Positions 1-46,485 of a stretch of DNA of 46,485 nt are shown piece by piece. Positions within the stretch are counted from its first letter, which is position 1; every line of letters begins with the position of its first letter. Both the position numbers and the translations under genes were made by a program. Below the pieces are notes generated by a model. That model ran no database searches and was not told where the DNA came from. It saw nothing but the letters and a program-made list of their open reading frames with translations. The stretch comes from an uncultured Thermoplasmata archaeon (GTDB lineage: Archaea; Thermoplasmatota; Thermoplasmata; Thermoplasmatales; CAYVVU01): contig CAYVVU010000002.1 of assembly GCA_964455305.1 (NCBI GenBank), forward strand, positions 1 to 46,485. Reading direction: 5' to 3'.

Positions 1-88
1 CCATGTTGTTGGCATGCAGTCCCGGTAGCAGGCCCGTGGCAATACCGCTCAGAACCCCGAGGATAATATATGCCACGAGCAGTAACAC
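1..88 (-). CDS. 5' end of a membrane-protein gene running off the window (partial)
   Basis: The minus-strand frame is open from the window edge up to an in-frame stop at 383-385. A hydrophobic N-terminus, VLLLVAYIILGVLSGIATGLLPGLHANNM, reads from a GTG at 86-88. It is absent from the ORF track because it is truncated. The start is uncertain; another in-frame GTG lies at 278-280. Confidence 0.3.
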   Translation of the reverse strand, partial: MLLLVAYIILGVLSGIATGLLPGLHANNM

Positions 89-311
89 GAAACGGGTAAA
101 AGAAATGAAGGATAAAAAAGTTGTGGAAAATTTTCCAGAGAAGCCATGTTTCTGTCTGCCGATATCAAAAAAGAAGTAGCAATATTTAAATATAAAGAGT
201 GATATAGATAGATATGGTATTCCTAGGGACTTACATGATTTGGCTGTTATGGAGGCAGTGGGAGGATGAAATATTCTCACGAGGGATCTCGCATACAGAG
301 GTGATGTATTT

Positions 312-602
312 ATGAAAAGAGATGATAAATCTGTTGAACTGTTTGAATATTCTATGTTTGGTGTTTGGTATTGCTACGCACTACTTTTTTATGTAATTTT
401 AATATTATTTTCAAATATTGTTATGTCTTTAGTTATTTTTTTGATGGGGGAACTATCACTTTGGAGTTTATATTCATATAAATCCAAAAAATCAGGAAAA
501 TCCTATACAGAATCAAAATATTGGGCTATGCTCGCCTTGGCATTAATGTATATAACTATTCTCGTTGCTTACATAGTGCTGAGGTATGGTGTCTTTAAGT
601 GA
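312..602 (+). CDS. small hypothetical membrane protein (96 aa, about 3 hydrophobic segments)
   Basis: ORF-track ORF. GAGGTGAT at 298-305 lies 6 nt upstream of the ATG. Three long hydrophobic stretches. No recognisable family. Confidence 0.5.
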   Translation: MKRDDKSVELFEYSMFGVWYCYALLFYVILILFSNIVMSLVIFLMGELSLWSLYSYKSKKSGKSYTESKYWAMLALALMYITILVAYIVLRYGVFK

Positions 603-778
603 AGGGAATTCCTTTCGTGGTTTTGCCATTCTCTCTAGTTGTGCCTAGTCTTTTTGTTCTTATATACATACTTATCGCAGTATTAATTCCAACAAAACAT
701 GTAGATGATAGATTTATAACAGAAGATAGTATAAATTTACCCTTTCTTTATGACGGAAAAACAAAAGAAAATTTTTAA
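599..778 (+). CDS. small hypothetical membrane protein (59 aa, below the ORF-track cutoff)
   Basis: Hand translation gives VKGIPFVVLPFSLVVPSLFVLIYILIAVLIPTKHVDDRFITEDSINLPFLYDGKTKENF. Its GTG start overlaps the stop of the upstream ORF (GTGA). One clear TM helix. Confidence 0.35.
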   Translation: MKGIPFVVLPFSLVVPSLFVLIYILIAVLIPTKHVDDRFITEDSINLPFLYDGKTKENF

Positions 779-961
779 ATTATAGTGATGTTTAAAAAAT
801 AATTGTTTATATTAATAATAAAATATATATAATTGAATTCACTGGTGTTGATCCGTATCAATTTATAAAAGCCATAAGAGAATATACTAAGAATAAAATC
901 TATTGAATTTAAATCTTGGGACGATCTAAGTAGAAAAACTGTGAAATGTTTAAAAGTAAGA

Positions 962-969
962 TTTAAATA
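962..969 (+). promoter_or_regulatory. TATA-box candidate (TTTAAATA) for the 991-1149 small ORF
   Basis: An AT-rich octamer is centred about 25 nt upstream of the ATG at 991. This matches the leaderless spacing seen at other genes in the window. Confidence 0.35.
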
Positions 970-990
970 AAAGGAGGTTATAGTAAAAGT

Positions 991-1149
991 ATGGAGGTAA
1001 TAAGGATAATAAAGGTACATATACCGCTGGAGGGAATAGACGCCAATAATATACTGGAGGGATTTAGGGATATTGTGTACAGATATGGAAGAGAAGTCAG
1101 AATGGTGGAAATAAAACAGATGATTGAAGAGAGATTTGGAGTTGAGTAA
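991..1149 (+). CDS. small hypothetical soluble protein (52 aa, below the ORF-track cutoff)
   Basis: Hand translation gives MEVIRIIKVHIPLEGIDANNILEGFRDIVYRYGREVRMVEIKQMIEERFGVE. An AGGAGGT lies at 972-978 and a TATA-like box at 962-969. The competing minus-strand ORFs here are low-complexity and implausible. Confidence 0.4.
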   Translation: MEVIRIIKVHIPLEGIDANNILEGFRDIVYRYGREVRMVEIKQMIEERFGVE

Positions 1150-1255
1150 AATGTACATAGATGGAAATTAAGCGCGGACAAAGACATTGATGGTATTTGC
1201 AAATAACGAAATTTATTTTTTGCACGCCAAGAATAAATACGCTGGCCAGCACAAC

Positions 1256-1263
1256 TTTAAAAT
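1256..1263 (+). promoter_or_regulatory. TATA-box candidate (TTTAAAAT) for the methyltransferase operon
   Basis: Centred about 26 nt upstream of the ATG at 1286. No comparable element lies upstream of the alternative starts at 1187 and 1190. Confidence 0.4.
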
Positions 1264-1285
1264 TTCTCAAAATTATGTGGGGGTG

Positions 1286-2305
1286 ATGGAATTGAGGGAA
1301 GATGAAGTTGTTGAGGCGCTGCGCTCCCTCCGAAACTCGGATGATTTGAAAAGCATAAAAGAAGAAGCATCGTCTATTGTTGTGGAGTTAAGGGAGAAGA
1401 AAAAATATGAGGCGCTGGTTGAGATTTTAGAGAAGGTGGTTAATTCATACTCGCTTGAGAGGGCAAAATATTACATAACCTCCGCAATAAAATACCTCAC
1501 GGAAGTAAAGACCAACGGAATAAACGATATAAATCTCAACCGATGGCGGGAATACCGCGATGTTCTCACAGATAGTTTGTGGATATTTCCCAATAGGGAT
1601 AGGGGTAATGGCCATTCGGCTTGGTACTGGGGTAATTTCGTGCCTCAAATACCCAGGCAGTTGATGTACAGATACACAAAAAAGTACGAATGGGTTTTTG
1701 ACCCGTTCTGCGGAAGCGGAACCACCCTCATAGAGGCGCTGCATCTTGGAAGGAACTGCATAGGGATAGAACTCTCCGAAGAAATAGCCAAAAAAAGTAT
1801 GGAAGTTGTCCAAAAGATTGATAATAAGTTCGGCGTTAAAGCGGAAATAATTGTCGGAGATTCTGTGGAAATGGATTTCGGAGAAATTGCGGAGAAATTC
1901 GGCATAGATGGTTTTAAGTTGGCTATACTTCACCCTCCTTACCACGATATAATAAATTTCACTGATGACCCGAGGGATCTGTCAAACTCGCCAACAATTG
2001 AAGTATTTTTGGATAAACTGGAAAAAGTTGTGGAAAAAACTTACAGAGTTCTGAAATCTCCCGGCTATATGGCGATGGTCATAGGAGACAAGTATGAAAA
2101 CTCCGAGTGGATACCTCTGGGCTTTTACGCCATGCAACGCGCCATGAAAATAGGATTCAGATTGAAAAGCATAGTGGTAAAAAATTTTGAATTGGGCAGA
2201 ACGAGAGGTAAAAGATTCCAGAAGGAACTGTGGAGGTATAGAGCGCTGGTTGGGGGATTTTACATATTCCGTCACGAATACATCTTCATATTTGAGAAGA
2301 GGTGA
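1286..2305 (+). CDS. SAM-dependent amino-methyltransferase (N6A/N4C DNA or N2G RNA type), motif I FDPFCGSGTT then motif IV HPPY
   Basis: IPRQLMYRYTKKYEWVFDPFCGSGTTLIEALHLGRNCIGIE resembles the motif X/I block of N4/N6 methylases. LAILHPPY follows about 75 aa downstream. The ORF-track frame opens at 1187 (TTG) and 1190 (ATG); I prefer 1286 on promoter spacing. Confidence 0.7.
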   Translation: MELREDEVVEALRSLRNSDDLKSIKEEASSIVVELREKKKYEALVEILEKVVNSYSLERAKYYITSAIKYLTEVKTNGINDINLNRWREYRDVLTDSLWIFPNRDRGNGHSAWYWGNFVPQIPRQLMYRYTKKYEWVFDPFCGSGTTLIEALHLGRNCIGIELSEEIAKKSMEVVQKIDNKFGVKAEIIVGDSVEMDFGEIAEKFGIDGFKLAILHPPYHDIINFTDDPRDLSNSPTIEVFLDKLEKVVEKTYRVLKSPGYMAMVIGDKYENSEWIPLGFYAMQRAMKIGFRLKSIVVKNFELGRTRGKRFQKELWRYRALVGGFYIFRHEYIFIFEKR

Positions 2306-2311
2306 AATAAT

Positions 2312-2947
2312 ATGTGCAGAATGCTGGGTTTCATATCCCGAAAACCTATAAGCGTGGAAATTTTCTTTCCTGCATTACTTAAAATGGCTAAGGAAGGTAA
2401 GAACTCGCCGCACAGTGATGGTTTCGGAGTATGCGCCGTAAAAAACGGAAAAATAACGGTGTACAAAGAAATACATCCCATATGGGATAGAAGCAGAGAT
2501 TTTAGAAATATCGTTGGAAATGTGGGAATACTGCACGCCCGGAAAGCATCTTGGATGAAGTCCTCAATACTCTGTACCCACCCTTTCGTGAGGAGATTTA
2601 AATGTTTTGCGCACAACGGCAGAATAGAGGGTTTCGCAGAAAAATGCGATTCAAGAGAACTCTTCAATATGATAATTGAGGAGGGCGTAAAATCGCTGAG
2701 AAAAATAAGGAATGCCTCCTCGCTAACTTTCATAATGGCCGAAAATGGAAAATTAACGGTATGCAGATACTCTGTGGAAAAGGAAGAGTATTATACTCTC
2801 TATGAGGGCTATGTGGATGATATTTTGGTGGTATCCAGCGAACCGCTTGATGAAAATTTTTCGGAAATAACTAATTACACTATGGTTGAGTATTCTCTTA
2901 AAGATGGTCGGATAGATAGGAGGGAGGAAAAATTATGCTTCCGATAA
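2312..2947 (+). CDS. class-II (Ntn, N-terminal Cys) glutamine amidotransferase-like protein
   Basis: The protein starts MCRMLGF (Cys2 nucleophile). HSDGFGV, HARKAS...THPF and HNGRIEGF blocks are typical of YafJ/EgtC-like GATase-II. AGAGGTGA at 2298-2305 lies 6 nt upstream of the ATG. Confidence 0.7.
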   Translation: MCRMLGFISRKPISVEIFFPALLKMAKEGKNSPHSDGFGVCAVKNGKITVYKEIHPIWDRSRDFRNIVGNVGILHARKASWMKSSILCTHPFVRRFKCFAHNGRIEGFAEKCDSRELFNMIIEEGVKSLRKIRNASSLTFIMAENGKLTVCRYSVEKEEYYTLYEGYVDDILVVSSEPLDENFSEITNYTMVEYSLKDGRIDRREEKLCFR

Positions 2948-3699
2948 CTATAATAACCGATTTCGGGTACAGCGACCACTACGCAGGAGCGATGAAACTG
3001 AAGATATTGCAGATATTTCCGGAAGCAACGATAGTTGATATAACCCATGGTGTAAAGAGACATAATGTAAGACATGCATCTTATGTTTTAAACGCGATTT
3101 ACAGGATGGGTATAAAAGCGGTACATCTTGTTGTTGTGGATCCGGGGGTGGGTAGCGGTAGAGAATGTCTGGCGATTAAATTGAAAAATGGCTATGCCGT
3201 TCTTCCAAACAACGGAATAATCTCCCCCCTCAGAGACGAGATTATTGAAATTTACGAGATACCTGTGCCACCGGATGCAAGCGCAACATTTCATGGCAGA
3301 GATGTATTCGCCCCGACTGCGGCTAAAATAGCGAAGGGAGTAAAGCCAGAAAAATTCTGCACAAAATTCCCCAAAGAGAAACTGATTCTTTTCAACCAAC
3401 CACTGCTCAGCGGTGAAAAAATAGTTGGTGAGATTTTCCACATAGACCACTTCGGAAATGTTATAACAAATATTCCCGCCGAACTGGTTTTTTTCAAGAT
3501 TGGCGATGAAATTCAGGTAAAAATTGGGAATAAAATTTTCCAAGCCAGAATGGTTAAAAGTTATTCGGAAGGCGGAAAAAACGAAATAATTGCATTGATA
3601 AACAGCGAGAATTTTCTGGAGTTTTCAGTTAATATGAACTCTGCGGCTAATATTCTTGGAGTGAAGGAGGGAGATATGGTGGAAGTATGCTCAGCATAA
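2935..3699 (+). CDS. S-adenosyl-L-methionine hydroxide adenosyltransferase (DUF62 family)
   Basis: ITIITDFGYSDHYAGAMK...IVDITHG...VVVDPGVGSGR and the HIDHFGNVITN blocks are characteristic of DUF62. The gene overlaps the upstream gene by 13 nt. GGAGGGAGG lies 7 nt upstream of the ATG. Confidence 0.85.
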   Translation: MLPITIITDFGYSDHYAGAMKLKILQIFPEATIVDITHGVKRHNVRHASYVLNAIYRMGIKAVHLVVVDPGVGSGRECLAIKLKNGYAVLPNNGIISPLRDEIIEIYEIPVPPDASATFHGRDVFAPTAAKIAKGVKPEKFCTKFPKEKLILFNQPLLSGEKIVGEIFHIDHFGNVITNIPAELVFFKIGDEIQVKIGNKIFQARMVKSYSEGGKNEIIALINSENFLEFSVNMNSAANILGVKEGDMVEVCSA

Positions 3700-3720
3700 T
3701 GCTTAAAATAACACAAAAGG

Positions 3721-3730
3721 TTTATATATA
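3721..3730 (+). promoter_or_regulatory. TATA box (TTTATATATA) for nikR
   Basis: Starts 30 nt upstream of the ATG at 3751. A GGTATACC palindrome at 3735-3742 lies between the box and the start codon. Confidence 0.5.
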
Positions 3731-3750
3731 ACGAGGTATACCTATGTCAC

Positions 3751-4152
3751 ATGCTGAAGAGATTTGGCGTATCAATGGATGAGAAGTTGCTTGACGAGTT
3801 CGACGAGACAATAAGGAGAAAAGGATACAGAAATCGTTCCGAAGCCATAAGGGATCTCATAAGGGAAATGCTTATAAGCGAGGCAGTTAAGGAGAACGAA
3901 TTCGTTTACGGAACGATAACTTTCATTTACGACCATCATGTGCCCGGTCTGGTTGAGAAGATCATGGATGCGCAGCACGAGCACAGGGATGTCGTGGTAT
4001 CCACGACACATCTGCATATAGATGACAGAAATTGCTTAGAAGCGATAATAGTGAAAGGTAAATCCCAGGAAATAAAGAAATTGGCGGATAAACTCTCCTC
4101 GTTCAGAGGAGTTAAGAACGTTAAATACACATTTACCAAGCCAAAGGTTTAA
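3751..4152 (+). CDS. nikR: nickel-responsive transcriptional regulator NikR (RHH + ACT-like metal-binding domain)
   Basis: N-terminal RFGVSMDEKLLDEFDETIRRKGYRNRSEAIRDLIREML ribbon-helix-helix. C-terminal His/Cys ligand pattern HH..., HEH, HLHIDDRNCLE. Confidence 0.88.
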   Translation: MLKRFGVSMDEKLLDEFDETIRRKGYRNRSEAIRDLIREMLISEAVKENEFVYGTITFIYDHHVPGLVEKIMDAQHEHRDVVVSTTHLHIDDRNCLEAIIVKGKSQEIKKLADKLSSFRGVKNVKYTFTKPKV

Positions 4153-4199
4153 ACAGTTTTTACCAAACCTTTATCTTTTTCTTTCTCTATACCCGCTTG

Positions 4200-5531
4200 A
4201 TGAGAGAGGATATTATAAAGAATTTAGCGATGGAGGGCATTCTGGTTGATGCGGATGTTGTTGATTTATTACTTCAAAATCCAACAGAGATTTCAAAATT
4301 GAAGAAGAGCCTTGGAAAGGGGTTTTGGAAGAAGGAGGATGTTTTGAGAATCATAAGTCCCGTGGAGGAATCTGCGCAAGAAGTAAAGAAGAAAAATTTC
4401 ACCATAGTAAAAAATCTGGACAATATAGATATGGAAAGCTCACCTGAATATTTCAGGAATCTATTTCTCCATAGATATAAAGTTTTGTTCCAAATCTTTA
4501 AGAGAAATCCCGCACTTCGCGGTATGGTTAAAATATCTTTTGCTAAAAAGATTGATGGCGAGGTAGCCATCGTGGGCATGGTGAGACATATATGGAGAAG
4601 GAAGATAAGAATTGAAGACGATACCGGCTGGATGGATGTTGTATTACCCAGGGATTTTAATGATGTAATTCTGGAAGATGAAGTTATTGGAGTAAGGGGA
4701 TATAAGAAAAACGATGTTATCTTCGCCAACGAAGTTTTCTATCCAGATATAGAGAAGGTCACAGTAACCAAAAAAAAGAGGGGAAAACTCGCGGTCATAG
4801 GAGATGTTCATGTTGGAAGCAAGATGTTTGAGGAGGAGAGATTCCTATCGTTCTTGGATTATCTGAAAGGAAGCGATGTGGATTTCCTCGCAGTGGTAGG
4901 TGACTTGGTGGATGGTGTTGGGATTTATCCGAACCAAGAGGAGGAGTTGGAATATGATGATGTTTACGAGCAGTACGACGCCTTGGCTTCATATCTCAAA
5001 GAAATTCCTTCCAGAATAGATGTTTTTCTAATTCCAGGAAACCACGATTTTGTTCAACTTATGGAGCCCCAGCCACCCTTAGATGGTGAGATAGCCAAGA
5101 AATTTCCATCAAATGTTCACTGTCTGAGCAATCCCTCGTGGGTTGAGATTGATGGGGTAAGAATTCTCATGTATCATGGAACAAGTTTGAACGATTTGAT
5201 AGAAAGGATTCCCAACGCCTCATACGAAAATATAGAGCCAGCATTGATTCATATTTTAAAGGCCAGACATCTTGTTCCCATATACGGGGCGAAGGTATCT
5301 CTGGTTCCTACGAACATAGACCATCTGGTGGTGGATAAAACCCCCCATATATTCCTGACGGGCCATGTTCATTCGTACTATGTAAATAATTACAAAAATA
5401 CGCTTGTGATTAATGCATCAACATGGCAGTCAATGACAAAATATCAGAAAATGATGAACTTTCAGCCGGTGGTTGGCAAGGTTTGTTTGATAAATCTGGA
5501 TGATTTGAGTTACAAAACTCTATCGTTCTGA
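4200..5531 (+). CDS. polB: DNA polymerase II (PolD) small subunit DP1
   Basis: Calcineurin/Mre11-like phosphoesterase motifs GDVHVGS, GDLVDG, GNHD and GHVH, with an OB-like middle region. Length and N-terminus are typical of archaeal DP1. ATG at 4200 is preceded by an in-frame TTG at 4197. Confidence 0.85.
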   Translation: MREDIIKNLAMEGILVDADVVDLLLQNPTEISKLKKSLGKGFWKKEDVLRIISPVEESAQEVKKKNFTIVKNLDNIDMESSPEYFRNLFLHRYKVLFQIFKRNPALRGMVKISFAKKIDGEVAIVGMVRHIWRRKIRIEDDTGWMDVVLPRDFNDVILEDEVIGVRGYKKNDVIFANEVFYPDIEKVTVTKKKRGKLAVIGDVHVGSKMFEEERFLSFLDYLKGSDVDFLAVVGDLVDGVGIYPNQEEELEYDDVYEQYDALASYLKEIPSRIDVFLIPGNHDFVQLMEPQPPLDGEIAKKFPSNVHCLSNPSWVEIDGVRILMYHGTSLNDLIERIPNASYENIEPALIHILKARHLVPIYGAKVSLVPTNIDHLVVDKTPHIFLTGHVHSYYVNNYKNTLVINASTWQSMTKYQKMMNFQPVVGKVCLINLDDLSYKTLSF

Positions 5532-5541
5532 GGTGATTTAA

Positions 5542-5958
5542 ATGGATGTAACTCCGAAAGAGGAAGACTGCCTTGAAGTGATATATCGCGGAGATAAGAG
5601 AGTTAAGGATATAGCAAAAAAATTGAACATAAAAGCACCCACTCTCGTGGAATTGCTGGAGAGAATGGAGAGGAAGGGTTTGATAGTGCATAAAAAGTAC
5701 GGACCTGTGGAGTTGACGGAAAAGGGAAGAGAAATTGCCGAGAAGGTTCTGAGAAGGCATGGTATTCTTACCAATTTCTTTATAGAGGTTCTCGGAATGG
5801 ATGCCGAAAAGGGGGAGGAAGAAGCGTGTCGCATAGAACACTATTTGGATGAGGAAACTATAGAGAGATTTGTTGACTTTATACATTTTGTTAAGGAAGA
5901 GTTTGACGGTGAAGTTCTGAAAAAATTCAGGGAGTTCATTGAAAAAGGAAGTAGATGA
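5542..5958 (+). CDS. DtxR/MntR-family metal-dependent transcriptional repressor
   Basis: EDCLEVIY...VKDIAKKLNIKAPTLVELLERMERKGLI wHTH, followed by the RRHGILTNFFIEVLGMD dimerisation/metal helix. Confidence 0.8.
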   Translation: MDVTPKEEDCLEVIYRGDKRVKDIAKKLNIKAPTLVELLERMERKGLIVHKKYGPVELTEKGREIAEKVLRRHGILTNFFIEVLGMDAEKGEEEACRIEHYLDEETIERFVDFIHFVKEEFDGEVLKKFREFIEKGSR

Positions 5959-7141
5959 GTAGCGAGGATACGAAAACACCCACTAAACTAGGAGTGATTA
6001 TGCGTATTACTCTTCCAATCTTGGCGTTGAAATGTTTTGAAGATAATACCAGACATAGGTGAACGGGAGAGAGAAGATGACCTATGTATCCCGAAGCATA
6101 TGCGAGTATTATCGCGGGATAGGTCATCGGATACGCTTTAAGAAGGGGGAAGGTTATGCTGACATATGCAAGCGTTACACCCGTCATTAGGCCCGCGAGA
6201 AATGGAAGGAGTATTATTACTACAACTGCAGGAATACCTACGCGAGAAAAGAAGGAATAGGTGTATTGCATGGCGGATGTAGCTATTACAACATTTTTCA
6301 TAAAAAGAGATGCAAATACTATTCCGAGAATTGATGGTTTTGCAGATAACTTTAATATTTCTGGAATTTTGGTTGCCTTTCCCTTGCGTATTAAATAAAA
6401 TAAAAGAATGGAATCAACGATTATTAGCGATATTAAAAGAAAGTTTATTCCGAGAAGTACGGTGAGAACAAAAACAAATGCTATTGGAGATATGGAGCGA
6501 ATAAATTTCATAACTTCCATTAAGTTTCTGCCATCATATTCTTTATTTATTTTTCTGAAAATTCTGCGGTATATGAATACATATCCGAAAAATATAGATA
6601 CTACCGTGAGAAAGAGCATATGAAGTGAGAAATCTCCCACATCTTTATTAAATATATCCGCTGCAACGATGACGCCGGTGTAAATCGGCCAGGAATACTC
6701 CCACACATGTCTGAACCAGTAGTTTATGGCCGTGGCTTCATCACCATTTAATCCCAATTTTTCCTTCAGAGGAGTTATTATATTTGCAGATACATATGCA
6801 CCACCCGGCATCGGCAGGAGGCCTATACTGGCAGGAAGCACGGCAAATGTTCTTTCATCGCTTTTTAGTAGAGACCTTATGGATGACAACATATCGTCCA
6901 GCAAAGAGCTCTCCCGCATGGTATATATTAGAAGCAATGAGAAGAACACAATGAGCATTATTCTAGCTGTGTCCAAGGAGAATGTGGAGGCTATGGCCTC
7001 TATATAATTGCCTCCCAATGCAAATAAGAGAAATATTGCTCCCGCAAGTATGCTTATTCCTATGTTTACCCTTAACCTTGGAAGAATTATAACGATTATG
7101 ATACTGACGAATACAAGTAAACTCGCTGTGAAATCGTCCAC
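5936..7141 (-). CDS. polytopic membrane protein (about 10 TM; possibly DUF401/permease-like)
   Basis: 401-aa ORF that is hydrophobic throughout. The family call is from memory only. Its 3' end overlaps the convergent DtxR gene by 23 nt. Confidence 0.5.
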   Translation of the reverse strand: MDDFTASLLVFVSIIIVIILPRLRVNIGISILAGAIFLLFALGGNYIEAIASTFSLDTARIMLIVFFSLLLIYTMRESSLLDDMLSSIRSLLKSDERTFAVLPASIGLLPMPGGAYVSANIITPLKEKLGLNGDEATAINYWFRHVWEYSWPIYTGVIVAADIFNKDVGDFSLHMLFLTVVSIFFGYVFIYRRIFRKINKEYDGRNLMEVMKFIRSISPIAFVFVLTVLLGINFLLISLIIVDSILLFYLIRKGKATKIPEILKLSAKPSILGIVFASLFMKNVVIATSAMQYTYSFFSRVGIPAVVVIILLPFLAGLMTGVTLAYVSITFPLLKAYPMTYPAIILAYASGYIGHLLSPVHLCLVLSSKHFNAKIGRVIRIITPSLVGVFVSSLLIYFLFQ

Positions 7142-7169
7142 AAAAAGCTAATGAAAAAGAAGTATTTTA

Positions 7170-8717
7170 TTATTCCTCTTCCTCGCTAAGAAGTGATGCT
7201 TTGATTTCCTCAAGTTTCTTCATCTTTTCTTCTATTTCTTTCTCTCTTTCATAAATTTCTTTCTCTTTCTTTTTGATATTATTTTCAAGGTTCTTCAGTT
7301 CTTTCTTCTTTTTCTCAATTTCGCGCATTTTTTCTTCAATTTCCTCCTCCTTTGCCATAATATCGTACTCTCTAGCAGCGATTTCAGCCTCTAACTTTTT
7401 AAGTTCTTTCTCCATATTTTTTATCTCTCTTTCTTTTTTATTCAACTCCTTTTCCCTCTCTTTAACATCTTTTTCTCTCTCCTCCAGAACTTCAAGTTTT
7501 TTGGAAATCTCTTCTTCTCTAAGTGACAACTCTGCATCCTTCTCCTCAAGTTCTTTCTTTAGCAATCTTATCTTTTTCATATCCTCTTCAACACCCTCCC
7601 TAAGTTTGATAATCTCCTCTCTATCCTCTTCTAATTCTTTTCTTTCTCTCTCAATTCTGCTTCTCATAGAAGATAATTCCTTCTTTTCTACTTCCAGTTC
7701 TCTCCTCTCCTTTTCAATATTTTCTTTCATCTTTCTTAAATTGTCTTCTAAAATCAAAAGTTCTTTTTCCTTGGTGTTTAATTCTTTTTCCTTTTCTTCA
7801 AGTTCTTTCTGCAAAGACCTTAATTCCATCCATTCACTTTTGAGTGAATTTTTTTCCTCATTGATTTTGCGATTCTCCTCTTCCATCTTCTCTTTTTCTT
7901 TCTTAATACGGTTCCACTCTTCATCTAATCTTTCCTTCTCCTCCTCTAATTTTTCTCTTTCCTCTTTCAATTCTCTCTCTCTTCTACGCAGATCATCTTC
8001 TCTCCTCATAATCAAGTACTCTCTGTCTATGAGTTCCTTCATCCTCTTTTCTATTTTTTTCTTATCTTCTTCAAGCTCCTTCTCTCTATCTACGACTTCT
8101 CTCCTCATATCTTCAATCACACTTTTCTCATTCTCTATCTCCTTTCTCATCTTTTCAAGCTCTTCGGCAAGAGAATCAAGTTCTTTTTTTCTATCTTTAA
8201 GTTTTTCTTCAAGAATTCTGAGTCTTCTCTCCCAAGCACGGAGTTCCTCTTCCTTTCTTCGCAGATTTTCCTCATAGTTTCGGAGACGAGCCTCTTCCAT
8301 CCTCAACTCGTAGTCGTCCTCCACCCTTATTTTTCTGCGAGAAGTTGGAATCTCAATTGGAATATCTTCAATACTTAGAGAACATTCTGGATAAAGTTCC
8401 GCGAAATACTTTGGAGATATTGAAGATGAGCGATAAGAAAAACTTCTTACCTCCATCATACATTTTTCATCTTTTGCTAAGCACACTATATTTTCAATGG
8501 CCGAATCGCCACAAATCCTCTCCTCACCTAGAAATTCGGCGAGTATGGGAATGCCTTTATCAAAAACTAGGTATCCCTCTATATAGTTTTTTCCATCAAA
8601 TTTGCTAAGATGAATATATCCTGAGAGCTCTTCTCTTTTAACGGTATCCAGCAACTCGCGGAAATTATCTTCTCCTCCGAGCATTACTTTTACAACTTTC
8701 CCGCCTGGCAGTTTCAT
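7170..8717 (-). CDS. long coiled-coil protein with a small globular N-terminal domain
   Basis: 515 aa. Residues 1 to about 130 are mixed and globular (GYIHL...GYLVFDKGIPILAEF...GDSAIENI). The remainder is uninterrupted E/K/R/L heptad-like sequence. No TM segment or signal peptide. Confidence 0.75.
   Translation of the reverse strand: MKLPGGKVVKVMLGGEDNFRELLDTVKREELSGYIHLSKFDGKNYIEGYLVFDKGIPILAEFLGEERICGDSAIENIVCLAKDEKCMMEVRSFSYRSSSISPKYFAELYPECSLSIEDIPIEIPTSRRKIRVEDDYELRMEEARLRNYEENLRRKEEELRAWERRLRILEEKLKDRKKELDSLAEELEKMRKEIENEKSVIEDMRREVVDREKELEEDKKKIEKRMKELIDREYLIMRREDDLRRRERELKEEREKLEEEKERLDEEWNRIKKEKEKMEEENRKINEEKNSLKSEWMELRSLQKELEEKEKELNTKEKELLILEDNLRKMKENIEKERRELEVEKKELSSMRSRIERERKELEEDREEIIKLREGVEEDMKKIRLLKKELEEKDAELSLREEEISKKLEVLEEREKDVKEREKELNKKEREIKNMEKELKKLEAEIAAREYDIMAKEEEIEEKMREIEKKKKELKNLENNIKKKEKEIYEREKEIEEKMKKLEEIKASLLSEEEE
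7173..8315 (-). repeat. purine-rich (GAA/AAG/GAG) low-complexity coding tract encoding the coiled coil
   Basis: Visible as long runs of ttc/ctt on the plus strand. It creates the 334-aa S/F/L-rich shadow ORF at 7273-8277. Confidence 0.6.
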
Positions 8718-8737
8718 AAAACACTATAAGGACACAA

Positions 8738-8750
8738 TGTATATAAATAA
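8738..8750. promoter_or_regulatory. single central AT-rich TATA element shared by divergent genes (starts at 8717 and 8769)
   Basis: TGTATATAAATAA is centred about 27 nt from the minus-strand ATG and about 25 nt from the plus-strand ATG. The whole intergenic spacer is only 51 nt. Confidence 0.45.
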
Positions 8751-8768
8751 TCCCATCTATTCCCTCCT

Positions 8769-9287
8769 ATGCATACCTCCATATACCCTCCCTCAGACGA
8801 TACCTTCTTCCTGATGGATGTCCTCCAAAAAGAGCTCGGAGATGGTAGAGGAAAACATGCTCTAGATATGGGTACGGGAAGCGGAGTAATTACAGAATTT
8901 TTGAGAAATATGGGTTATGTGGTGGTTGGAGCGGATATAAACCCGCACGCGGTGGAATATTGCCGGAAAAAATATCCCGATATAGATTTTCGCGTTAGTG
9001 ATTTGTTCTCTAACATTCCAGAGAGATTTGATCTTATAGTTTTTAATACACCGTATCTACCAGGCAAGGCGAAAACACTGGAGGAAAGGGGCTGGTGCAG
9101 TGAGAATGGCGAGATTCATAGAAGATTCTTTGCGGAGCTACCTACGCATATTAAAGATGGAGGCATCTGCTATGTACTGCTCTCTTCTCATACACCTTAT
9201 TCTCCGCCCAAAAAATTAAAATACGAAATTGTTGCAAGAAAAAAACTGTTTTTTGAGGAAATATATGTATTAAAAATAAAATTTTAG
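8769..9287 (+). CDS. HemK/Mtq2-like N5-glutamine (release factor) methyltransferase
   Basis: IYPPSDDTFFLMD N-terminus, motif I LDMGTGSGVI, and an NPPY-type motif IV present as FNTPYLP. The size is typical of archaeal Mtq2. Confidence 0.7.
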   Translation: MHTSIYPPSDDTFFLMDVLQKELGDGRGKHALDMGTGSGVITEFLRNMGYVVVGADINPHAVEYCRKKYPDIDFRVSDLFSNIPERFDLIVFNTPYLPGKAKTLEERGWCSENGEIHRRFFAELPTHIKDGGICYVLLSSHTPYSPPKKLKYEIVARKKLFFEEIYVLKIKF

Positions 9288-9296
9288 AAAGAAGAA

Positions 9297-10640
9297 TTAT
9301 GGATTGTACTCCGGCGGTGGAGGTGGTGGTTGCTGCTGTGGCGGTGGTGGAGGAGGATACTGTTGATAAGGTGGAGGTTGCTGTTGTGGATATTGCTGTT
9401 GCTGATAATGCTGTGGATAATACTGCTGCATGGGCTGTGTCGGCTGAGCAGGAGGCCTAGACTTTTTCCTCTTTATAGCCACTAGTATAATGACGATTAA
9501 AACCACGACAATCACAATCACGATGATAAGTATATAGATTAGGAAGTTACCACCGTAAGCACCGTATTTGGCAGGGGCGTTCTCTCTAACATCATTGACC
9601 TCGCTCTCCGTTGTTGGTGAGGAGTAATCGTTTCCAGCATAAACATAATCAAATGACCCTATTTTCTGTTTAGTATAGAATCCACTTGATGAATCATATT
9701 CAGCATCATTTGAACTCTGCAGTGAGGAAACCATAGAATCCACATTGGCATCCGATCTGGTAAGGTAGTATATAGGATATCCAAAAATGTACATCGCATT
9801 TTTGCCGCAACTTGTTATAATGGCCGGTTTCTCAACCTTTGCCTTATTTCCAGAGGGATTTACGCTCATAGATGAGTAGAAATATACCGAGCCGCTGTAA
9901 TTTTTGTTTATATTGAAATCATATGTGTTGGTGCCTGTAGAGGAATCTTTTGCTGTTACTTTCAAATTGGCTTTTACATGAGCATCATAATCGGCATAAG
10001 TGTATTCATAGATAGTATAAACACCAACATCCTTCGGCATAAATGGTACTCCGCCACCAAACGATATCTCAAGTTTTATATCAAAATTACCGTTTATGCT
10101 GATACTTCCAGAATAAGTGGAACCCTGATATGATGCTTTATACTCAATTGAAATATCCATGTCCTGTTTTGTGTATATGTGCGCATTTAGATATGTCAGC
10201 TTGTAGTAGGTATAATTTGAGTCATCCCACCAATCATAATATTCATCTTCCACCAGATAGAAATAGCCATCAAAGTTGATCCAAAGTGATTTGATATCGG
10301 CTGTTCCTTCTCCGTATGCGCCTTCATATGAGCCACTGGACACGATATGAGCCCATGCATAGAACGAACCAGCGAATTTGAATTTGTACTGTCCGTTCTC
10401 AATTCCAACATATTTTATATAGTACAGATACGCTACTTTTCCGCTTGCATCCACGCTTCCAGAGAGGTTTCCAATTTGCGAGGAAGCGGTGTGGGAAACA
10501 TCGTATTCCCACTTGTATCCCCATGTTTGTCCTTCCTGCCAGGGCGCCGATTTTGTCGTTGCACAGCTCAAACCACTAAAGCTTATCAGGGCAAATATAA
10601 TTACCCCAAGCACAACTGCTTTTTTTAACATTTTAGACAC
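9297..10640 (-). CDS. secreted/surface tyrosine-rich protein with a C-terminal TM helix and a P/Q/Y-rich cytoplasmic tail
   Basis: N-terminal signal-like MLKKAVVLGVIIFALISFSGLSCA. A beta-rich, Tyr-rich ectodomain carries several N-X-S/T sites. A TM helix FLIYILIIVIVIVVVLIVIILVAI is followed by KRKKSR and a 52-aa P/Q/Y tail. Confidence 0.7.
   Translation of the reverse strand: MSKMLKKAVVLGVIIFALISFSGLSCATTKSAPWQEGQTWGYKWEYDVSHTASSQIGNLSGSVDASGKVAYLYYIKYVGIENGQYKFKFAGSFYAWAHIVSSGSYEGAYGEGTADIKSLWINFDGYFYLVEDEYYDWWDDSNYTYYKLTYLNAHIYTKQDMDISIEYKASYQGSTYSGSISINGNFDIKLEISFGGGVPFMPKDVGVYTIYEYTYADYDAHVKANLKVTAKDSSTGTNTYDFNINKNYSGSVYFYSSMSVNPSGNKAKVEKPAIITSCGKNAMYIFGYPIYYLTRSDANVDSMVSSLQSSNDAEYDSSSGFYTKQKIGSFDYVYAGNDYSSPTTESEVNDVRENAPAKYGAYGGNFLIYILIIVIVIVVVLIVIILVAIKRKKSRPPAQPTQPMQQYYPQHYQQQQYPQQQPPPYQQYPPPPPPQQQPPPPPPEYNP
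9300..9473 (-). repeat. CAG/CCA/CCT-rich low-complexity tract encoding the P/Q/Y tail
   Basis: The plus strand reads ggtgg/tgctg repeats. The encoded tail is PPAQPTQPMQQYYPQHYQQQQYPQQQPPPYQQYPPPPPPQQQPPPPPPEYNP. Confidence 0.6.
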
Positions 10641-10763
10641 CCAATAGCTCTTAATGAAAAGATTATATTTAAATGTTTCTTAGATGCTTCCTTCTTTCAA
10701 TCATATAGTAATCTTAGGAGCCATGAGCGAAAGTTTTAACTTCTTTAAGGAAATAACCTTGTT

Positions 10764-11966
10764 ATGCAACGAAACATAGTTGTTGAGGATATAATATCAA
10801 TCTCAACAGAAAGAAGAGATGTGGAAATTGTTGAGAGGAAAGGTATAGGACATCCGGATAGCGTAGCAGACGGTTTGGCCGAAAGCGTTTCCAGAGCATT
10901 GTGCAAATGGTATTTAGAGCATTATGGTAGGATTCTTCACCACAATACTGATGAAACTCAAATAGTTGGCGGTCAAGCCTCACCGAAATTCGGAGGAGGT
11001 ACGGTACTTGAACCAGCGTATATTCTGCTTGTTGGGAGAGCAACCACGAGGGTTAATGGAGAGAGGGTACCATACAGGACAATCGCTATAAGGGCAGCAA
11101 GAGAATATTTGCAGAAAAATTTCAGAAATCTTGATGTTGATGAGGATGTTATACTTGATTGCCGCATAGGACAGGGTAGTGTGGACCTTAAGGCTGTTTA
11201 TGATACTCAGAAGTTTTTGGCTAACGATACATCTTTTGGTGTGGGTTATGCCCCTATGACGGAGACAGAAAAGATAGTTTATAATACAGAAAGATACTTA
11301 ATTGAGGAATTAAGGGATAGATACAAGGCTATAGGCGAGGATATAAAGGTGATGGGTTTCAGAAAGGGAGATACAATAAATTTAACGGTTGCACAGGCCT
11401 TTGTTGGTAAATATGTGGATGATAAGGATCATTATCTAAATCTCAAAGAGGAACTCACATCCCTCCTTACAGATAACGCCATAAAATATACGGAAAGAGA
11501 AGTAAAAGTTATGATGAATACTGCAGACATACCTGAGGAAAATGTTTTCTACATTACTGTAACTGGACTATCCATGGAAAATGGTGATGACGGTTCTGTG
11601 GGTAGGGGAAATAGGGTTAATGGTCTTATAACTCCATACAGACCAATGAGTATGGAAGCCGCTGCTGGAAAAAATCCTGTTACCCATGTTGGCAAGTTGT
11701 ACAACATAATTGCATTCAAGATTGCGGAGGAATGCTACGAAGCAGCGGGCGGAGATATAGAAGAAGTGCATGTGAGGATAGTGTCGCAGATAGGGAAGCC
11801 CGTGGATGAGCCTCAGGTTTTGAGCATACAAGTTATACCCGCGGAGAATGTGAATACTAGCAGATACAAACAAGAGTTTGAATCTATAGGAAACAAGTGG
11901 TTGGATTCTCTCCGTGATGGAAAAGTAACAGATATGATAATTAACGGAGAGATAAATGTTTTTTAA
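10764..11966 (+). CDS. metK: archaeal-type S-adenosylmethionine synthetase (methionine adenosyltransferase)
   Basis: Collinear with the Methanocaldococcus-type MAT: [78 protein letters not shown]. Confidence 0.95.
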
Positions 11967-12576
11967 TTTTATCCACTATACTAACGGCTTTTCCGCTCCT
12001 AAGTGCTATATGGTCATCCAATTCCATCTCCTCTCTTATATATTTTAACAGTTCTTCGCTTATTAACACTCTGCCATTTACTATTGGATATCGGTAAGGG
12101 AGTTCAATTATTCTCTCGTACTTTCCTGGAATGTTTATTTGGAATCCATCAACAAAATCTATACTATCTATGCTTATGCCTTTTTCAACCATTGACGCAA
12201 TATATACAGCGGAATCTATTGAAAATTGTCCTTCTCCGAGAGTTCTCGTCTCACACCTTACTTTTGACGATAAGAGTTCTCGAGTTCTCCCTCGTGGAGG
12301 ATGGTCTCCCAGAATACCTCCAACCACAATGACCGAATTTTTGAAATCATCTTGTGTAAGAGGTTCTTCCGCTAATGGGTCAAGAACGACGACCTTCTTA
12401 AAAGGTATATCGGTGATTGATAGCGAAATAGCATTGCAGTACTCTGAGAGTACTATCCTTTCAAGATAATCTCTTACATTTGTTATTAGCAGTTTTGGAT
12501 AGATTTCAGCACTATGTTTGTACTCATAAAACAACCAAGGTGATAGAACATCCTCCAAATGCTCTATGATTATCAT
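11941..12576 (-). CDS. DUF431 / Sfm1-like SPOUT SAM-dependent methyltransferase
   Basis: MIIIEHLED...W..YEY N-terminus and VVGGILGDHPPRGRTRELL closely resemble the yeast Sfm1 family. There is a 4-nt ATGA overlap with upstream mfnA and a 26-nt convergent overlap with the SAM synthetase gene. Confidence 0.7.
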   Translation of the reverse strand: MIIIEHLEDVLSPWLFYEYKHSAEIYPKLLITNVRDYLERIVLSEYCNAISLSITDIPFKKVVVLDPLAEEPLTQDDFKNSVIVVGGILGDHPPRGRTRELLSSKVRCETRTLGEGQFSIDSAVYIASMVEKGISIDSIDFVDGFQINIPGKYERIIELPYRYPIVNGRVLISEELLKYIREEMELDDHIALRSGKAVSIVDKIKKHLSLR

Positions 12577-13712
12577 AACTCCTCCTCCGCGACCGCCTTG
12601 AGATTTTCAATAAACAAATCAACCTTTTTTTCATCAATATGCGGCATAAAAACCAATCTTATTGAAGAATATTTTGAATTCAGTGACACATAAACTCTTC
12701 TTTTCAAAAGTTTTTTGTATATTTTTTTTGGATTTTTGAATTTTAGATTTACGATCGTCATTGGCGGCTTATGAAGTATCTCCAACCCTTCCTCTTCAAA
12801 CCTTTTTAGGGCATAATCTCTAACATCAAAACATCTCTTTACAATTTTTTTATATCCGCCGTATCCGAGATAATTTATTGCCGCATAAGTGGCAGCGACT
12901 GCCGCACTACACCTAGTTCCAAGCAATGAATCAGAATAACCATTGGAAAGATATTCCGCCTCAAATCTTATATATCTAAAATAATCATCTCGGGTTATAA
13001 GGGCACCAGACGGAATAGTACTCATACCCATTTTATGGGGGTCTATGGAAAAAGATTTGACTGCATAAACCCTAAAATCAAACTCTCCCTTCCATAAACC
13101 AAGTTTCTCCATAAATGGCAGTATGAAACCCCCGAAAGCACCATCAACATGGAGAAACTGATCATCAAGAAGTTCAGAGATTTCTTTTATAGGGTCAACA
13201 GTACCAAATAGAGTTGTTCCTGCGGTTAACACAACCGCAATGACATCATCCCTAAGTTTTTTCTCTACCTCGCCTATATCCGCCCTGAAATCATCATCAA
13301 CGGATACCTTCACTCCCTCAAGGTTTAAAAGATCAATAGCCTTTATAACAGATATGTGCACAGTTTCAGGATACAATACTTTCCCCTTTCCATAAATCTT
13401 TCTTGCGATCCATAGTGCAGTGATATTTGATTCCGTACCACCGCTGAGAATCTTTCCATGCCCCTCTTTAAGGTTCAATAAACTACTTAGGTACTTTACG
13501 CACATATCGTGCATTTTGGAAGTTCCTGGATAGAGGAGAGGATTTCCGAGATTAGATTCAATGAATTTCAGGTGCGCTTCAACAGCAATTTCAAGGGGAC
13601 AAGTCCATGTGGAGTTGAAAATCAAGCCATCCTCAAAGTGTATGTCCTCTTTATAAAGCTTTTCTAGAGTTTCTTTTAAAGCAGATAAGTTTTTAGGATG
13701 AGGGGGGAACAT
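12573..13712 (-). CDS. mfnA: PLP-dependent L-tyrosine/L-aspartate decarboxylase MfnA
   Basis: Group II decarboxylase pattern GGTESN, HVDGAFGGF, and SIDPHKMG with the PLP lysine. The size (379 aa) matches archaeal MfnA. Confidence 0.8.
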   Translation of the reverse strand: MFPPHPKNLSALKETLEKLYKEDIHFEDGLIFNSTWTCPLEIAVEAHLKFIESNLGNPLLYPGTSKMHDMCVKYLSSLLNLKEGHGKILSGGTESNITALWIARKIYGKGKVLYPETVHISVIKAIDLLNLEGVKVSVDDDFRADIGEVEKKLRDDVIAVVLTAGTTLFGTVDPIKEISELLDDQFLHVDGAFGGFILPFMEKLGLWKGEFDFRVYAVKSFSIDPHKMGMSTIPSGALITRDDYFRYIRFEAEYLSNGYSDSLLGTRCSAAVAATYAAINYLGYGGYKKIVKRCFDVRDYALKRFEEEGLEILHKPPMTIVNLKFKNPKKIYKKLLKRRVYVSLNSKYSSIRLVFMPHIDEKKVDLFIENLKAVAEEEL

Positions 13713-13774
13713 AGAGGGAGTATCGCTATTCTATAATAAATTCTTTTTTGATTATGGATACTTGCTAAAATAAA

Positions 13775-13784
13775 CTTTATATTA
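13775..13784 (+). promoter_or_regulatory. TATA-box candidate (CTTTATATTA) for the GT4 gene
   Basis: Lies about 27-30 nt upstream of the ATG at 13806. Confidence 0.4.
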
Positions 13785-13805
13785 GTAAAGACATGCTATA
13801 TATCA

Positions 13806-14975
13806 ATGTCGAAGCAAGAGAAAAAAAGAAATAATAAAAAAAGAATACTTATGCTATTGAGTAATCCCTTCAAGCCCGATCCAAGGGTATATAATGAGGC
13901 AAAAAGTTTAGTGGAAGAAGGATATAATGTTATTATATTAGCATGGGACAGGGAAGGTAAATATCCTTTAATTGAAAATGTTGGCGGGATAACAGTGTAT
14001 AGAGTTAAATGCAAGGGAGATTATGGAAAGCCTAAAATCTTTTTAAAGGGAATCTTATGCTTTTATATAAAATCTCTGCAAAAGATAAAAGAAATTGAAT
14101 TTAACGTTGTGCACGCACATGATTTTGATACACTTCCGTTGGCTATAATAATCTCTAAAAAGAGAAAATCTAAACTTGTATACGACATCCATGATGATTA
14201 TGCTTCAATGATATCAGAGGTCGTTCCTCAAATTGTTAGTAGTTTTATAGATATATTGCATAAAATACTTGTGAAATTTGCTGATTATATAATTCTTGCA
14301 AACAGAGCGCTTGGAGAAATATTGGGAGTGAAAGGCACCGTTGTTATGAACTGTGCAGACGTTGATAGGTATAATGAAATATCACAAGAAGATGTTCTTA
14401 ATTTAAGAAAAAGATTGCGCATACCGGAAAAAGCTTTTGTAATAGTATACATAGGTATACTTAGAAACTATAATTTCTTAAAATCTCTTATAGATGTTGC
14501 TAAAAATATTGATAATTGCTATTTAATTGTTGGAGGAGACGGTCCATGTAAAGAGAAAATTCTTAATTATATTAAATCATGTGAAAGAGTAAAGTATGTA
14601 GGTTGGGTCAAGGCGCAGATGATACCATATTATACAAAATTAGCTGATGCAATTGTGGTTCTTAATAATCCGTACAAAAGATATGATAGGATAAGCACGC
14701 CAGTTAAGATGTTTGAAGCTATGGCTGCAGGCATACCGGTGATAGTATCGAAAGGTGGGGAAGCAGAAAAAATTGTTCAAAAGGAAAAATGTGGAGTAGC
14801 TGTAGATTACTACTATTTAGATGATTTAAGTAAAATTATAAAAATACTTATGGCTGATAATAATTTGAAGGAAAAGCTGGGACTTAATGGAAAAAAAGCA
14901 GCTGAAAGATATTATAATTTAAGAAAACAACTAGAAAATTTAAAGAAAATATATAAAGATATTTTAGCTATTTAG
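13806..14975 (+). CDS. GT-B fold glycosyltransferase, family 4 (group 1)
   Basis: N-terminal ILMLLSNPFKPDPRVYNEAKSLVEEGYNV. C-terminal E-x7-E region PVKMFEAMAAGIPVIVS. Confidence 0.8.
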   Translation: MSKQEKKRNNKKRILMLLSNPFKPDPRVYNEAKSLVEEGYNVIILAWDREGKYPLIENVGGITVYRVKCKGDYGKPKIFLKGILCFYIKSLQKIKEIEFNVVHAHDFDTLPLAIIISKKRKSKLVYDIHDDYASMISEVVPQIVSSFIDILHKILVKFADYIILANRALGEILGVKGTVVMNCADVDRYNEISQEDVLNLRKRLRIPEKAFVIVYIGILRNYNFLKSLIDVAKNIDNCYLIVGGDGPCKEKILNYIKSCERVKYVGWVKAQMIPYYTKLADAIVVLNNPYKRYDRISTPVKMFEAMAAGIPVIVSKGGEAEKIVQKEKCGVAVDYYYLDDLSKIIKILMADNNLKEKLGLNGKKAAERYYNLRKQLENLKKIYKDILAI

Positions 14976-15107
14976 ACATATATACTTCATATCATACTTC
15001 TTCGCACATACATCCACGGATCCACTTTTAGATCCTTTCTTATCACCTTCATTTGTATCACCTCCTAAATGGTATATGGAGCACCATTATTTAAACTTTT
15101 CTAATGT

Positions 15108-15130
15108 TGTTATACCAAAAAGGTATAACA
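15108..15130 (-). terminator. perfect 9-bp stem / 5-nt loop hairpin immediately after the tiaS stop
   Basis: TGTTATACC-AAAAA-GGTATAACA on the plus strand, with a U5 loop on the transcript strand. It begins 3 nt after the stop at 15133-15135. A termination or stability role is inference. Confidence 0.35.
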
Positions 15131-15132
15131 TC

Positions 15133-16413
15133 TTATAAATCTATTTTGGAAGGTTGTGATAGATGTCTTCTAGCCGCAGGAGGTACCTCATAGGTACCGA
15201 TATTTATTTCTCGTGAAATCTTTTCTAAAACTTTTCCTTTGCTTTTTTTACCACATCTCGGACATCTATATCCCTTATTTTTTCCGAGGGACTCCATTCT
15301 TATTCCGCATTTTTTACATATAGGATTCCTCACCACTTTATCAACGAGTTTAATTATTTTTATTTTTTCTAGATTTATGGTGTTTGGATATCCACAAACT
15401 CCACCGTAAACTTCAACAACATCTCCCGGAACAAGATTCATTATTACATTCCTAAAATTCTTTGTAGGTTCATACGCGGCGCATTCTATTTCACCCGTAT
15501 TATCTCTAATTTTAACAATCACATGCCCTCCTCTGATTATCTTGGGTTTTTCAGACACTTTTCCTACGACTCTCACTGAATTGTAATCTTTAATTTCGGA
15601 TATTTTCTTCTTAACTATGTGGTCATCCGTCCCCTGGTTAGTTTTGAACAATAGAATTCCGTCTATCTTTGCTTTGCATTTTTTCATAACTTCCAGAGAG
15701 GCATTTAGACAATCCTCGGCATTTGTACCTCTCACTCCATAGAGTACTGGAGTTTTGCTCCTTGGAAGCATAACAACATATTCATTCTCGTAATCATAAC
15801 AATCAAATAGTGAAGAATATTTCTTTTCCAAACATTTTATCAAATCAACATCAAGTAAATTTTCATCTCTATCTATATGCCACAACTCCTGTGGTAGATA
15901 TGCTAAGCATTCATAAGTCTTTTTCCTACCTCTCCATGCAAGTGATGCGTACGCCCCGATTAAACCCCTGCCTTTGTTCCAGAAAAAATTTGTGCATGGA
16001 ATATCTGGAATCTTGTCTATGACATCTCTCACAGCAGTATAGTAGAATCTCTCCTCTGGTTTTTTGTCGCAAAAAATCAACCCTGTATCTGAACTCTTTT
16101 CTCGTAGCGATTCAACGATCTCATATACCTCCTTAATGATTTCTTGAGGCGGATTTCCGTACGACCTTTCATATGCATAAATCTCTTCTCCCTCTATAAA
16201 GCCTATTTTTATTTTCTTCCCACATCCTTTGCCTATACGGATGCACACCGCACCGTTACCGCGGGTTTTCCATGGAATGTTTGGATTCAACCTTACAAGA
16301 CATGGGTACCCTATTATGTCTATACTTTTATGCAGTTCTTTAACGATCTGGTATATCACATAGGTGGTACACATCCTTCCTCGCGTATCTGTATCATCAA
16401 TTCCTATGTACAC
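15133..16413 (-). CDS. tiaS: tRNA(Ile2) 2-agmatinylcytidine synthetase TiaS
   Basis: MYIGIDDTDT..MCTTYV N-terminus, an OB-like middle region, and a C-terminal zinc ribbon CKKCG...CPRCG. GTG start. Confidence 0.88.
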   Translation of the reverse strand: MYIGIDDTDTRGRMCTTYVIYQIVKELHKSIDIIGYPCLVRLNPNIPWKTRGNGAVCIRIGKGCGKKIKIGFIEGEEIYAYERSYGNPPQEIIKEVYEIVESLREKSSDTGLIFCDKKPEERFYYTAVRDVIDKIPDIPCTNFFWNKGRGLIGAYASLAWRGRKKTYECLAYLPQELWHIDRDENLLDVDLIKCLEKKYSSLFDCYDYENEYVVMLPRSKTPVLYGVRGTNAEDCLNASLEVMKKCKAKIDGILLFKTNQGTDDHIVKKKISEIKDYNSVRVVGKVSEKPKIIRGGHVIVKIRDNTGEIECAAYEPTKNFRNVIMNLVPGDVVEVYGGVCGYPNTINLEKIKIIKLVDKVVRNPICKKCGIRMESLGKNKGYRCPRCGKKSKGKVLEKISREINIGTYEVPPAARRHLSQPSKIDL

Positions 16414-16508
16414 AGATAGAAGTAAATTGTTGGACTATATTAAAATTGTTCCTGGTTTTTACCAGCATTTTCCCGTAAAACTATTTATTTTCAAATCTAT
16501 TATCGGCT

Positions 16509-17003
16509 ATGCTGGTACATATACTTGATGATAAACTACGAGAAGGATGGGCAAAATATTATATTATGCAGGCATTTCTGGCATTCATCGTTTTCTTTAC
16601 ATGTCTGCTTTTTTTGGCACACATATTTACAGGAATTCTTGTCGCAGCCATAGGGGCATCGGCATTTATAGTATTCGCTATTCCTAGAAACACTACCGCG
16701 ACACCCAGAGCGGTTATTTTTGGCCATGCCATTTGTGGATTGGTTGGTGGAGGTGCGTTTCTTGTGGATATATTTCCAGATAATCCTCCCGTGAACTATG
16801 CATTCAAGGCTTCTTTAGCGTTTTTTCTGGGTTTTTTCCTTATGGTTATTACAGATACGGAGCATCCCCCAGCGGCGAGTACCGCGGTTGGATTCGCCAT
16901 AGACGGTTTTAAAATAGATGCTTATGCGTTCGTCATATTTGCGGCGGTGTTACTAGCGCTTTCCCAAATTTTGCTTAAAAAGTATTTGCGAGACCTAACT
17001 TAA
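16509..17003 (+). CDS. HPP-family integral membrane protein
   Basis: Four hydrophobic helices and the signature DTEHPPAAST. Confidence 0.75.
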   Translation: MLVHILDDKLREGWAKYYIMQAFLAFIVFFTCLLFLAHIFTGILVAAIGASAFIVFAIPRNTTATPRAVIFGHAICGLVGGGAFLVDIFPDNPPVNYAFKASLAFFLGFFLMVITDTEHPPAASTAVGFAIDGFKIDAYAFVIFAAVLLALSQILLKKYLRDLT

Positions 17004-17004
17004 A

Positions 17005-17077
17005 TGCCGGGACCGGGAGTCGAACCCGGGTCCGGGGATCCACAGTCCCCAAGGATAACCGCTACCCCATCCCGGCC
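17005..17077 (-). tRNA. tRNA-His (anticodon GTG), 72 nt plus a genome-encoded G at -1; discriminator A73; no encoded CCA
   Basis: Hand fold of the reverse complement: G-GCCGGGA-TG-GGGT-AGCGGTTA-TCCT-T-GGGGA-CTGTGGA-TCCCC-GGAC-CCGGG-TTCGACT-CCCGG-TCCCGGC-A. The acceptor stem has 7 perfect base pairs. The T-loop is TTCGACT. Confidence 0.9.
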
Positions 17078-17100
17078 ATCGTGCGATGGAGGATATATGA

Positions 17101-17116
17101 ATAAACTTATAAATTT
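17101..17116 (-). promoter_or_regulatory. TATA box (TTTATAAG on the minus strand) for tRNA-His
   Basis: The reverse complement of 17106-17113 is TTTATAAG, about 30 nt upstream of the tRNA 5' end. Confidence 0.5.
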
Positions 17117-17122
17117 TTCCGA

Positions 17123-17881
17123 GTGAAAAAATTTATATATCTCAACATCTTTTATTTATCGTTGCGAAGAGAGATAGGGATACTAACAGACGATTTCCGT
17201 GTGCTATACAAATGCACAAAGATACTTGAGGAACTTGGTAAATCCTATGTTATACTCAGCGATTCTAGAGAGTTATATAAATACCCTGTGATTCTGACTA
17301 CTAAGAATCTTCGGGGTGAAAATGTGGTATTTTTAAAAAATGTAGATGTTGATGTCAGAAGGGCTATTCCTTTGCTCTACGGAAAGAGAAGATTCAACCA
17401 CTTGTACATAGGTGTGGATCCTGGCAAAACTATGGGTCTCGCCGCATTGGGTGATGGCTTCATCCTTGAGAAAAGAAATGTATATTCTATCTCCTCCCTG
17501 AAGAAATTTGTGGATATATGGCTTGAAGGTTATCCCTCTCAGAACTATATTTTGCGAGTTGGGAACGGCTCTCCTACTGAAAGAAACGAGATAATAATGA
17601 GATTGTTCGGAAAAGTAGATATTGAGGTTGTTGATGAAAGAGCAACCTCTATAACAAAAGAGGACTCAGACGCAGCTGTGAGAATTGCTAGAATACGCGG
17701 AAGAAGGATATATAGAATACCATCGCTAAATGTAAGTGATGGCGAGATAAGGAACATTCAGCGATTAAGCAGAATAGAGAGTAACGGAAAAATAACAATA
17801 TCTCGGGAGATGGCCAGAAAGGTAATCCTCGGCGAGATAACTCTCAGGGATGCAATAGAAAGGGCACTTCAAAAAAATTAA
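17123..17881 (+). CDS. hypothetical protein with an RNase H-fold (RuvC/YqgF-like) nuclease signature
   Basis: LYIGVDPGKTMGLAALGDG is an N-terminal catalytic Asp strand. VDERATSITKEDSDAAVRIARIRG is a late acidic helix as in RuvC. The start is uncertain (GTG at 17123; in-frame TTG at 17162). Confidence 0.45.
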   Translation: MKKFIYLNIFYLSLRREIGILTDDFRVLYKCTKILEELGKSYVILSDSRELYKYPVILTTKNLRGENVVFLKNVDVDVRRAIPLLYGKRRFNHLYIGVDPGKTMGLAALGDGFILEKRNVYSISSLKKFVDIWLEGYPSQNYILRVGNGSPTERNEIIMRLFGKVDIEVVDERATSITKEDSDAAVRIARIRGRRIYRIPSLNVSDGEIRNIQRLSRIESNGKITISREMARKVILGEITLRDAIERALQKN

Positions 17882-17886
17882 AAGAT

Positions 17887-18654
17887 TTATTTTGCCCACT
17901 TCGGCTTCCTTCTCTTTCCTATTTCTCTTATAGTAAGGAATATTAGGAGGAAAGATATGAAGGCACTTATTGCAAATATTATTGGACCCCAGTTTATGGG
18001 CTTATACTCACCGTAGTAGAATTCCATACTCAAAGTTTTGTTTCCTGTATCACTGAAAACAACACCTTCACCTATTATCTTCGCCGTAAGAGTATGCCAA
18101 CCCTCATCTATGTCCTTGGGTACCCAGACGAAAGTTGCTGTTGCATTTTGTCCGCCTTTTAGCCCGTTAACTGTGGTGTTTCCTATGTACTTTCCGTCTA
18201 TGTAAAAATACACGGTGATATTTGAGGCGTCAAATTCATCCATACACTCCACGGTGACTGTGAATTTCAAGGATTTTACGACCTTTATGTGGACGGTTTT
18301 TTGGCTAATAGCCCACTTATCACCCAACTTTGCCTTACCTTCTATATATATCCCTATGGTTTGTGGAGCGTAATCTGGAGCGGTTATATTAACCTCAAAT
18401 GTATTTGTAGAGTTTGATGACCCGTTGATTGTGTTTGTAGGCCCTCCATTTGTAAGGTTGTATCCGAAGATCACAAGGTTGTAGTAGTACATATCGTATC
18501 CTTTTGGAAAGATTATTTTACACTTGAAATTCTCGCCGTTGCCTACTATGGCTGGAACTTCAACTCTCATGTTGAGCTTAGCATAACCCAGCGAATTGAG
18601 TGGAACGATTGAAATAGATATTAGGATTGCCAAAATGATAGGTGTTACCCTCAT
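17887..18654 (-). CDS. secreted CARDB/Ig-like beta-sandwich protein with a C-terminal TM anchor
   Basis: A signal-like N-terminus, two beta-sandwich-like halves (ITVYFYIDGKYIGNTTVNGLKGGQNATATFVWVP...GWHTLTAKI), many N-X-S/T sites, and a terminal TM helix plus KRRKPKWAK. ATGA overlap with the aglB stop. The GGAGGAGGT SD lies inside the aglB 3' end. Confidence 0.6.
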   Translation of the reverse strand: MRVTPIILAILISISIVPLNSLGYAKLNMRVEVPAIVGNGENFKCKIIFPKGYDMYYYNLVIFGYNLTNGGPTNTINGSSNSTNTFEVNITAPDYAPQTIGIYIEGKAKLGDKWAISQKTVHIKVVKSLKFTVTVECMDEFDASNITVYFYIDGKYIGNTTVNGLKGGQNATATFVWVPKDIDEGWHTLTAKIIGEGVVFSDTGNKTLSMEFYYGEYKPINWGPIIFAISAFISFLLIFLTIREIGKRRKPKWAK

Positions 18655-21600
18655 GTTGGATACCTCCTCCTCATAATTATGCTGTATGCCACGCCGGCAA
18701 CTACAATAACAACGCTCGCTATGGCCCAGCTCATAATCTCTGCGGTTATATCAGGCGGTTTAATGAGAACATTGCCCGTTATATCAACTTTTTCTATACT
18801 TAGCGAAGCATATGTTGCCTTTATCTCTAGGATTTTGCTTACATTATTGTTGTATACCATCAGTAGAATCCTGACGCTTCTAGCAGGGTTATCTATCGTT
18901 CTTCTAATCCTTACATATATTCTTTTGCTTTCACCGGAGTCCAAATCTATGCTATCAGCTTTGCTGTTATTGAAATATATTTCCGTGTACCATCCCTTGT
19001 CTTGCAATTCTTCGGAGTTAATGATTGTAAGGTTGAAAGTTGTCCCGACATTTCCATTATTCTTTACATCCACACCGAATTCTATGTATTGTGATGTGGT
19101 TCTGTTGTTTTTCCATGTAAGAGTTAGCGAATAGTATTCGGATACATTTACATATGCATGAGCATCAGCGAATTTATCCGCGTATTTTACCCTAAGAGTA
19201 ATGGTATTATTACCCAAAGATGCATCCTTTGGAATCAGGACCATGGCTGTGAAATACTTTGTCTCACCCGGAAATATTGTCAATTTTTCAGGTATAAAGG
19301 ACACATTCCAATTGTTTGTTAGTGAGAACTCCAATGTTTCTTTATCATTTCCGTGGTTAATCGCTTTAAAGATCAGAGGTACCCAATCTCCTACATCCGC
19401 TTTTACTTCCTCACCGACATATTCAACGCTCACATCATGTACGGAATCTCTTTTTAGATATATGTCATAAATGATGTTTCTAGCTATATCTATCTCTCCT
19501 CTCCAGTTATAAACTATTTGTAATCCATATTCGTATCTATTTACCGATACGCTCATATTGTACTTACCGACTGGAAGGTAAATCCAATATAATCCATCTA
19601 CTACAGGAATCCTGAAATCATAATTTTCTATATGGATGTAGGTGTTCAATTTCTCGTTTCCTATATATACTCCTCCACGCATTTCGTAGGCTTTTTTGAG
19701 TTTTATTTCAAACAAATTGCTTCCGGCAATCAGATCCTTTTTACCCAGAAATGCATAGTAAGTATTGTTTATTTTCAAGTAAATATATAAAGAATATTTG
19801 CCAGGAGGAATTTCATCATGTATCTCGCCATATTCATCCGCCACTAATTTTTTCTCCAAGGCAGGGTTTTGTAGTATGGCTGTTGCAAAACTTGCCTCTT
19901 TACCGCCAACCGTGATTTTCATATCTATCTTTGCTCTCAACCTTATTTTCGTTATTCTAAGCTTTATCGTTTCGTCGGAATTGAGATTTTTAATTTCGGC
20001 GTAGCCATAGTACCTGTACTTTATTCCCTCCTCTTCCTTAGTCATATCAACATTCAATGAGTAGTTTCCAGGAGGCAGGAATAAGGATAAAGAACCGTAG
20101 GTACCTCTCTGCATAATGGCTTTATAACCTTTAATTAAAACATTCGCGAATCCTGTGTAATTCTCTATCTGAACATTAAGCCTGTAAGCGGATACCAGAG
20201 GTATGTCAATAACCCCGTTCTCCATAAGGCTCAGTTCATCAAAGAATACTTTACCCTCGCTGTACGCGTATATATAATAATCACCGGGTCTTACTGTTAT
20301 GTTATGTCCAGTTGTGATGAGTTCACCCGTCGCATCATAAATATTTATTGATTCGGCGGAGGTGTTGAATTTAACTTCCACATTAACTTGAACTGGCAAA
20401 TTCACATTTCTTATTTTTTCTCCTGAAGTTACAGTAATTTTGTTTATTATAGGCGCATATTTTCTTTTATCACCAAAAATTGTTATGTTATAAGTTCCCG
20501 GTGGTAATTGAATTGTATAGAAACCATCCTTAGAATGCGTAGTATAAATATTTTCTTTGCTTACAAATTGGATATTCACGCTCTCCCAAGTGTATGTTTC
20601 ATTTTCATACATGATGTACCCTTTGAGTGTCACTGGAAGTTGAACAACCTGAATAACATACTTTGACTCGTTGCCTTCTCTATCAACAGTTTCATACCCA
20701 AGTGAAACAAGGTCAATAACGAAATCCCTAGGTGCGGTGACCGTGAAATTGCCGGATTTCGGAGTATTTATCAGATAACAGTTTCCTAACGATTTACTTT
20801 TAACGAAAAGCAGCCCTTCTCCTATACTTTCATTCTTCATTAAAACATTTCCATGCACTATAGTATTGTTTCCCAGTTGAATTTCCATATTCCTATCACT
20901 GTTAATTTTAATTGAGAAGAAAGATGAGTAAGGCGTACCAAACTGTACAACGCCTACATTGTACTGTCCAGCAGGCAAATATATCTTGAAATTGCCTTTA
21001 TCGTCTGTGTGCTCTCTCAGAAATGTACTTCCTTGGAAAATGACGACATCCGCTGGAACCTTAGTTTTGTTATTGTAAACAGTTCCGCTGAAAACATATG
21101 CTTTTTTCATGGAGATATCCACGGTTTTATTTTCGTCAAGATAAACATTAGTGAAGAATACATACTTTTCGTTACCAACGAAACATTCGGCATAAACTGT
21201 GTATATTCCTTTTGTTAGGGTCCTTTCAAAAGAATTTTTAGCAATGAAAATATCTGCTTCATGAGTAAGCTCATTCTCAATCTTAACCGTAACTTCTCTA
21301 TCACCTACCCCCATTATTTTTCCCACAACTTTGTATGCGGGATTGAGCTCCAGATTCAAAGAGAAGGATTGATTCCAATCATCAAATACTACACTCTGCT
21401 CATCGGAGATAACATTTCCTTTCTCCGCATATACCTTATAGTGACCTGGAGGTAAATAGAATCTGACTGTACCGTTAGTATCAGTATAGTTGTGATATTC
21501 AATATCCAAATCTGTTCCCTTGACCCATACGGATACATCCTCTTCCTCAGAGCCACCATATTTAATGGATATATTTAGTGTGCAGGGTTTAAGCGGAAAG

Positions 21601-24600
21601 TCCTTGGTAATTGAACCGCCAACATTAATCGTGATATTTCCTATATTCTCATATCTTTTGTCAAAGACCTCTATGGATACATTGTATCTATAAGGCGGAA
21701 GATCGTTAATTTCGTAGTATCCGTTGGTAAGGTTATCCTCAAAACTTATGTTGTATTCATCGTTTTTCAGAATCACTTTACCGTTGAACTTTACATCATC
21801 ATTATCAACTTTGCCGTTCTTGTTCAAATCCATATAGATAGCGCCCTTTGCACCTCCACCTTTAATAACGAAATCCTTCTTGATGAAGTAGTCATACAGT
21901 CCATCATGATCTTTATCCACGGGAAGTTGCATCGCCTGCTCTTCTGTAACATTAAACTTCCAGGTAGCAAGAACTGTCTTCTCGGTTAGCATTTTTTTAT
22001 CCAAATCTCCGCCCGTGGTAACTTTTATCTCCAATCCGTTACCCGCTATCGCGTATAGCCTATAATGCCCATTGGAGTCGGTAAGCACGGATGTATGGGG
22101 TATTCCATACTCATCAAAAAGTGTAACTCTAACTTTTTTCAGTGGAGTTCCATCCTCCAATCGTACATAACCCTCCACGATGGCTCCCTCATAGAATTTG
22201 ACGATGACCACATCATTTGGAAGAACCTGAGATGCAGGAGGATTAAGTTCCACAACACCTATTCCTTCTCTCTGATACTCCAGCGCCTTGTCTATCGGTA
22301 TTGCTTTCCAAGCATCACTGTGATTCTGGTAATCCTTATAGGGATTCCAGAATGCCGTTCTATAAACCAGTTTGAAGTGAGTTAAGTTCCACGCCTGCAT
22401 GGGATACTCGCTCTGCAAACTCTGTGAAATTCCCGGAATTCCATCGCCTTTACCTATGTCTTTCCCAGAATATCCTATGAATATGCGATATAGCATACAA
22501 TGGTAAAACATATCCTTGTAAGTTATTCTGTAATCCTGAACCTGCGAGCCGGGAGGAAATTCATCTGGGGAGTATTCGTTTCCGTACTGATCCACAAGCT
22601 TTATTTCATAAAAATCTATGGGAACGCTCATACCTCTCGCTTCTAGAATTCTCCTATCAGATAATTTTGCCGGAGCGTAAAATATTCCTGTATTTCTTGC
22701 GTTGAATGGAAATAATCTGTAGTCAATAGCGAAGTATCTTATGCTATATCCCGTCGCTCTCTCCAAATCCTTTAGAAGATTCAGAACTCCATCCTCGCCC
22801 AGAGTAACGAAAAGACCTTTTAATGCCACATACTTACAGTTCTTATCGGAAATATCGTTTGAATACGGTCCTCCGTATTTATCTGGGTTCTTTAAAATAT
22901 CCTCTTTGTATTTCAAAGGATCGCTAAATATCTCGTACACTTCTTTTAAGCCATCATCACCAAGATATCTCTTTATTATCCCTTCTACTGTCGCCGAAAG
23001 CTTATTATCGTTGTGTTTGTAATCACCTTCAATTATTCTGGCGGCAAATAGAGCCATAACTTCCGTCTCGTTCTGAGCGGTTATTGCCTGTCCAGCGAGT
23101 TGGTAACCATACTGGAAGTTATCCGCCACAGTCGGATGCTTCCCCCTGTGAATAGCCTCAAAACCGTAGTCCCACCAACTTATGAATGCGGGCCTATCCT
23201 CTTCAGGATATATATTAGAATCTTGTTCACTTAGCCATTCCCACGCGCGAGACCATGCATAGGTCTTCTTAGGTATTGAATACCCGAAAGCTCCGAGATA
23301 CCATGCTCTTTCCCTCTTTTCAGGTTTCCAGAACGGTGGCATCAAATCGTATATCTGCTTGTCGTAAGTGGATTTTGTTTCATAAGGTATTCCTGCATCT
23401 ACTGCACTCCAGACATTCGGCGAGATTACGAATAATGCTATTGTAAATGTAACCACATTTCTCGCAGAAAATACTCTTTTTATTCTCTCCCTCCACTTCT
23501 TAGCTTTTGGTTTCTTTTCCACCCGTACCAATTTAAGGAGTAGATAATCTATGAAGAAAGATGATGCTAAAGCAAATGCGGGAGCCGCATTAAATATGAA
23601 TCTTGCCGCAGATATGGCCATATATATTGAAACCAGAGTGTAAATTACAATAAATAGATAAACCTCATTTAGATTTTTGCGCAATCTCCAGAGTATATAC
23701 CCGAGACCTGCCAAAGCTAAGAAGAATACTCCCACACCTATGGATATTATCAAAGATCCCATGGCTGCTGGCTGTGCTTCGGCAATCGTACTGTACAGTT
23801 TTGTTTTAATGAAATATCCCTGTCCCGTAACAATGTATTTGAACAGGTCCGGAAGAAGGAAATATATAAGTACAAGTCCTATGCCTATTGCTAGTACGGC
23901 AAGAGGAAATAGAAATGTCCACGGATATCTAACGGTAATCTCAAAGAATAGTGCGAGTACGAGAAGAGCTAACATTAAAATAAGAGGTGTTAAGTACCAA
24001 TGCAAACTGGGACCGTAAACCGGGTATGCCGCTCCAAATGATACCAGCGTGAAAACTAGGGTAATCATAAAGAGATGGAGAGTACTTTGGTTCTTGAATC
24101 TATTTATGAATAGTTGCAGTCCAATATAAATCACGAGTATAGTTTCTATATAGGGAAAGCCCTGCCAAGTTAGCATTATGACTAATAGTGATGTTCCGGC
24201 TAGGGCTGAGTATATAAGAGCCAGACTATTTTCTTGCATAAAGGCACAAAATCCTGATTTTATTGTTTTCCAGCTTCGCCAGTTGTCAATCCACATATCT
24301 CTTTTTCCATATTTTATAGCTTTGAAAAAGAAATAGAAAACCCATATGGAAAAGAAAAGGACAAGCGAGTCATGGTCGGCATTCGTGGCCACACTCCTCA
24401 TCAGGTGTGCGGGGCTAACCGCAAGCAAAAACGCGGCTATTATTCCCACCCTCTTGTTGAACATTTCTTTACCCAGCAGATACATCGGTATTACGCTAAG
24501 TGCTCCCCAGATCGCTGTGGAAAGTATCAACGCGGCGTAAACACCATCGTGTAGATTTCCGAATATAGGATACGCCAAATATCCCATAGCAACAGTGGAA

Positions 24601-24848
24601 ACTGTAAAGAAGGGAGGTCTGGGATTTCTTGCCCCTAACGGATAGTTGAGCATGGGGTCATACCTTAGATAATGATGATTCTGAACAAAATAATCAATAA
24701 GTCTCTCATAATAATACGAGTCGGAACCCCCAGATACGGAAAAATCCTCAGTAACCGAAGGCTCCCAGGCAAAGTACGCCCTTATAAAGAGGGCTAGGGC
24801 GACGAACATAACAAGTATTCCTACAGTCTTCCAGTTTACCTTTGCCAT
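18651..24848 (-). CDS. aglB: AglB/STT3 dolichyl-(mono/di)phosphooligosaccharide-protein glycotransferase fused to a long C-terminal beta-sandwich repeat array and a second TM anchor
   Basis: Multi-TM N-domain with SGGSDSYYY and NADHDS loops. WWDYG at 23163-23177. The frame opens at 24920, but MAKVNWK at 24848 fits a TATA at 24877-24889. Confidence 0.88.
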   Translation of the reverse strand: MAKVNWKTVGILVMFVALALFIRAYFAWEPSVTEDFSVSGGSDSYYYERLIDYFVQNHHYLRYDPMLNYPLGARNPRPPFFTVSTVAMGYLAYPIFGNLHDGVYAALILSTAIWGALSVIPMYLLGKEMFNKRVGIIAAFLLAVSPAHLMRSVATNADHDSLVLFFSIWVFYFFFKAIKYGKRDMWIDNWRSWKTIKSGFCAFMQENSLALIYSALAGTSLLVIMLTWQGFPYIETILVIYIGLQLFINRFKNQSTLHLFMITLVFTLVSFGAAYPVYGPSLHWYLTPLILMLALLVLALFFEITVRYPWTFLFPLAVLAIGIGLVLIYFLLPDLFKYIVTGQGYFIKTKLYSTIAEAQPAAMGSLIISIGVGVFFLALAGLGYILWRLRKNLNEVYLFIVIYTLVSIYMAISAARFIFNAAPAFALASSFFIDYLLLKLVRVEKKPKAKKWRERIKRVFSARNVVTFTIALFVISPNVWSAVDAGIPYETKSTYDKQIYDLMPPFWKPEKRERAWYLGAFGYSIPKKTYAWSRAWEWLSEQDSNIYPEEDRPAFISWWDYGFEAIHRGKHPTVADNFQYGYQLAGQAITAQNETEVMALFAARIIEGDYKHNDNKLSATVEGIIKRYLGDDGLKEVYEIFSDPLKYKEDILKNPDKYGGPYSNDISDKNCKYVALKGLFVTLGEDGVLNLLKDLERATGYSIRYFAIDYRLFPFNARNTGIFYAPAKLSDRRILEARGMSVPIDFYEIKLVDQYGNEYSPDEFPPGSQVQDYRITYKDMFYHCMLYRIFIGYSGKDIGKGDGIPGISQSLQSEYPMQAWNLTHFKLVYRTAFWNPYKDYQNHSDAWKAIPIDKALEYQREGIGVVELNPPASQVLPNDVVIVKFYEGAIVEGYVRLEDGTPLKKVRVTLFDEYGIPHTSVLTDSNGHYRLYAIAGNGLEIKVTTGGDLDKKMLTEKTVLATWKFNVTEEQAMQLPVDKDHDGLYDYFIKKDFVIKGGGAKGAIYMDLNKNGKVDNDDVKFNGKVILKNDEYNISFEDNLTNGYYEINDLPPYRYNVSIEVFDKRYENIGNITINVGGSITKDFPLKPCTLNISIKYGGSEEEDVSVWVKGTDLDIEYHNYTDTNGTVRFYLPPGHYKVYAEKGNVISDEQSVVFDDWNQSFSLNLELNPAYKVVGKIMGVGDREVTVKIENELTHEADIFIAKNSFERTLTKGIYTVYAECFVGNEKYVFFTNVYLDENKTVDISMKKAYVFSGTVYNNKTKVPADVVIFQGSTFLREHTDDKGNFKIYLPAGQYNVGVVQFGTPYSSFFSIKINSDRNMEIQLGNNTIVHGNVLMKNESIGEGLLFVKSKSLGNCYLINTPKSGNFTVTAPRDFVIDLVSLGYETVDREGNESKYVIQVVQLPVTLKGYIMYENETYTWESVNIQFVSKENIYTTHSKDGFYTIQLPPGTYNITIFGDKRKYAPIINKITVTSGEKIRNVNLPVQVNVEVKFNTSAESINIYDATGELITTGHNITVRPGDYYIYAYSEGKVFFDELSLMENGVIDIPLVSAYRLNVQIENYTGFANVLIKGYKAIMQRGTYGSLSLFLPPGNYSLNVDMTKEEEGIKYRYYGYAEIKNLNSDETIKLRITKIRLRAKIDMKITVGGKEASFATAILQNPALEKKLVADEYGEIHDEIPPGKYSLYIYLKINNTYYAFLGKKDLIAGSNLFEIKLKKAYEMRGGVYIGNEKLNTYIHIENYDFRIPVVDGLYWIYLPVGKYNMSVSVNRYEYGLQIVYNWRGEIDIARNIIYDIYLKRDSVHDVSVEYVGEEVKADVGDWVPLIFKAINHGNDKETLEFSLTNNWNVSFIPEKLTIFPGETKYFTAMVLIPKDASLGNNTITLRVKYADKFADAHAYVNVSEYYSLTLTWKNNRTTSQYIEFGVDVKNNGNVGTTFNLTIINSEELQDKGWYTEIYFNNSKADSIDLDSGESKRIYVRIRRTIDNPARSVRILLMVYNNNVSKILEIKATYASLSIEKVDITGNVLIKPPDITAEIMSWAIASVVIVVAGVAYSIIMRRRYPT
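18801..22193 (-). repeat. protein-level tandem array inside aglB: at least 10 carboxypeptidase-regulatory-like beta-sandwich modules plus 2 CARDB/DUF11-like modules
   Basis: Recurrent module ends: PPYRYNVSIEV, PPGHYKVYAEKG, TKGIYTVYAECF, PAGQYNVGVVQ, PPGTYNITIFG, RPGDYYIYAYSEG, PPGNYSLNVDM, PPGKYSLYIYL, PVGKYNMSVSV. The modules are divergent at DNA level. Confidence 0.6.
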
Positions 24849-24876
24849 ACGAATCGCCCAGAGGCGATATATGTTC

Positions 24877-24889
24877 CCATATAAATAAC
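24877..24889 (-). promoter_or_regulatory. TATA-box candidate (GTTATTTATATGG on the minus strand) for aglB
   Basis: Lies about 35 nt upstream of the ATG at 24848. An ATCGCC-CAGA-GGCGAT inverted repeat at 24853-24868 sits between the box and the start. Confidence 0.4.
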
Positions 24890-24905
24890 TTCCTGATTTG
24901 AACCG

Positions 24906-24913
24906 TATAAATA
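24906..24913 (+). promoter_or_regulatory. TATA box (TATAAATA) for the flippase gene
   Basis: Centred about 25 nt upstream of the ATG at 24935. Confidence 0.45.
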
Positions 24914-24934
24914 GAAACATTAATTATCTTTGCT

Positions 24935-26368
24935 ATGTTTACCGTAGGTCGGATGCAAGAAAGTAGAAGGATATTCAGGGATACCTTACTCACATTGGTG
25001 GCTATGGTAATTTTTGGCTCTACAAATTTTGTATTTAATGTGGCAATAGGTAGGTTCTACGGCAGCGAAATTCTCGGCGAAATTTCTGCATCACTATCCA
25101 CCTCCCTTCTGCTTTCGTACTTCGTGGCAACAGGTTTTCCAAGAGCGTCTTCCAAATATATAAGCGAATATATTGGAAAAAACAAAGAAAATGAGGCGAA
25201 TTATATCTTTAAGCTAGCGCTAAAATATGGTGTTTTAATAAGTATTGCTATTACTGGTATTGCAATAATATTTTTAGAGAATATTGCATCCATATTTGAT
25301 GTATCCGAACACTTTTTTCTTTTGTCACTTCCCCTAATACCCCTCTACGGAATATATATGATTTTAAAAATGACATACTATGGATACAGAAGAGTAAAAA
25401 AGTATTTTAAAAATGAGATAATCTCTGACACCGTGTTTTTCGCATCTTTGGGGATTATAATTTTCTTTGAAAATATTTATCTTGTTTATACTCCATATAT
25501 ATTGCTGTATTTAATTTTCATTATTTTGAGCATTACTTTCTTCCGAAATAAATTTAAAATTGATAAAAATTTTAATAGAAAAAAATTACAGAAAAAATTT
25601 TTCATATACGCAGGCATAGCTTTTGTTGGTACCTTCTCCTCAATGGCTATGCGTAATCTGTCCATAATGATAAGTAGTATGTACCTACCCAAGAGCGATG
25701 TCGGGTTTTTGTCTGCGGCGTTATCGGTAAGTACGATATTTTTTCTTTTTCCAAATGCATTGAACCGCATTCTTTTACCCGAATTTTCATACACCTTTGG
25801 AAAAGGAGATAAAGAAAAATTGACCAAACTTCTTAACAAATCAACTGAATATGTATCGTTTTTCGTAACATTAGTAAACTCCCTTGGAATAATTTTTGCA
25901 CCAATAATTATAGATTTCTTTTATTCCAGCGAATTCGCTGATTCAGTAATTTTACTTCAAATTCTTTTATTTTCATACTGGTTCACTATGGTTGCTAGGC
26001 CGGCCGTTGCGTCACTCTCCGGCACAAAATATGTTCACATTTCAAATTCAGGAGGTGTTCTGGGATTATTTACTGCAATCTGTGGATGGATATTTTTAAT
26101 TCCAACATACGGTATAATTGGAACCGCTATCGGATATCTTCTGGGTATTGTTGTAAATACACTCGTGATTGTTATTTTTGCGCATAAGTATTATAGATTT
26201 GAAATCTGGATTTTGTGCAAACACTTTATTTTAATATCATTTATTCTACTTATTATTCTACTACATTTAACTGTAATATTTGCCCTATGTTTGATATGTA
26301 TATATATCATCGCTGGTAGAAAAGTTGTAATTAGCTTTTTAAAATACTTTAAGCATACTGATAACTAA
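24935..26368 (+). CDS. MOP-superfamily polysaccharide/oligosaccharide flippase (Wzx/AglR-like)
   Basis: 477 aa with about 12-14 TM segments and a polysaccharide-biosynthesis-protein-like N-terminus. It lies in a glycosylation context, divergent from aglB. Confidence 0.65.
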   Translation: MFTVGRMQESRRIFRDTLLTLVAMVIFGSTNFVFNVAIGRFYGSEILGEISASLSTSLLLSYFVATGFPRASSKYISEYIGKNKENEANYIFKLALKYGVLISIAITGIAIIFLENIASIFDVSEHFFLLSLPLIPLYGIYMILKMTYYGYRRVKKYFKNEIISDTVFFASLGIIIFFENIYLVYTPYILLYLIFIILSITFFRNKFKIDKNFNRKKLQKKFFIYAGIAFVGTFSSMAMRNLSIMISSMYLPKSDVGFLSAALSVSTIFFLFPNALNRILLPEFSYTFGKGDKEKLTKLLNKSTEYVSFFVTLVNSLGIIFAPIIIDFFYSSEFADSVILLQILLFSYWFTMVARPAVASLSGTKYVHISNSGGVLGLFTAICGWIFLIPTYGIIGTAIGYLLGIVVNTLVIVIFAHKYYRFEIWILCKHFILISFILLIILLHLTVIFALCLICIYIIAGRKVVISFLKYFKHTDN

Positions 26369-28200
26369 TACTCAATATAATAAAGACTCATATCGCTGGT
26401 TGAATATATCTTCCAGCAATAATTATCAAAATCAATATATTCTAAATTCATGTAAACACGAGGCTTTTTATTTGAATAAATATAACTGATGCCCCTAATT
26501 TTGGCAATATCAAGCACTCTTGTTTGCGGTATAGTTCCAAACCAAGGGTAGATGTTCATATATCTCAAAGAATCATAAAAGTTTCCTAATGCATTATCAT
26601 GTTTTTCACCAACAATTTTTGGATATGAAGGAATAGCGTTTTTTATATATGTGAAACACTCTATATGTTTATTTGTATACTGTGGTTCCTTTGAAACAAT
26701 AGAGTAACTAACAAAAATTGATCCGTTCAATAACAATAAAACAATGAATATGGTTTTAAGAAGCATTTTATACTTTTTGGGTATAGGTGTTGAAAAAAAC
26801 ACGATAATGGCCAATGCTATTAATATATAAACAAATGGAGCCAGATAGAAATATAATCGCTCTGCGACTGTTGTGTAACTCCAATATATTTGAGTTAATA
26901 TGATAACCGGTAAAATAAAAATCACCACAAAGCTGAACAGTTCTATGTGTTTATATTTTGAACCAATATTTCTTAATGTTACATATAAAGATGGAATTAG
27001 AAGTATTAATGCAATGATATTCCAATGCCATAAGTAAAATACTTGTTTTATAATCCTTGCAGTACTATTAGTATAGGTTTCTGCAGATAAAACCTGCCAT
27101 AGTTTTATAAAATATTCAAAAATATTGCCACTAAAATTTATCATTAATTGTTCACCTAAATATATCAAACTTCCAAGCAGGGATATAGGAATTATAAGAG
27201 CAAGCACTATAAATAAAAATTTGTTTATACTTATAAATGGTTTAATTATTGGTAAATCATTTTTTTTATACTTTATACACAAAATCGTTATAAATATAAC
27301 TAAAATATTAATACCTACAAGCCCAATCAAATATGTAGAATAATTTATGCTTGATATAATTTCTATTAAAAATTCAGGTAAAGAGCCTTGCCTTACATCT
27401 CTAATTGAGAAACCAAACAATAAGATATTCTCAAGTTTTATATTTGACCAGTAAACATAAGCAATATCCCATCCAAATATGAACGATGCAATGTAGGGTA
27501 TAGTCATATTCTTCCATAAATGAAAATTCCTCTTAATTATAAAATATAGAGTTGAGTATAAAATAAGAGTTATACCAAACAAAAACACAAAAATCAGACC
27601 TGGTCTATGTGTGATAAATATCGCGCCAAACATTGTTGACGAAATAATAAACTTTTTATATAAAGTCTTAATAGAAATTAGAGTTATTATTATTGACAAA
27701 AAGAAGATGAAATCTAAGTTAGCGTAATGGGAATGTAAAGGACCTTGATTTATTGGTCCAGTTAAATAAGTTGCCATTAAAAAAGAAGATAAAATTGCAC
27801 CTTTCTTATTTTTTAAGAGTGTTTTATATGATAAAAGAAAAACTAATAATATATCCAAGAAGTAATATAAAACCGAAAAAAATCCTACATAATATAAGGA
27901 TATATTCCCAAGCAATGAAAATTCTGCTGCCAAAATAGGAAATCCTACCGGTTTTGGATCATATATCCATTCTGTTGTCCATGGAAAAAAATTTATTTGT
28001 TCTACTTTGTGCTCATTTATAAATCTTTGTGATTGTATTAAATTTGGAACAATATCCCATGATATTATTGACTGTATTGGATATGAGCCAAGCCTAATGT
28101 AGGTTGTTACTGTGATAGAAAATAAAATTATAAATGCTAGAGCAAAATAAACGATGCGCTTTTTAGATGACTGGTAATACATATATCTTAAATGTCTCAT
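26365..28200 (-). CDS. 611-aa polytopic membrane protein of unknown family (possible GT-C-type glycosyltransferase or polymerase)
   Basis: At least 12 hydrophobic helices followed by a C-terminal soluble domain of about 110 aa. I recognise no motif. The functional guess rests on context only. Confidence 0.35.
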   Translation of the reverse strand: MRHLRYMYYQSSKKRIVYFALAFIILFSITVTTYIRLGSYPIQSIISWDIVPNLIQSQRFINEHKVEQINFFPWTTEWIYDPKPVGFPILAAEFSLLGNISLYYVGFFSVLYYFLDILLVFLLSYKTLLKNKKGAILSSFLMATYLTGPINQGPLHSHYANLDFIFFLSIIITLISIKTLYKKFIISSTMFGAIFITHRPGLIFVFLFGITLILYSTLYFIIKRNFHLWKNMTIPYIASFIFGWDIAYVYWSNIKLENILLFGFSIRDVRQGSLPEFLIEIISSINYSTYLIGLVGINILVIFITILCIKYKKNDLPIIKPFISINKFLFIVLALIIPISLLGSLIYLGEQLMINFSGNIFEYFIKLWQVLSAETYTNSTARIIKQVFYLWHWNIIALILLIPSLYVTLRNIGSKYKHIELFSFVVIFILPVIILTQIYWSYTTVAERLYFYLAPFVYILIALAIIVFFSTPIPKKYKMLLKTIFIVLLLLNGSIFVSYSIVSKEPQYTNKHIECFTYIKNAIPSYPKIVGEKHDNALGNFYDSLRYMNIYPWFGTIPQTRVLDIAKIRGISYIYSNKKPRVYMNLEYIDFDNYCWKIYSTSDMSLYYIEY

Positions 28201-28343
28201 TGTGATTTGTGGTATTACTATTCATGTATAAATAATTTACTCATAAAACTCAAACTCTAATTTTTTTAATATAGATAAATTGCATAGTTCTTGGCTCACA
28301 CAAGGCTCGTAAGTTTTTTATTGCAAAATATCATTCTCATCTG

Positions 28344-29714
28344 ATGTCTTTAAAAATGGATTATCCAAATATTGTATTCATAGTGGTTGATTCATTACGA
28401 AAAGATTACGCTAAACCGCTGGAGAGAGAACTAAAGAAGTTAGGATTTATTTCCTATGAGAACGCTATTGCTCCTGCTTCTTGGACTCTTCCTAGTCATG
28501 CTTCTATGTTAACAGGGCTTTATACTTTAGTTCATAGAGCCCATGAAACAAAGACAAAAAAATGCCATGAAATAAAGCTTTCAGCCAACGAAATGCTTTT
28601 AACATATGAACTAAAAAGCAAATACAATTATACCAATTATCTACTTACGCCAAATATGTTCTTATCCCCTTACTTTGGATTTAAAGGGTTCGATAAATAT
28701 TTAATTATTCCTACTCAAAATCGCCTCCTCTCACAGAAAGAGTTGGACTATATCAAAAAGCTTCTATTATCGAAGAAAAGCAAAATGCGAGTAAGTCTAA
28801 AACTCATTAAAGATAAAAAATTTATACTTCTTTCCAAGGCAATATTAACATACTTTAAAAATAGGATTGATCCTATATTAGGTCTAAGCGATTGGCCATT
28901 AGATAAAGGAATTAAAAATGCTCTCAAAATTGTCAAATCGATGAATTTTAATAAACCTGCTTTTGTATTTATGAATATAATGGAAGTACATCAACCTTAT
29001 ACTCTAAAGGAACCATCCTCCGTTAAATTATATTGGGAAAACTTTAGAACTAACAAACTAAATATGGAGATCGTAAAAAAATGGAGAGAAAACTATCCAA
29101 AAGAAGTTGACTATGTAACTAAAAAGATTATAGAATTGATGGTTATATTTAAAGAAAAAGGGATGTTTGATAATTCTTTGATTATTATCACCAGTGATCA
29201 CGGTCAATTATTGGGAGAACATGGAAGAATAGGCCATGGTACATTTTTATATGATGAACTTTTAAGAGTTCCCCTTCTTATAAAATATCCAAAAAACTAT
29301 GGAATTAGGCATGAAATACCAAAAGAAACTAAGTACATATCTCTTACGAAATTAAAACCATATATATTGGGCATACTTGATGGCAAAATAGTTTCTGATA
29401 GTGTTTTATATGAGGATATTGTATTTTCAGAGTCTTATGGAATACCAGAACCAAAACCAAAAGATATAATTAAACAATCTGATTTAACAGAGCAAGAAAA
29501 GCAGAATATTGAAAAACTCGAAAAATACCGCATTACAATCTATTATAGGAATTTCAAGGGAATCTTTAATGTAACTGACTGGAAATTTGAAGAAATAATT
29601 TCATATAATCCAAAGATTGAGATCACAAAAGATATTGTAGAGCTTATGAAAAAGGAAATTATGAAATTCCTAAAGACTGCTACTATTACTAAAGTTTCTA
29701 AAATAAAGCTATAA
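28344..29714 (+). CDS. alkaline-phosphatase-superfamily 'sulfatase'-fold protein with a Thr/His variant of the C-x-P-x-R signature
   Basis: IVFIVVDSLRKDY (metal Asp), WTLPSHASMLTG in place of C/S-x-P-x-R-x-x-x-L-T-G, and SDHGQLLGEHGRIGHG. No signal peptide or TM segment. An alternative ATG lies at 28356. Confidence 0.7.
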   Translation: MSLKMDYPNIVFIVVDSLRKDYAKPLERELKKLGFISYENAIAPASWTLPSHASMLTGLYTLVHRAHETKTKKCHEIKLSANEMLLTYELKSKYNYTNYLLTPNMFLSPYFGFKGFDKYLIIPTQNRLLSQKELDYIKKLLLSKKSKMRVSLKLIKDKKFILLSKAILTYFKNRIDPILGLSDWPLDKGIKNALKIVKSMNFNKPAFVFMNIMEVHQPYTLKEPSSVKLYWENFRTNKLNMEIVKKWRENYPKEVDYVTKKIIELMVIFKEKGMFDNSLIIITSDHGQLLGEHGRIGHGTFLYDELLRVPLLIKYPKNYGIRHEIPKETKYISLTKLKPYILGILDGKIVSDSVLYEDIVFSESYGIPEPKPKDIIKQSDLTEQEKQNIEKLEKYRITIYYRNFKGIFNVTDWKFEEIISYNPKIEITKDIVELMKKEIMKFLKTATITKVSKIKL

Positions 29715-29749
29715 AAACTTTTTAAAACAGAAATTTAGGATTAACATAT

Positions 29750-30952
29750 TTATTTGCATATAATTTGATATATTTCTATAATTTTATAAGCTATATTTTC
29801 CCAAGTAAATTGTTTTGCATATTCTATAATTTTTTTTCTATCCCAATCTTTTTCTAATGCTTCTAAAATTTTTTCTGCTAAGCATTCCGGGTCTTTTGAC
29901 GGACAGAGGAAACCATAATCTTCAGAGTTTATTATTTCTGGAGTGCCGCCAACCGCCGTACCAACAAAAGGTAAACCAACGCCTAGCGCCTCAAACATTA
30001 CTGTAGGATTACCTTCACTCAAACTTGGCAGAACAAAAAGGTCGGCGGCGTTCATCCAGTATTTCAACTTCTCATCTGGAACAAAACCAAGCAACTTAAC
30101 ATGTTCTTGAAGGCCGAGTTCGTTTATTTGCTTTTGAAGTCTGTCTTTAAAGGGGCCATTACCACCTATGTAGCACATAACATCATCTCGCTCCTTAAGA
30201 ACCAATGAAATAGCATCAATAAGGTATTGAAAGCCCTTCCTTTCAACTAGGTGACCTAAACTAAATATTACTTTATATCTTGAAGGAATCTCTAAGAATG
30301 CCCTCGCTTCTTCTTTATTCATAATGGGCAATCTTTTGGGATCAAAGCCGTTAGGAATATGGAACACCCTAGAATTGAACTTCTTAAGTAAGGGTATATC
30401 TCCTTTATTAACTCTTATCAGGGCATCAGCATTTCTCCAAGTCCAATATACCTTCTCGTTCTTGGAGTTGTACTCTTCCAAGAACCAATCCCTATTCTCA
30501 TGAATAGTTATTATGGATGGAACACCGTACTTCTTGGCCAACTTTACCGCAGCGTATCCACTTGGCCATGTAAAATGGGCATGTATAATGTCTGGTTTAA
30601 ATTTTATTTTTTCTAGTATCTTTATGCTTTTTTTAAATGCCATTTCACCCCATTTTCTCTTATGAAAATCAAAAGGCAAAACAAGATCTTTTGTATAGTA
30701 TACTTCAACATTATCATAAGAATAATCTTTCATTAGTGCCTCATGTCTTCTTTTTGGCTGCATGAATTTTGAAATAAATTTGGGTATATATGGAGATGTT
30801 GCAATAACAATAACTCTATTAAAATATTTCTTAACTTCATCAACTTGTTCTTTGACAAAAACATTCCGCGGAAAACCCTCTTTCGGAGGAAATCTTGGAG
30901 AAATCACCAGAAGATTTTTATCTTTAAAGTAATTATAATCAATGTTATACAT
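29750..30952 (-). CDS. GT-B fold glycosyltransferase, family 4
   Basis: EGNPTVMFEALGVGLPFVGTAVGGTPEII E-x7-E region. The gene overlaps the upstream sulfotransferase gene by 8 nt and has its own SD. Confidence 0.8.
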   Translation of the reverse strand: MYNIDYNYFKDKNLLVISPRFPPKEGFPRNVFVKEQVDEVKKYFNRVIVIATSPYIPKFISKFMQPKRRHEALMKDYSYDNVEVYYTKDLVLPFDFHKRKWGEMAFKKSIKILEKIKFKPDIIHAHFTWPSGYAAVKLAKKYGVPSIITIHENRDWFLEEYNSKNEKVYWTWRNADALIRVNKGDIPLLKKFNSRVFHIPNGFDPKRLPIMNKEEARAFLEIPSRYKVIFSLGHLVERKGFQYLIDAISLVLKERDDVMCYIGGNGPFKDRLQKQINELGLQEHVKLLGFVPDEKLKYWMNAADLFVLPSLSEGNPTVMFEALGVGLPFVGTAVGGTPEIINSEDYGFLCPSKDPECLAEKILEALEKDWDRKKIIEYAKQFTWENIAYKIIEIYQIICK

Positions 30953-31982
30953 ACCTATACCTCTCTAGATATGCACCCAAATATGTATCTATAATTTCAA
31001 TATCTTTTTTATTCAATTCTCTTTTCCATCTTCCGGAATGGCTTTTGCTCAGGTCTACCTTCAGCATATTATCATCAAAATCAATGTTCAAAAATTTGCA
31101 AATTTTTTCAAGAGTATTTTCCGTGTTTGTAACCAAATCTTCCAGAGAAATTTCTATATATTTTTCTTTGGGTATCTTTTCTTTCTCAGCATCCCATTTT
31201 TCCAGAATTTGTTTTATTGAATAAACAGCGTCTTCCGTTGTTTTTGCACCCCAGCTCTTAGTTTTATACGAGCAAACAACATCTCTGAAATCCCGATAAA
31301 TGTGTATTATTTTTGCTTCAGGAAACATTTTGATAAGTGTGGATGCAAAGAGTATGTTTGGAGGAGTATGATCTGCCCAGATGTGCTTTTTATATTTATG
31401 TAATGGTTGTGATAGTAGTTCATCAACAAAATCGCCGGTAATCTTGAATATTTCTTCTTTTGCAAATCTTCTTGTAACAAAAATCTTTGGCTTTAAAGTA
31501 AGAGATTCTGTTCCAGTCCAATGACCTGAAAATTCTTTGATCACTATTTTGTCCAAGAATTTGTTTATTATTTTAAAATAATCTTCCCTCTCAATAAACA
31601 CGGAAATTGGTGGTTTTGTGTTAGTGTAATAGCTTTCATTTCGCCAATGTCCGGCCATTGTGTATGTATATTTGAATGGTGATATTAGATTTATCATTTT
31701 TGTTTTCTTTAGAAAATGGAAAAAGCCAGCTTTTAAAATATAAACGGGCAAAGGTGGATACAAAAGATTCATGAATTCAATGAACTTCTTAACAGCATAA
31801 TCTCCGCGGTGGGGCGTCCATTTATCGGATAGATTCTCGCATAGATCAATAGCGCCATTAGGGTCCACGATGAATCTGGTCTCAAATGGATAAACAAATA
31901 TATCTCTATGATAGGATAAAACCCTGCCAAGGATCGTTGTACCGCTTCTTCCGGTTCCTCCTATGAATATAGGACCAGCCAT
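30945..31982 (-). CDS. PAPS-dependent sulfotransferase-family protein
   Basis: 5'-PSB loop FIGGTGRSGTTILG and 3'-PB motif IIHIYRDFRDVVCSY. AGGTGGT SD 5 nt upstream. The start lies 3 nt after the dehydrogenase stop. Confidence 0.75.
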   Translation of the reverse strand: MAGPIFIGGTGRSGTTILGRVLSYHRDIFVYPFETRFIVDPNGAIDLCENLSDKWTPHRGDYAVKKFIEFMNLLYPPLPVYILKAGFFHFLKKTKMINLISPFKYTYTMAGHWRNESYYTNTKPPISVFIEREDYFKIINKFLDKIVIKEFSGHWTGTESLTLKPKIFVTRRFAKEEIFKITGDFVDELLSQPLHKYKKHIWADHTPPNILFASTLIKMFPEAKIIHIYRDFRDVVCSYKTKSWGAKTTEDAVYSIKQILEKWDAEKEKIPKEKYIEISLEDLVTNTENTLEKICKFLNIDFDDNMLKVDLSKSHSGRWKRELNKKDIEIIDTYLGAYLERYRYV

Positions 31983-31985
31983 GTA

Positions 31986-33272
31986 TTACCACCTATAACC
32001 TACAGTTATGTATGGTATATCAATTTTTTTAGATATAGTCCTTCTTCCGTCAGCAATCAGTACTAAATTTTTATATCTACTGTAATCTAAGTTTTTAAAC
32101 TCATCCCAGTCTGCTTGAATTATACATATTTCCGCTTTTTTTAGAGCATCATCCACATTATCTACATATGTTATATTTGGGAACAATTGCTGGAAATTTT
32201 CCTTGGCCTTAGGATCATATGCAATTATATGGGCACCTCTCTTAATGAGTTCGTTTACTATTATAATTGCTCTAGACTCTCTTACATCATCTGTGTTTGG
32301 TTTAAAAGATAATCCCAAAACACATACAGTTTTACCTTTCAGCGATCCTACCTTTTCTTCAACTCTATCTACCAGATGCTTTGGCTGATAATCATTTACC
32401 TCTAGAACGGATTTAAGTAGAATAGGCTCGTAGGATTTTTCTTCCGAGAATTTTATCAGGGCTTTTAAATCCTTTGGAAAGCAGGAGCCGCCGAATCCAA
32501 CACCAGCGTTAAGAAAGTATGGGGATATTCTGTGATCCATACCAACCCCCTTCATAACATCGTATACATCCACGCCACCAATTTTCTCACAGATATTAGC
32601 GATTTCATTAGCAAACGAGATTTTAGTGGCTAGAAAAGCGTTGGAAGCATATTTTATCATTTCCGCAGTTTTAAGATTAGTCCTAAGTATCGGTGCGTTT
32701 AATGGCTTATACAAATTTTCAAGAAAGTCTCCGCTCTTTTTATCATATTCACCAATAACTATTCTATCAGGATTGAAGGAATCATATATTGCGCTCCCCT
32801 CCCTCAAGAATTCGGGATTCATACATACACCGAAATCTCTTCCCACTTTTTTACCACTACCTTTTTCAAGTATAGGTATAACAACATTTTCTGTGGTGCC
32901 CGGAAGTACAGTGCTCTTAACAACAATAACCTTATATCTATTTATTCTCTTGGAAATCTCTTCTGAAGATTTTCTTACATAATCAAGATTTATACTTCCA
33001 TCTTCTTTGCTAGGCGTACCCACACAAATAAAAATAATATCACTTTCATTGATAATATCATAGGAAGTGGATGCCGAAAGTGCTTTGCCAACATGTTTTT
33101 CAAGAAGTTCTTGCAAGCCTTTCTCATATATGGGTGCTTTTCCAGCGTTTATCTTCTCAACCTTCTCTTCATCAATATCAACTAAGGTCACTCTGTGGCC
33201 TAATTCGGCGAATAATACCGCTGTAGATATGCCTACATATCCTGCACCTGCTATTCCTATTTTTTTCATCAT
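31986..33272 (-). CDS. UDP-sugar 6-dehydrogenase (UDP-glucose/GDP-mannose dehydrogenase family; Ugd or WbpA-like)
   Basis: N-terminal Rossmann motif KIGIAGAGYVGISTA, catalytic GFGGSCFPKD, and a C-terminal UDP-binding domain. The substrate (UDP-Glc versus UDP-GlcNAc) cannot be decided by eye. Confidence 0.85.
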   Translation of the reverse strand: MMKKIGIAGAGYVGISTAVLFAELGHRVTLVDIDEEKVEKINAGKAPIYEKGLQELLEKHVGKALSASTSYDIINESDIIFICVGTPSKEDGSINLDYVRKSSEEISKRINRYKVIVVKSTVLPGTTENVVIPILEKGSGKKVGRDFGVCMNPEFLREGSAIYDSFNPDRIVIGEYDKKSGDFLENLYKPLNAPILRTNLKTAEMIKYASNAFLATKISFANEIANICEKIGGVDVYDVMKGVGMDHRISPYFLNAGVGFGGSCFPKDLKALIKFSEEKSYEPILLKSVLEVNDYQPKHLVDRVEEKVGSLKGKTVCVLGLSFKPNTDDVRESRAIIIVNELIKRGAHIIAYDPKAKENFQQLFPNITYVDNVDDALKKAEICIIQADWDEFKNLDYSRYKNLVLIADGRRTISKKIDIPYITVGYRW

Positions 33273-33287
33273 CAGCAGTTAAACCAA

Positions 33288-33301
33288 ACATATATATATT
33301 G
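33288..33301. promoter_or_regulatory. single central alternating-AT TATA element shared by divergent genes (starts at 33269/33272 and 33321)
   Basis: ACATATATATATTG is centred about 23-26 nt from both start codons. Confidence 0.45.
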
Positions 33302-33320
33302 TTTATCTATGTACGCAAAT

Positions 33321-34142
33321 ATGAAAGCTGTTATTCCCGCTGCGGGCTTGGGCACCAGAATGCTCCCAATAACAAAATCGCAACCTAAAGAAATGCTACC
33401 GGTTTTAAATAAACCGGCCATACACTATGTTGTGGAAGAAGCAGTAAACTCTGGATGTGAAGATATTTTGATAATCACGGGCAGAAGCAAAAGGGCTCTA
33501 GAGGATTATTTTGATAGAAATCTTGAACTTGAAGAATTTCTGAGGAAAAGAGGAAAGAAAAAAGAGTTGGATGAAATTATAAAAATATCTGAAATGGCAA
33601 ACATTATGTACATAAGGCAAAAGGAGCCTCTTGGATTAGGACATGCAATTCTTCTCGCCGAAAAATTTGTTGGAAATGAACCTTTCGCGATATTACTCGG
33701 GGATGATATAATAATAGATGATATTCCCGCCACTAAGAAATTAATTGATGTGTATAATAAAACTGGGGATCCTGTTATAGGAGTTATGGAGGTGGAAAAA
33801 CATGAAGTGAATAAATACGGAATAATAAAGCCATCCCATACAAGCAATCCACCTATATATGTGATTGACGATGTGGTTGAAAAACCCGAGATACATAAAG
33901 CCCCGTCCAACCTGGCCATAGTGGGAAGGTATGTTCTTACGCCCGAGATCTTTACATATCTTAAAAAAATTGAACCTGGTAAAAATGGAGAATATCAATT
34001 AACCGATGCGATTAAACTTTATTTGTTCGTGAGAAAAGTACTTGCCCTTAAAATTGAAGGAGTAAGGCTAGACATAGGTTCCCTAGAATCTTGGCTTGAA
34101 GCAAATATATATATGGGAAAAAGACTTGGAATAATCAAATAG
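33321..34142 (+). CDS. galU: UTP--glucose-1-phosphate uridylyltransferase
   Basis: MKAVIPAAGLGTRMLPITKSQPKEMLPV, ITGRSKRALEDYFD and the EKP block. The ORF-track frame opens at 33309, but promoter spacing favours 33321. Confidence 0.85.
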   Translation: MKAVIPAAGLGTRMLPITKSQPKEMLPVLNKPAIHYVVEEAVNSGCEDILIITGRSKRALEDYFDRNLELEEFLRKRGKKKELDEIIKISEMANIMYIRQKEPLGLGHAILLAEKFVGNEPFAILLGDDIIIDDIPATKKLIDVYNKTGDPVIGVMEVEKHEVNKYGIIKPSHTSNPPIYVIDDVVEKPEIHKAPSNLAIVGRYVLTPEIFTYLKKIEPGKNGEYQLTDAIKLYLFVRKVLALKIEGVRLDIGSLESWLEANIYMGKRLGIIK

Positions 34143-35109
34143 AAATAACCATCTTTTTACTTGCTGCTTCCTTAACTTTTTCAATGATTTCAACAGCTTT
34201 TTTACCAACATACATATCTGCTTTTGGTTTAGTTCCATTTTTTATACACCTAACGAAATCTAAAAGTTCCTCTTTCAGAGGTTCCTTATAAGGTACCCTC
34301 CTAATAAAACTACCCTCATTTTTTATTGATTCTTTTGTTATTGAAGCATCATACACAACGATTTCATCGGGTTTAAGATAATCTATTTTTGCAGAAGATT
34401 CGGTACCAATAACAATTAATTCCCTAATTTTACCACCAACTGGAAAGTTCCAACTTACATGGATATATCCAAAAGTTTTTTGAAATTTCATAAAAATATG
34501 GGCATCCTCCTCAATACCTTTTATAAAATTACTGTTAAGTTTCGCAAATATTTCAACAGGATCTTCATTTAAAAGATAAGTATAAATATCAACATCGTGG
34601 ATTGCAAGAGCCATTAAAACTCCCATGTCTTTGCGTGGTACCCTAAGCGATAATCTTCTCGTATATAATGTTAATATATCACCAAATTCTCCCCGTGATA
34701 TCATATTTTTTAACTCAATAAGTGCTGGGTGGTATCTAAATATATGTCCAACCATCAAGATTCTTTCAAAAGATTTTGAAAGATTTATCAACTCCTCACA
34801 TTCAATACTATTTTCTGCCATAGGTTTTTCCACTAGTACATGTTTTCCGTTCATAAGAGAATTCTTTGCTAGGGTATAATGGGTGGGTGTTGAAGAAGAT
34901 ATATCTACCGCATCAATGCTTTTATCTTCAATAATTCTCCTTGGATTCGTTTCGTATTTAACTCCAAAATCTTTTGCAAGAGGTTTCACAGCATTTTCAT
35001 TTATATCACACAAAATAAAATCATCTATAATTCCTTCATCTTTCAATTCTCTCCATACTCTGGCATGGTTTCTTCCCCAGTAACCGGTGCCAATTAACCC
35101 AACTTTCAT
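34135..35109 (-). CDS. Gfo/Idh/MocA-family NAD-dependent oxidoreductase (WbpB-like UDP-GlcNAcA 3-dehydrogenase candidate)
   Basis: MKVGLIGTGYWGRNHA Rossmann start and an EKP motif (VLVEKPMA). GAGGTG SD 7 nt upstream of the ATG at 35109. The ORF-track N-terminal extension to 35211 overlaps the upstream gene and is rejected. Confidence 0.75.
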   Translation of the reverse strand: MKVGLIGTGYWGRNHARVWRELKDEGIIDDFILCDINENAVKPLAKDFGVKYETNPRRIIEDKSIDAVDISSSTPTHYTLAKNSLMNGKHVLVEKPMAENSIECEELINLSKSFERILMVGHIFRYHPALIELKNMISRGEFGDILTLYTRRLSLRVPRKDMGVLMALAIHDVDIYTYLLNEDPVEIFAKLNSNFIKGIEEDAHIFMKFQKTFGYIHVSWNFPVGGKIRELIVIGTESSAKIDYLKPDEIVVYDASITKESIKNEGSFIRRVPYKEPLKEELLDFVRCIKNGTKPKADMYVGKKAVEIIEKVKEAASKKMVISI

Positions 35110-35110
35110 T

Positions 35111-36196
35111 TTAAACACCTCTATAAAATTCTCGGATTTTATTTGCGATAAATATTGCATCTTCATCGCTAAGTTGCGGATGCATAGGTATTGATAATAT
35201 TTCATCAACAATTTTCTCGGTTATGGGCAATTTTGTCGGAGGAAATCTTTCCTTTATACATGGCTGTAAATGAACGGGAATCGGGTAATAAAGTCCCGTG
35301 GCGATGCCTTGATTATGTAAATATTCCCTTAATTTGTCTCTCGTTTTAGCCCTGATCGTATAAACATAATAAACATGTCTTGCCCAATCCTTAACCGTAG
35401 GAGTAACAACAACATCTTCTAAAATTTCGTTGTATATTTTTGCAATTTCATTTCTTCTTTTTATCCAATCCTCCAAATGTTTTAATTGTATTCTGCCTAC
35501 CCCAGCAAGAATCTCGCTAAGGCGGAAATTGTATCCCAACATTGTGTGTTCATATTTTTTGATTCTTCCTTGGTCTCTCAGGGTTGCTATTTTTTCAGCA
35601 AGTTCTTCATCATTTGTAACAACCATGCCACCATCACCGGCCACGGTCATAACCTTAGATGGGAAAAACGAAAATGCAGATGCTATTCCAAAGTTTCCAA
35701 CTTTTTTATTATAATAAAGTGCTCCATGCGCCTGTGCACAATCCTCTATAAAATACAAATCGTGTTCTTCCGCAATTTCCAAAAGAGGTTTTATATCCGC
35801 AGAATGGCCGTAAAGGTGTACCGCAACTATGGCCTTCGTTTTTTCTGTAATCTTTTGTTTTACATCGTCGGGGTCCATCGTATATGTGTTTTCATCAATA
35901 TCGGCAAAAATTGGTTTGGCACCCATATGAACTGCAGGCGTTACGGTTGCTATGAACGTATGCGATGGTGTAATAAATTCAGCACCATTTTTTATTCCCA
36001 AAGCATCATATATTAACCAAAGTGCTGTTGTACCGGAACTGGTACTCACAGCATATTTCGCGCCAAGATATTCTGCAAATTCTTTTTCAAATGCTTTACT
36101 TTCGGGACCTTTTATATATCTTCCAGACTCAAGAATTTCTAATACCCTTCTTTTGATTTCATCATCCACATACATTTTTACCAGTGGATACTTCAT
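35111..36196 (-). CDS. DegT/DnrJ/EryC1-family PLP aminotransferase (WbpE-like)
   Basis: Typical N-terminus (YIKGPESKAFEKEFAEYLG), DCAQAHG, and the FSFFPSKVMT PLP lysine. GAGGTGG SD 5 nt upstream. Confidence 0.85.
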   Translation of the reverse strand: MKYPLVKMYVDDEIKRRVLEILESGRYIKGPESKAFEKEFAEYLGAKYAVSTSSGTTALWLIYDALGIKNGAEFITPSHTFIATVTPAVHMGAKPIFADIDENTYTMDPDDVKQKITEKTKAIVAVHLYGHSADIKPLLEIAEEHDLYFIEDCAQAHGALYYNKKVGNFGIASAFSFFPSKVMTVAGDGGMVVTNDEELAEKIATLRDQGRIKKYEHTMLGYNFRLSEILAGVGRIQLKHLEDWIKRRNEIAKIYNEILEDVVVTPTVKDWARHVYYVYTIRAKTRDKLREYLHNQGIATGLYYPIPVHLQPCIKERFPPTKLPITEKIVDEILSIPMHPQLSDEDAIFIANKIREFYRGV

Positions 36197-36205
36197 AAGA
36201 CCACC

Positions 36206-36808
36206 TCAATAAGAAATTTCATCGGCCCATTTTATTATACGAGCAGGGTTCCCGGCAACCACAGCATTGTCTGGAACATCCTTTGTTACCACCGCTCCTG
36301 CTCCTACAAGAGCATTCTTTCCTATCCTAACACCAGGTAATATTGTTGCGTTTGCACCTATTTTAGCGTTTTCTTCAACAATCACTCCTTTGAGATTTTC
36401 CTTTACACCGGGATATCGGGGATATTTCGCATTTGTCAGAACAGCTCTTGGACCAATCCAAGCATTCTTTTTAATTACACAGTACTCTGGAATAAATGCT
36501 TGAGAATGTATTCTTACATTATCTTCAATTTTGACCTTGAATTCTATAACAGTATTTGTGCCTATGCTTACATTGTCGCCTATTTCGTTAAATTCTCTTA
36601 TTCTAGTTCCATGCCCTGTCTGGAAATTCTTGCCTATTTTGTTGCCTGCATATATACTTGTATGCGACCTTATTACAGAATCATCTCCAATAATTGTAGA
36701 TAGTTCATCCTCACCATAGCCCTTTGGAGGTATGCCTATAACCACAAAGTCCCCTATGTGTACGTTTTTACCAAGTATAACATTTCCGATTAATTTGTAG
36801 CTTATCAT
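36206..36808 (-). CDS. left-handed beta-helix (hexapeptide) N-acetyltransferase (WbpD-like)
   Basis: Repeated [LIV]-G-x4 hexapeptides throughout (IGKNALVGAGAVVTKDVPDNAVVAGNPARII). Start at the ATG at 36808, or at a GTG at 36853 that overlaps the upstream stop. Confidence 0.75.
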   Translation of the reverse strand: MISYKLIGNVILGKNVHIGDFVVIGIPPKGYGEDELSTIIGDDSVIRSHTSIYAGNKIGKNFQTGHGTRIREFNEIGDNVSIGTNTVIEFKVKIEDNVRIHSQAFIPEYCVIKKNAWIGPRAVLTNAKYPRYPGVKENLKGVIVEENAKIGANATILPGVRIGKNALVGAGAVVTKDVPDNAVVAGNPARIIKWADEISY

Positions 36809-36849
36809 GGGAAGTGGAGTATGAAAACATAAAATATAAAATTTATTCC

Positions 36850-37935
36850 TCACATCCTAAATTTAAATTTCTCAATGATTTTATCTTTATTTTTTATGTA
36901 TTCATCTCTGGAATATGGGTAGTTTTCAATAAAGTATACAAGAAATTCTGGTATATCTACGAGATTTTTAATTTCATTTTTGATTATATCTTTTTTAGGT
37001 GTGAGCAAATTCGTAATATTTTCATTATTTAGTTCTTTATAACTATTAAAAATCTTGAGGAAACCTTTATCTGATAAGTGCAATATTACACTTTCTAGTT
37101 TTGCACGAGGAGAAATTAGAATAGATGGTATTCCAAGACAAACCGCTTCTCTGGCAGACATATGACCTTCACCGATATAACCTGAAGAAAATGCTAAGGC
37201 ATCATGAAACATGTAGGGTGGAATATCTAAAGGTTTTCCGTATGGAATTTTGCCTATGATTTTTTCCTCTGATGATATAAAAACCTCACCTAACCTAGAT
37301 AAACTTTTGATAATTTTTTCTCTCTCCTCCCAAGTTATATCTAAACTTAATCTCCAATCATGAGATGCATCCCAGGCGGAAAAACGTACTATGAAAAATT
37401 TATCATATTGGCTTATGTTTAAATAATCTAAAACTTTTTTATCTGGTTCAAAATATTTTGGATGTAAATATGCAAGGGGTCTCCATGTTGGTAAAGAAAT
37501 ATGTTTATTTTTCGGAAATTTATATTTAAAACACTCTTCCGTAATAAAAATATCTGTGAAAGGTTCCGTTAATTTTATAATTAATTTAGCATCTTCAGTA
37601 TCTGCAAAAGTTATGTGTGGTTTACCTATTATTTTGCTAACTTGTGCAGAGTATGGTGAGGTCATACTTATAAGAATATCTGGATTTATCTTCTTTGTTA
37701 TTTTAAGTAGCTTCAAATCATTTTTAATCATAGTTATTGCTTTAGGAATAATCCCTTTGGCATTTGGATATAATTCTATGTAACTCATATTTAAACGTTC
37801 AAGAAGGACTTTCACAGCATTCTCTCTTTCTCTCACAACGATAGATATATCATGTCCTCTATCTTTAAGCATTTTTATTACATGTTTAAACAGATGTACA
37901 TGGCCTGGATGACCTAAATCAAACAATACTCTCAT
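36850..37935 (-). CDS. DUF354-family GT-B/epimerase-like protein, first gene of the diacetamido-sugar operon
   Basis: MRVLFDLGHPGHVHLFKHVIKMLKDRGHDISIVVRERE matches my recollection of the DUF354 N-terminus. A TATA-like AAAATTAATATATC lies about 30 nt upstream. The ORF-track start at 37980 is rejected. Confidence 0.55.
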   Translation of the reverse strand: MRVLFDLGHPGHVHLFKHVIKMLKDRGHDISIVVRERENAVKVLLERLNMSYIELYPNAKGIIPKAITMIKNDLKLLKITKKINPDILISMTSPYSAQVSKIIGKPHITFADTEDAKLIIKLTEPFTDIFITEECFKYKFPKNKHISLPTWRPLAYLHPKYFEPDKKVLDYLNISQYDKFFIVRFSAWDASHDWRLSLDITWEEREKIIKSLSRLGEVFISSEEKIIGKIPYGKPLDIPPYMFHDALAFSSGYIGEGHMSAREAVCLGIPSILISPRAKLESVILHLSDKGFLKIFNSYKELNNENITNLLTPKKDIIKNEIKNLVDIPEFLVYFIENYPYSRDEYIKNKDKIIEKFKFRM

Positions 37936-38358
37936 CCGGTCAAGGAAAAACTTAAAGTGATATATTAATTTTTCAATCACATGCTTTTAACAATACCTCT
38001 GCATATATCCAAGTGGAAGCAGATCAATTGAAAAGACCGGGATAATCTGTTGAAGAGAATGCTTAACAGAAGAGTATACTCACAGAGCTCTTATAAGGGG
38101 AACTTAAGAAATTCTCGATCATATACAAACTTTATCTTCTAATGAAATGAATTATATTGGCGAACCTTCAAATTATATCTTTTCCCAATACGCTATGCTA
38201 GAACTAGCCATCATTGCTAAAACAATTCATATATCCTCATTATATTTTATACCACAGAATGTCTCCTAACATCTTCATCATTCTCCTACACACTTTCTCG
38301 GCATACATATTATCTAACTCTTATGTGAAGATACTGTATAAAGACAAAAGTTTTATGA

Positions 38359-39336
38359 ATGATACTTCATTTAGCATTAACAATGCTTGATATGTATAAC
38401 TTAATGTATTGTGCAATATGTTCCTTTGCGCTATCTCTGATAGCCATAGTACTATATCTTAAGATGGGTGGGGTTGGTTTATGGCGTGACGATATTAATA
38501 AACCTGTTAAAAGAAAAGTACTTACAGCGGGAGGAATACCTGTACTTATAGTTCTTTGCGGTTCATATATTTATTTGGGTTTGGCGTTCAAGGCAGAATT
38601 AAAACTATTCCATGGTCTTGTTCTCGCAACGATAATGGCTATGGTTATTGGATATATTGATGATGTATATGATATAAAGGTATGGAAAAAGGTGCCACTG
38701 ATGCTCATTCCTCCTATACCTTTGGTTATAATGTCTCTGCCTGATCCTTTATGGAATCATACAACTGTTTTTGGGATAGATTTCGGTGTTCTTTATTGGC
38801 TACTAATTATACCGATAGTATATATGGGGTTTAGTAATGGAGCAAATATAATCGCTGGTTATGATGGATTGGAAGGAGGTGTTTACATACTTATACTTAT
38901 TCTTTACATTTTCATAGGATTTATATCTAAAAATGATATAGTTTTATATCTATCTATCCCTCTTCTTGCTGTGATCAGTGCATTTGAAATTTTTAATTTA
39001 CCTCCATCTAAATTACTACTTGGAAATGTTGGCAGTTTTTCCATAGGTGGTATTTTAGGCATAATACCACTTGCAGGAAATTTTGAAGTAGTTTTACCAA
39101 TAATTTTTCTCCCTCATTTGATTGAATTTTTCTTTAAGATAAGATACAAAGGCGAGACCTCTGTGTTTGGTGTTGTTGACGAGAAAGGTATAATTCACAA
39201 TAAAGATGGTATAAAATCGGTAATTCACTGGGTAATTTCTTGGGGTAATATGACCGAGAAAAAGATAACTGCAGTTATGTTATCAATTGAAGCTATTCTT
39301 TGTGTTGTAGCATTTTTTGTCTGGTATTTATTATAA
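38359..39336 (+). CDS. aglH: polyprenyl/dolichyl-phosphate N-acetylhexosamine-1-phosphate transferase (MraY/WecA/AglH family)
   Basis: About 10 TM segments, the IGYIDDVYDIK (DDxxD) motif and the NGANIIAGYDGLEGG motif. The start may instead be the ATG at 38383. Confidence 0.8.
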   Translation: MILHLALTMLDMYNLMYCAICSFALSLIAIVLYLKMGGVGLWRDDINKPVKRKVLTAGGIPVLIVLCGSYIYLGLAFKAELKLFHGLVLATIMAMVIGYIDDVYDIKVWKKVPLMLIPPIPLVIMSLPDPLWNHTTVFGIDFGVLYWLLIIPIVYMGFSNGANIIAGYDGLEGGVYILILILYIFIGFISKNDIVLYLSIPLLAVISAFEIFNLPPSKLLLGNVGSFSIGGILGIIPLAGNFEVVLPIIFLPHLIEFFFKIRYKGETSVFGVVDEKGIIHNKDGIKSVIHWVISWGNMTEKKITAVMLSIEAILCVVAFFVWYLL

Positions 39337-39382
39337 CTATCAATCACAAACTTTTAAAACATCCAGCATATAACCATATTTA

Positions 39383-39817
39383 ATGTTTGAGCTAAATCTG
39401 GTGATGGATCCCTCGTTAGGTAGGTATAACGATCTTGACGAGTTGCTGCTTAGATTTCTTGTGGATATAGGATATTTGCCAAAGAGTCCACGGGGCAGAA
39501 TTCCTTCCGATTTGAGCAAGTCAACAGCCTACCGTCTTTTTAAGGAATGTTTTGTAAAACATCCAGAAAAGTTCTGGACACCGGAGGAAATGATCAGTTA
39601 TCTGGGGACAACGAGGACTACCCTTTATCGGCATCTTAACCGCCTCAAGGATTTGGATATTCTTGAGGAATCCATGGAAGGTAAAAACAAAGGTTATAGG
39701 CTAAGGTATGGAAGCATAGAGAAGGCATGGATGTTTGTGGAGAGCAATGTGAAAATAGTGCTTGAATATTATCGCGAGGCAGTTAAAAAGATTGAGAGAT
39801 TAGCTCGGGAGGTGTGA
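39383..39817 (+). CDS. winged-helix (ArsR/MarR-like) DNA-binding protein
   Basis: EEMISYLGTTRTTLYRHLNRLKDLDILEE recognition-helix region. A TATA-like ACTTTTAAAAC lies about 30 nt upstream. Confidence 0.55.
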   Translation: MFELNLVMDPSLGRYNDLDELLLRFLVDIGYLPKSPRGRIPSDLSKSTAYRLFKECFVKHPEKFWTPEEMISYLGTTRTTLYRHLNRLKDLDILEESMEGKNKGYRLRYGSIEKAWMFVESNVKIVLEYYREAVKKIERLAREV

Positions 39818-39819
39818 TT

Positions 39820-40074
39820 ATGAAGGGCTTGAAAGTAGGATCTAAGTATGTATTTTATGTAGCGGTGAGCAGAGAAGACCTTATGGTTACCTCTGGAACA
39901 TTTGTGGGATATAGATTACTGGGTGAGGATGCAGCCGTATGCGTCAAGCTGGACGAAACGCATGGCGAAAAGAAGGGACAGATTAGGATAATACCCATAA
40001 GCTTCATAGCGGCTATAGACATAGTTGAAGAGAACAGCGAATCCGAAACTACCGAAGATATATATTACTCCTGA
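39820..40074 (+). CDS. small beta-rich hypothetical protein (84 aa) translationally coupled to the wHTH gene
   Basis: GGGAGGTG SD 5 nt upstream of the ATG at 39820. The ORF-track frame opens at a GTG at 39814 that overlaps the upstream stop. Acidic C-terminus. No family recognised. Confidence 0.5.
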   Translation: MKGLKVGSKYVFYVAVSREDLMVTSGTFVGYRLLGEDAAVCVKLDETHGEKKGQIRIIPISFIAAIDIVEENSESETTEDIYYS

Positions 40075-40598
40075 AGTTCCAGAACGAATATATCATCGTA
40101 TATTGGACCCTTGGGCGTTAGTTGGCTTTTTTTCAGTTTTATTTCCTCAATGATAACGGATCCGAAATCTTTTTTCAGGTAGGGACGCGGGTCAAATCTG
40201 ATGAAACCCTTTACCCTAGCAATAGTTATATGTGGCACATATGATTTTTCTTTTTTGAATCCCATTTGATGAAAACATTCGTCCAATCTCCGCATAATTT
40301 CCGAAAGAATATCTTTTCCCTCATCAACTCCTATCCATATTACTCTTGGTTTTGAGAGAGATGGAAAAGCCCCAAAACCTTTCAACTTTATTGAGAACTT
40401 TTTGAAGTTTTTACACGAACTTTCAATGCAATTCTTTATATCCGACAGTTTATCATCACTTACCTCGCCAAGGAATTTCAAAGTTATATGGAGATTTTCC
40501 TTCTCAACGGCTTTAACCTTTCCCGCTTTTTTCACATAACTCATAACGCCCTCTATTTCGGTGTTGATGGGTATATCTACTGCAACGAAAAGCCTCAT
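40065..40598 (-). CDS. thpR: RNA 2',3'-cyclic phosphodiesterase / 2'-5' RNA ligase (2H phosphoesterase, LigT/ThpR)
   Basis: MRLFVAVDIP start and two H-x-T/S motifs (LHITLKFLG, PHITIARV). The 37-codon hydrophobic extension in the ORF track is rejected. Confidence 0.8.
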   Translation of the reverse strand: MRLFVAVDIPINTEIEGVMSYVKKAGKVKAVEKENLHITLKFLGEVSDDKLSDIKNCIESSCKNFKKFSIKLKGFGAFPSLSKPRVIWIGVDEGKDILSEIMRRLDECFHQMGFKKEKSYVPHITIARVKGFIRFDPRPYLKKDFGSVIIEEIKLKKSQLTPKGPIYDDIFVLELQE

Positions 40599-40715
40599 AG
40601 TGGAGGAAATGAGTATTTCAAATATAGTTTTTGTCCTGGTCAAGTAAACAAAGAAGAAATTATAATTTGAAAAGGATAGGATTATGAGTGCAAAGAACAA
40701 ATAACTCATTACTTT

Positions 40716-41384
40716 TTAACTCCCTTCCTCTATTTTACCGTCCTTCATTTCTAAAATCCTTGTAGCGTATTTCTTAAGTCTAAAATCATGGGTGGCAATT
40801 ATTACAGTTTTTCCTTCATCATTAAGTTTCTTAAATAACTCAATTATCTCCATACCTGTTTCTGTATCAAGTTCACCAGTAGGCTCATCTGCCAACAGTA
40901 TAGGTGGATTGTTAGCCAAGGCCACTGCAATCGCTACCCTTTGCTGTTCTCCACCGCTTAATTCATCAGGATAATGGTCTTTGCGATGAAGCATACCTAC
41001 CTTTTCAAGGAGAGCGAGCGCTTTTTTCTTTCTAATCTTACGAGGTAATGAAATGAATTCCATGGGAAGCATCACATTTTCAAGAGCCGTCAGTGTGGGT
41101 ATTAGATTGAAAAACTGAAATACGATTCCAACATCCTTTCTTCTATATTCTGCCAGTTGTTCATCATTAAATGAGGTTATTTCTTTTCCATTAACATTTA
41201 TTTTCCCGGCAGTAGGTCTATCTATGCCTCCTATTAAATGGAGGAATGTAGTTTTTCCAGAGCCGCTTGGTCCTATGAGCAATACCATCTCCCCATCATT
41301 TATTCTGAGAGAGACATCTCTTATAGCTATAACTTCTATAGTGCCTCTTTTGTAGACCTTTATCAGATGCTCAACTTCAATCAC
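40716..41384 (-). CDS. ABC transporter ATP-binding protein (MacB/LolD-like)
   Basis: Walker A GPSGSGKTT, signature LSGGEQQRVAIA, Walker B ILLADEPTGELD, and H-loop ATHD. It directly abuts the permease stop. Confidence 0.9.
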   Translation of the reverse strand: MIEVEHLIKVYKRGTIEVIAIRDVSLRINDGEMVLLIGPSGSGKTTFLHLIGGIDRPTAGKINVNGKEITSFNDEQLAEYRRKDVGIVFQFFNLIPTLTALENVMLPMEFISLPRKIRKKKALALLEKVGMLHRKDHYPDELSGGEQQRVAIAVALANNPPILLADEPTGELDTETGMEIIELFKKLNDEGKTVIIATHDFRLKKYATRILEMKDGKIEEGS

Positions 41385-43964
41385 CTACATCTCACCTCCT
41401 AAACCTCTTATCACGCTATCTATATCTACTCTGGCGAATATCATTGCAAGTATATACTGACATAGAAAATATATTCCTACGATTATTCCCATACTTATCA
41501 AGAAATAGTTGCCAAGTACAAATAAATCAGGAAGATTAAAAATTTCTGTCTGTGCAGATACTAAAAAGCAGGAGAGGGCAGTTCCAGTTAGGAACCCTAT
41601 AAGGACGGCGAGAATAATAACTGTAATACCTTCAACAAAAAGCAGCAAAAGAACTTGCGTATTTCTGGCGCCCCGAACTTTGTATAGAGCGATTTCTCCT
41701 TTTCTGTTCATAAATAAGGAGTATTGAACAACGAATATTGAGGCTGCTCCCACTACTATAAGGTACATTTGAATGGTATTTATGTAGGAATATACTGTAG
41801 ATAATTGGTTCTGCGATTTGTAAATCCCTCTGAAATCCAGGTAGTATACTGAATGTGAATCCAGTTGTTCTTTGAATTGCTGATAATTTTTTGCTTTAGT
41901 CACCACATGTGTGGCATTATCAAAATTTACATCATTATACATACCAATCTCACTCTGAAAACCTGGAAATGCATACACTATGAATGTTATTTTGTATTTC
42001 TTGTAATTACCATCAACATCTAAGAATATATAGTCTCCTATTTTTATACGGAAATTCTTTGCGAAATCCCAAGTAACACCAACTGTACCTTTTTTTGGAA
42101 AACCTTCCTTTAAAAAGATTTCCCAATCGTAGACGGCATTGTTATACCTATCAAAATTGGTCATAATAACATTAACATCATGCATAAAAATCTCATTACC
42201 AAAAGAATATCCGCAGGATGATGAGAATTCTTTCACATAGGAATAATAGGAAGTTAATGTATTATTCTCCACCATATCCTTCAGATTGTAGGTAGCTCCA
42301 TCGGTATATATGAGAAAATCGCCACCTACAATTTGTACTGTCCGAAGTTCTATCATTTTATCTTCGTTGTCCATGGTTACGGATAAAAATGTAGATAGTG
42401 TAAGTATAAAAGCAAGGATAAATGCAAGATATGCCGCTCTCTTTGGCTCCCTCTCAAGGCTTCTGCGGGAGAGTTCTCCAGAAACCCTAAAAAGTCTAGA
42501 AACTAATTTGCTAATAATACCGTATACTTTTTGTGTTCCTAAAGTAAATAACCTGGAAGTTACAAGAGGTAAAACAACTAAAATTACTGGAAACATGAAA
42601 ATAAAGGTCATTAGAATTATAAATATTACCAATGTTATAATACTGTATCCGCCCAATAAATCATAGTTTTTTAGAAGATATATTCCCAATATAAGATAAC
42701 CCCAAAATATTATTGCTAGTACTATATCCTTACCTCTTTTATAATCAATCTTTGAAAATCTTTGACTATAGTGTGATATCAGAGAAACCATACTTTCTTT
42801 GGAGATCTTTTTCCAAGGTGAATACAATGCTATAAAGAAAAGAAGGAAAGATATTACCACTGAATATATTACATAATCTATTGAAAGATCAAAGAAAAAG
42901 TATGGTAGTTTGAAAAATAATATATTTGCAAACCAGCCCATATATTCTCCCAATAGGTATCCGGAAATTCCACCAATTAAAGAATAGATGATGCACTCAA
43001 TAAAGATTAATTTGAAAATATGTAGATTATTAGCTCCTCTTACCTTTAAAACTCCAAATTCCCTCTTTCTCTCGTAGAGAGAGATCTCAATTCCAACTTT
43101 TGAAAGATATACACCTATAACGACGACAGGGGTTGAAAATATAATAGGTACAATAACCAAAAATACATTATAATTATAATTTTTAACATCAACTAAAATC
43201 TCTCCATATATACCAGAAGCATTGTATCTTTCAAGGATGTCGTATATGTTATACAAAACATCCCTTAATTTCTTCTCCACATCATTTGGGTCCGTGGCGG
43301 ACATTATGTAATTTTCATCAACTTTGACATAGAAATTCACTTCTACTGGAGGATCTCCTAGTGAAGTGCAAAGTGTTTGAAATGCTTTTGGAAGCATATA
43401 TATGTCAGGATAGCTGGGAGTGTATAAATAATCCTCTGGGAAATCTAACCAAAAAAATCCAACAACTTTTAGATTTTTATTATAGAAGATCTTTCCGGAA
43501 GAATCACTTTTTATCACCAAATTCACAAAATCCCCTATTGCAATACCTTCATTTGACCAGAAACAGTTCATCATTATTTCGTTCTCCTTTTGCGGATAGC
43601 TGCCATCCCATCGAAGAAAACCCTTATGAAACATAGTTCCTATAGTTTTGTATCTATACCAAGTTACATTTCCAACTGTTAATGACATATTCATATTTTT
43701 TGCATATAACCACCATCTAGGAATCACAGTATTATCAGTATAGCTGGAAATTTCAGGAACATTCTCAATCTCATTCATCACAGTGCTTACTTTGGATGAG
43801 AGAATAGATGCCTCCACAACCAGATGATATTTGTTGCTAATTTTTCTGTAAAGATCATACTTTGCCATATTGTTTCCTAAGGTTAGTGAAGAAAATAATA
43901 TAGATATGGCAAGAGCTATGCCTAATGTAGTCGTTGCTAACCTCCTTTTAGATACAGGCATCAT
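41385..43964 (-). CDS. ABC transporter permease with two FtsX-type domains and large extracytoplasmic loops (MacB-type)
   Basis: 859 aa with an N-terminal TM helix, a large loop, a 3-4 TM cluster, a second large loop and a terminal TM cluster. It is upstream of and contiguous with the ATPase gene. Confidence 0.75.
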   Translation of the reverse strand: MMPVSKRRLATTTLGIALAISILFSSLTLGNNMAKYDLYRKISNKYHLVVEASILSSKVSTVMNEIENVPEISSYTDNTVIPRWWLYAKNMNMSLTVGNVTWYRYKTIGTMFHKGFLRWDGSYPQKENEIMMNCFWSNEGIAIGDFVNLVIKSDSSGKIFYNKNLKVVGFFWLDFPEDYLYTPSYPDIYMLPKAFQTLCTSLGDPPVEVNFYVKVDENYIMSATDPNDVEKKLRDVLYNIYDILERYNASGIYGEILVDVKNYNYNVFLVIVPIIFSTPVVVIGVYLSKVGIEISLYERKREFGVLKVRGANNLHIFKLIFIECIIYSLIGGISGYLLGEYMGWFANILFFKLPYFFFDLSIDYVIYSVVISFLLFFIALYSPWKKISKESMVSLISHYSQRFSKIDYKRGKDIVLAIIFWGYLILGIYLLKNYDLLGGYSIITLVIFIILMTFIFMFPVILVVLPLVTSRLFTLGTQKVYGIISKLVSRLFRVSGELSRRSLEREPKRAAYLAFILAFILTLSTFLSVTMDNEDKMIELRTVQIVGGDFLIYTDGATYNLKDMVENNTLTSYYSYVKEFSSSCGYSFGNEIFMHDVNVIMTNFDRYNNAVYDWEIFLKEGFPKKGTVGVTWDFAKNFRIKIGDYIFLDVDGNYKKYKITFIVYAFPGFQSEIGMYNDVNFDNATHVVTKAKNYQQFKEQLDSHSVYYLDFRGIYKSQNQLSTVYSYINTIQMYLIVVGAASIFVVQYSLFMNRKGEIALYKVRGARNTQVLLLLFVEGITVIILAVLIGFLTGTALSCFLVSAQTEIFNLPDLFVLGNYFLISMGIIVGIYFLCQYILAMIFARVDIDSVIRGLGGEM

Positions 43965-44074
43965 CTGGTTTAATAAATAGAATAATCGTTTATATGTTTT
44001 ATGTATATCCTTATATTGCCATATACAAGCAAAAAGACAAAAAGTTTAAGTATATTATTTTTCATGGTATCAGT

Positions 44075-45367
44075 ATGGTTAAAGAGTCCGCTTCGGAGAA
44101 AAGAACAAGTTTACCTTATATAATCAGTATTGGCTTGTCTGCGGGTGGAGTATTAGGCACATGGATAACATTACTAATTTTCGGTGGAGGTCTTAACAGC
44201 ACATCTGCTTTCTTTCAATATGCGACCACGGTTTATTTGGGATTACTTTCAGTAGTTGTAATTATAAATGTATTGACCCTCATAACAGGATGGGAGGAGA
44301 AGTGGAGTGAAAGGAAAAAGAAGGGATATCTGATAGGAGGAATAATATTACTTATTATTGGCAGTTTGATTATATTTTTTGTTAACTGGCTTCTAGGTGG
44401 GATCATAGGATTCATATCTCTAATGCTTATAACTCTGAGCAAGAATAAATTGGAAGGCATAGCCAATACTGGAGCCACATTACTCATGATAGGATTTCTA
44501 CTCCTCCTTATAGTTCCGAGTGTAGCTGCTTACACATCCATGAGAGGATATGATATTCTTTCATATATAATGGCTGTTGGTGGATTCGCAATGGCTATCG
44601 TAGGAATGTATTTCATACTTATGGCGGCTAAACACACAGCGAGAATGATAGCATCTTATGGCGGAATAGCCACGGCAACATTTTCCATATTTCTTATGCC
44701 TGCGCATGAATTTCTCAGGATTCATTCAAATATGGTCTACGGTATATATGATCTAACTTTGTTCTACTTTTCTTTTATAATATTCTGGATTCTATGGGGG
44801 GTGTTCGTCTTTGAACTTTCTAAGGATATGAAAATAGTTAAAATAGTGGATAGAGGATACGAGGCTTTGAAAAATATGGAATGGGACAAAGCCGAGGAGT
44901 ATTTCATACATGCCTTGAAAATAGATGAGGATTGCGTGGACGCTCTTAACGGTCTAGGAATCGGGTATATGATGAGAGGCAAAAATGAAGAGGCACTTAG
45001 AACTTTCAAGCGCCTCTTAAAAATAAAGCCATCCGAAGTTGCCTATACGAATATGGGCAATGTTTATTTCAAAATGGGCAAATACGATGATGCGATCAAA
45101 ATGTATAAGGAGGCTCTAAAACATAATGAAAGTTATTATAATGCTATAGTAAATTTGGCCAGAGCATATATGGAAAAAGGTATGATGGATGAAGTAGAAA
45201 AATATTTAAAACTTGCCAAAGAAAAAGACCCCAGCAGAAAAAGCGCCTATATAGTAGAGGCAATATATTACGGAAAGGTGGGTGATGGCAAGAGATTGGA
45301 TGAGATTAAAGAAAGGATAAAAAGAATGTTTGGAGAAGATTTGATAGTTGTGGAGGGTGAGGTCTGA
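44075..45367 (+). CDS. polytopic membrane protein with a C-terminal cytoplasmic TPR domain
   Basis: About 8 hydrophobic helices followed by about 4 TPR repeats (ALNGLGIGYMMRGKNEEALRTFKRLLKIKP..., MGNVYFKMGKYDDAIKMYKEALKHN...). TATA-like AGTTTAAGTATATTA lies about 29 nt upstream of the ATG at 44075. Confidence 0.65.
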   Translation: MVKESASEKRTSLPYIISIGLSAGGVLGTWITLLIFGGGLNSTSAFFQYATTVYLGLLSVVVIINVLTLITGWEEKWSERKKKGYLIGGIILLIIGSLIIFFVNWLLGGIIGFISLMLITLSKNKLEGIANTGATLLMIGFLLLLIVPSVAAYTSMRGYDILSYIMAVGGFAMAIVGMYFILMAAKHTARMIASYGGIATATFSIFLMPAHEFLRIHSNMVYGIYDLTLFYFSFIIFWILWGVFVFELSKDMKIVKIVDRGYEALKNMEWDKAEEYFIHALKIDEDCVDALNGLGIGYMMRGKNEEALRTFKRLLKIKPSEVAYTNMGNVYFKMGKYDDAIKMYKEALKHNESYYNAIVNLARAYMEKGMMDEVEKYLKLAKEKDPSRKSAYIVEAIYYGKVGDGKRLDEIKERIKRMFGEDLIVVEGEV

Positions 45368-46485
45368 TGCCAAAATTAACGGATTTACCCGGAATTGGTA
45401 AGAAGAGAGCGAAAAAGCTTGAAAGTGAGGGGCTTACTGTTGAAAAGATTGCTCAGATGACCCCGAAAGAATTGAAAAAATATCTTCCTAGAATGGGCAC
45501 AAAAACGCTAATGAAAATAATTGAAAAAGCTCGCGAACTTACGGGAATAAAGGAAGAAAAGGGTGGGGAAAGAGTTGAAGAAGAGAAAAAAGAGGAAGTC
45601 AAGGGAGAAAAAGAAATAGAGACAGAGATAAAGGAATTTTCCAACGAGGAGGAACTTTATGAATATTTGAAAAATGTAGCGGGAGAAGAAGTGAGTGTTA
45701 TATGTCTTACCGCTCAGTATCCAGATACGCTCAAAGATATATGGGGACTTGGGGAAAATGTTGATGTTGTTTGGATATCCGAACTTAAAACAGGTGAATA
45801 CTTAACCATAGCGCCAGGTGATTATAATACACTTAAAGAATTTTTGAATTATATTGCTATGGGAGATAACAAGATAGTGGTTATAGATTCATTATCTGTT
45901 ATCAACGAGCATATGCCTCCTGAAAAACTTTCGGAAATACTTGCAATTTTACATAATATGCACAAAGAAAAGAACAAGAATATTTATGTGGTTATGCCGC
46001 AGGATATTCCATCGGATATAGAGGAGATGTACAGGAATGCTCTACTGTCTGGCATAGTTCCCATACCCTCCGTAGCAAAAGAAGAGAAAAAACCCGAAGA
46101 GGTAAGGGAAAAACTTGAAGAAAAAGAAATGGAAGAAAAAAAAATAGAAGCAGAAAAGGAGCTTCCCGAAGAGGCAAAGGAACTCCTGAAACTTCCTCAT
46201 ATTTCCGTAGAAGATGCCGAAAAACTTTACGAGAATGATATAACGCTGGAAAGAATATCTCTTATGACCCCTATGGATTTGAGAGAATATCTTCCAGAAA
46301 AGGGTATTGATGAATTAGGAGATATTATTGAAGCATCTAGAAAAATAGTTTCAGAAGAGATAGAGAAAAAGAAAGAGAAAGAGAAGAAAAAAGTCGTTGT
46401 TGAGCGTTTGGAAGGAGAAATTGAAGAGGCAGAAGAAAAGAAGATTGAAAGGAAAAAAATAGCTGCGAAGGTCAAAAGAGGTTTT
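45367..46485 (+). CDS. HhH - DUF835-like (KaiC/RecA-like, P-loop-less) - HhH protein, 3'-truncated by the window end
   Basis: Hand-translated open frame of 373 codons with no stop. LTDLPGIGKKRAKKLESEG is a helix-hairpin-helix. The CLTAQYPDTL...VVWISE...VVIDSLSVINEH...ILAILHNM block resembles DUF835. The ATG overlaps the upstream TGA (TGATG). GGAGGGTGAGGT SD. Confidence 0.6.
   Translation, partial: MPKLTDLPGIGKKRAKKLESEGLTVEKIAQMTPKELKKYLPRMGTKTLMKIIEKARELTGIKEEKGGERVEEEKKEEVKGEKEIETEIKEFSNEEELYEYLKNVAGEEVSVICLTAQYPDTLKDIWGLGENVDVVWISELKTGEYLTIAPGDYNTLKEFLNYIAMGDNKIVVIDSLSVINEHMPPEKLSEILAILHNMHKEKNKNIYVVMPQDIPSDIEEMYRNALLSGIVPIPSVAKEEKKPEEVREKLEEKEMEEKKIEAEKELPEEAKELLKLPHISVEDAEKLYENDITLERISLMTPMDLREYLPEKGIDELGDIIEASRKIVSEEIEKKKEKEKKKVVVERLEGEIEEAEEKKIERKKIAAKVKRGF

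Follow-up and report, generated by a model that had tools for sequence, protein, structure and literature searches.

Double-length AglB proteins of Thermoplasmatota: an archaeal STT3-type oligosaccharyltransferase with a conserved tandem beta-sandwich array and a gene-coupled putative second subunit

The window, a 46,485-nucleotide stretch of DNA from an uncultured Thermoplasmata archaeon, holds a glycan gene cluster encoding GT4 enzymes, a MatE/Polysacc_synt flippase, a sulfotransferase, UDP-sugar enzymes and an AglH-like Glycos_transf_4 protein. It also holds a giant AglB gene on the reverse strand (18651..24848, −; 2,065 codons plus a TGA stop), whose extent is matched by full-length orthologues, and a short partner gene that overlaps its 3' end. 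The open frame runs unbroken over 18651..24920 (−), giving 2,089 codons, or 2,065 when counted from MAKVNWK at 24848, just as an earlier sequence-only reading of this DNA had described it. MAKVNWK appears to be a better start than that of the longer ORF, because P0001, a database protein with 97% identity, has a length of 2,065 aa, the N-termini of orthologues line up at this point, and the longer ORF would have to include a TTTATAT box lying ~30 nt 5' of the MAKVNWK ATG on the minus strand. The box falls within the divergent intergenic region (24849..24934, assigned by sequence inspection) between the AglB gene (−) and a flippase-like gene (+), and by eye it may be read as a promoter.

To judge from the sequence, a complete AglB (archaeal STT3, GT66), the predicted oligosaccharyltransferase (OST) of N-glycosylation, occupies residues 1-884 of the protein. 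The membrane domain (residues 1-483; 23400..24848, −) shows 13 hydrophobic segments between residues 9 and 483 in a hydropathy scan, and matches the Pfam profiles STT3 (PF02516; 77.1 bits against a cut-off of 24.5, residues 40-471) and PMT_2. Residues 9-582 align with AglB-L of A. fulgidus (5gmy/3waj) at E 1.7e-14, and in this alignment D43 pairs with Af D47, D158-H-D160 with Af D161-H-H163, and T354-I-A-E357 with the Af TIAE motif. The extracytoplasmic globular domain (residues 484-884; 22197..23399, −) carries WWDYG and an invariant D576-N-F, and its WWDYG core aligns with the C-terminal domains of A. fulgidus AglB-S (3vu0/3vgp). The three motifs singled out in the sequence-only reading all lie where it placed them, SGGSDSYYY starting at residue 39, NADHDS at residue 156 and WWDYG at residue 558 (nt 23163-23177). 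Across 121 sequences D43, D160, T354, I355, E357 and W558-G562 are invariant or nearly so; W558-W-D-Y-G562 is kept in 121/121. At the DK/MI pocket, the site aligned to 'DAAK' of AfAglB-S has L/I/F/V at 584 and N/Q/S at 587, and the canonical DK or MI is absent. We treat this as a probable family-specific variant of a motif that varies among accepted AglB/STT3 members; the replacement of the DK lysine by N/Q/S suggests that details of the substrate pocket differ from those of characterised AglBs. Against TIGR04154 (archaeo_STT3, the archaeosortase A-associated subfamily) the protein scores 230.6 bits, below the cut-off of 450.

The globular domain is followed by an array of beta-sandwiches spanning residues 885-2015. 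The first eleven, D1-D11 (residues 885-1792; 19473..22196, −), are transthyretin-like/CarboxypepD_reg domains assigned by Pfam, AlphaFold2 (AF2), HHalign and positional orthology, and a P-x-G-x-Y strand is present in most of them. In the Pfam profile search CarboxypepD_reg (PF13620) scores 86.7 bits against a cut-off of 32.3 over four stretches, and 231 bits over nine stretches in the orthologue P0059; by HHalign, D1-D11 are mutually homologous, most pairs at 90-99% probability. Where the sequence-only reading had counted at least ten modules, there are thus eleven, and the two further modules said to follow them correspond to D12 and D13 (residues 1793-2015; 18804..19472, −). These are sandwiches of a type distinct from D1-D11, probably CARDB-like, matching each other at 98% in HHalign, with an invariant N-x-G-N in each (N1831/G1833/N1834 and N1930/G1932/N1933). 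Their profile scores are weak (NPCBM_assoc 16.8 bits, cut-off 24.4; choice_anch_T 31.8 bits, cut-off 70), and the CARDB profile matches the equivalent region of P0228. The AF2 model of residues 880-2065 (mean pLDDT 87.9) is an all-beta domain chain followed by a disordered linker and a TM helix, so that structure prediction and profile search of the C-terminal half both recover repeated beta-sandwich domains; its pTM, 0.46, gives no more than a hint that the chain is semi-rigid. Foldseek searches of the array against the PDB returned generic multi-sandwich proteins only (TM-score ~0.1), none of them suggesting a specific activity, an OST accessory subunit or a solved NOMO structure. The best matches, alpha-2-macroglobulin MG-domain arrays (bacterial and eukaryotic) and the B. 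anthracis TIE protein (6FWV), are similar sandwich chains, but the resemblance is one of single domains, and the thioester, the bait region or any other functional module is absent from the array.

At the end of the protein (residues 2016-2065; 18654..18803, −) a disordered linker leads to a 14th TM helix (residues 2041-2059, nt 18672-18728) with a basic, predicted cytoplasmic tail, RRRYPT, as judged by hydropathy and AF2, the latter placing the helix at about residues 2036-2061. Both the helix and a polybasic tail are kept in orthologues; by inspection, a PGF-CTERM/archaeosortase sorting motif is absent from this anchor. The doubly anchored topology put forward in the sequence-only reading agrees with the 13 + 1 hydrophobic segments and with the basic tail, and we infer a 1,550-residue ectodomain lying wholly outside the membrane. 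Since both of its ends would be anchored, this ectodomain should form an arch or loop that extends no further from the membrane than about half of its contour length, or tens of nm.

A protein double the length of any characterised AglB could arise if an error in sequencing or assembly, or a missed stop near 22.2 kb, had merged an AglB gene with a surface-protein gene, and some database relatives are in fact shorter (954-1,290 aa). The probability of such an artefact is negligible. Most of the short entries are fragments or split genes, the window holds one open frame, and over 120 orthologues, 2,033-2,260 aa long, can be aligned along their whole length; nearly all of the best 120 database matches are 2,065-2,358 aa long with 94-100% coverage. 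A scan of GTDB species genomes yielded 533 relatives, with complete ORFs of 2,033-2,225 aa that carry a C-terminal hydrophobic helix, and almost all of the best 80 of these 533 are labelled Thermoplasmatota (DHVE2/Aciduliprofundum, Methanomassiliicoccales and halophilic lineages). Well over 50 complete loci from independent assemblies carry collinear full-length ORFs, one of them in the complete genome of the cultured Aciduliprofundum sp. MAR08-339, and around 22.2 kb a stop or frameshift is absent from the window and from these >50 complete loci. The junction is moreover among the best conserved parts of the protein: D1 has 46% identical positions against 50% in the catalytic globular domain, and a flexible linker between the two is absent. 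Orthologue lengths and junction conservation rule out a hidden frameshift or stop at this point, and the fusion of AglB with a beta-sandwich array and a second anchor, first noticed from the sequence alone, is real and conserved. From these comparisons, the giant AglB appears to be the usual form that this gene takes in much of the phylum Thermoplasmatota. Locus L018 (Cuniculiplasma) has an ORF of 1,589 aa ending in stops near the contig end, and locus L047 has one in-frame TAG.

Past D1 the array shows only about 20% identity among orthologues, a level that fits a spacer and equally fits weak constraint. The length of each domain varies with a standard deviation of 2-7 aa (121 orthologues), and for every domain of the window protein except D6 the best-scoring HMM is the one built for its own position. 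The number, order and length of the domains are thus fixed and each array position is orthologous. These features bear on the view that the array is an adhesin, or a variable host- or particle-binding surface protein, fused to AglB by chance. Adhesins commonly contain tandem Ig-like/CarboxypepD_reg, SdrD_B-like and CARDB domains, but here copy-number variation is absent across the phylum, the C-terminus comes back to the membrane and there is no distal ligand-binding head domain, which makes this view very improbable.

The partner gene (17887..18654, −) encodes a 255-aa type-I membrane protein. An N-terminus resembling a signal peptide precedes two Ig-like/CARDB beta-sandwiches and a TM helix, and the basic tail ends in PKWAK. 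In the window its ATG overlaps the AglB TGA exactly (ATGA), and in orthologous loci the partner ORF begins a few bases from the AglB stop, the ATGA overlap being usual. CARDB (PF07705) matches residues 125-193 with 37.5 bits (cut-off 22.7, E 2.9e-9), and the AF2 model, made from an alignment of 6 sequences, shows two sandwiches and a TM helix (pLDDT 75.8). Word-indexed homologue searches gave just 2, then 6 proteins, and the family was collected from the DNA 3' of AglB in the loci; among the 60 loci with a candidate downstream ORF, 59 have one that matches the partner HMM at E <= 3e-22. The AglB-partner pair is kept in Aciduliprofundum MAR08-339, Methanomassiliicoccales and Thermoplasmata within mostly unrelated flanks, and two shorter array-less relatives are also without the partner. 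Variants of ~2,770 aa match the partner HMM at their C-terminus, and P0228 (L090), the sole such locus examined, has no separate partner gene downstream. The coupling of the partner to AglB nearly everywhere suggests a two-subunit enzyme. The downstream gene had been described as ATGA-coupled and of the same module type as the array; the coupling stands, and the likeness holds weakly for the last two CARDB-like domains (HHalign 62-63% probability against D12, with weak profile-level similarity to D13+TM also) but not for the eleven transthyretin-like modules. BLASTP of the partner against the C-terminal end of the giant protein found nothing significant, and the idea that it is a near copy of that end was rejected. 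The top 50 Foldseek matches of the partner in the PDB are generic Ig tandems and include neither ribophorins, OST48 nor a solved NOMO structure; the Pfam profile Ribophorin_I does not match it.

N-glycosylation sequons in the array and the partner are about threefold above chance. The array has 30 N-x-S/T sequons where 11.0 are expected (z 6.1), orthologue arrays have a median of 26 against 11.6, and the partner has 8 against 2.2. It is proposed that array and partner are probably glycosylated by the enzyme itself, and that the ectodomain chain would serve outside the membrane as an arch or scaffold of fixed length that is coated with glycans, the role that we favour. Such an arch may organise the glycosylation site, or give it shelter, in the zone next to the outer face of the membrane, and may add to the glycoprotein coat; the partner would be a stoichiometric second subunit, likely positioned beside the membrane-proximal D12-D13/TM14 end, because it distantly resembles that end. 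As a whole, the explanation that this is an AglB of a Thermoplasmatota form, with the arch as a non-catalytic scaffold of fixed size and the partner as a second subunit, is the best that we can offer and is reasonably probable. A cell-surface scaffold that places the enzyme, or that is itself an envelope component, as the sequence-only reading suggested, would still be plausible.

The same sequon enrichment is typical of archaeal surface glycoproteins, and the array could instead be chiefly an envelope block, that is, an S-layer-like or glycocalyx protein or an S-layer anchor or spacer, with the enzyme mainly its membrane anchor and a function that is structural for the cell, not for glycosylation. 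The fixed length suits a spacer, the architecture parallels that of NOMO (12 Ig-like domains and one TM helix, in the ER), whose NOMO_5th profile reaches 60 bits in P0059, and the family occurs in lineages described as wall-less and in S-layered ones (L018 Cuniculiplasma; PMC5155288). Nevertheless a 13-TM enzyme would hardly be expected to pair stoichiometrically with an abundant lattice protein, membrane anchoring at both ends is ill-suited to lattice formation, and the strict conservation of the catalytic residues implies that the enzyme is no mere anchor; we consider this explanation unlikely. Alternatively, arch and partner might form a chamber for substrate handling, which would hold or shield unfolded, newly translocated polypeptides at the active site or dock the enzyme to the Sec translocon, and so raise glycosylation efficiency, a function analogous to that of ribophorins and OST48 in eukaryotic OST. 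That D1 is conserved nearly like the catalytic domain and joined to it without a linker would agree with such a chamber, as would the conserved co-translated partner, which suggests a defined complex, and the occurrence of the array only with the partner in the few contrasts available. The OST accessory subunits are structurally unlike array and partner in Foldseek, however, and the surfaces of D2-D13 are poorly conserved, and a chamber of this kind seems distinctly improbable.

The favoured scaffold can be compared with several known systems. The AglB-L enzymes of A. fulgidus (PDB 3WAJ/5GMY) and P. furiosus are 868-967 aa long and share with the giant AglB the 13-TM STT3 domain, the EL1 Asp, D-x-D/H, TIXE and WWDYG motifs, a globular extracytoplasmic domain ending in beta-rich peripheral domains, and the setting in a glycan-assembly cluster. 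The giant AglB differs in its ~1,180 extra residues (10 transthyretin-like domains past D1, two CARDB-like domains and the second anchor), its conserved co-translated partner gene, N/Q/S in place of the DK Lys and a score below the TIGR04154 cut-off. NOMO (nodal modulator), a component of the BOS complex of the ER multipass translocon, likewise has a long transthyretin-like/Ig-like chain, a single TM helix and a short tail, with the chain on the non-cytoplasmic face of a protein-biogenesis membrane. It is, however, a separate protein with its own signal peptide, unfused to an enzyme, whose partners are NCLN and TMEM147, whereas the array of the giant AglB has no signal peptide of its own and its last two domains are CARDB-like. 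NOMO_5th scores 26.7 bits in the window protein, under the cut-off of 27, and the NOMO-domain matches are best taken as within-clan cross-matches and no evidence of orthology, which would make NOMO an architectural analogue only. Ribophorin I/Ost1, ribophorin II/Swp1 and OST48/Wbp1 are type-I membrane proteins with beta-sandwich ectodomains beside the globular domain of STT3, a gross layout that the partner shares in its signal peptide, two sandwiches, TM helix and short basic tail; it has no sequence or fold match to these subunits, and its putative association with AglB comes from gene coupling only. The scaffold may be likened to the lumenal non-catalytic subunits of eukaryotic OST, or to the Ig-rod of NOMO in the ER, as something analogous and not homologous. 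The literature searched on AglB/STT3 in Thermoplasmatota does not describe this architecture, the AglB survey by Nikolayev et al. 2020 being outside that scope. The giant AglB is a known enzyme in a new form that is common in genomes and, as far as found, undescribed.

A more specific version of the scaffold proposal would be an obligate two-subunit OST, in which a NOMO-like, self-glycosylated arch of 13 domains returns to the membrane and is braced or closed by the Ig-domain partner. This module would combine sheltered glycosylation with a spacer, as an independent counterpart of the multi-subunit eukaryotic OST, and could be a major envelope organiser in archaea that are often wall-less; we offer it tentatively. 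Outside the predicted multi-subunit complexes of Asgard archaea, the AglB of archaea is regarded as working alone, as one subunit of ~600-1,050 aa. The giant form spans much of a phylum with cultured acidophiles, thermophiles from vents and methanogens of the gut among its members. Should AglB and partner prove to be a true holoenzyme, they would provide a simple prokaryotic system for the role of non-catalytic ectodomains in oligosaccharyltransferase, and they may explain part of the surface architecture of Thermoplasmatota.

The giant AglB is encoded by a single open frame on the reverse strand (window 18651..24920), which comprises 2,089 codons, or 2,065 from the MAKVNWK start at 24848, as the sequence-only reading had stated. 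We take MAKVNWK as the preferred start because P0001, a 97%-identical database protein, is 2,065 aa long, because orthologue N-termini align at this point, and because an upstream start would shrink the gap to the divergent flippase-like gene at 24935 to 14 nt and would bury a TTTATAT box, a putative promoter element ~30 nt upstream of MAKVNWK in the window. The motifs lie where that reading had placed them (SGGSDSYYY from residue 39, NADHDS from 156 and WWDYG from 558, nucleotides 23163-23177).

Profile and alignment evidence assigns the enzyme half to AglB/STT3. Pfam STT3 (77 bits) and PMT_2 (33 bits) each match above cut-off, a hydropathy scan finds 13 hydrophobic segments within residues 9-483, and a phmmer search of PDB sequences matches residues 9-582 to Archaeoglobus fulgidus AglB-L (5gmy/3waj, E 1.7e-14), the alignment pairing D43 with D47, D158-H-D160 with D161-H-H163 and TIAE357 with TIAE. 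The WWDYG core lines up with the C-terminal domains of AglB-S (3vu0, 3vgp), and the archaeosortase-A-associated STT3 model of NCBIfam scores 230 bits, under its cut-off of 450. D43, D160, T354, I355, E357, WWDYG and D576-N-F are invariant across 121 aligned family members, and D158 is kept in 109 of 120. The Lys position of the DK motif is N, Q or S in the aligned members and the Asp position is hydrophobic, a departure best taken as a family-specific variant. From the domain, motif and glycan-cluster evidence we conclude that the window protein is a functional AglB.

The cluster in question is a set of glycan-assembly genes surrounding the giant AglB gene: two GT4 enzymes, a MatE/Polysacc_synt flippase, a sulfatase, a sulfotransferase, a UDP-sugar dehydrogenase, a nucleotidyltransferase, a GFO/IDH/MocA oxidoreductase, a DegT aminotransferase, a hexapeptide acyltransferase, DUF354 and an AglH-like Glycos_transf_4. 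At window 28344-31982 a sulfatase-family gene (+) is followed by a GT4 gene and then a sulfotransferase gene (-); the sulfatase and sulfotransferase genes hint that the organism's N-glycan is sulfated. Sulfated N-glycans are reported for other archaea, Thermoplasma included (PMC11407970). A 611-aa ORF with no Pfam match (window 26365-28200 (-)) lies in the cluster, with the flippase-like gene on one side and the sulfatase on the other; nowhere in the window is AT content higher (GC 0.28-0.30 vs ~0.37), and the close relative L001 has a 594-aa counterpart. Its product may be a polymerase or some other pathway membrane protein, or the ORF may be a horizontally acquired cassette.

The repeated beta-sandwich array proposed for the C-terminal half was recovered. 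Pfam finds CarboxypepD_reg there (86.7 bits, four stretches), as had been anticipated, and CarbopepD_reg_2 too, with weak matches to NOMO_5th, SdrD_B and NPCBM_assoc. AlphaFold2, run on residues 880-2065 with an alignment of 52 orthologues, predicts all beta strands to residue ~2012 (mean pLDDT 87.9), followed by a disordered linker and a helix at ~2036-2061. Where at least ten modules had been counted, cutting by strand pattern delimits 13 domains; in profile-profile comparison of each domain's orthologue alignment D1-D11 (residues 885-1792) are mutually homologous, most pairs at 90-99% probability, and D12 and D13 (CARDB-like, residues 1793-2015) are homologous at 98%, with no relationship between the two groups (<5%). 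Foldseek against PDB returned no specific structural relative of the array, only generic multi-sandwich proteins at TM-scores of ~0.1 (alpha-2-macroglobulins, hydin, gp210 and B. anthracis TIE). These matches confirm the fold class of the array, which is built of CarboxypepD_reg/transthyretin-like domains. When the 13 N-terminal TM segments, the further helix at 2041-2059 and the RRRYPT tail are read by the established topology of AglB and the positive-inside rule, residues 484-2040 are predicted to be extracellular, with a membrane anchor at either end. D2 (residues 984-1076, window 21621-21899 (-)) has D-x-D-x-D-G-like acidic loops (DKDHDGLYDY and DLNKNGKVDNDD) and an SdrD_B-like Pfam match, and is preceded by a short helix with a nearly invariant Q971-A-x-R974; D2 and this linker may form a putative calcium-binding hinge joining D1 to the remaining array.

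A word-indexed protein search gave 529 hits. The best 120, among them the cultured Aciduliprofundum sp. MAR08-339 (complete genome) and numerous MAGs of Methanomassiliicoccales and Thermoplasmata, measure 2,065-2,358 aa with a single exception (1,853 aa), and nearly all show 94-100% query coverage at 30-41% identity. Scanning one genome per GTDB species gave 533 relatives, the best 80 of which are almost all labelled Thermoplasmatota (DHVE2, Aciduliprofundum, Cuniculiplasma, Methanomassiliicoccales, Methanomethylophilaceae, Natronoplasma, Saliniplasma and Halarchaeoplasma); loci with the whole gene have an ORF of 2,033-2,225 aa ending in a hydrophobic helix. Searching exhaustively with HMMER, with residues 1-880 as the query, yielded 289 cluster representatives at E <= 1e-30, most of 2,000-2,775 aa (longest 3,155 aa), the shorter ones being mostly fragments or split genes. 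Orthologue gene lengths had been suggested as a check for a hidden stop or frameshift; full-length ORFs are common and the fusion stands, the full-length orthologues in protein and genome searches ruling out a break between STT3 and the repeats. The giant AglB is common in genomes and in that sense ordinary. At L047, a Methanomassiliicoccaceae locus (MAG CAVYIY010000008.1), the giant AglB frame, read from locus position 8001, has one in-frame TAG at codon 1683 and is open beyond it. Methanomassiliicoccaceae are a pyrrolysine-using lineage, and the TAG could be read through or encode Pyl, or could be a mere error or mark a pseudogene. At L018 (Cuniculiplasma sp. MAG JAGDXN010000059.1, 8001-12770) the AglB ORF ends after ~1,570-1,590 codons, ~200 nt short of the contig end and without the C-terminal anchor, which points either to a shorter form in Thermoplasmatales or to a fault of assembly or a frameshift.

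Alignment indicates that the array is fixed and not a variable repeat: 121 proteins align collinearly with gaps <10% everywhere, per-domain length has an sd of 2-7 residues, and 12 of 13 position-specific HMMs, built from orthologues of each domain but not from the window protein itself, give the same-position window domain the highest score. An adhesin role for the array is unlikely, given this fixed architecture and a C-terminal end that appears to return to the membrane. Compared with the window protein, identity runs at ~42-50% across the enzyme part and 46% across D1, falling to ~20% over D2-D13. Since P0241, a real shorter relative (978 aa), ends after D1, this domain looks like part of the clade's basic enzyme, and the remainder like an ancient expansion from it.

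Relative to counts expected from shuffles, N-x-S/T sequons are enriched in the array (residues 885-2015; 30 observed, 11.0 expected, z 6.1), in the arrays of orthologues (medians 26 and 11.6, z 5.1; 94% of proteins above z = 2) and in the partner ectodomain (8 against 2.2, z 4.6); the AglB TM core (residues 1-483; 1 against 1.7) and globular domain (residues 484-884; 3 against 1.3) are not enriched. This enrichment argues that array and partner are probably heavily N-glycosylated and surface-exposed, most simply modified by their own AglB.

The partner gene (window 17887-18654 (-)) is coupled to the giant AglB gene as described from the sequence, the AglB stop TGA and its own ATG overlapping in ATGA. 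Its 255-aa product has a signal-peptide-like N-terminus, two sandwich domains, a TM helix and a basic tail; Pfam CARDB matches the second sandwich (E 2.9e-9), and the AF2 model, from a shallow alignment, has a pLDDT of 75.8. Although eukaryotic OST type-I subunits share this gross layout, no relationship to them is detectable, and Foldseek on the partner gave no OST accessory subunit, only generic tandem Ig-like sandwiches. The partner overlaps or abuts the giant AglB in Aciduliprofundum and a Thermoplasmata MAG (30-37% identity). A partner of lower identity likewise follows it directly in a genome of Methanomassiliicoccales, and the genes flanking the pair in these three are otherwise mostly unrelated. 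At 60 scanned loci a 233-272-aa ORF starts -21 to +39 nt from the AglB stop, most commonly at -3 (the ATGA overlap), and 59 of the 60 match the partner HMM at E <= 3e-22; no partner gene lies downstream of two shorter relatives in which the array is missing. The C-terminal ~125 residues of ~2,770-aa variants match this HMM over its second half (E 3e-10 and 7e-8), ordinary giants scoring 14 bits or less, and at the sole such locus examined (L090, encoding P0228) no separate partner gene follows; these few cases are suggestive of fusion, or of a common origin for the partner and D13 plus the TM helix.

Convergent on the partner gene is a cytosolic-looking 252-aa ORF (window 17123-17881 (+)) with no Pfam match, which holds a GVDPGKTMGLAALGDG stretch reminiscent of RNase-H/RuvC-like folds. 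It is kept beside the AglB-partner pair both in Aciduliprofundum MAR08-339 (L003 13337-14029; 36% identity, E 4e-45) and in a Thermoplasmata MAG (L006 11968-12678; 35% identity). In the Methanomassiliicoccales locus L004 (GCA_014361295.1) a thioredoxin of 107 aa that weakly matches Pfam OST3_OST6 lies ~160 nt downstream of the partner gene (12448-12771); its position may be fortuitous, or it may be a third OST-associated protein specific to the lineage.

The evidence establishes a complete, conserved AglB with a covalent, positionally fixed 13-domain ectodomain and a second anchor, as well as a near-universal, translationally coupled partner and sequon enrichment. It is proposed that the ectodomain would form a membrane-to-membrane arch of limited reach, with the partner as a stoichiometric subunit close to its membrane-proximal end. 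Such an arch would be a fixed-size scaffold, glycan-coated and non-catalytic, organising or sheltering the site of glycosylation and adding to the cell coat. It may act as envelope spacer, substrate-handling chamber or both, readings that the present evidence fits alike. In layout the array comes closest to NOMO, an ER-membrane protein that strings such domains together and has a single TM helix. Orthologues of the giant AglB draw cross-matches from the NOMO models of Pfam; the likeness lies inside one Pfam clan, and the window protein itself scores just below the NOMO cut-off. NOMO stands alone and has different partners, unlike the array fused to AglB, and the array is a NOMO analogue, not a NOMO member.

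No description of the giant AglB, its array or its partner was found in the full-text literature covered, which does not extend to the main phylogenomic survey of AglB (Nikolayev et al. 2020). Public databases list these genes under unspecific labels ('STT3 domain-containing', 'glycosyltransferase family 39', 'carboxypeptidase regulatory-like domain-containing' and even 'peptide transporter'). Archaeal OST is usually pictured as a single-subunit enzyme of ~1,000 aa; the giant AglB contradicts that view, and is testable in organisms already cultured.

Follow-up and report, generated by a model that had tools for sequence, protein, structure and literature searches.

A candidate PAPS-dependent glycan sulfotransferase in an N-glycosylation island of a Thermoplasmata-type archaeon

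Can an archaeon that is not a halophile sulfate its surface glycans, and which sugar would receive the sulfate? The question is raised by a three-gene operon in the 46-kb (46,485-nucleotide) stretch of DNA analyzed here, referred to as the window (Table 1). We propose that its middle gene probably encodes a soluble cytoplasmic PAPS-dependent O-sulfotransferase, co-transcribed with a UDP-sugar dehydrogenase and a GT4 glycosyltransferase and acting on an acidic glycan sugar in an AglB-anchored island.

Table 1. Coordinates and assignments of features in the window, in order of position.
Feature	Position	Strand	Remarks
Second GT4	13806-14975	plus	Glycos_transf_1 3.1e-19
AglB/STT3 oligosaccharyltransferase	18651-24920	minus	2089 aa, long CarboxypepD_reg-repeat extension; STT3 3.1e-21
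MOP-type flippase (MatE/Polysacc_synt)	24935-26368	plus	11 hydrophobic segments
Polytopic membrane protein	26365-28200	minus	611 aa; at least 11 hydrophobic segments
Sulfatase-fold (alkaline-phosphatase superfamily) protein	28344-29714	plus	Soluble; convergent with operon; Pfam Sulfatase 5.2e-17
GT4 glycosyltransferase	29750-30952	minus	Glycos_transf_1 3.6e-43
PAPS-type sulfotransferase (predicted)	30945-31982	minus	Middle gene; 345 aa, soluble; Sulfotransfer_3/TPST-like clade
UDP-sugar 6-dehydrogenase (Ugd/AglM-like)	31986-33272	minus	Operon gene 1
Divergent spacer	33273-33308	.	36 nt; ATATATATAT (TATA-like) run between dehydrogenase operon and GalU gene
GalU-type UTP-glucose-1-phosphate uridylyltransferase	33309-34142	plus	True start probably second ATG, 33321
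GFO/WbpB-like UDP-sugar 3-dehydrogenase	34135-35211	minus	GFO_IDH_MocA 2e-24; true start probably ATG 35109
DegT/WbpE-like sugar aminotransferase	35111-36196	minus	DegT_DnrJ_EryC1 4.7e-126
Hexapeptide-repeat (WbpD-like) sugar N-acetyltransferase	36206-36853	minus	Hexapep 1.6e-26; NeuD/PglB/VioB family 6e-31
DUF354 protein	36850-37980	minus	PF04007 6.7e-11
AglH-like polyprenyl-phosphate HexNAc-1-phosphate transferase (Glycos_transf_4)	38359-39336	plus	PF00953 1.3e-26; 9 hydrophobic segments

The tight packing described in an earlier, sequence-only reading of this DNA is exact: the three minus-strand ORFs are present, with a 3-nt gap (31983-31985) separating the stop of the dehydrogenase gene from the start ATG of the sulfotransferase gene and an 8-nt overlap (30945-30952) between the sulfotransferase and GT4 genes. 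That each internal gene has its own GGTG-type SD holds for the sulfotransferase, which has AGGTGGT about 6 nt 5' of its ATG, but not strictly for the GT4, whose ATG is preceded by the SD-like GAGAGGTATAGGT, which lacks a strict GGTG. The operon genes are real and not chance ORFs, because their Pfam E-values are 3.6e-43 (GT4), 1.2e-28 (Sulfotransfer_3, PF13469) and 4e-66, 3e-37 and 1e-28 (all three UDPG_MGDP_dh domains of the dehydrogenase); homologues number in the hundreds. The divergent spacer may serve as promoter for both the operon and the GalU gene.

Judged by HMM, motifs and predicted fold, the middle gene product is a bona fide PAPS-type sulfotransferase. It scores 101 bits against the Pfam cut-off of 27 for Sulfotransfer_3, and also matches PF00685 (2.4e-11). 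The two PAPS-binding motifs quoted in the sequence-only reading are found at residues 8-16 (GGTGRSGTT) and 229-238 (YRDFRDVVCS), on invariant or near-invariant columns of the 35-sequence family alignment. Invariant among the 35 homologues are G8, G9, R12, G14 and T15, E34, R230, D231, D234 and S238, and G317, R318 and W319. When aligned with TPST2, the unchanged R12, E34, R230 and S238 fall on its catalytic and PAPS-binding residues R78, E99, R183 and S191, and the position of K158 is taken by H205, which is not conserved among the homologues. All of the top 50 Foldseek PDB matches to the AF2 model (pLDDT 92.7, pTM 0.90) are PAP(S)-binding sulfotransferases, the best being TPST2 (3ap1, 3.9e-7). 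By sequence, the best PDB match, to a protein-tyrosine sulfotransferase, reaches only 6e-5, and no close homologue is known to have been characterized. A hydrophobicity scan revealed no TM-like segment. In the family alignment, the stretch that separates the two PAPS motifs is extended by an insertion of about 100 residues, with about 15 residues more in the archaeal subgroup.

By its gene content, the operon is located within an archaeal N-glycosylation island. Within 20 kb are found AglB (WWDYG at residue 582; 12 N-terminal and one C-terminal TM segments), a flippase, an AglH-like transferase, GalU, the dehydrogenase, GT4s and WbpB/E/D-like genes. The 611-aa membrane protein has no match in Pfam or NCBIfam. 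The host is not a haloarchaeon: its GC content lies at about 35-40%, and the most similar loci are of Thermoplasmata/DHVE2 and Thermococcus-like type. The DNA derives from a metagenome genome that is itself Thermoplasmata/DHVE2-like.

We infer PAPS use by this organism, as well as the acceptor, the timing of the reaction and the N-linked fate of the product. In the proposed mechanism, R12 of the GRSGTT loop, together with R230 and S238, would hold the 5'-phosphosulfate and 3'-phosphate of PAPS, and E34 would act as general base toward the acceptor hydroxyl. The acceptor would be an acidic glycan sugar still at the cytoplasmic face, most likely on a dolichol-phosphate-linked oligosaccharide ahead of the flippase and AglB. 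In haloarchaea, there is precedent for sulfation of Dol-P-linked glycans (PMC3892788, PMC11980604).

The favored acceptor would be a hexuronic acid supplied by GalU and the dehydrogenase. The divergent gene next door is indeed a GalU (TIGR01099, 364.3 bits, above the 326.8 cut-off). The best NCBIfam model of the dehydrogenase is AglM UDP-glucose 6-dehydrogenase (510.8 bits, under the 670 cut-off), against only 215 bits for UDP-ManNAc dehydrogenase and 106 for TviB, and its best PDB match is the UDP-glucose 6-dehydrogenase 3vtf (1.3e-104). Together, the two enzymes could furnish UDP-GlcA, and the gene neighborhood makes glucuronic acid a plausible acceptor. This supports the first step of the earlier chain from dehydrogenase through GT4 to sulfotransferase, but as one option only. 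We compared 85 sulfotransferase-family loci (17 non-redundant archaeal, 68 bacterial), most of which have glycan-biosynthesis genes as neighbors. Within 10 kb of the archaeal sulfotransferase genes, the dehydrogenase is found in 14/17 loci and GalU and GFO in 13/17 each; the divergent NTP-transferase/dehydrogenase pair is kept in 13 of the 17. In six archaeal loci, the sulfotransferase gene comes immediately after that of the dehydrogenase, and in a seventh (L044) the two are adjacent but divergent.

The proposal that the GT4 installs the uronic acid is weakened by a sister strain (L081), in which a GT2 replaces the GT4 beside a full-length, 92% identical sulfotransferase. The best NCBIfam model of the GT4 is TuaC, at 165 bits far under the cut-off. 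Its orthologues lie directly 5' of the sulfotransferase in the Thermococcus-like locus L084 (60% identical) and directly 3' of it in L001 (41%). The second GT4 of the window is the orthologue of the GT4 directly after the dehydrogenase in DHVE2 loci, with 53-58% identity in L002, L004, L006 and L011.

It is possible, though we consider it less likely, that enzyme and cofactor are as proposed but the acceptor is not glucuronic acid but the product of the adjacent WbpB/E/D-like genes, a 2,3-diacetamido-2,3-dideoxy-hexose or -hexuronic acid. O-4 would then be the sole free ring hydroxyl, and the dehydrogenase may serve that pathway too. Across archaea and bacteria, the association of the sulfotransferase family with 2,3-diacetamido-sugar genes is no looser than that with the dehydrogenase: in the 85 loci it lies beside them as often, and the aminotransferase/acetyltransferase/GFO trio is its most frequent partner across domains. 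DegT is found within 10 kb in 11/17 archaeal and 26/68 bacterial loci, and in 11 of the bacterial ones, from several phyla, it is the immediate neighbor; GFO immediately precedes the sulfotransferase in seven archaeal loci. In L087, the sulfotransferase lies between an AglH-like gene and a DUF354-HexAcT-DegT-GFO series, with the dehydrogenase 4.7 kb away; DUF354 also adjoins it in L001 and L021. The best NCBIfam model of the window GFO is archaeal UDP-GlcNAc 3-dehydrogenase (219.7 bits, under the 450 cut-off). However, translational coupling in the window links the sulfotransferase to the dehydrogenase and the GT4 and not to the trio. In L084, where dehydrogenase, GalU, GT4 and sulfotransferase are all present, none of DegT, HexAcT and GFO lies within 10 kb. 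DegT-type genes are common across glycan clusters, and therefore some co-occurrence is expected. We also know of no sulfated diacetamido sugar.

The glycan-sulfation module proposed earlier is borne out in family, motifs, predicted fold and island setting. ATP sulfurylase, APS kinase and PAP phosphatase genes are all absent from the 46-kb window. The intact gene might therefore be functionless in a host without PAPS synthesis, which would have gained it only recently as a cassette within a variable island. The lower GC of the island (26-35%, against about 40% in the housekeeping part) and the strain-level gene replacement adjoining the sulfotransferase are consistent with this reading. We give it little credence, since the catalytic residues are all intact, the sister-strain protein is full-length and linkage of PAPS genes is not required. 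In addition, PAPS cassettes are present in related DHVE2 lineages, among them the cultured Aciduliprofundum boonei. In the related archaeal loci L004, L011 and L088, Sat, DHH phosphatase, APS kinase and a Na/sulfate symporter lie directly 5' of the cluster that holds the sulfotransferase orthologue, and in A. boonei the same cassette adjoins a glycan cluster. APS kinase or CysD/CysQ-like genes also occur near bacterial homologues (L037, L066, L069, L076, L079).

We find it similarly improbable that the sulfatase-fold neighbor sulfates the N-glycan, with the Sulfotransfer_3 protein acting on some other acceptor, for example a lipid, metabolite or further polysaccharide, or with both acting sequentially. 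In this neighbor, T-L-P-S-H replaces the C/S-x-P-x-R formylglycine motif; T48 and P50 are invariant in alignments of 22 and 24 sequences, whereas H52 comes close to invariance in the former and falls below 90% in the latter. We take T-x-P-x-H to be commoner in phosphoryl-transfer members of the superfamily. The model for this alternative is found in haloarchaea, where the statement that no responsible sulfotransferase had been genetically defined is outdated. Agl7 of Haloferax volcanii (2013) was genetically defined and contributes to Dol-P-hexose sulfation (PMC3892788), and Agl30 (VNG1056C) and Agl31 (VNG1057C) of Halobacterium salinarum (2025) are sulfotransferases of the N-linked tetrasaccharide (PMC11980604). 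Deletion of Agl30/Agl31 abolishes IdoA/GlcA sulfation and their expression in Hfx. volcanii brings sulfation, yet both are sulfatase-like members of the alkaline-phosphatase superfamily and not Sulfotransfer-family proteins (PMC11980604). That the only archaeal N-glycan-sulfating enzymes of known fold differ in fold counts against our main reading. The neighbor shares their fold class: S1 sulfatases and phosphonate monoester hydrolases rank first among the fold matches of its AF2 model (pLDDT 86.8), and one of them is BT1596 (TM ~0.6), the template reported for VNG1056C (PMC11980604). The pairing with the sulfotransferase recurs in Thermococcus-like L084/L085, with sulfatase-fold paralogues (43-47% identical) 3' of the sulfotransferase in L084, and the PAPS cassettes of L088, L089 and L090 contain or adjoin genes for AP-superfamily 'Phosphodiest' proteins. 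Nevertheless, a sulfatase-fold gene lies near the sulfotransferase in only 1/17 archaeal loci, and none of the 120 best homologues of the neighbor is haloarchaeal. Members of its family are frequent in Thermococcales and Methanocaldococcus, and among the genomes listed for both families only T. gorgonarius is shared. No sulfate donor is known for such enzymes.

A protein-tyrosine or small-molecule sulfotransferase (TPST/RaxST-like or Stf-like) placed in a glycan island by chance is very improbable: in sequence and in fold alike, TPST1 and TPST2 are the nearest solved structures and share the Arg/Glu/Arg/Ser catalytic set, but identity is only 14-16% and TM 0.42-0.58, K158 and the insertion set the protein apart, the gene is translationally coupled with those of a sugar dehydrogenase and a glycosyltransferase among the glycan-biosynthesis genes typical of the family, neither peptide-precursor nor export genes like RaxX/RaxABC were encountered, and Sulfotransfer_3 also takes in carbohydrate sulfotransferases such as NodH (PMC11625862).

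In the literature consulted, we found no report of a sulfated N-glycan from Thermoplasmata or Thermococcales; T. acidophilum bears a C-sulfo sugar (PMC11407970). A PAPS-type sulfotransferase in the glycosylation island of a non-halophilic, vent-type archaeon predicts sulfated surface glycans beyond the salt-loving archaea. The proposed role resembles that of Agl30/Agl31, namely uronic-acid sulfation of an archaeal N-glycan from an aglB-anchored cluster, and Agl31 is likewise soluble. However, the folds are unrelated, alkaline-phosphatase/sulfatase-like in Agl30/Agl31 and P-loop-like in the window sulfotransferase; it is the neighbor, through its predicted model, that has their fold class.

The GalU-type/Ugd pair recalls AglF/AglM of Haloferax volcanii, which provide UDP-GlcA for the N-glycan, although the window dehydrogenase falls under the AglM cut-off and its host is not a haloarchaeon. 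Pseudomonas WbpA/B/E/D/I and Methanococcus maripaludis MMP0350-0353 lead to UDP-2,3-diacetamido-2,3-dideoxy-glucuronate. As in those pathways, a GFO, DegT and hexapeptide acetyltransferase trio stands beside a UDP-sugar 6-dehydrogenase, but the pathways as described include no sulfotransferase, and no window protein reaches their equivalog cut-offs. The closest kinship is with Sulfotransfer_3 (TPST1/2, CurM/OLS domains, mycobacterial Stf1/Stf9 and NodH), whose HMM the protein matches well over threshold. It shares with this family the 5'-PSB GRSGTT loop with its Arg, the 3'-PB R...S, the Glu general base, the C-terminal GRW(K) element and the predicted fold. It differs from the solved members in its low identity, its insertion and the missing counterpart of TPST2 K158, and, unlike the relatives named, its gene lies in an archaeal agl-type island.

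The operon observation is confirmed, and, judged by sequence and predicted structure, the protein encoded by its middle gene is a sulfotransferase. The sequence-only reading had described three minus-strand genes (UDP-sugar 6-dehydrogenase, sulfotransferase and GT4), and the open reading frames match its coordinates exactly, with a 3-nt gap at the dehydrogenase/sulfotransferase junction and an 8-nt overlap between the sulfotransferase and GT4 genes, as it had proposed. It also assigned GGTG-type Shine–Dalgarno sequences to both internal genes; AGGTGGT before the sulfotransferase ATG is of this type, and GAGAGGTATAGGT before the GT4 ATG is Shine–Dalgarno-like, not strictly GGTG. GalU is indeed encoded divergently (TIGR01099, 364 bits vs a cut-off of 326.8). 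Its start is probably the second ATG, at 33321 (MKAVIPAAG...), and the 36-nt divergent spacer, from 33273, includes ATATATATAT. The features are collected in the table.

Features of the window and PAPS cassettes of related loci
Feature	Position	Strand	Description
ORF	7170-8717	-	515 aa; zero or marginal Pfam matches
ORF	9297-10640	-	447 aa; zero or marginal Pfam matches
Second GT4	13806-14975	+	
CARDB-domain protein	17887-18654		follows AglB
AglB/STT3	18651-24920	-	2089 aa; STT3 3.1e-21; WWDYG at residue 582
MOP flippase			MatE/Polysacc_synt match
Polytopic protein	26365-28200	-	611 aa; at least 11 hydrophobic segments; flanked by flippase and sulfatase-fold gene
Sulfatase-fold neighbour	28344-29714	+	convergent with operon
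GT4	29750-30952	-	400 aa; Pfam Glycos_transf_1 3.6e-43
Sulfotransferase	30945-31982	-	345 aa; Pfam Sulfotransfer_3 1.2e-28, Sulfotransfer_1 2.4e-11
UDP-sugar 6-dehydrogenase	31986-33272	-	428 aa; Pfam: three-domain UDP-glucose/GDP-mannose-type dehydrogenase
GFO/WbpB-like oxidoreductase	35107-35211 (start region)	-	best model: archaeal UDP-GlcNAc 3-dehydrogenase
Other island genes			DegT aminotransferase; hexapeptide acetyltransferase; DUF354 protein; AglH-like Glycos_transf_4
PAPS cassette, L011 (DHVE2)	2127-7268		
PAPS cassette, L004 (DHVE2)	2127-7268		
PAPS cassette, L088	1321-7282		
PAPS cassette, L089	7383-14083		A. boonei CP001941, ~234.6-241.3 kb

The 345-aa protein scores well above the cut-offs of both sulfotransferase models (PF13469, 101.3 bits, cut-off 27; PF00685, 44 bits, cut-off 22). 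The two PAPS signatures noticed earlier are in place: GGTGRSGTT at residues 8–16 forms the 5'-phosphosulfate-binding loop (G8 to T16), and YRDFRDVVCS at residues 229–238 contains the 3'-phosphate-binding motif (R230 to S238). Invariant throughout an alignment of 35 sequences are G8, G9, R12, G14, T15, H25, E34, R230, D231, D234, S238, G317, R318 and W319. In human TPST2, R78 is the 5'-phosphosulfate-binding arginine, R183 and S191 are the 3'-phosphate-binding pair, and E99 is the catalytic base; HMMER aligns R12, E34, R230 and S238 with TPST2 R78, E99, R183 and S191. From this alignment, AlphaFold2 gave a confident model (pLDDT 92.7, pTM 0.90). The 50 PDB structures that Foldseek ranks highest against it are sulfotransferases without exception (TPST1/2, CurM and OLS domains, Stf1, Stf9 and cytosolic SULTs), with TM-scores of 0.42–0.58 for the 17 best, which comprise TPST, CurM/OLS and Stf1/Stf9 structures, and 0.25–0.46 for the remaining of these 50. 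HMM and fold thus both give a sulfotransferase, not another P-loop family. Between the two PAPS motifs, family members have ~100 inserted residues, and the archaeal subgroup has ~15 more. Membership in the TPST/RaxST tyrosylprotein class is rejected: the match is distant (E 6e-5, 14–16% identity), the position of TPST2 K158 is occupied by H205, which is not conserved in the 35-sequence alignment, and the neighbours are glycan genes. The protein is probably cytoplasmic, because no hydrophobic segment was found in its 345 residues.

At E ≤ 1e-3 the family comprises 446 clusters. The closest relative is a metagenomic protein with 92% identity. A Thermococcus gorgonarius orthologue has 53%, and species-representative genomes contribute Thermoplasmata/DHVE2 MAGs (43–48%) and many bacteria (24–35%). 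These identities place the source in a vent-type lineage of Thermoplasmata rather than among the haloarchaea. The window is archaeal and also encodes an archaeal-type AdoMet synthetase, the PolD small subunit, TiaS and an MfnA-like decarboxylase.

The operon belongs to an extensive glycosylation island. The components of an AglB-dependent cluster are present: an STT3 protein with WWDYG, a flippase and an initiating polyprenyl-phosphate transferase (Glycos_transf_4). The AglB protein is unusually long, with ~1500 residues of CarboxypepD_reg/transthyretin-like repeats and a C-terminal transmembrane anchor. The polytopic protein has no Pfam or NCBIfam match. GC content falls from ~40% in the housekeeping part to 26–35% over 25–38 kb, and the 26–32% at positions 25000–30000, compared with positions 1–25000, is suggestive of a section of the island that varies or has been exchanged. 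The second GT4 is orthologous (53–58% identity) to the one that stands immediately after the dehydrogenase in DHVE2 loci; its position here, 17 kb away, points to rearrangement within the island. The GFO start is probably ATG 35109 (M35 of the listed ORF), 1 nt past the DegT stop, so these two genes are also tightly coupled. Outside the operon, the GC skew (−0.53) and the AT skew (−0.38) of region 7001–8000 are both strongly negative.

The island genes point to two activated sugars. The dehydrogenase looks like a UDP-glucose rather than a UDP-HexNAc enzyme: it matches the UDP-glucose 6-dehydrogenase 3vtf in the PDB at 1.3e-104, and its NCBIfam scores are 510.8 bits for AglM (cut-off 670), 446 for TuaD, 215 for UDP-ManNAc dehydrogenase and 106 for TviB. 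A WbpA/TviB-type UDP-GlcNAc dehydrogenase is less likely, since the UDP-glucose dehydrogenase models score far higher. UDP-GlcA could be made by the predicted island enzymes because GalU and an Ugd/AglM-like dehydrogenase are encoded. A 2,3-diacetamido sugar could probably be made as well.

The gene neighbourhoods of the family were counted by tblastn of the window proteins against 85 non-redundant loci (17 archaeal, 68 bacterial), within 10 kb of the sulfotransferase. The dehydrogenase is present in 14 of the 17 archaeal and 10 of the 68 bacterial loci, a GalU-like gene in 13 and 3, and GFO in 13 and 11, respectively. For DegT the counts are 11/17 and 26/68, for the hexapeptide acetyltransferase 10/17 and 18/68, and for the GT4 orthologue type 6/17 and 17/68. 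The sulfotransferase comes directly after the dehydrogenase on the same strand in six archaeal loci, and in a seventh (L044) they are adjacent but divergent. GFO directly precedes the sulfotransferase in 7 of the 17 archaeal loci, and DegT stands immediately beside it in 11 of the 68 bacterial ones. In L084, a Thermococcus-like contig with a sulfotransferase 74% identical to that of T. gorgonarius, the gene order is AglB, GT2, Alg14/13-like, dehydrogenase, GalU, GT4 (60% identical to the window GT4), sulfotransferase, sulfatase-fold protein, 595-aa protein, Gtf3_C, sulfatase-fold protein and flippase. Its 595-aa protein has no Pfam match and no similarity (E = 3) to the 611-aa protein at the equivalent place in the window. 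In the 92%-identical sister strain (L081, 3568–4440), the sulfotransferase stop is followed immediately by a convergent GT2 in place of GT4, so GT4, though a frequent partner, is not obligate.

Motif scans of the 46-kb window for ATP sulfurylase, APS kinase, CysD/N and CysQ found none, and tblastn of the PAPS-cassette proteins of the DHVE2 MAG locus L011 against the window gave nothing better than E = 0.037. In L011 and a second DHVE2 MAG locus, L004, the cassette lies directly upstream of HexAcT-DegT-GFO-sulfotransferase on the same strand. It encodes ATP sulfurylase (1.4e-96), a DHH phosphoesterase, a second sulfotransferase of 187 aa, APS kinase (1.8e-54) and a Na+/sulfate symporter. NrnA-type DHH enzymes act as PAP phosphatases, which makes the phosphoesterase a candidate for this role. 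In these sister lineages, the sulfotransferase is thus physically linked to a cassette for sulfate uptake, PAPS synthesis and candidate PAP recycling. L088 carries the same cassette, likewise directly next to the orthologue, with a Phosphodiest-family protein in the place of the small sulfotransferase, and in the cultured Aciduliprofundum boonei T469 the cassette stands beside a glycan cluster from which the 345-aa sulfotransferase is absent. Besides ATP sulfurylase, the DHH phosphoesterase, APS kinase and the symporter, the cassette conserved among DHVE2 archaea (L004, L011, L088 and L089) has a small sulfotransferase of 186–187 aa or the Phosphodiest protein, plus an unknown protein of 204–213 aa, and it always abuts glycan-biosynthesis genes. 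The window shows no synteny with the A. boonei PAPS region beyond distant glycan genes. In five bacterial loci (L037, L066, L069, L076 and L079), APS kinase, CysD-like or CysQ-like genes lie a few kb from the sulfotransferase. Together, these loci of relatives make a strong comparative case for PAPS use by the family; by extension, the source organism may make PAPS too.

The gene convergent with the operon encodes a soluble sulfatase-fold protein. The structures closest to its model (pLDDT 86.8) are S1 sulfatases and phosphonate monoester hydrolases, including BT1596, the template reported for VNG1056C (PMC11980604). At the formylglycine position, it reads T48-L-P-S-H52 vs C/S-x-P-x-R, so it is not a canonical formylglycine (S1) sulfatase. 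T48 and P50 never vary in its family, and H52 almost never does in the first of two homologue alignments. The motif looks more like those of phosphoryl-transfer members of the superfamily. The family is widespread in Thermococcales and Methanocaldococcus; of the sulfotransferase loci compared, the Thermococcus-like L084 is the only one with family members nearby, and two paralogues accompany the sulfotransferase there. No significant similarity was found between this neighbour and the Phosphodiest protein of the L088 cassette (E = 0.7).

We propose that UDP-GlcA would be made by GalU and the dehydrogenase, and a diacetamido sugar by the WbpB/E/D-like enzymes. A dolichol-phosphate-linked glycan would be started by the AglH-like enzyme and extended by GT4-type enzymes. 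The soluble sulfotransferase may then O-sulfate one acidic sugar with PAPS at the cytoplasmic face, after which the flippase and the giant AglB would export and attach the glycan. We consider it likely that the 345-aa protein is a PAPS-dependent glycan sulfotransferase. The sequence-only reading is partly supported: a sulfotransferase does lie in an N-glycosylation island with candidate genes for UDP-GlcA supply, and the acceptor chosen in that reading, a uronic acid installed by the adjacent GT4, remains a tentative suggestion, somewhat less likely than not. It seems unlikely that the clade is a dedicated modifier of the bacterial and archaeal 2,3-diacetamido-2,3-dideoxy (uronic) sugar pathway, producing a sulfated di-N-acetylated sugar, and that in hydrothermal-vent Thermoplasmata and Thermococcales it forms a self-contained "sulfation island" together with PAPS cassettes linked to it and sulfatase-fold partners that have a Thr nucleophile, which gives non-halophilic archaea sulfated N-glycans. 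We know of no description of a sulfated di-N-acetylated sugar. If true, such a route would be mechanistically distinct from the haloarchaeal Agl30/Agl31 route.

The sulfotransferase is a further member of a known enzyme family; we did not find a non-halophilic archaeal N-glycosylation island described as its setting. A literature search on Aciduliprofundum and sulfotransferases returned nothing specific. According to a 2024 review of polysaccharide sulfotransferases, archaeal Pfam-type sulfotransferases have so far been uncharacterised (PMC11625862). O-sulfated N-glycans were placed only in haloarchaea by a 2024 review of archaeal N-glycosylation, with C-sulfo sugars in Thermoplasma acidophilum and Sulfolobus (PMC11407970). 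That thermophilic Thermoplasmata and Thermococcus-like archaea carry a classical PAPS-type sulfotransferase inside agl islands predicts wider archaeal glycan sulfation, and the 345-aa protein is a thermostable candidate carbohydrate sulfotransferase. Because T. gorgonarius, with an orthologue, and A. boonei, with a PAPS cassette and small sulfotransferase, are cultured, direct experimental handles exist. Whether archaea other than haloarchaea sulfate their N-glycans, and which of the two unrelated kinds of enzyme they would use for it, can be tested directly.

The earlier statement that genetics has not defined the sulfotransferase responsible in haloarchaea is outdated. In Hfx. volcanii, Agl7 has a part in sulfating a Dol-P-bound hexose (PMC3892788), and a 2025 study, using gene deletions as well as expression in Hfx. 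volcanii, established that Agl30 (VNG1056C) and Agl31 (VNG1057C) sulfate the IdoA and the terminal GlcA in the tetrasaccharide of Hbt. salinarum (PMC11980604). Agl30 and Agl31 are sulfatase-like proteins of the alkaline-phosphatase superfamily, an unexpected fold for glycan sulfation, and neither PAPS nor a sulfate donor is mentioned for them (PMC11980604). The neighbour of the operon resembles them at the level of fold class. The 345-aa protein, in contrast, has a predicted sulfotransferase fold, and a PAPS-type enzyme set against the sulfatase-fold Agl30/Agl31 predicts two unrelated enzyme solutions to archaeal glycan sulfation.
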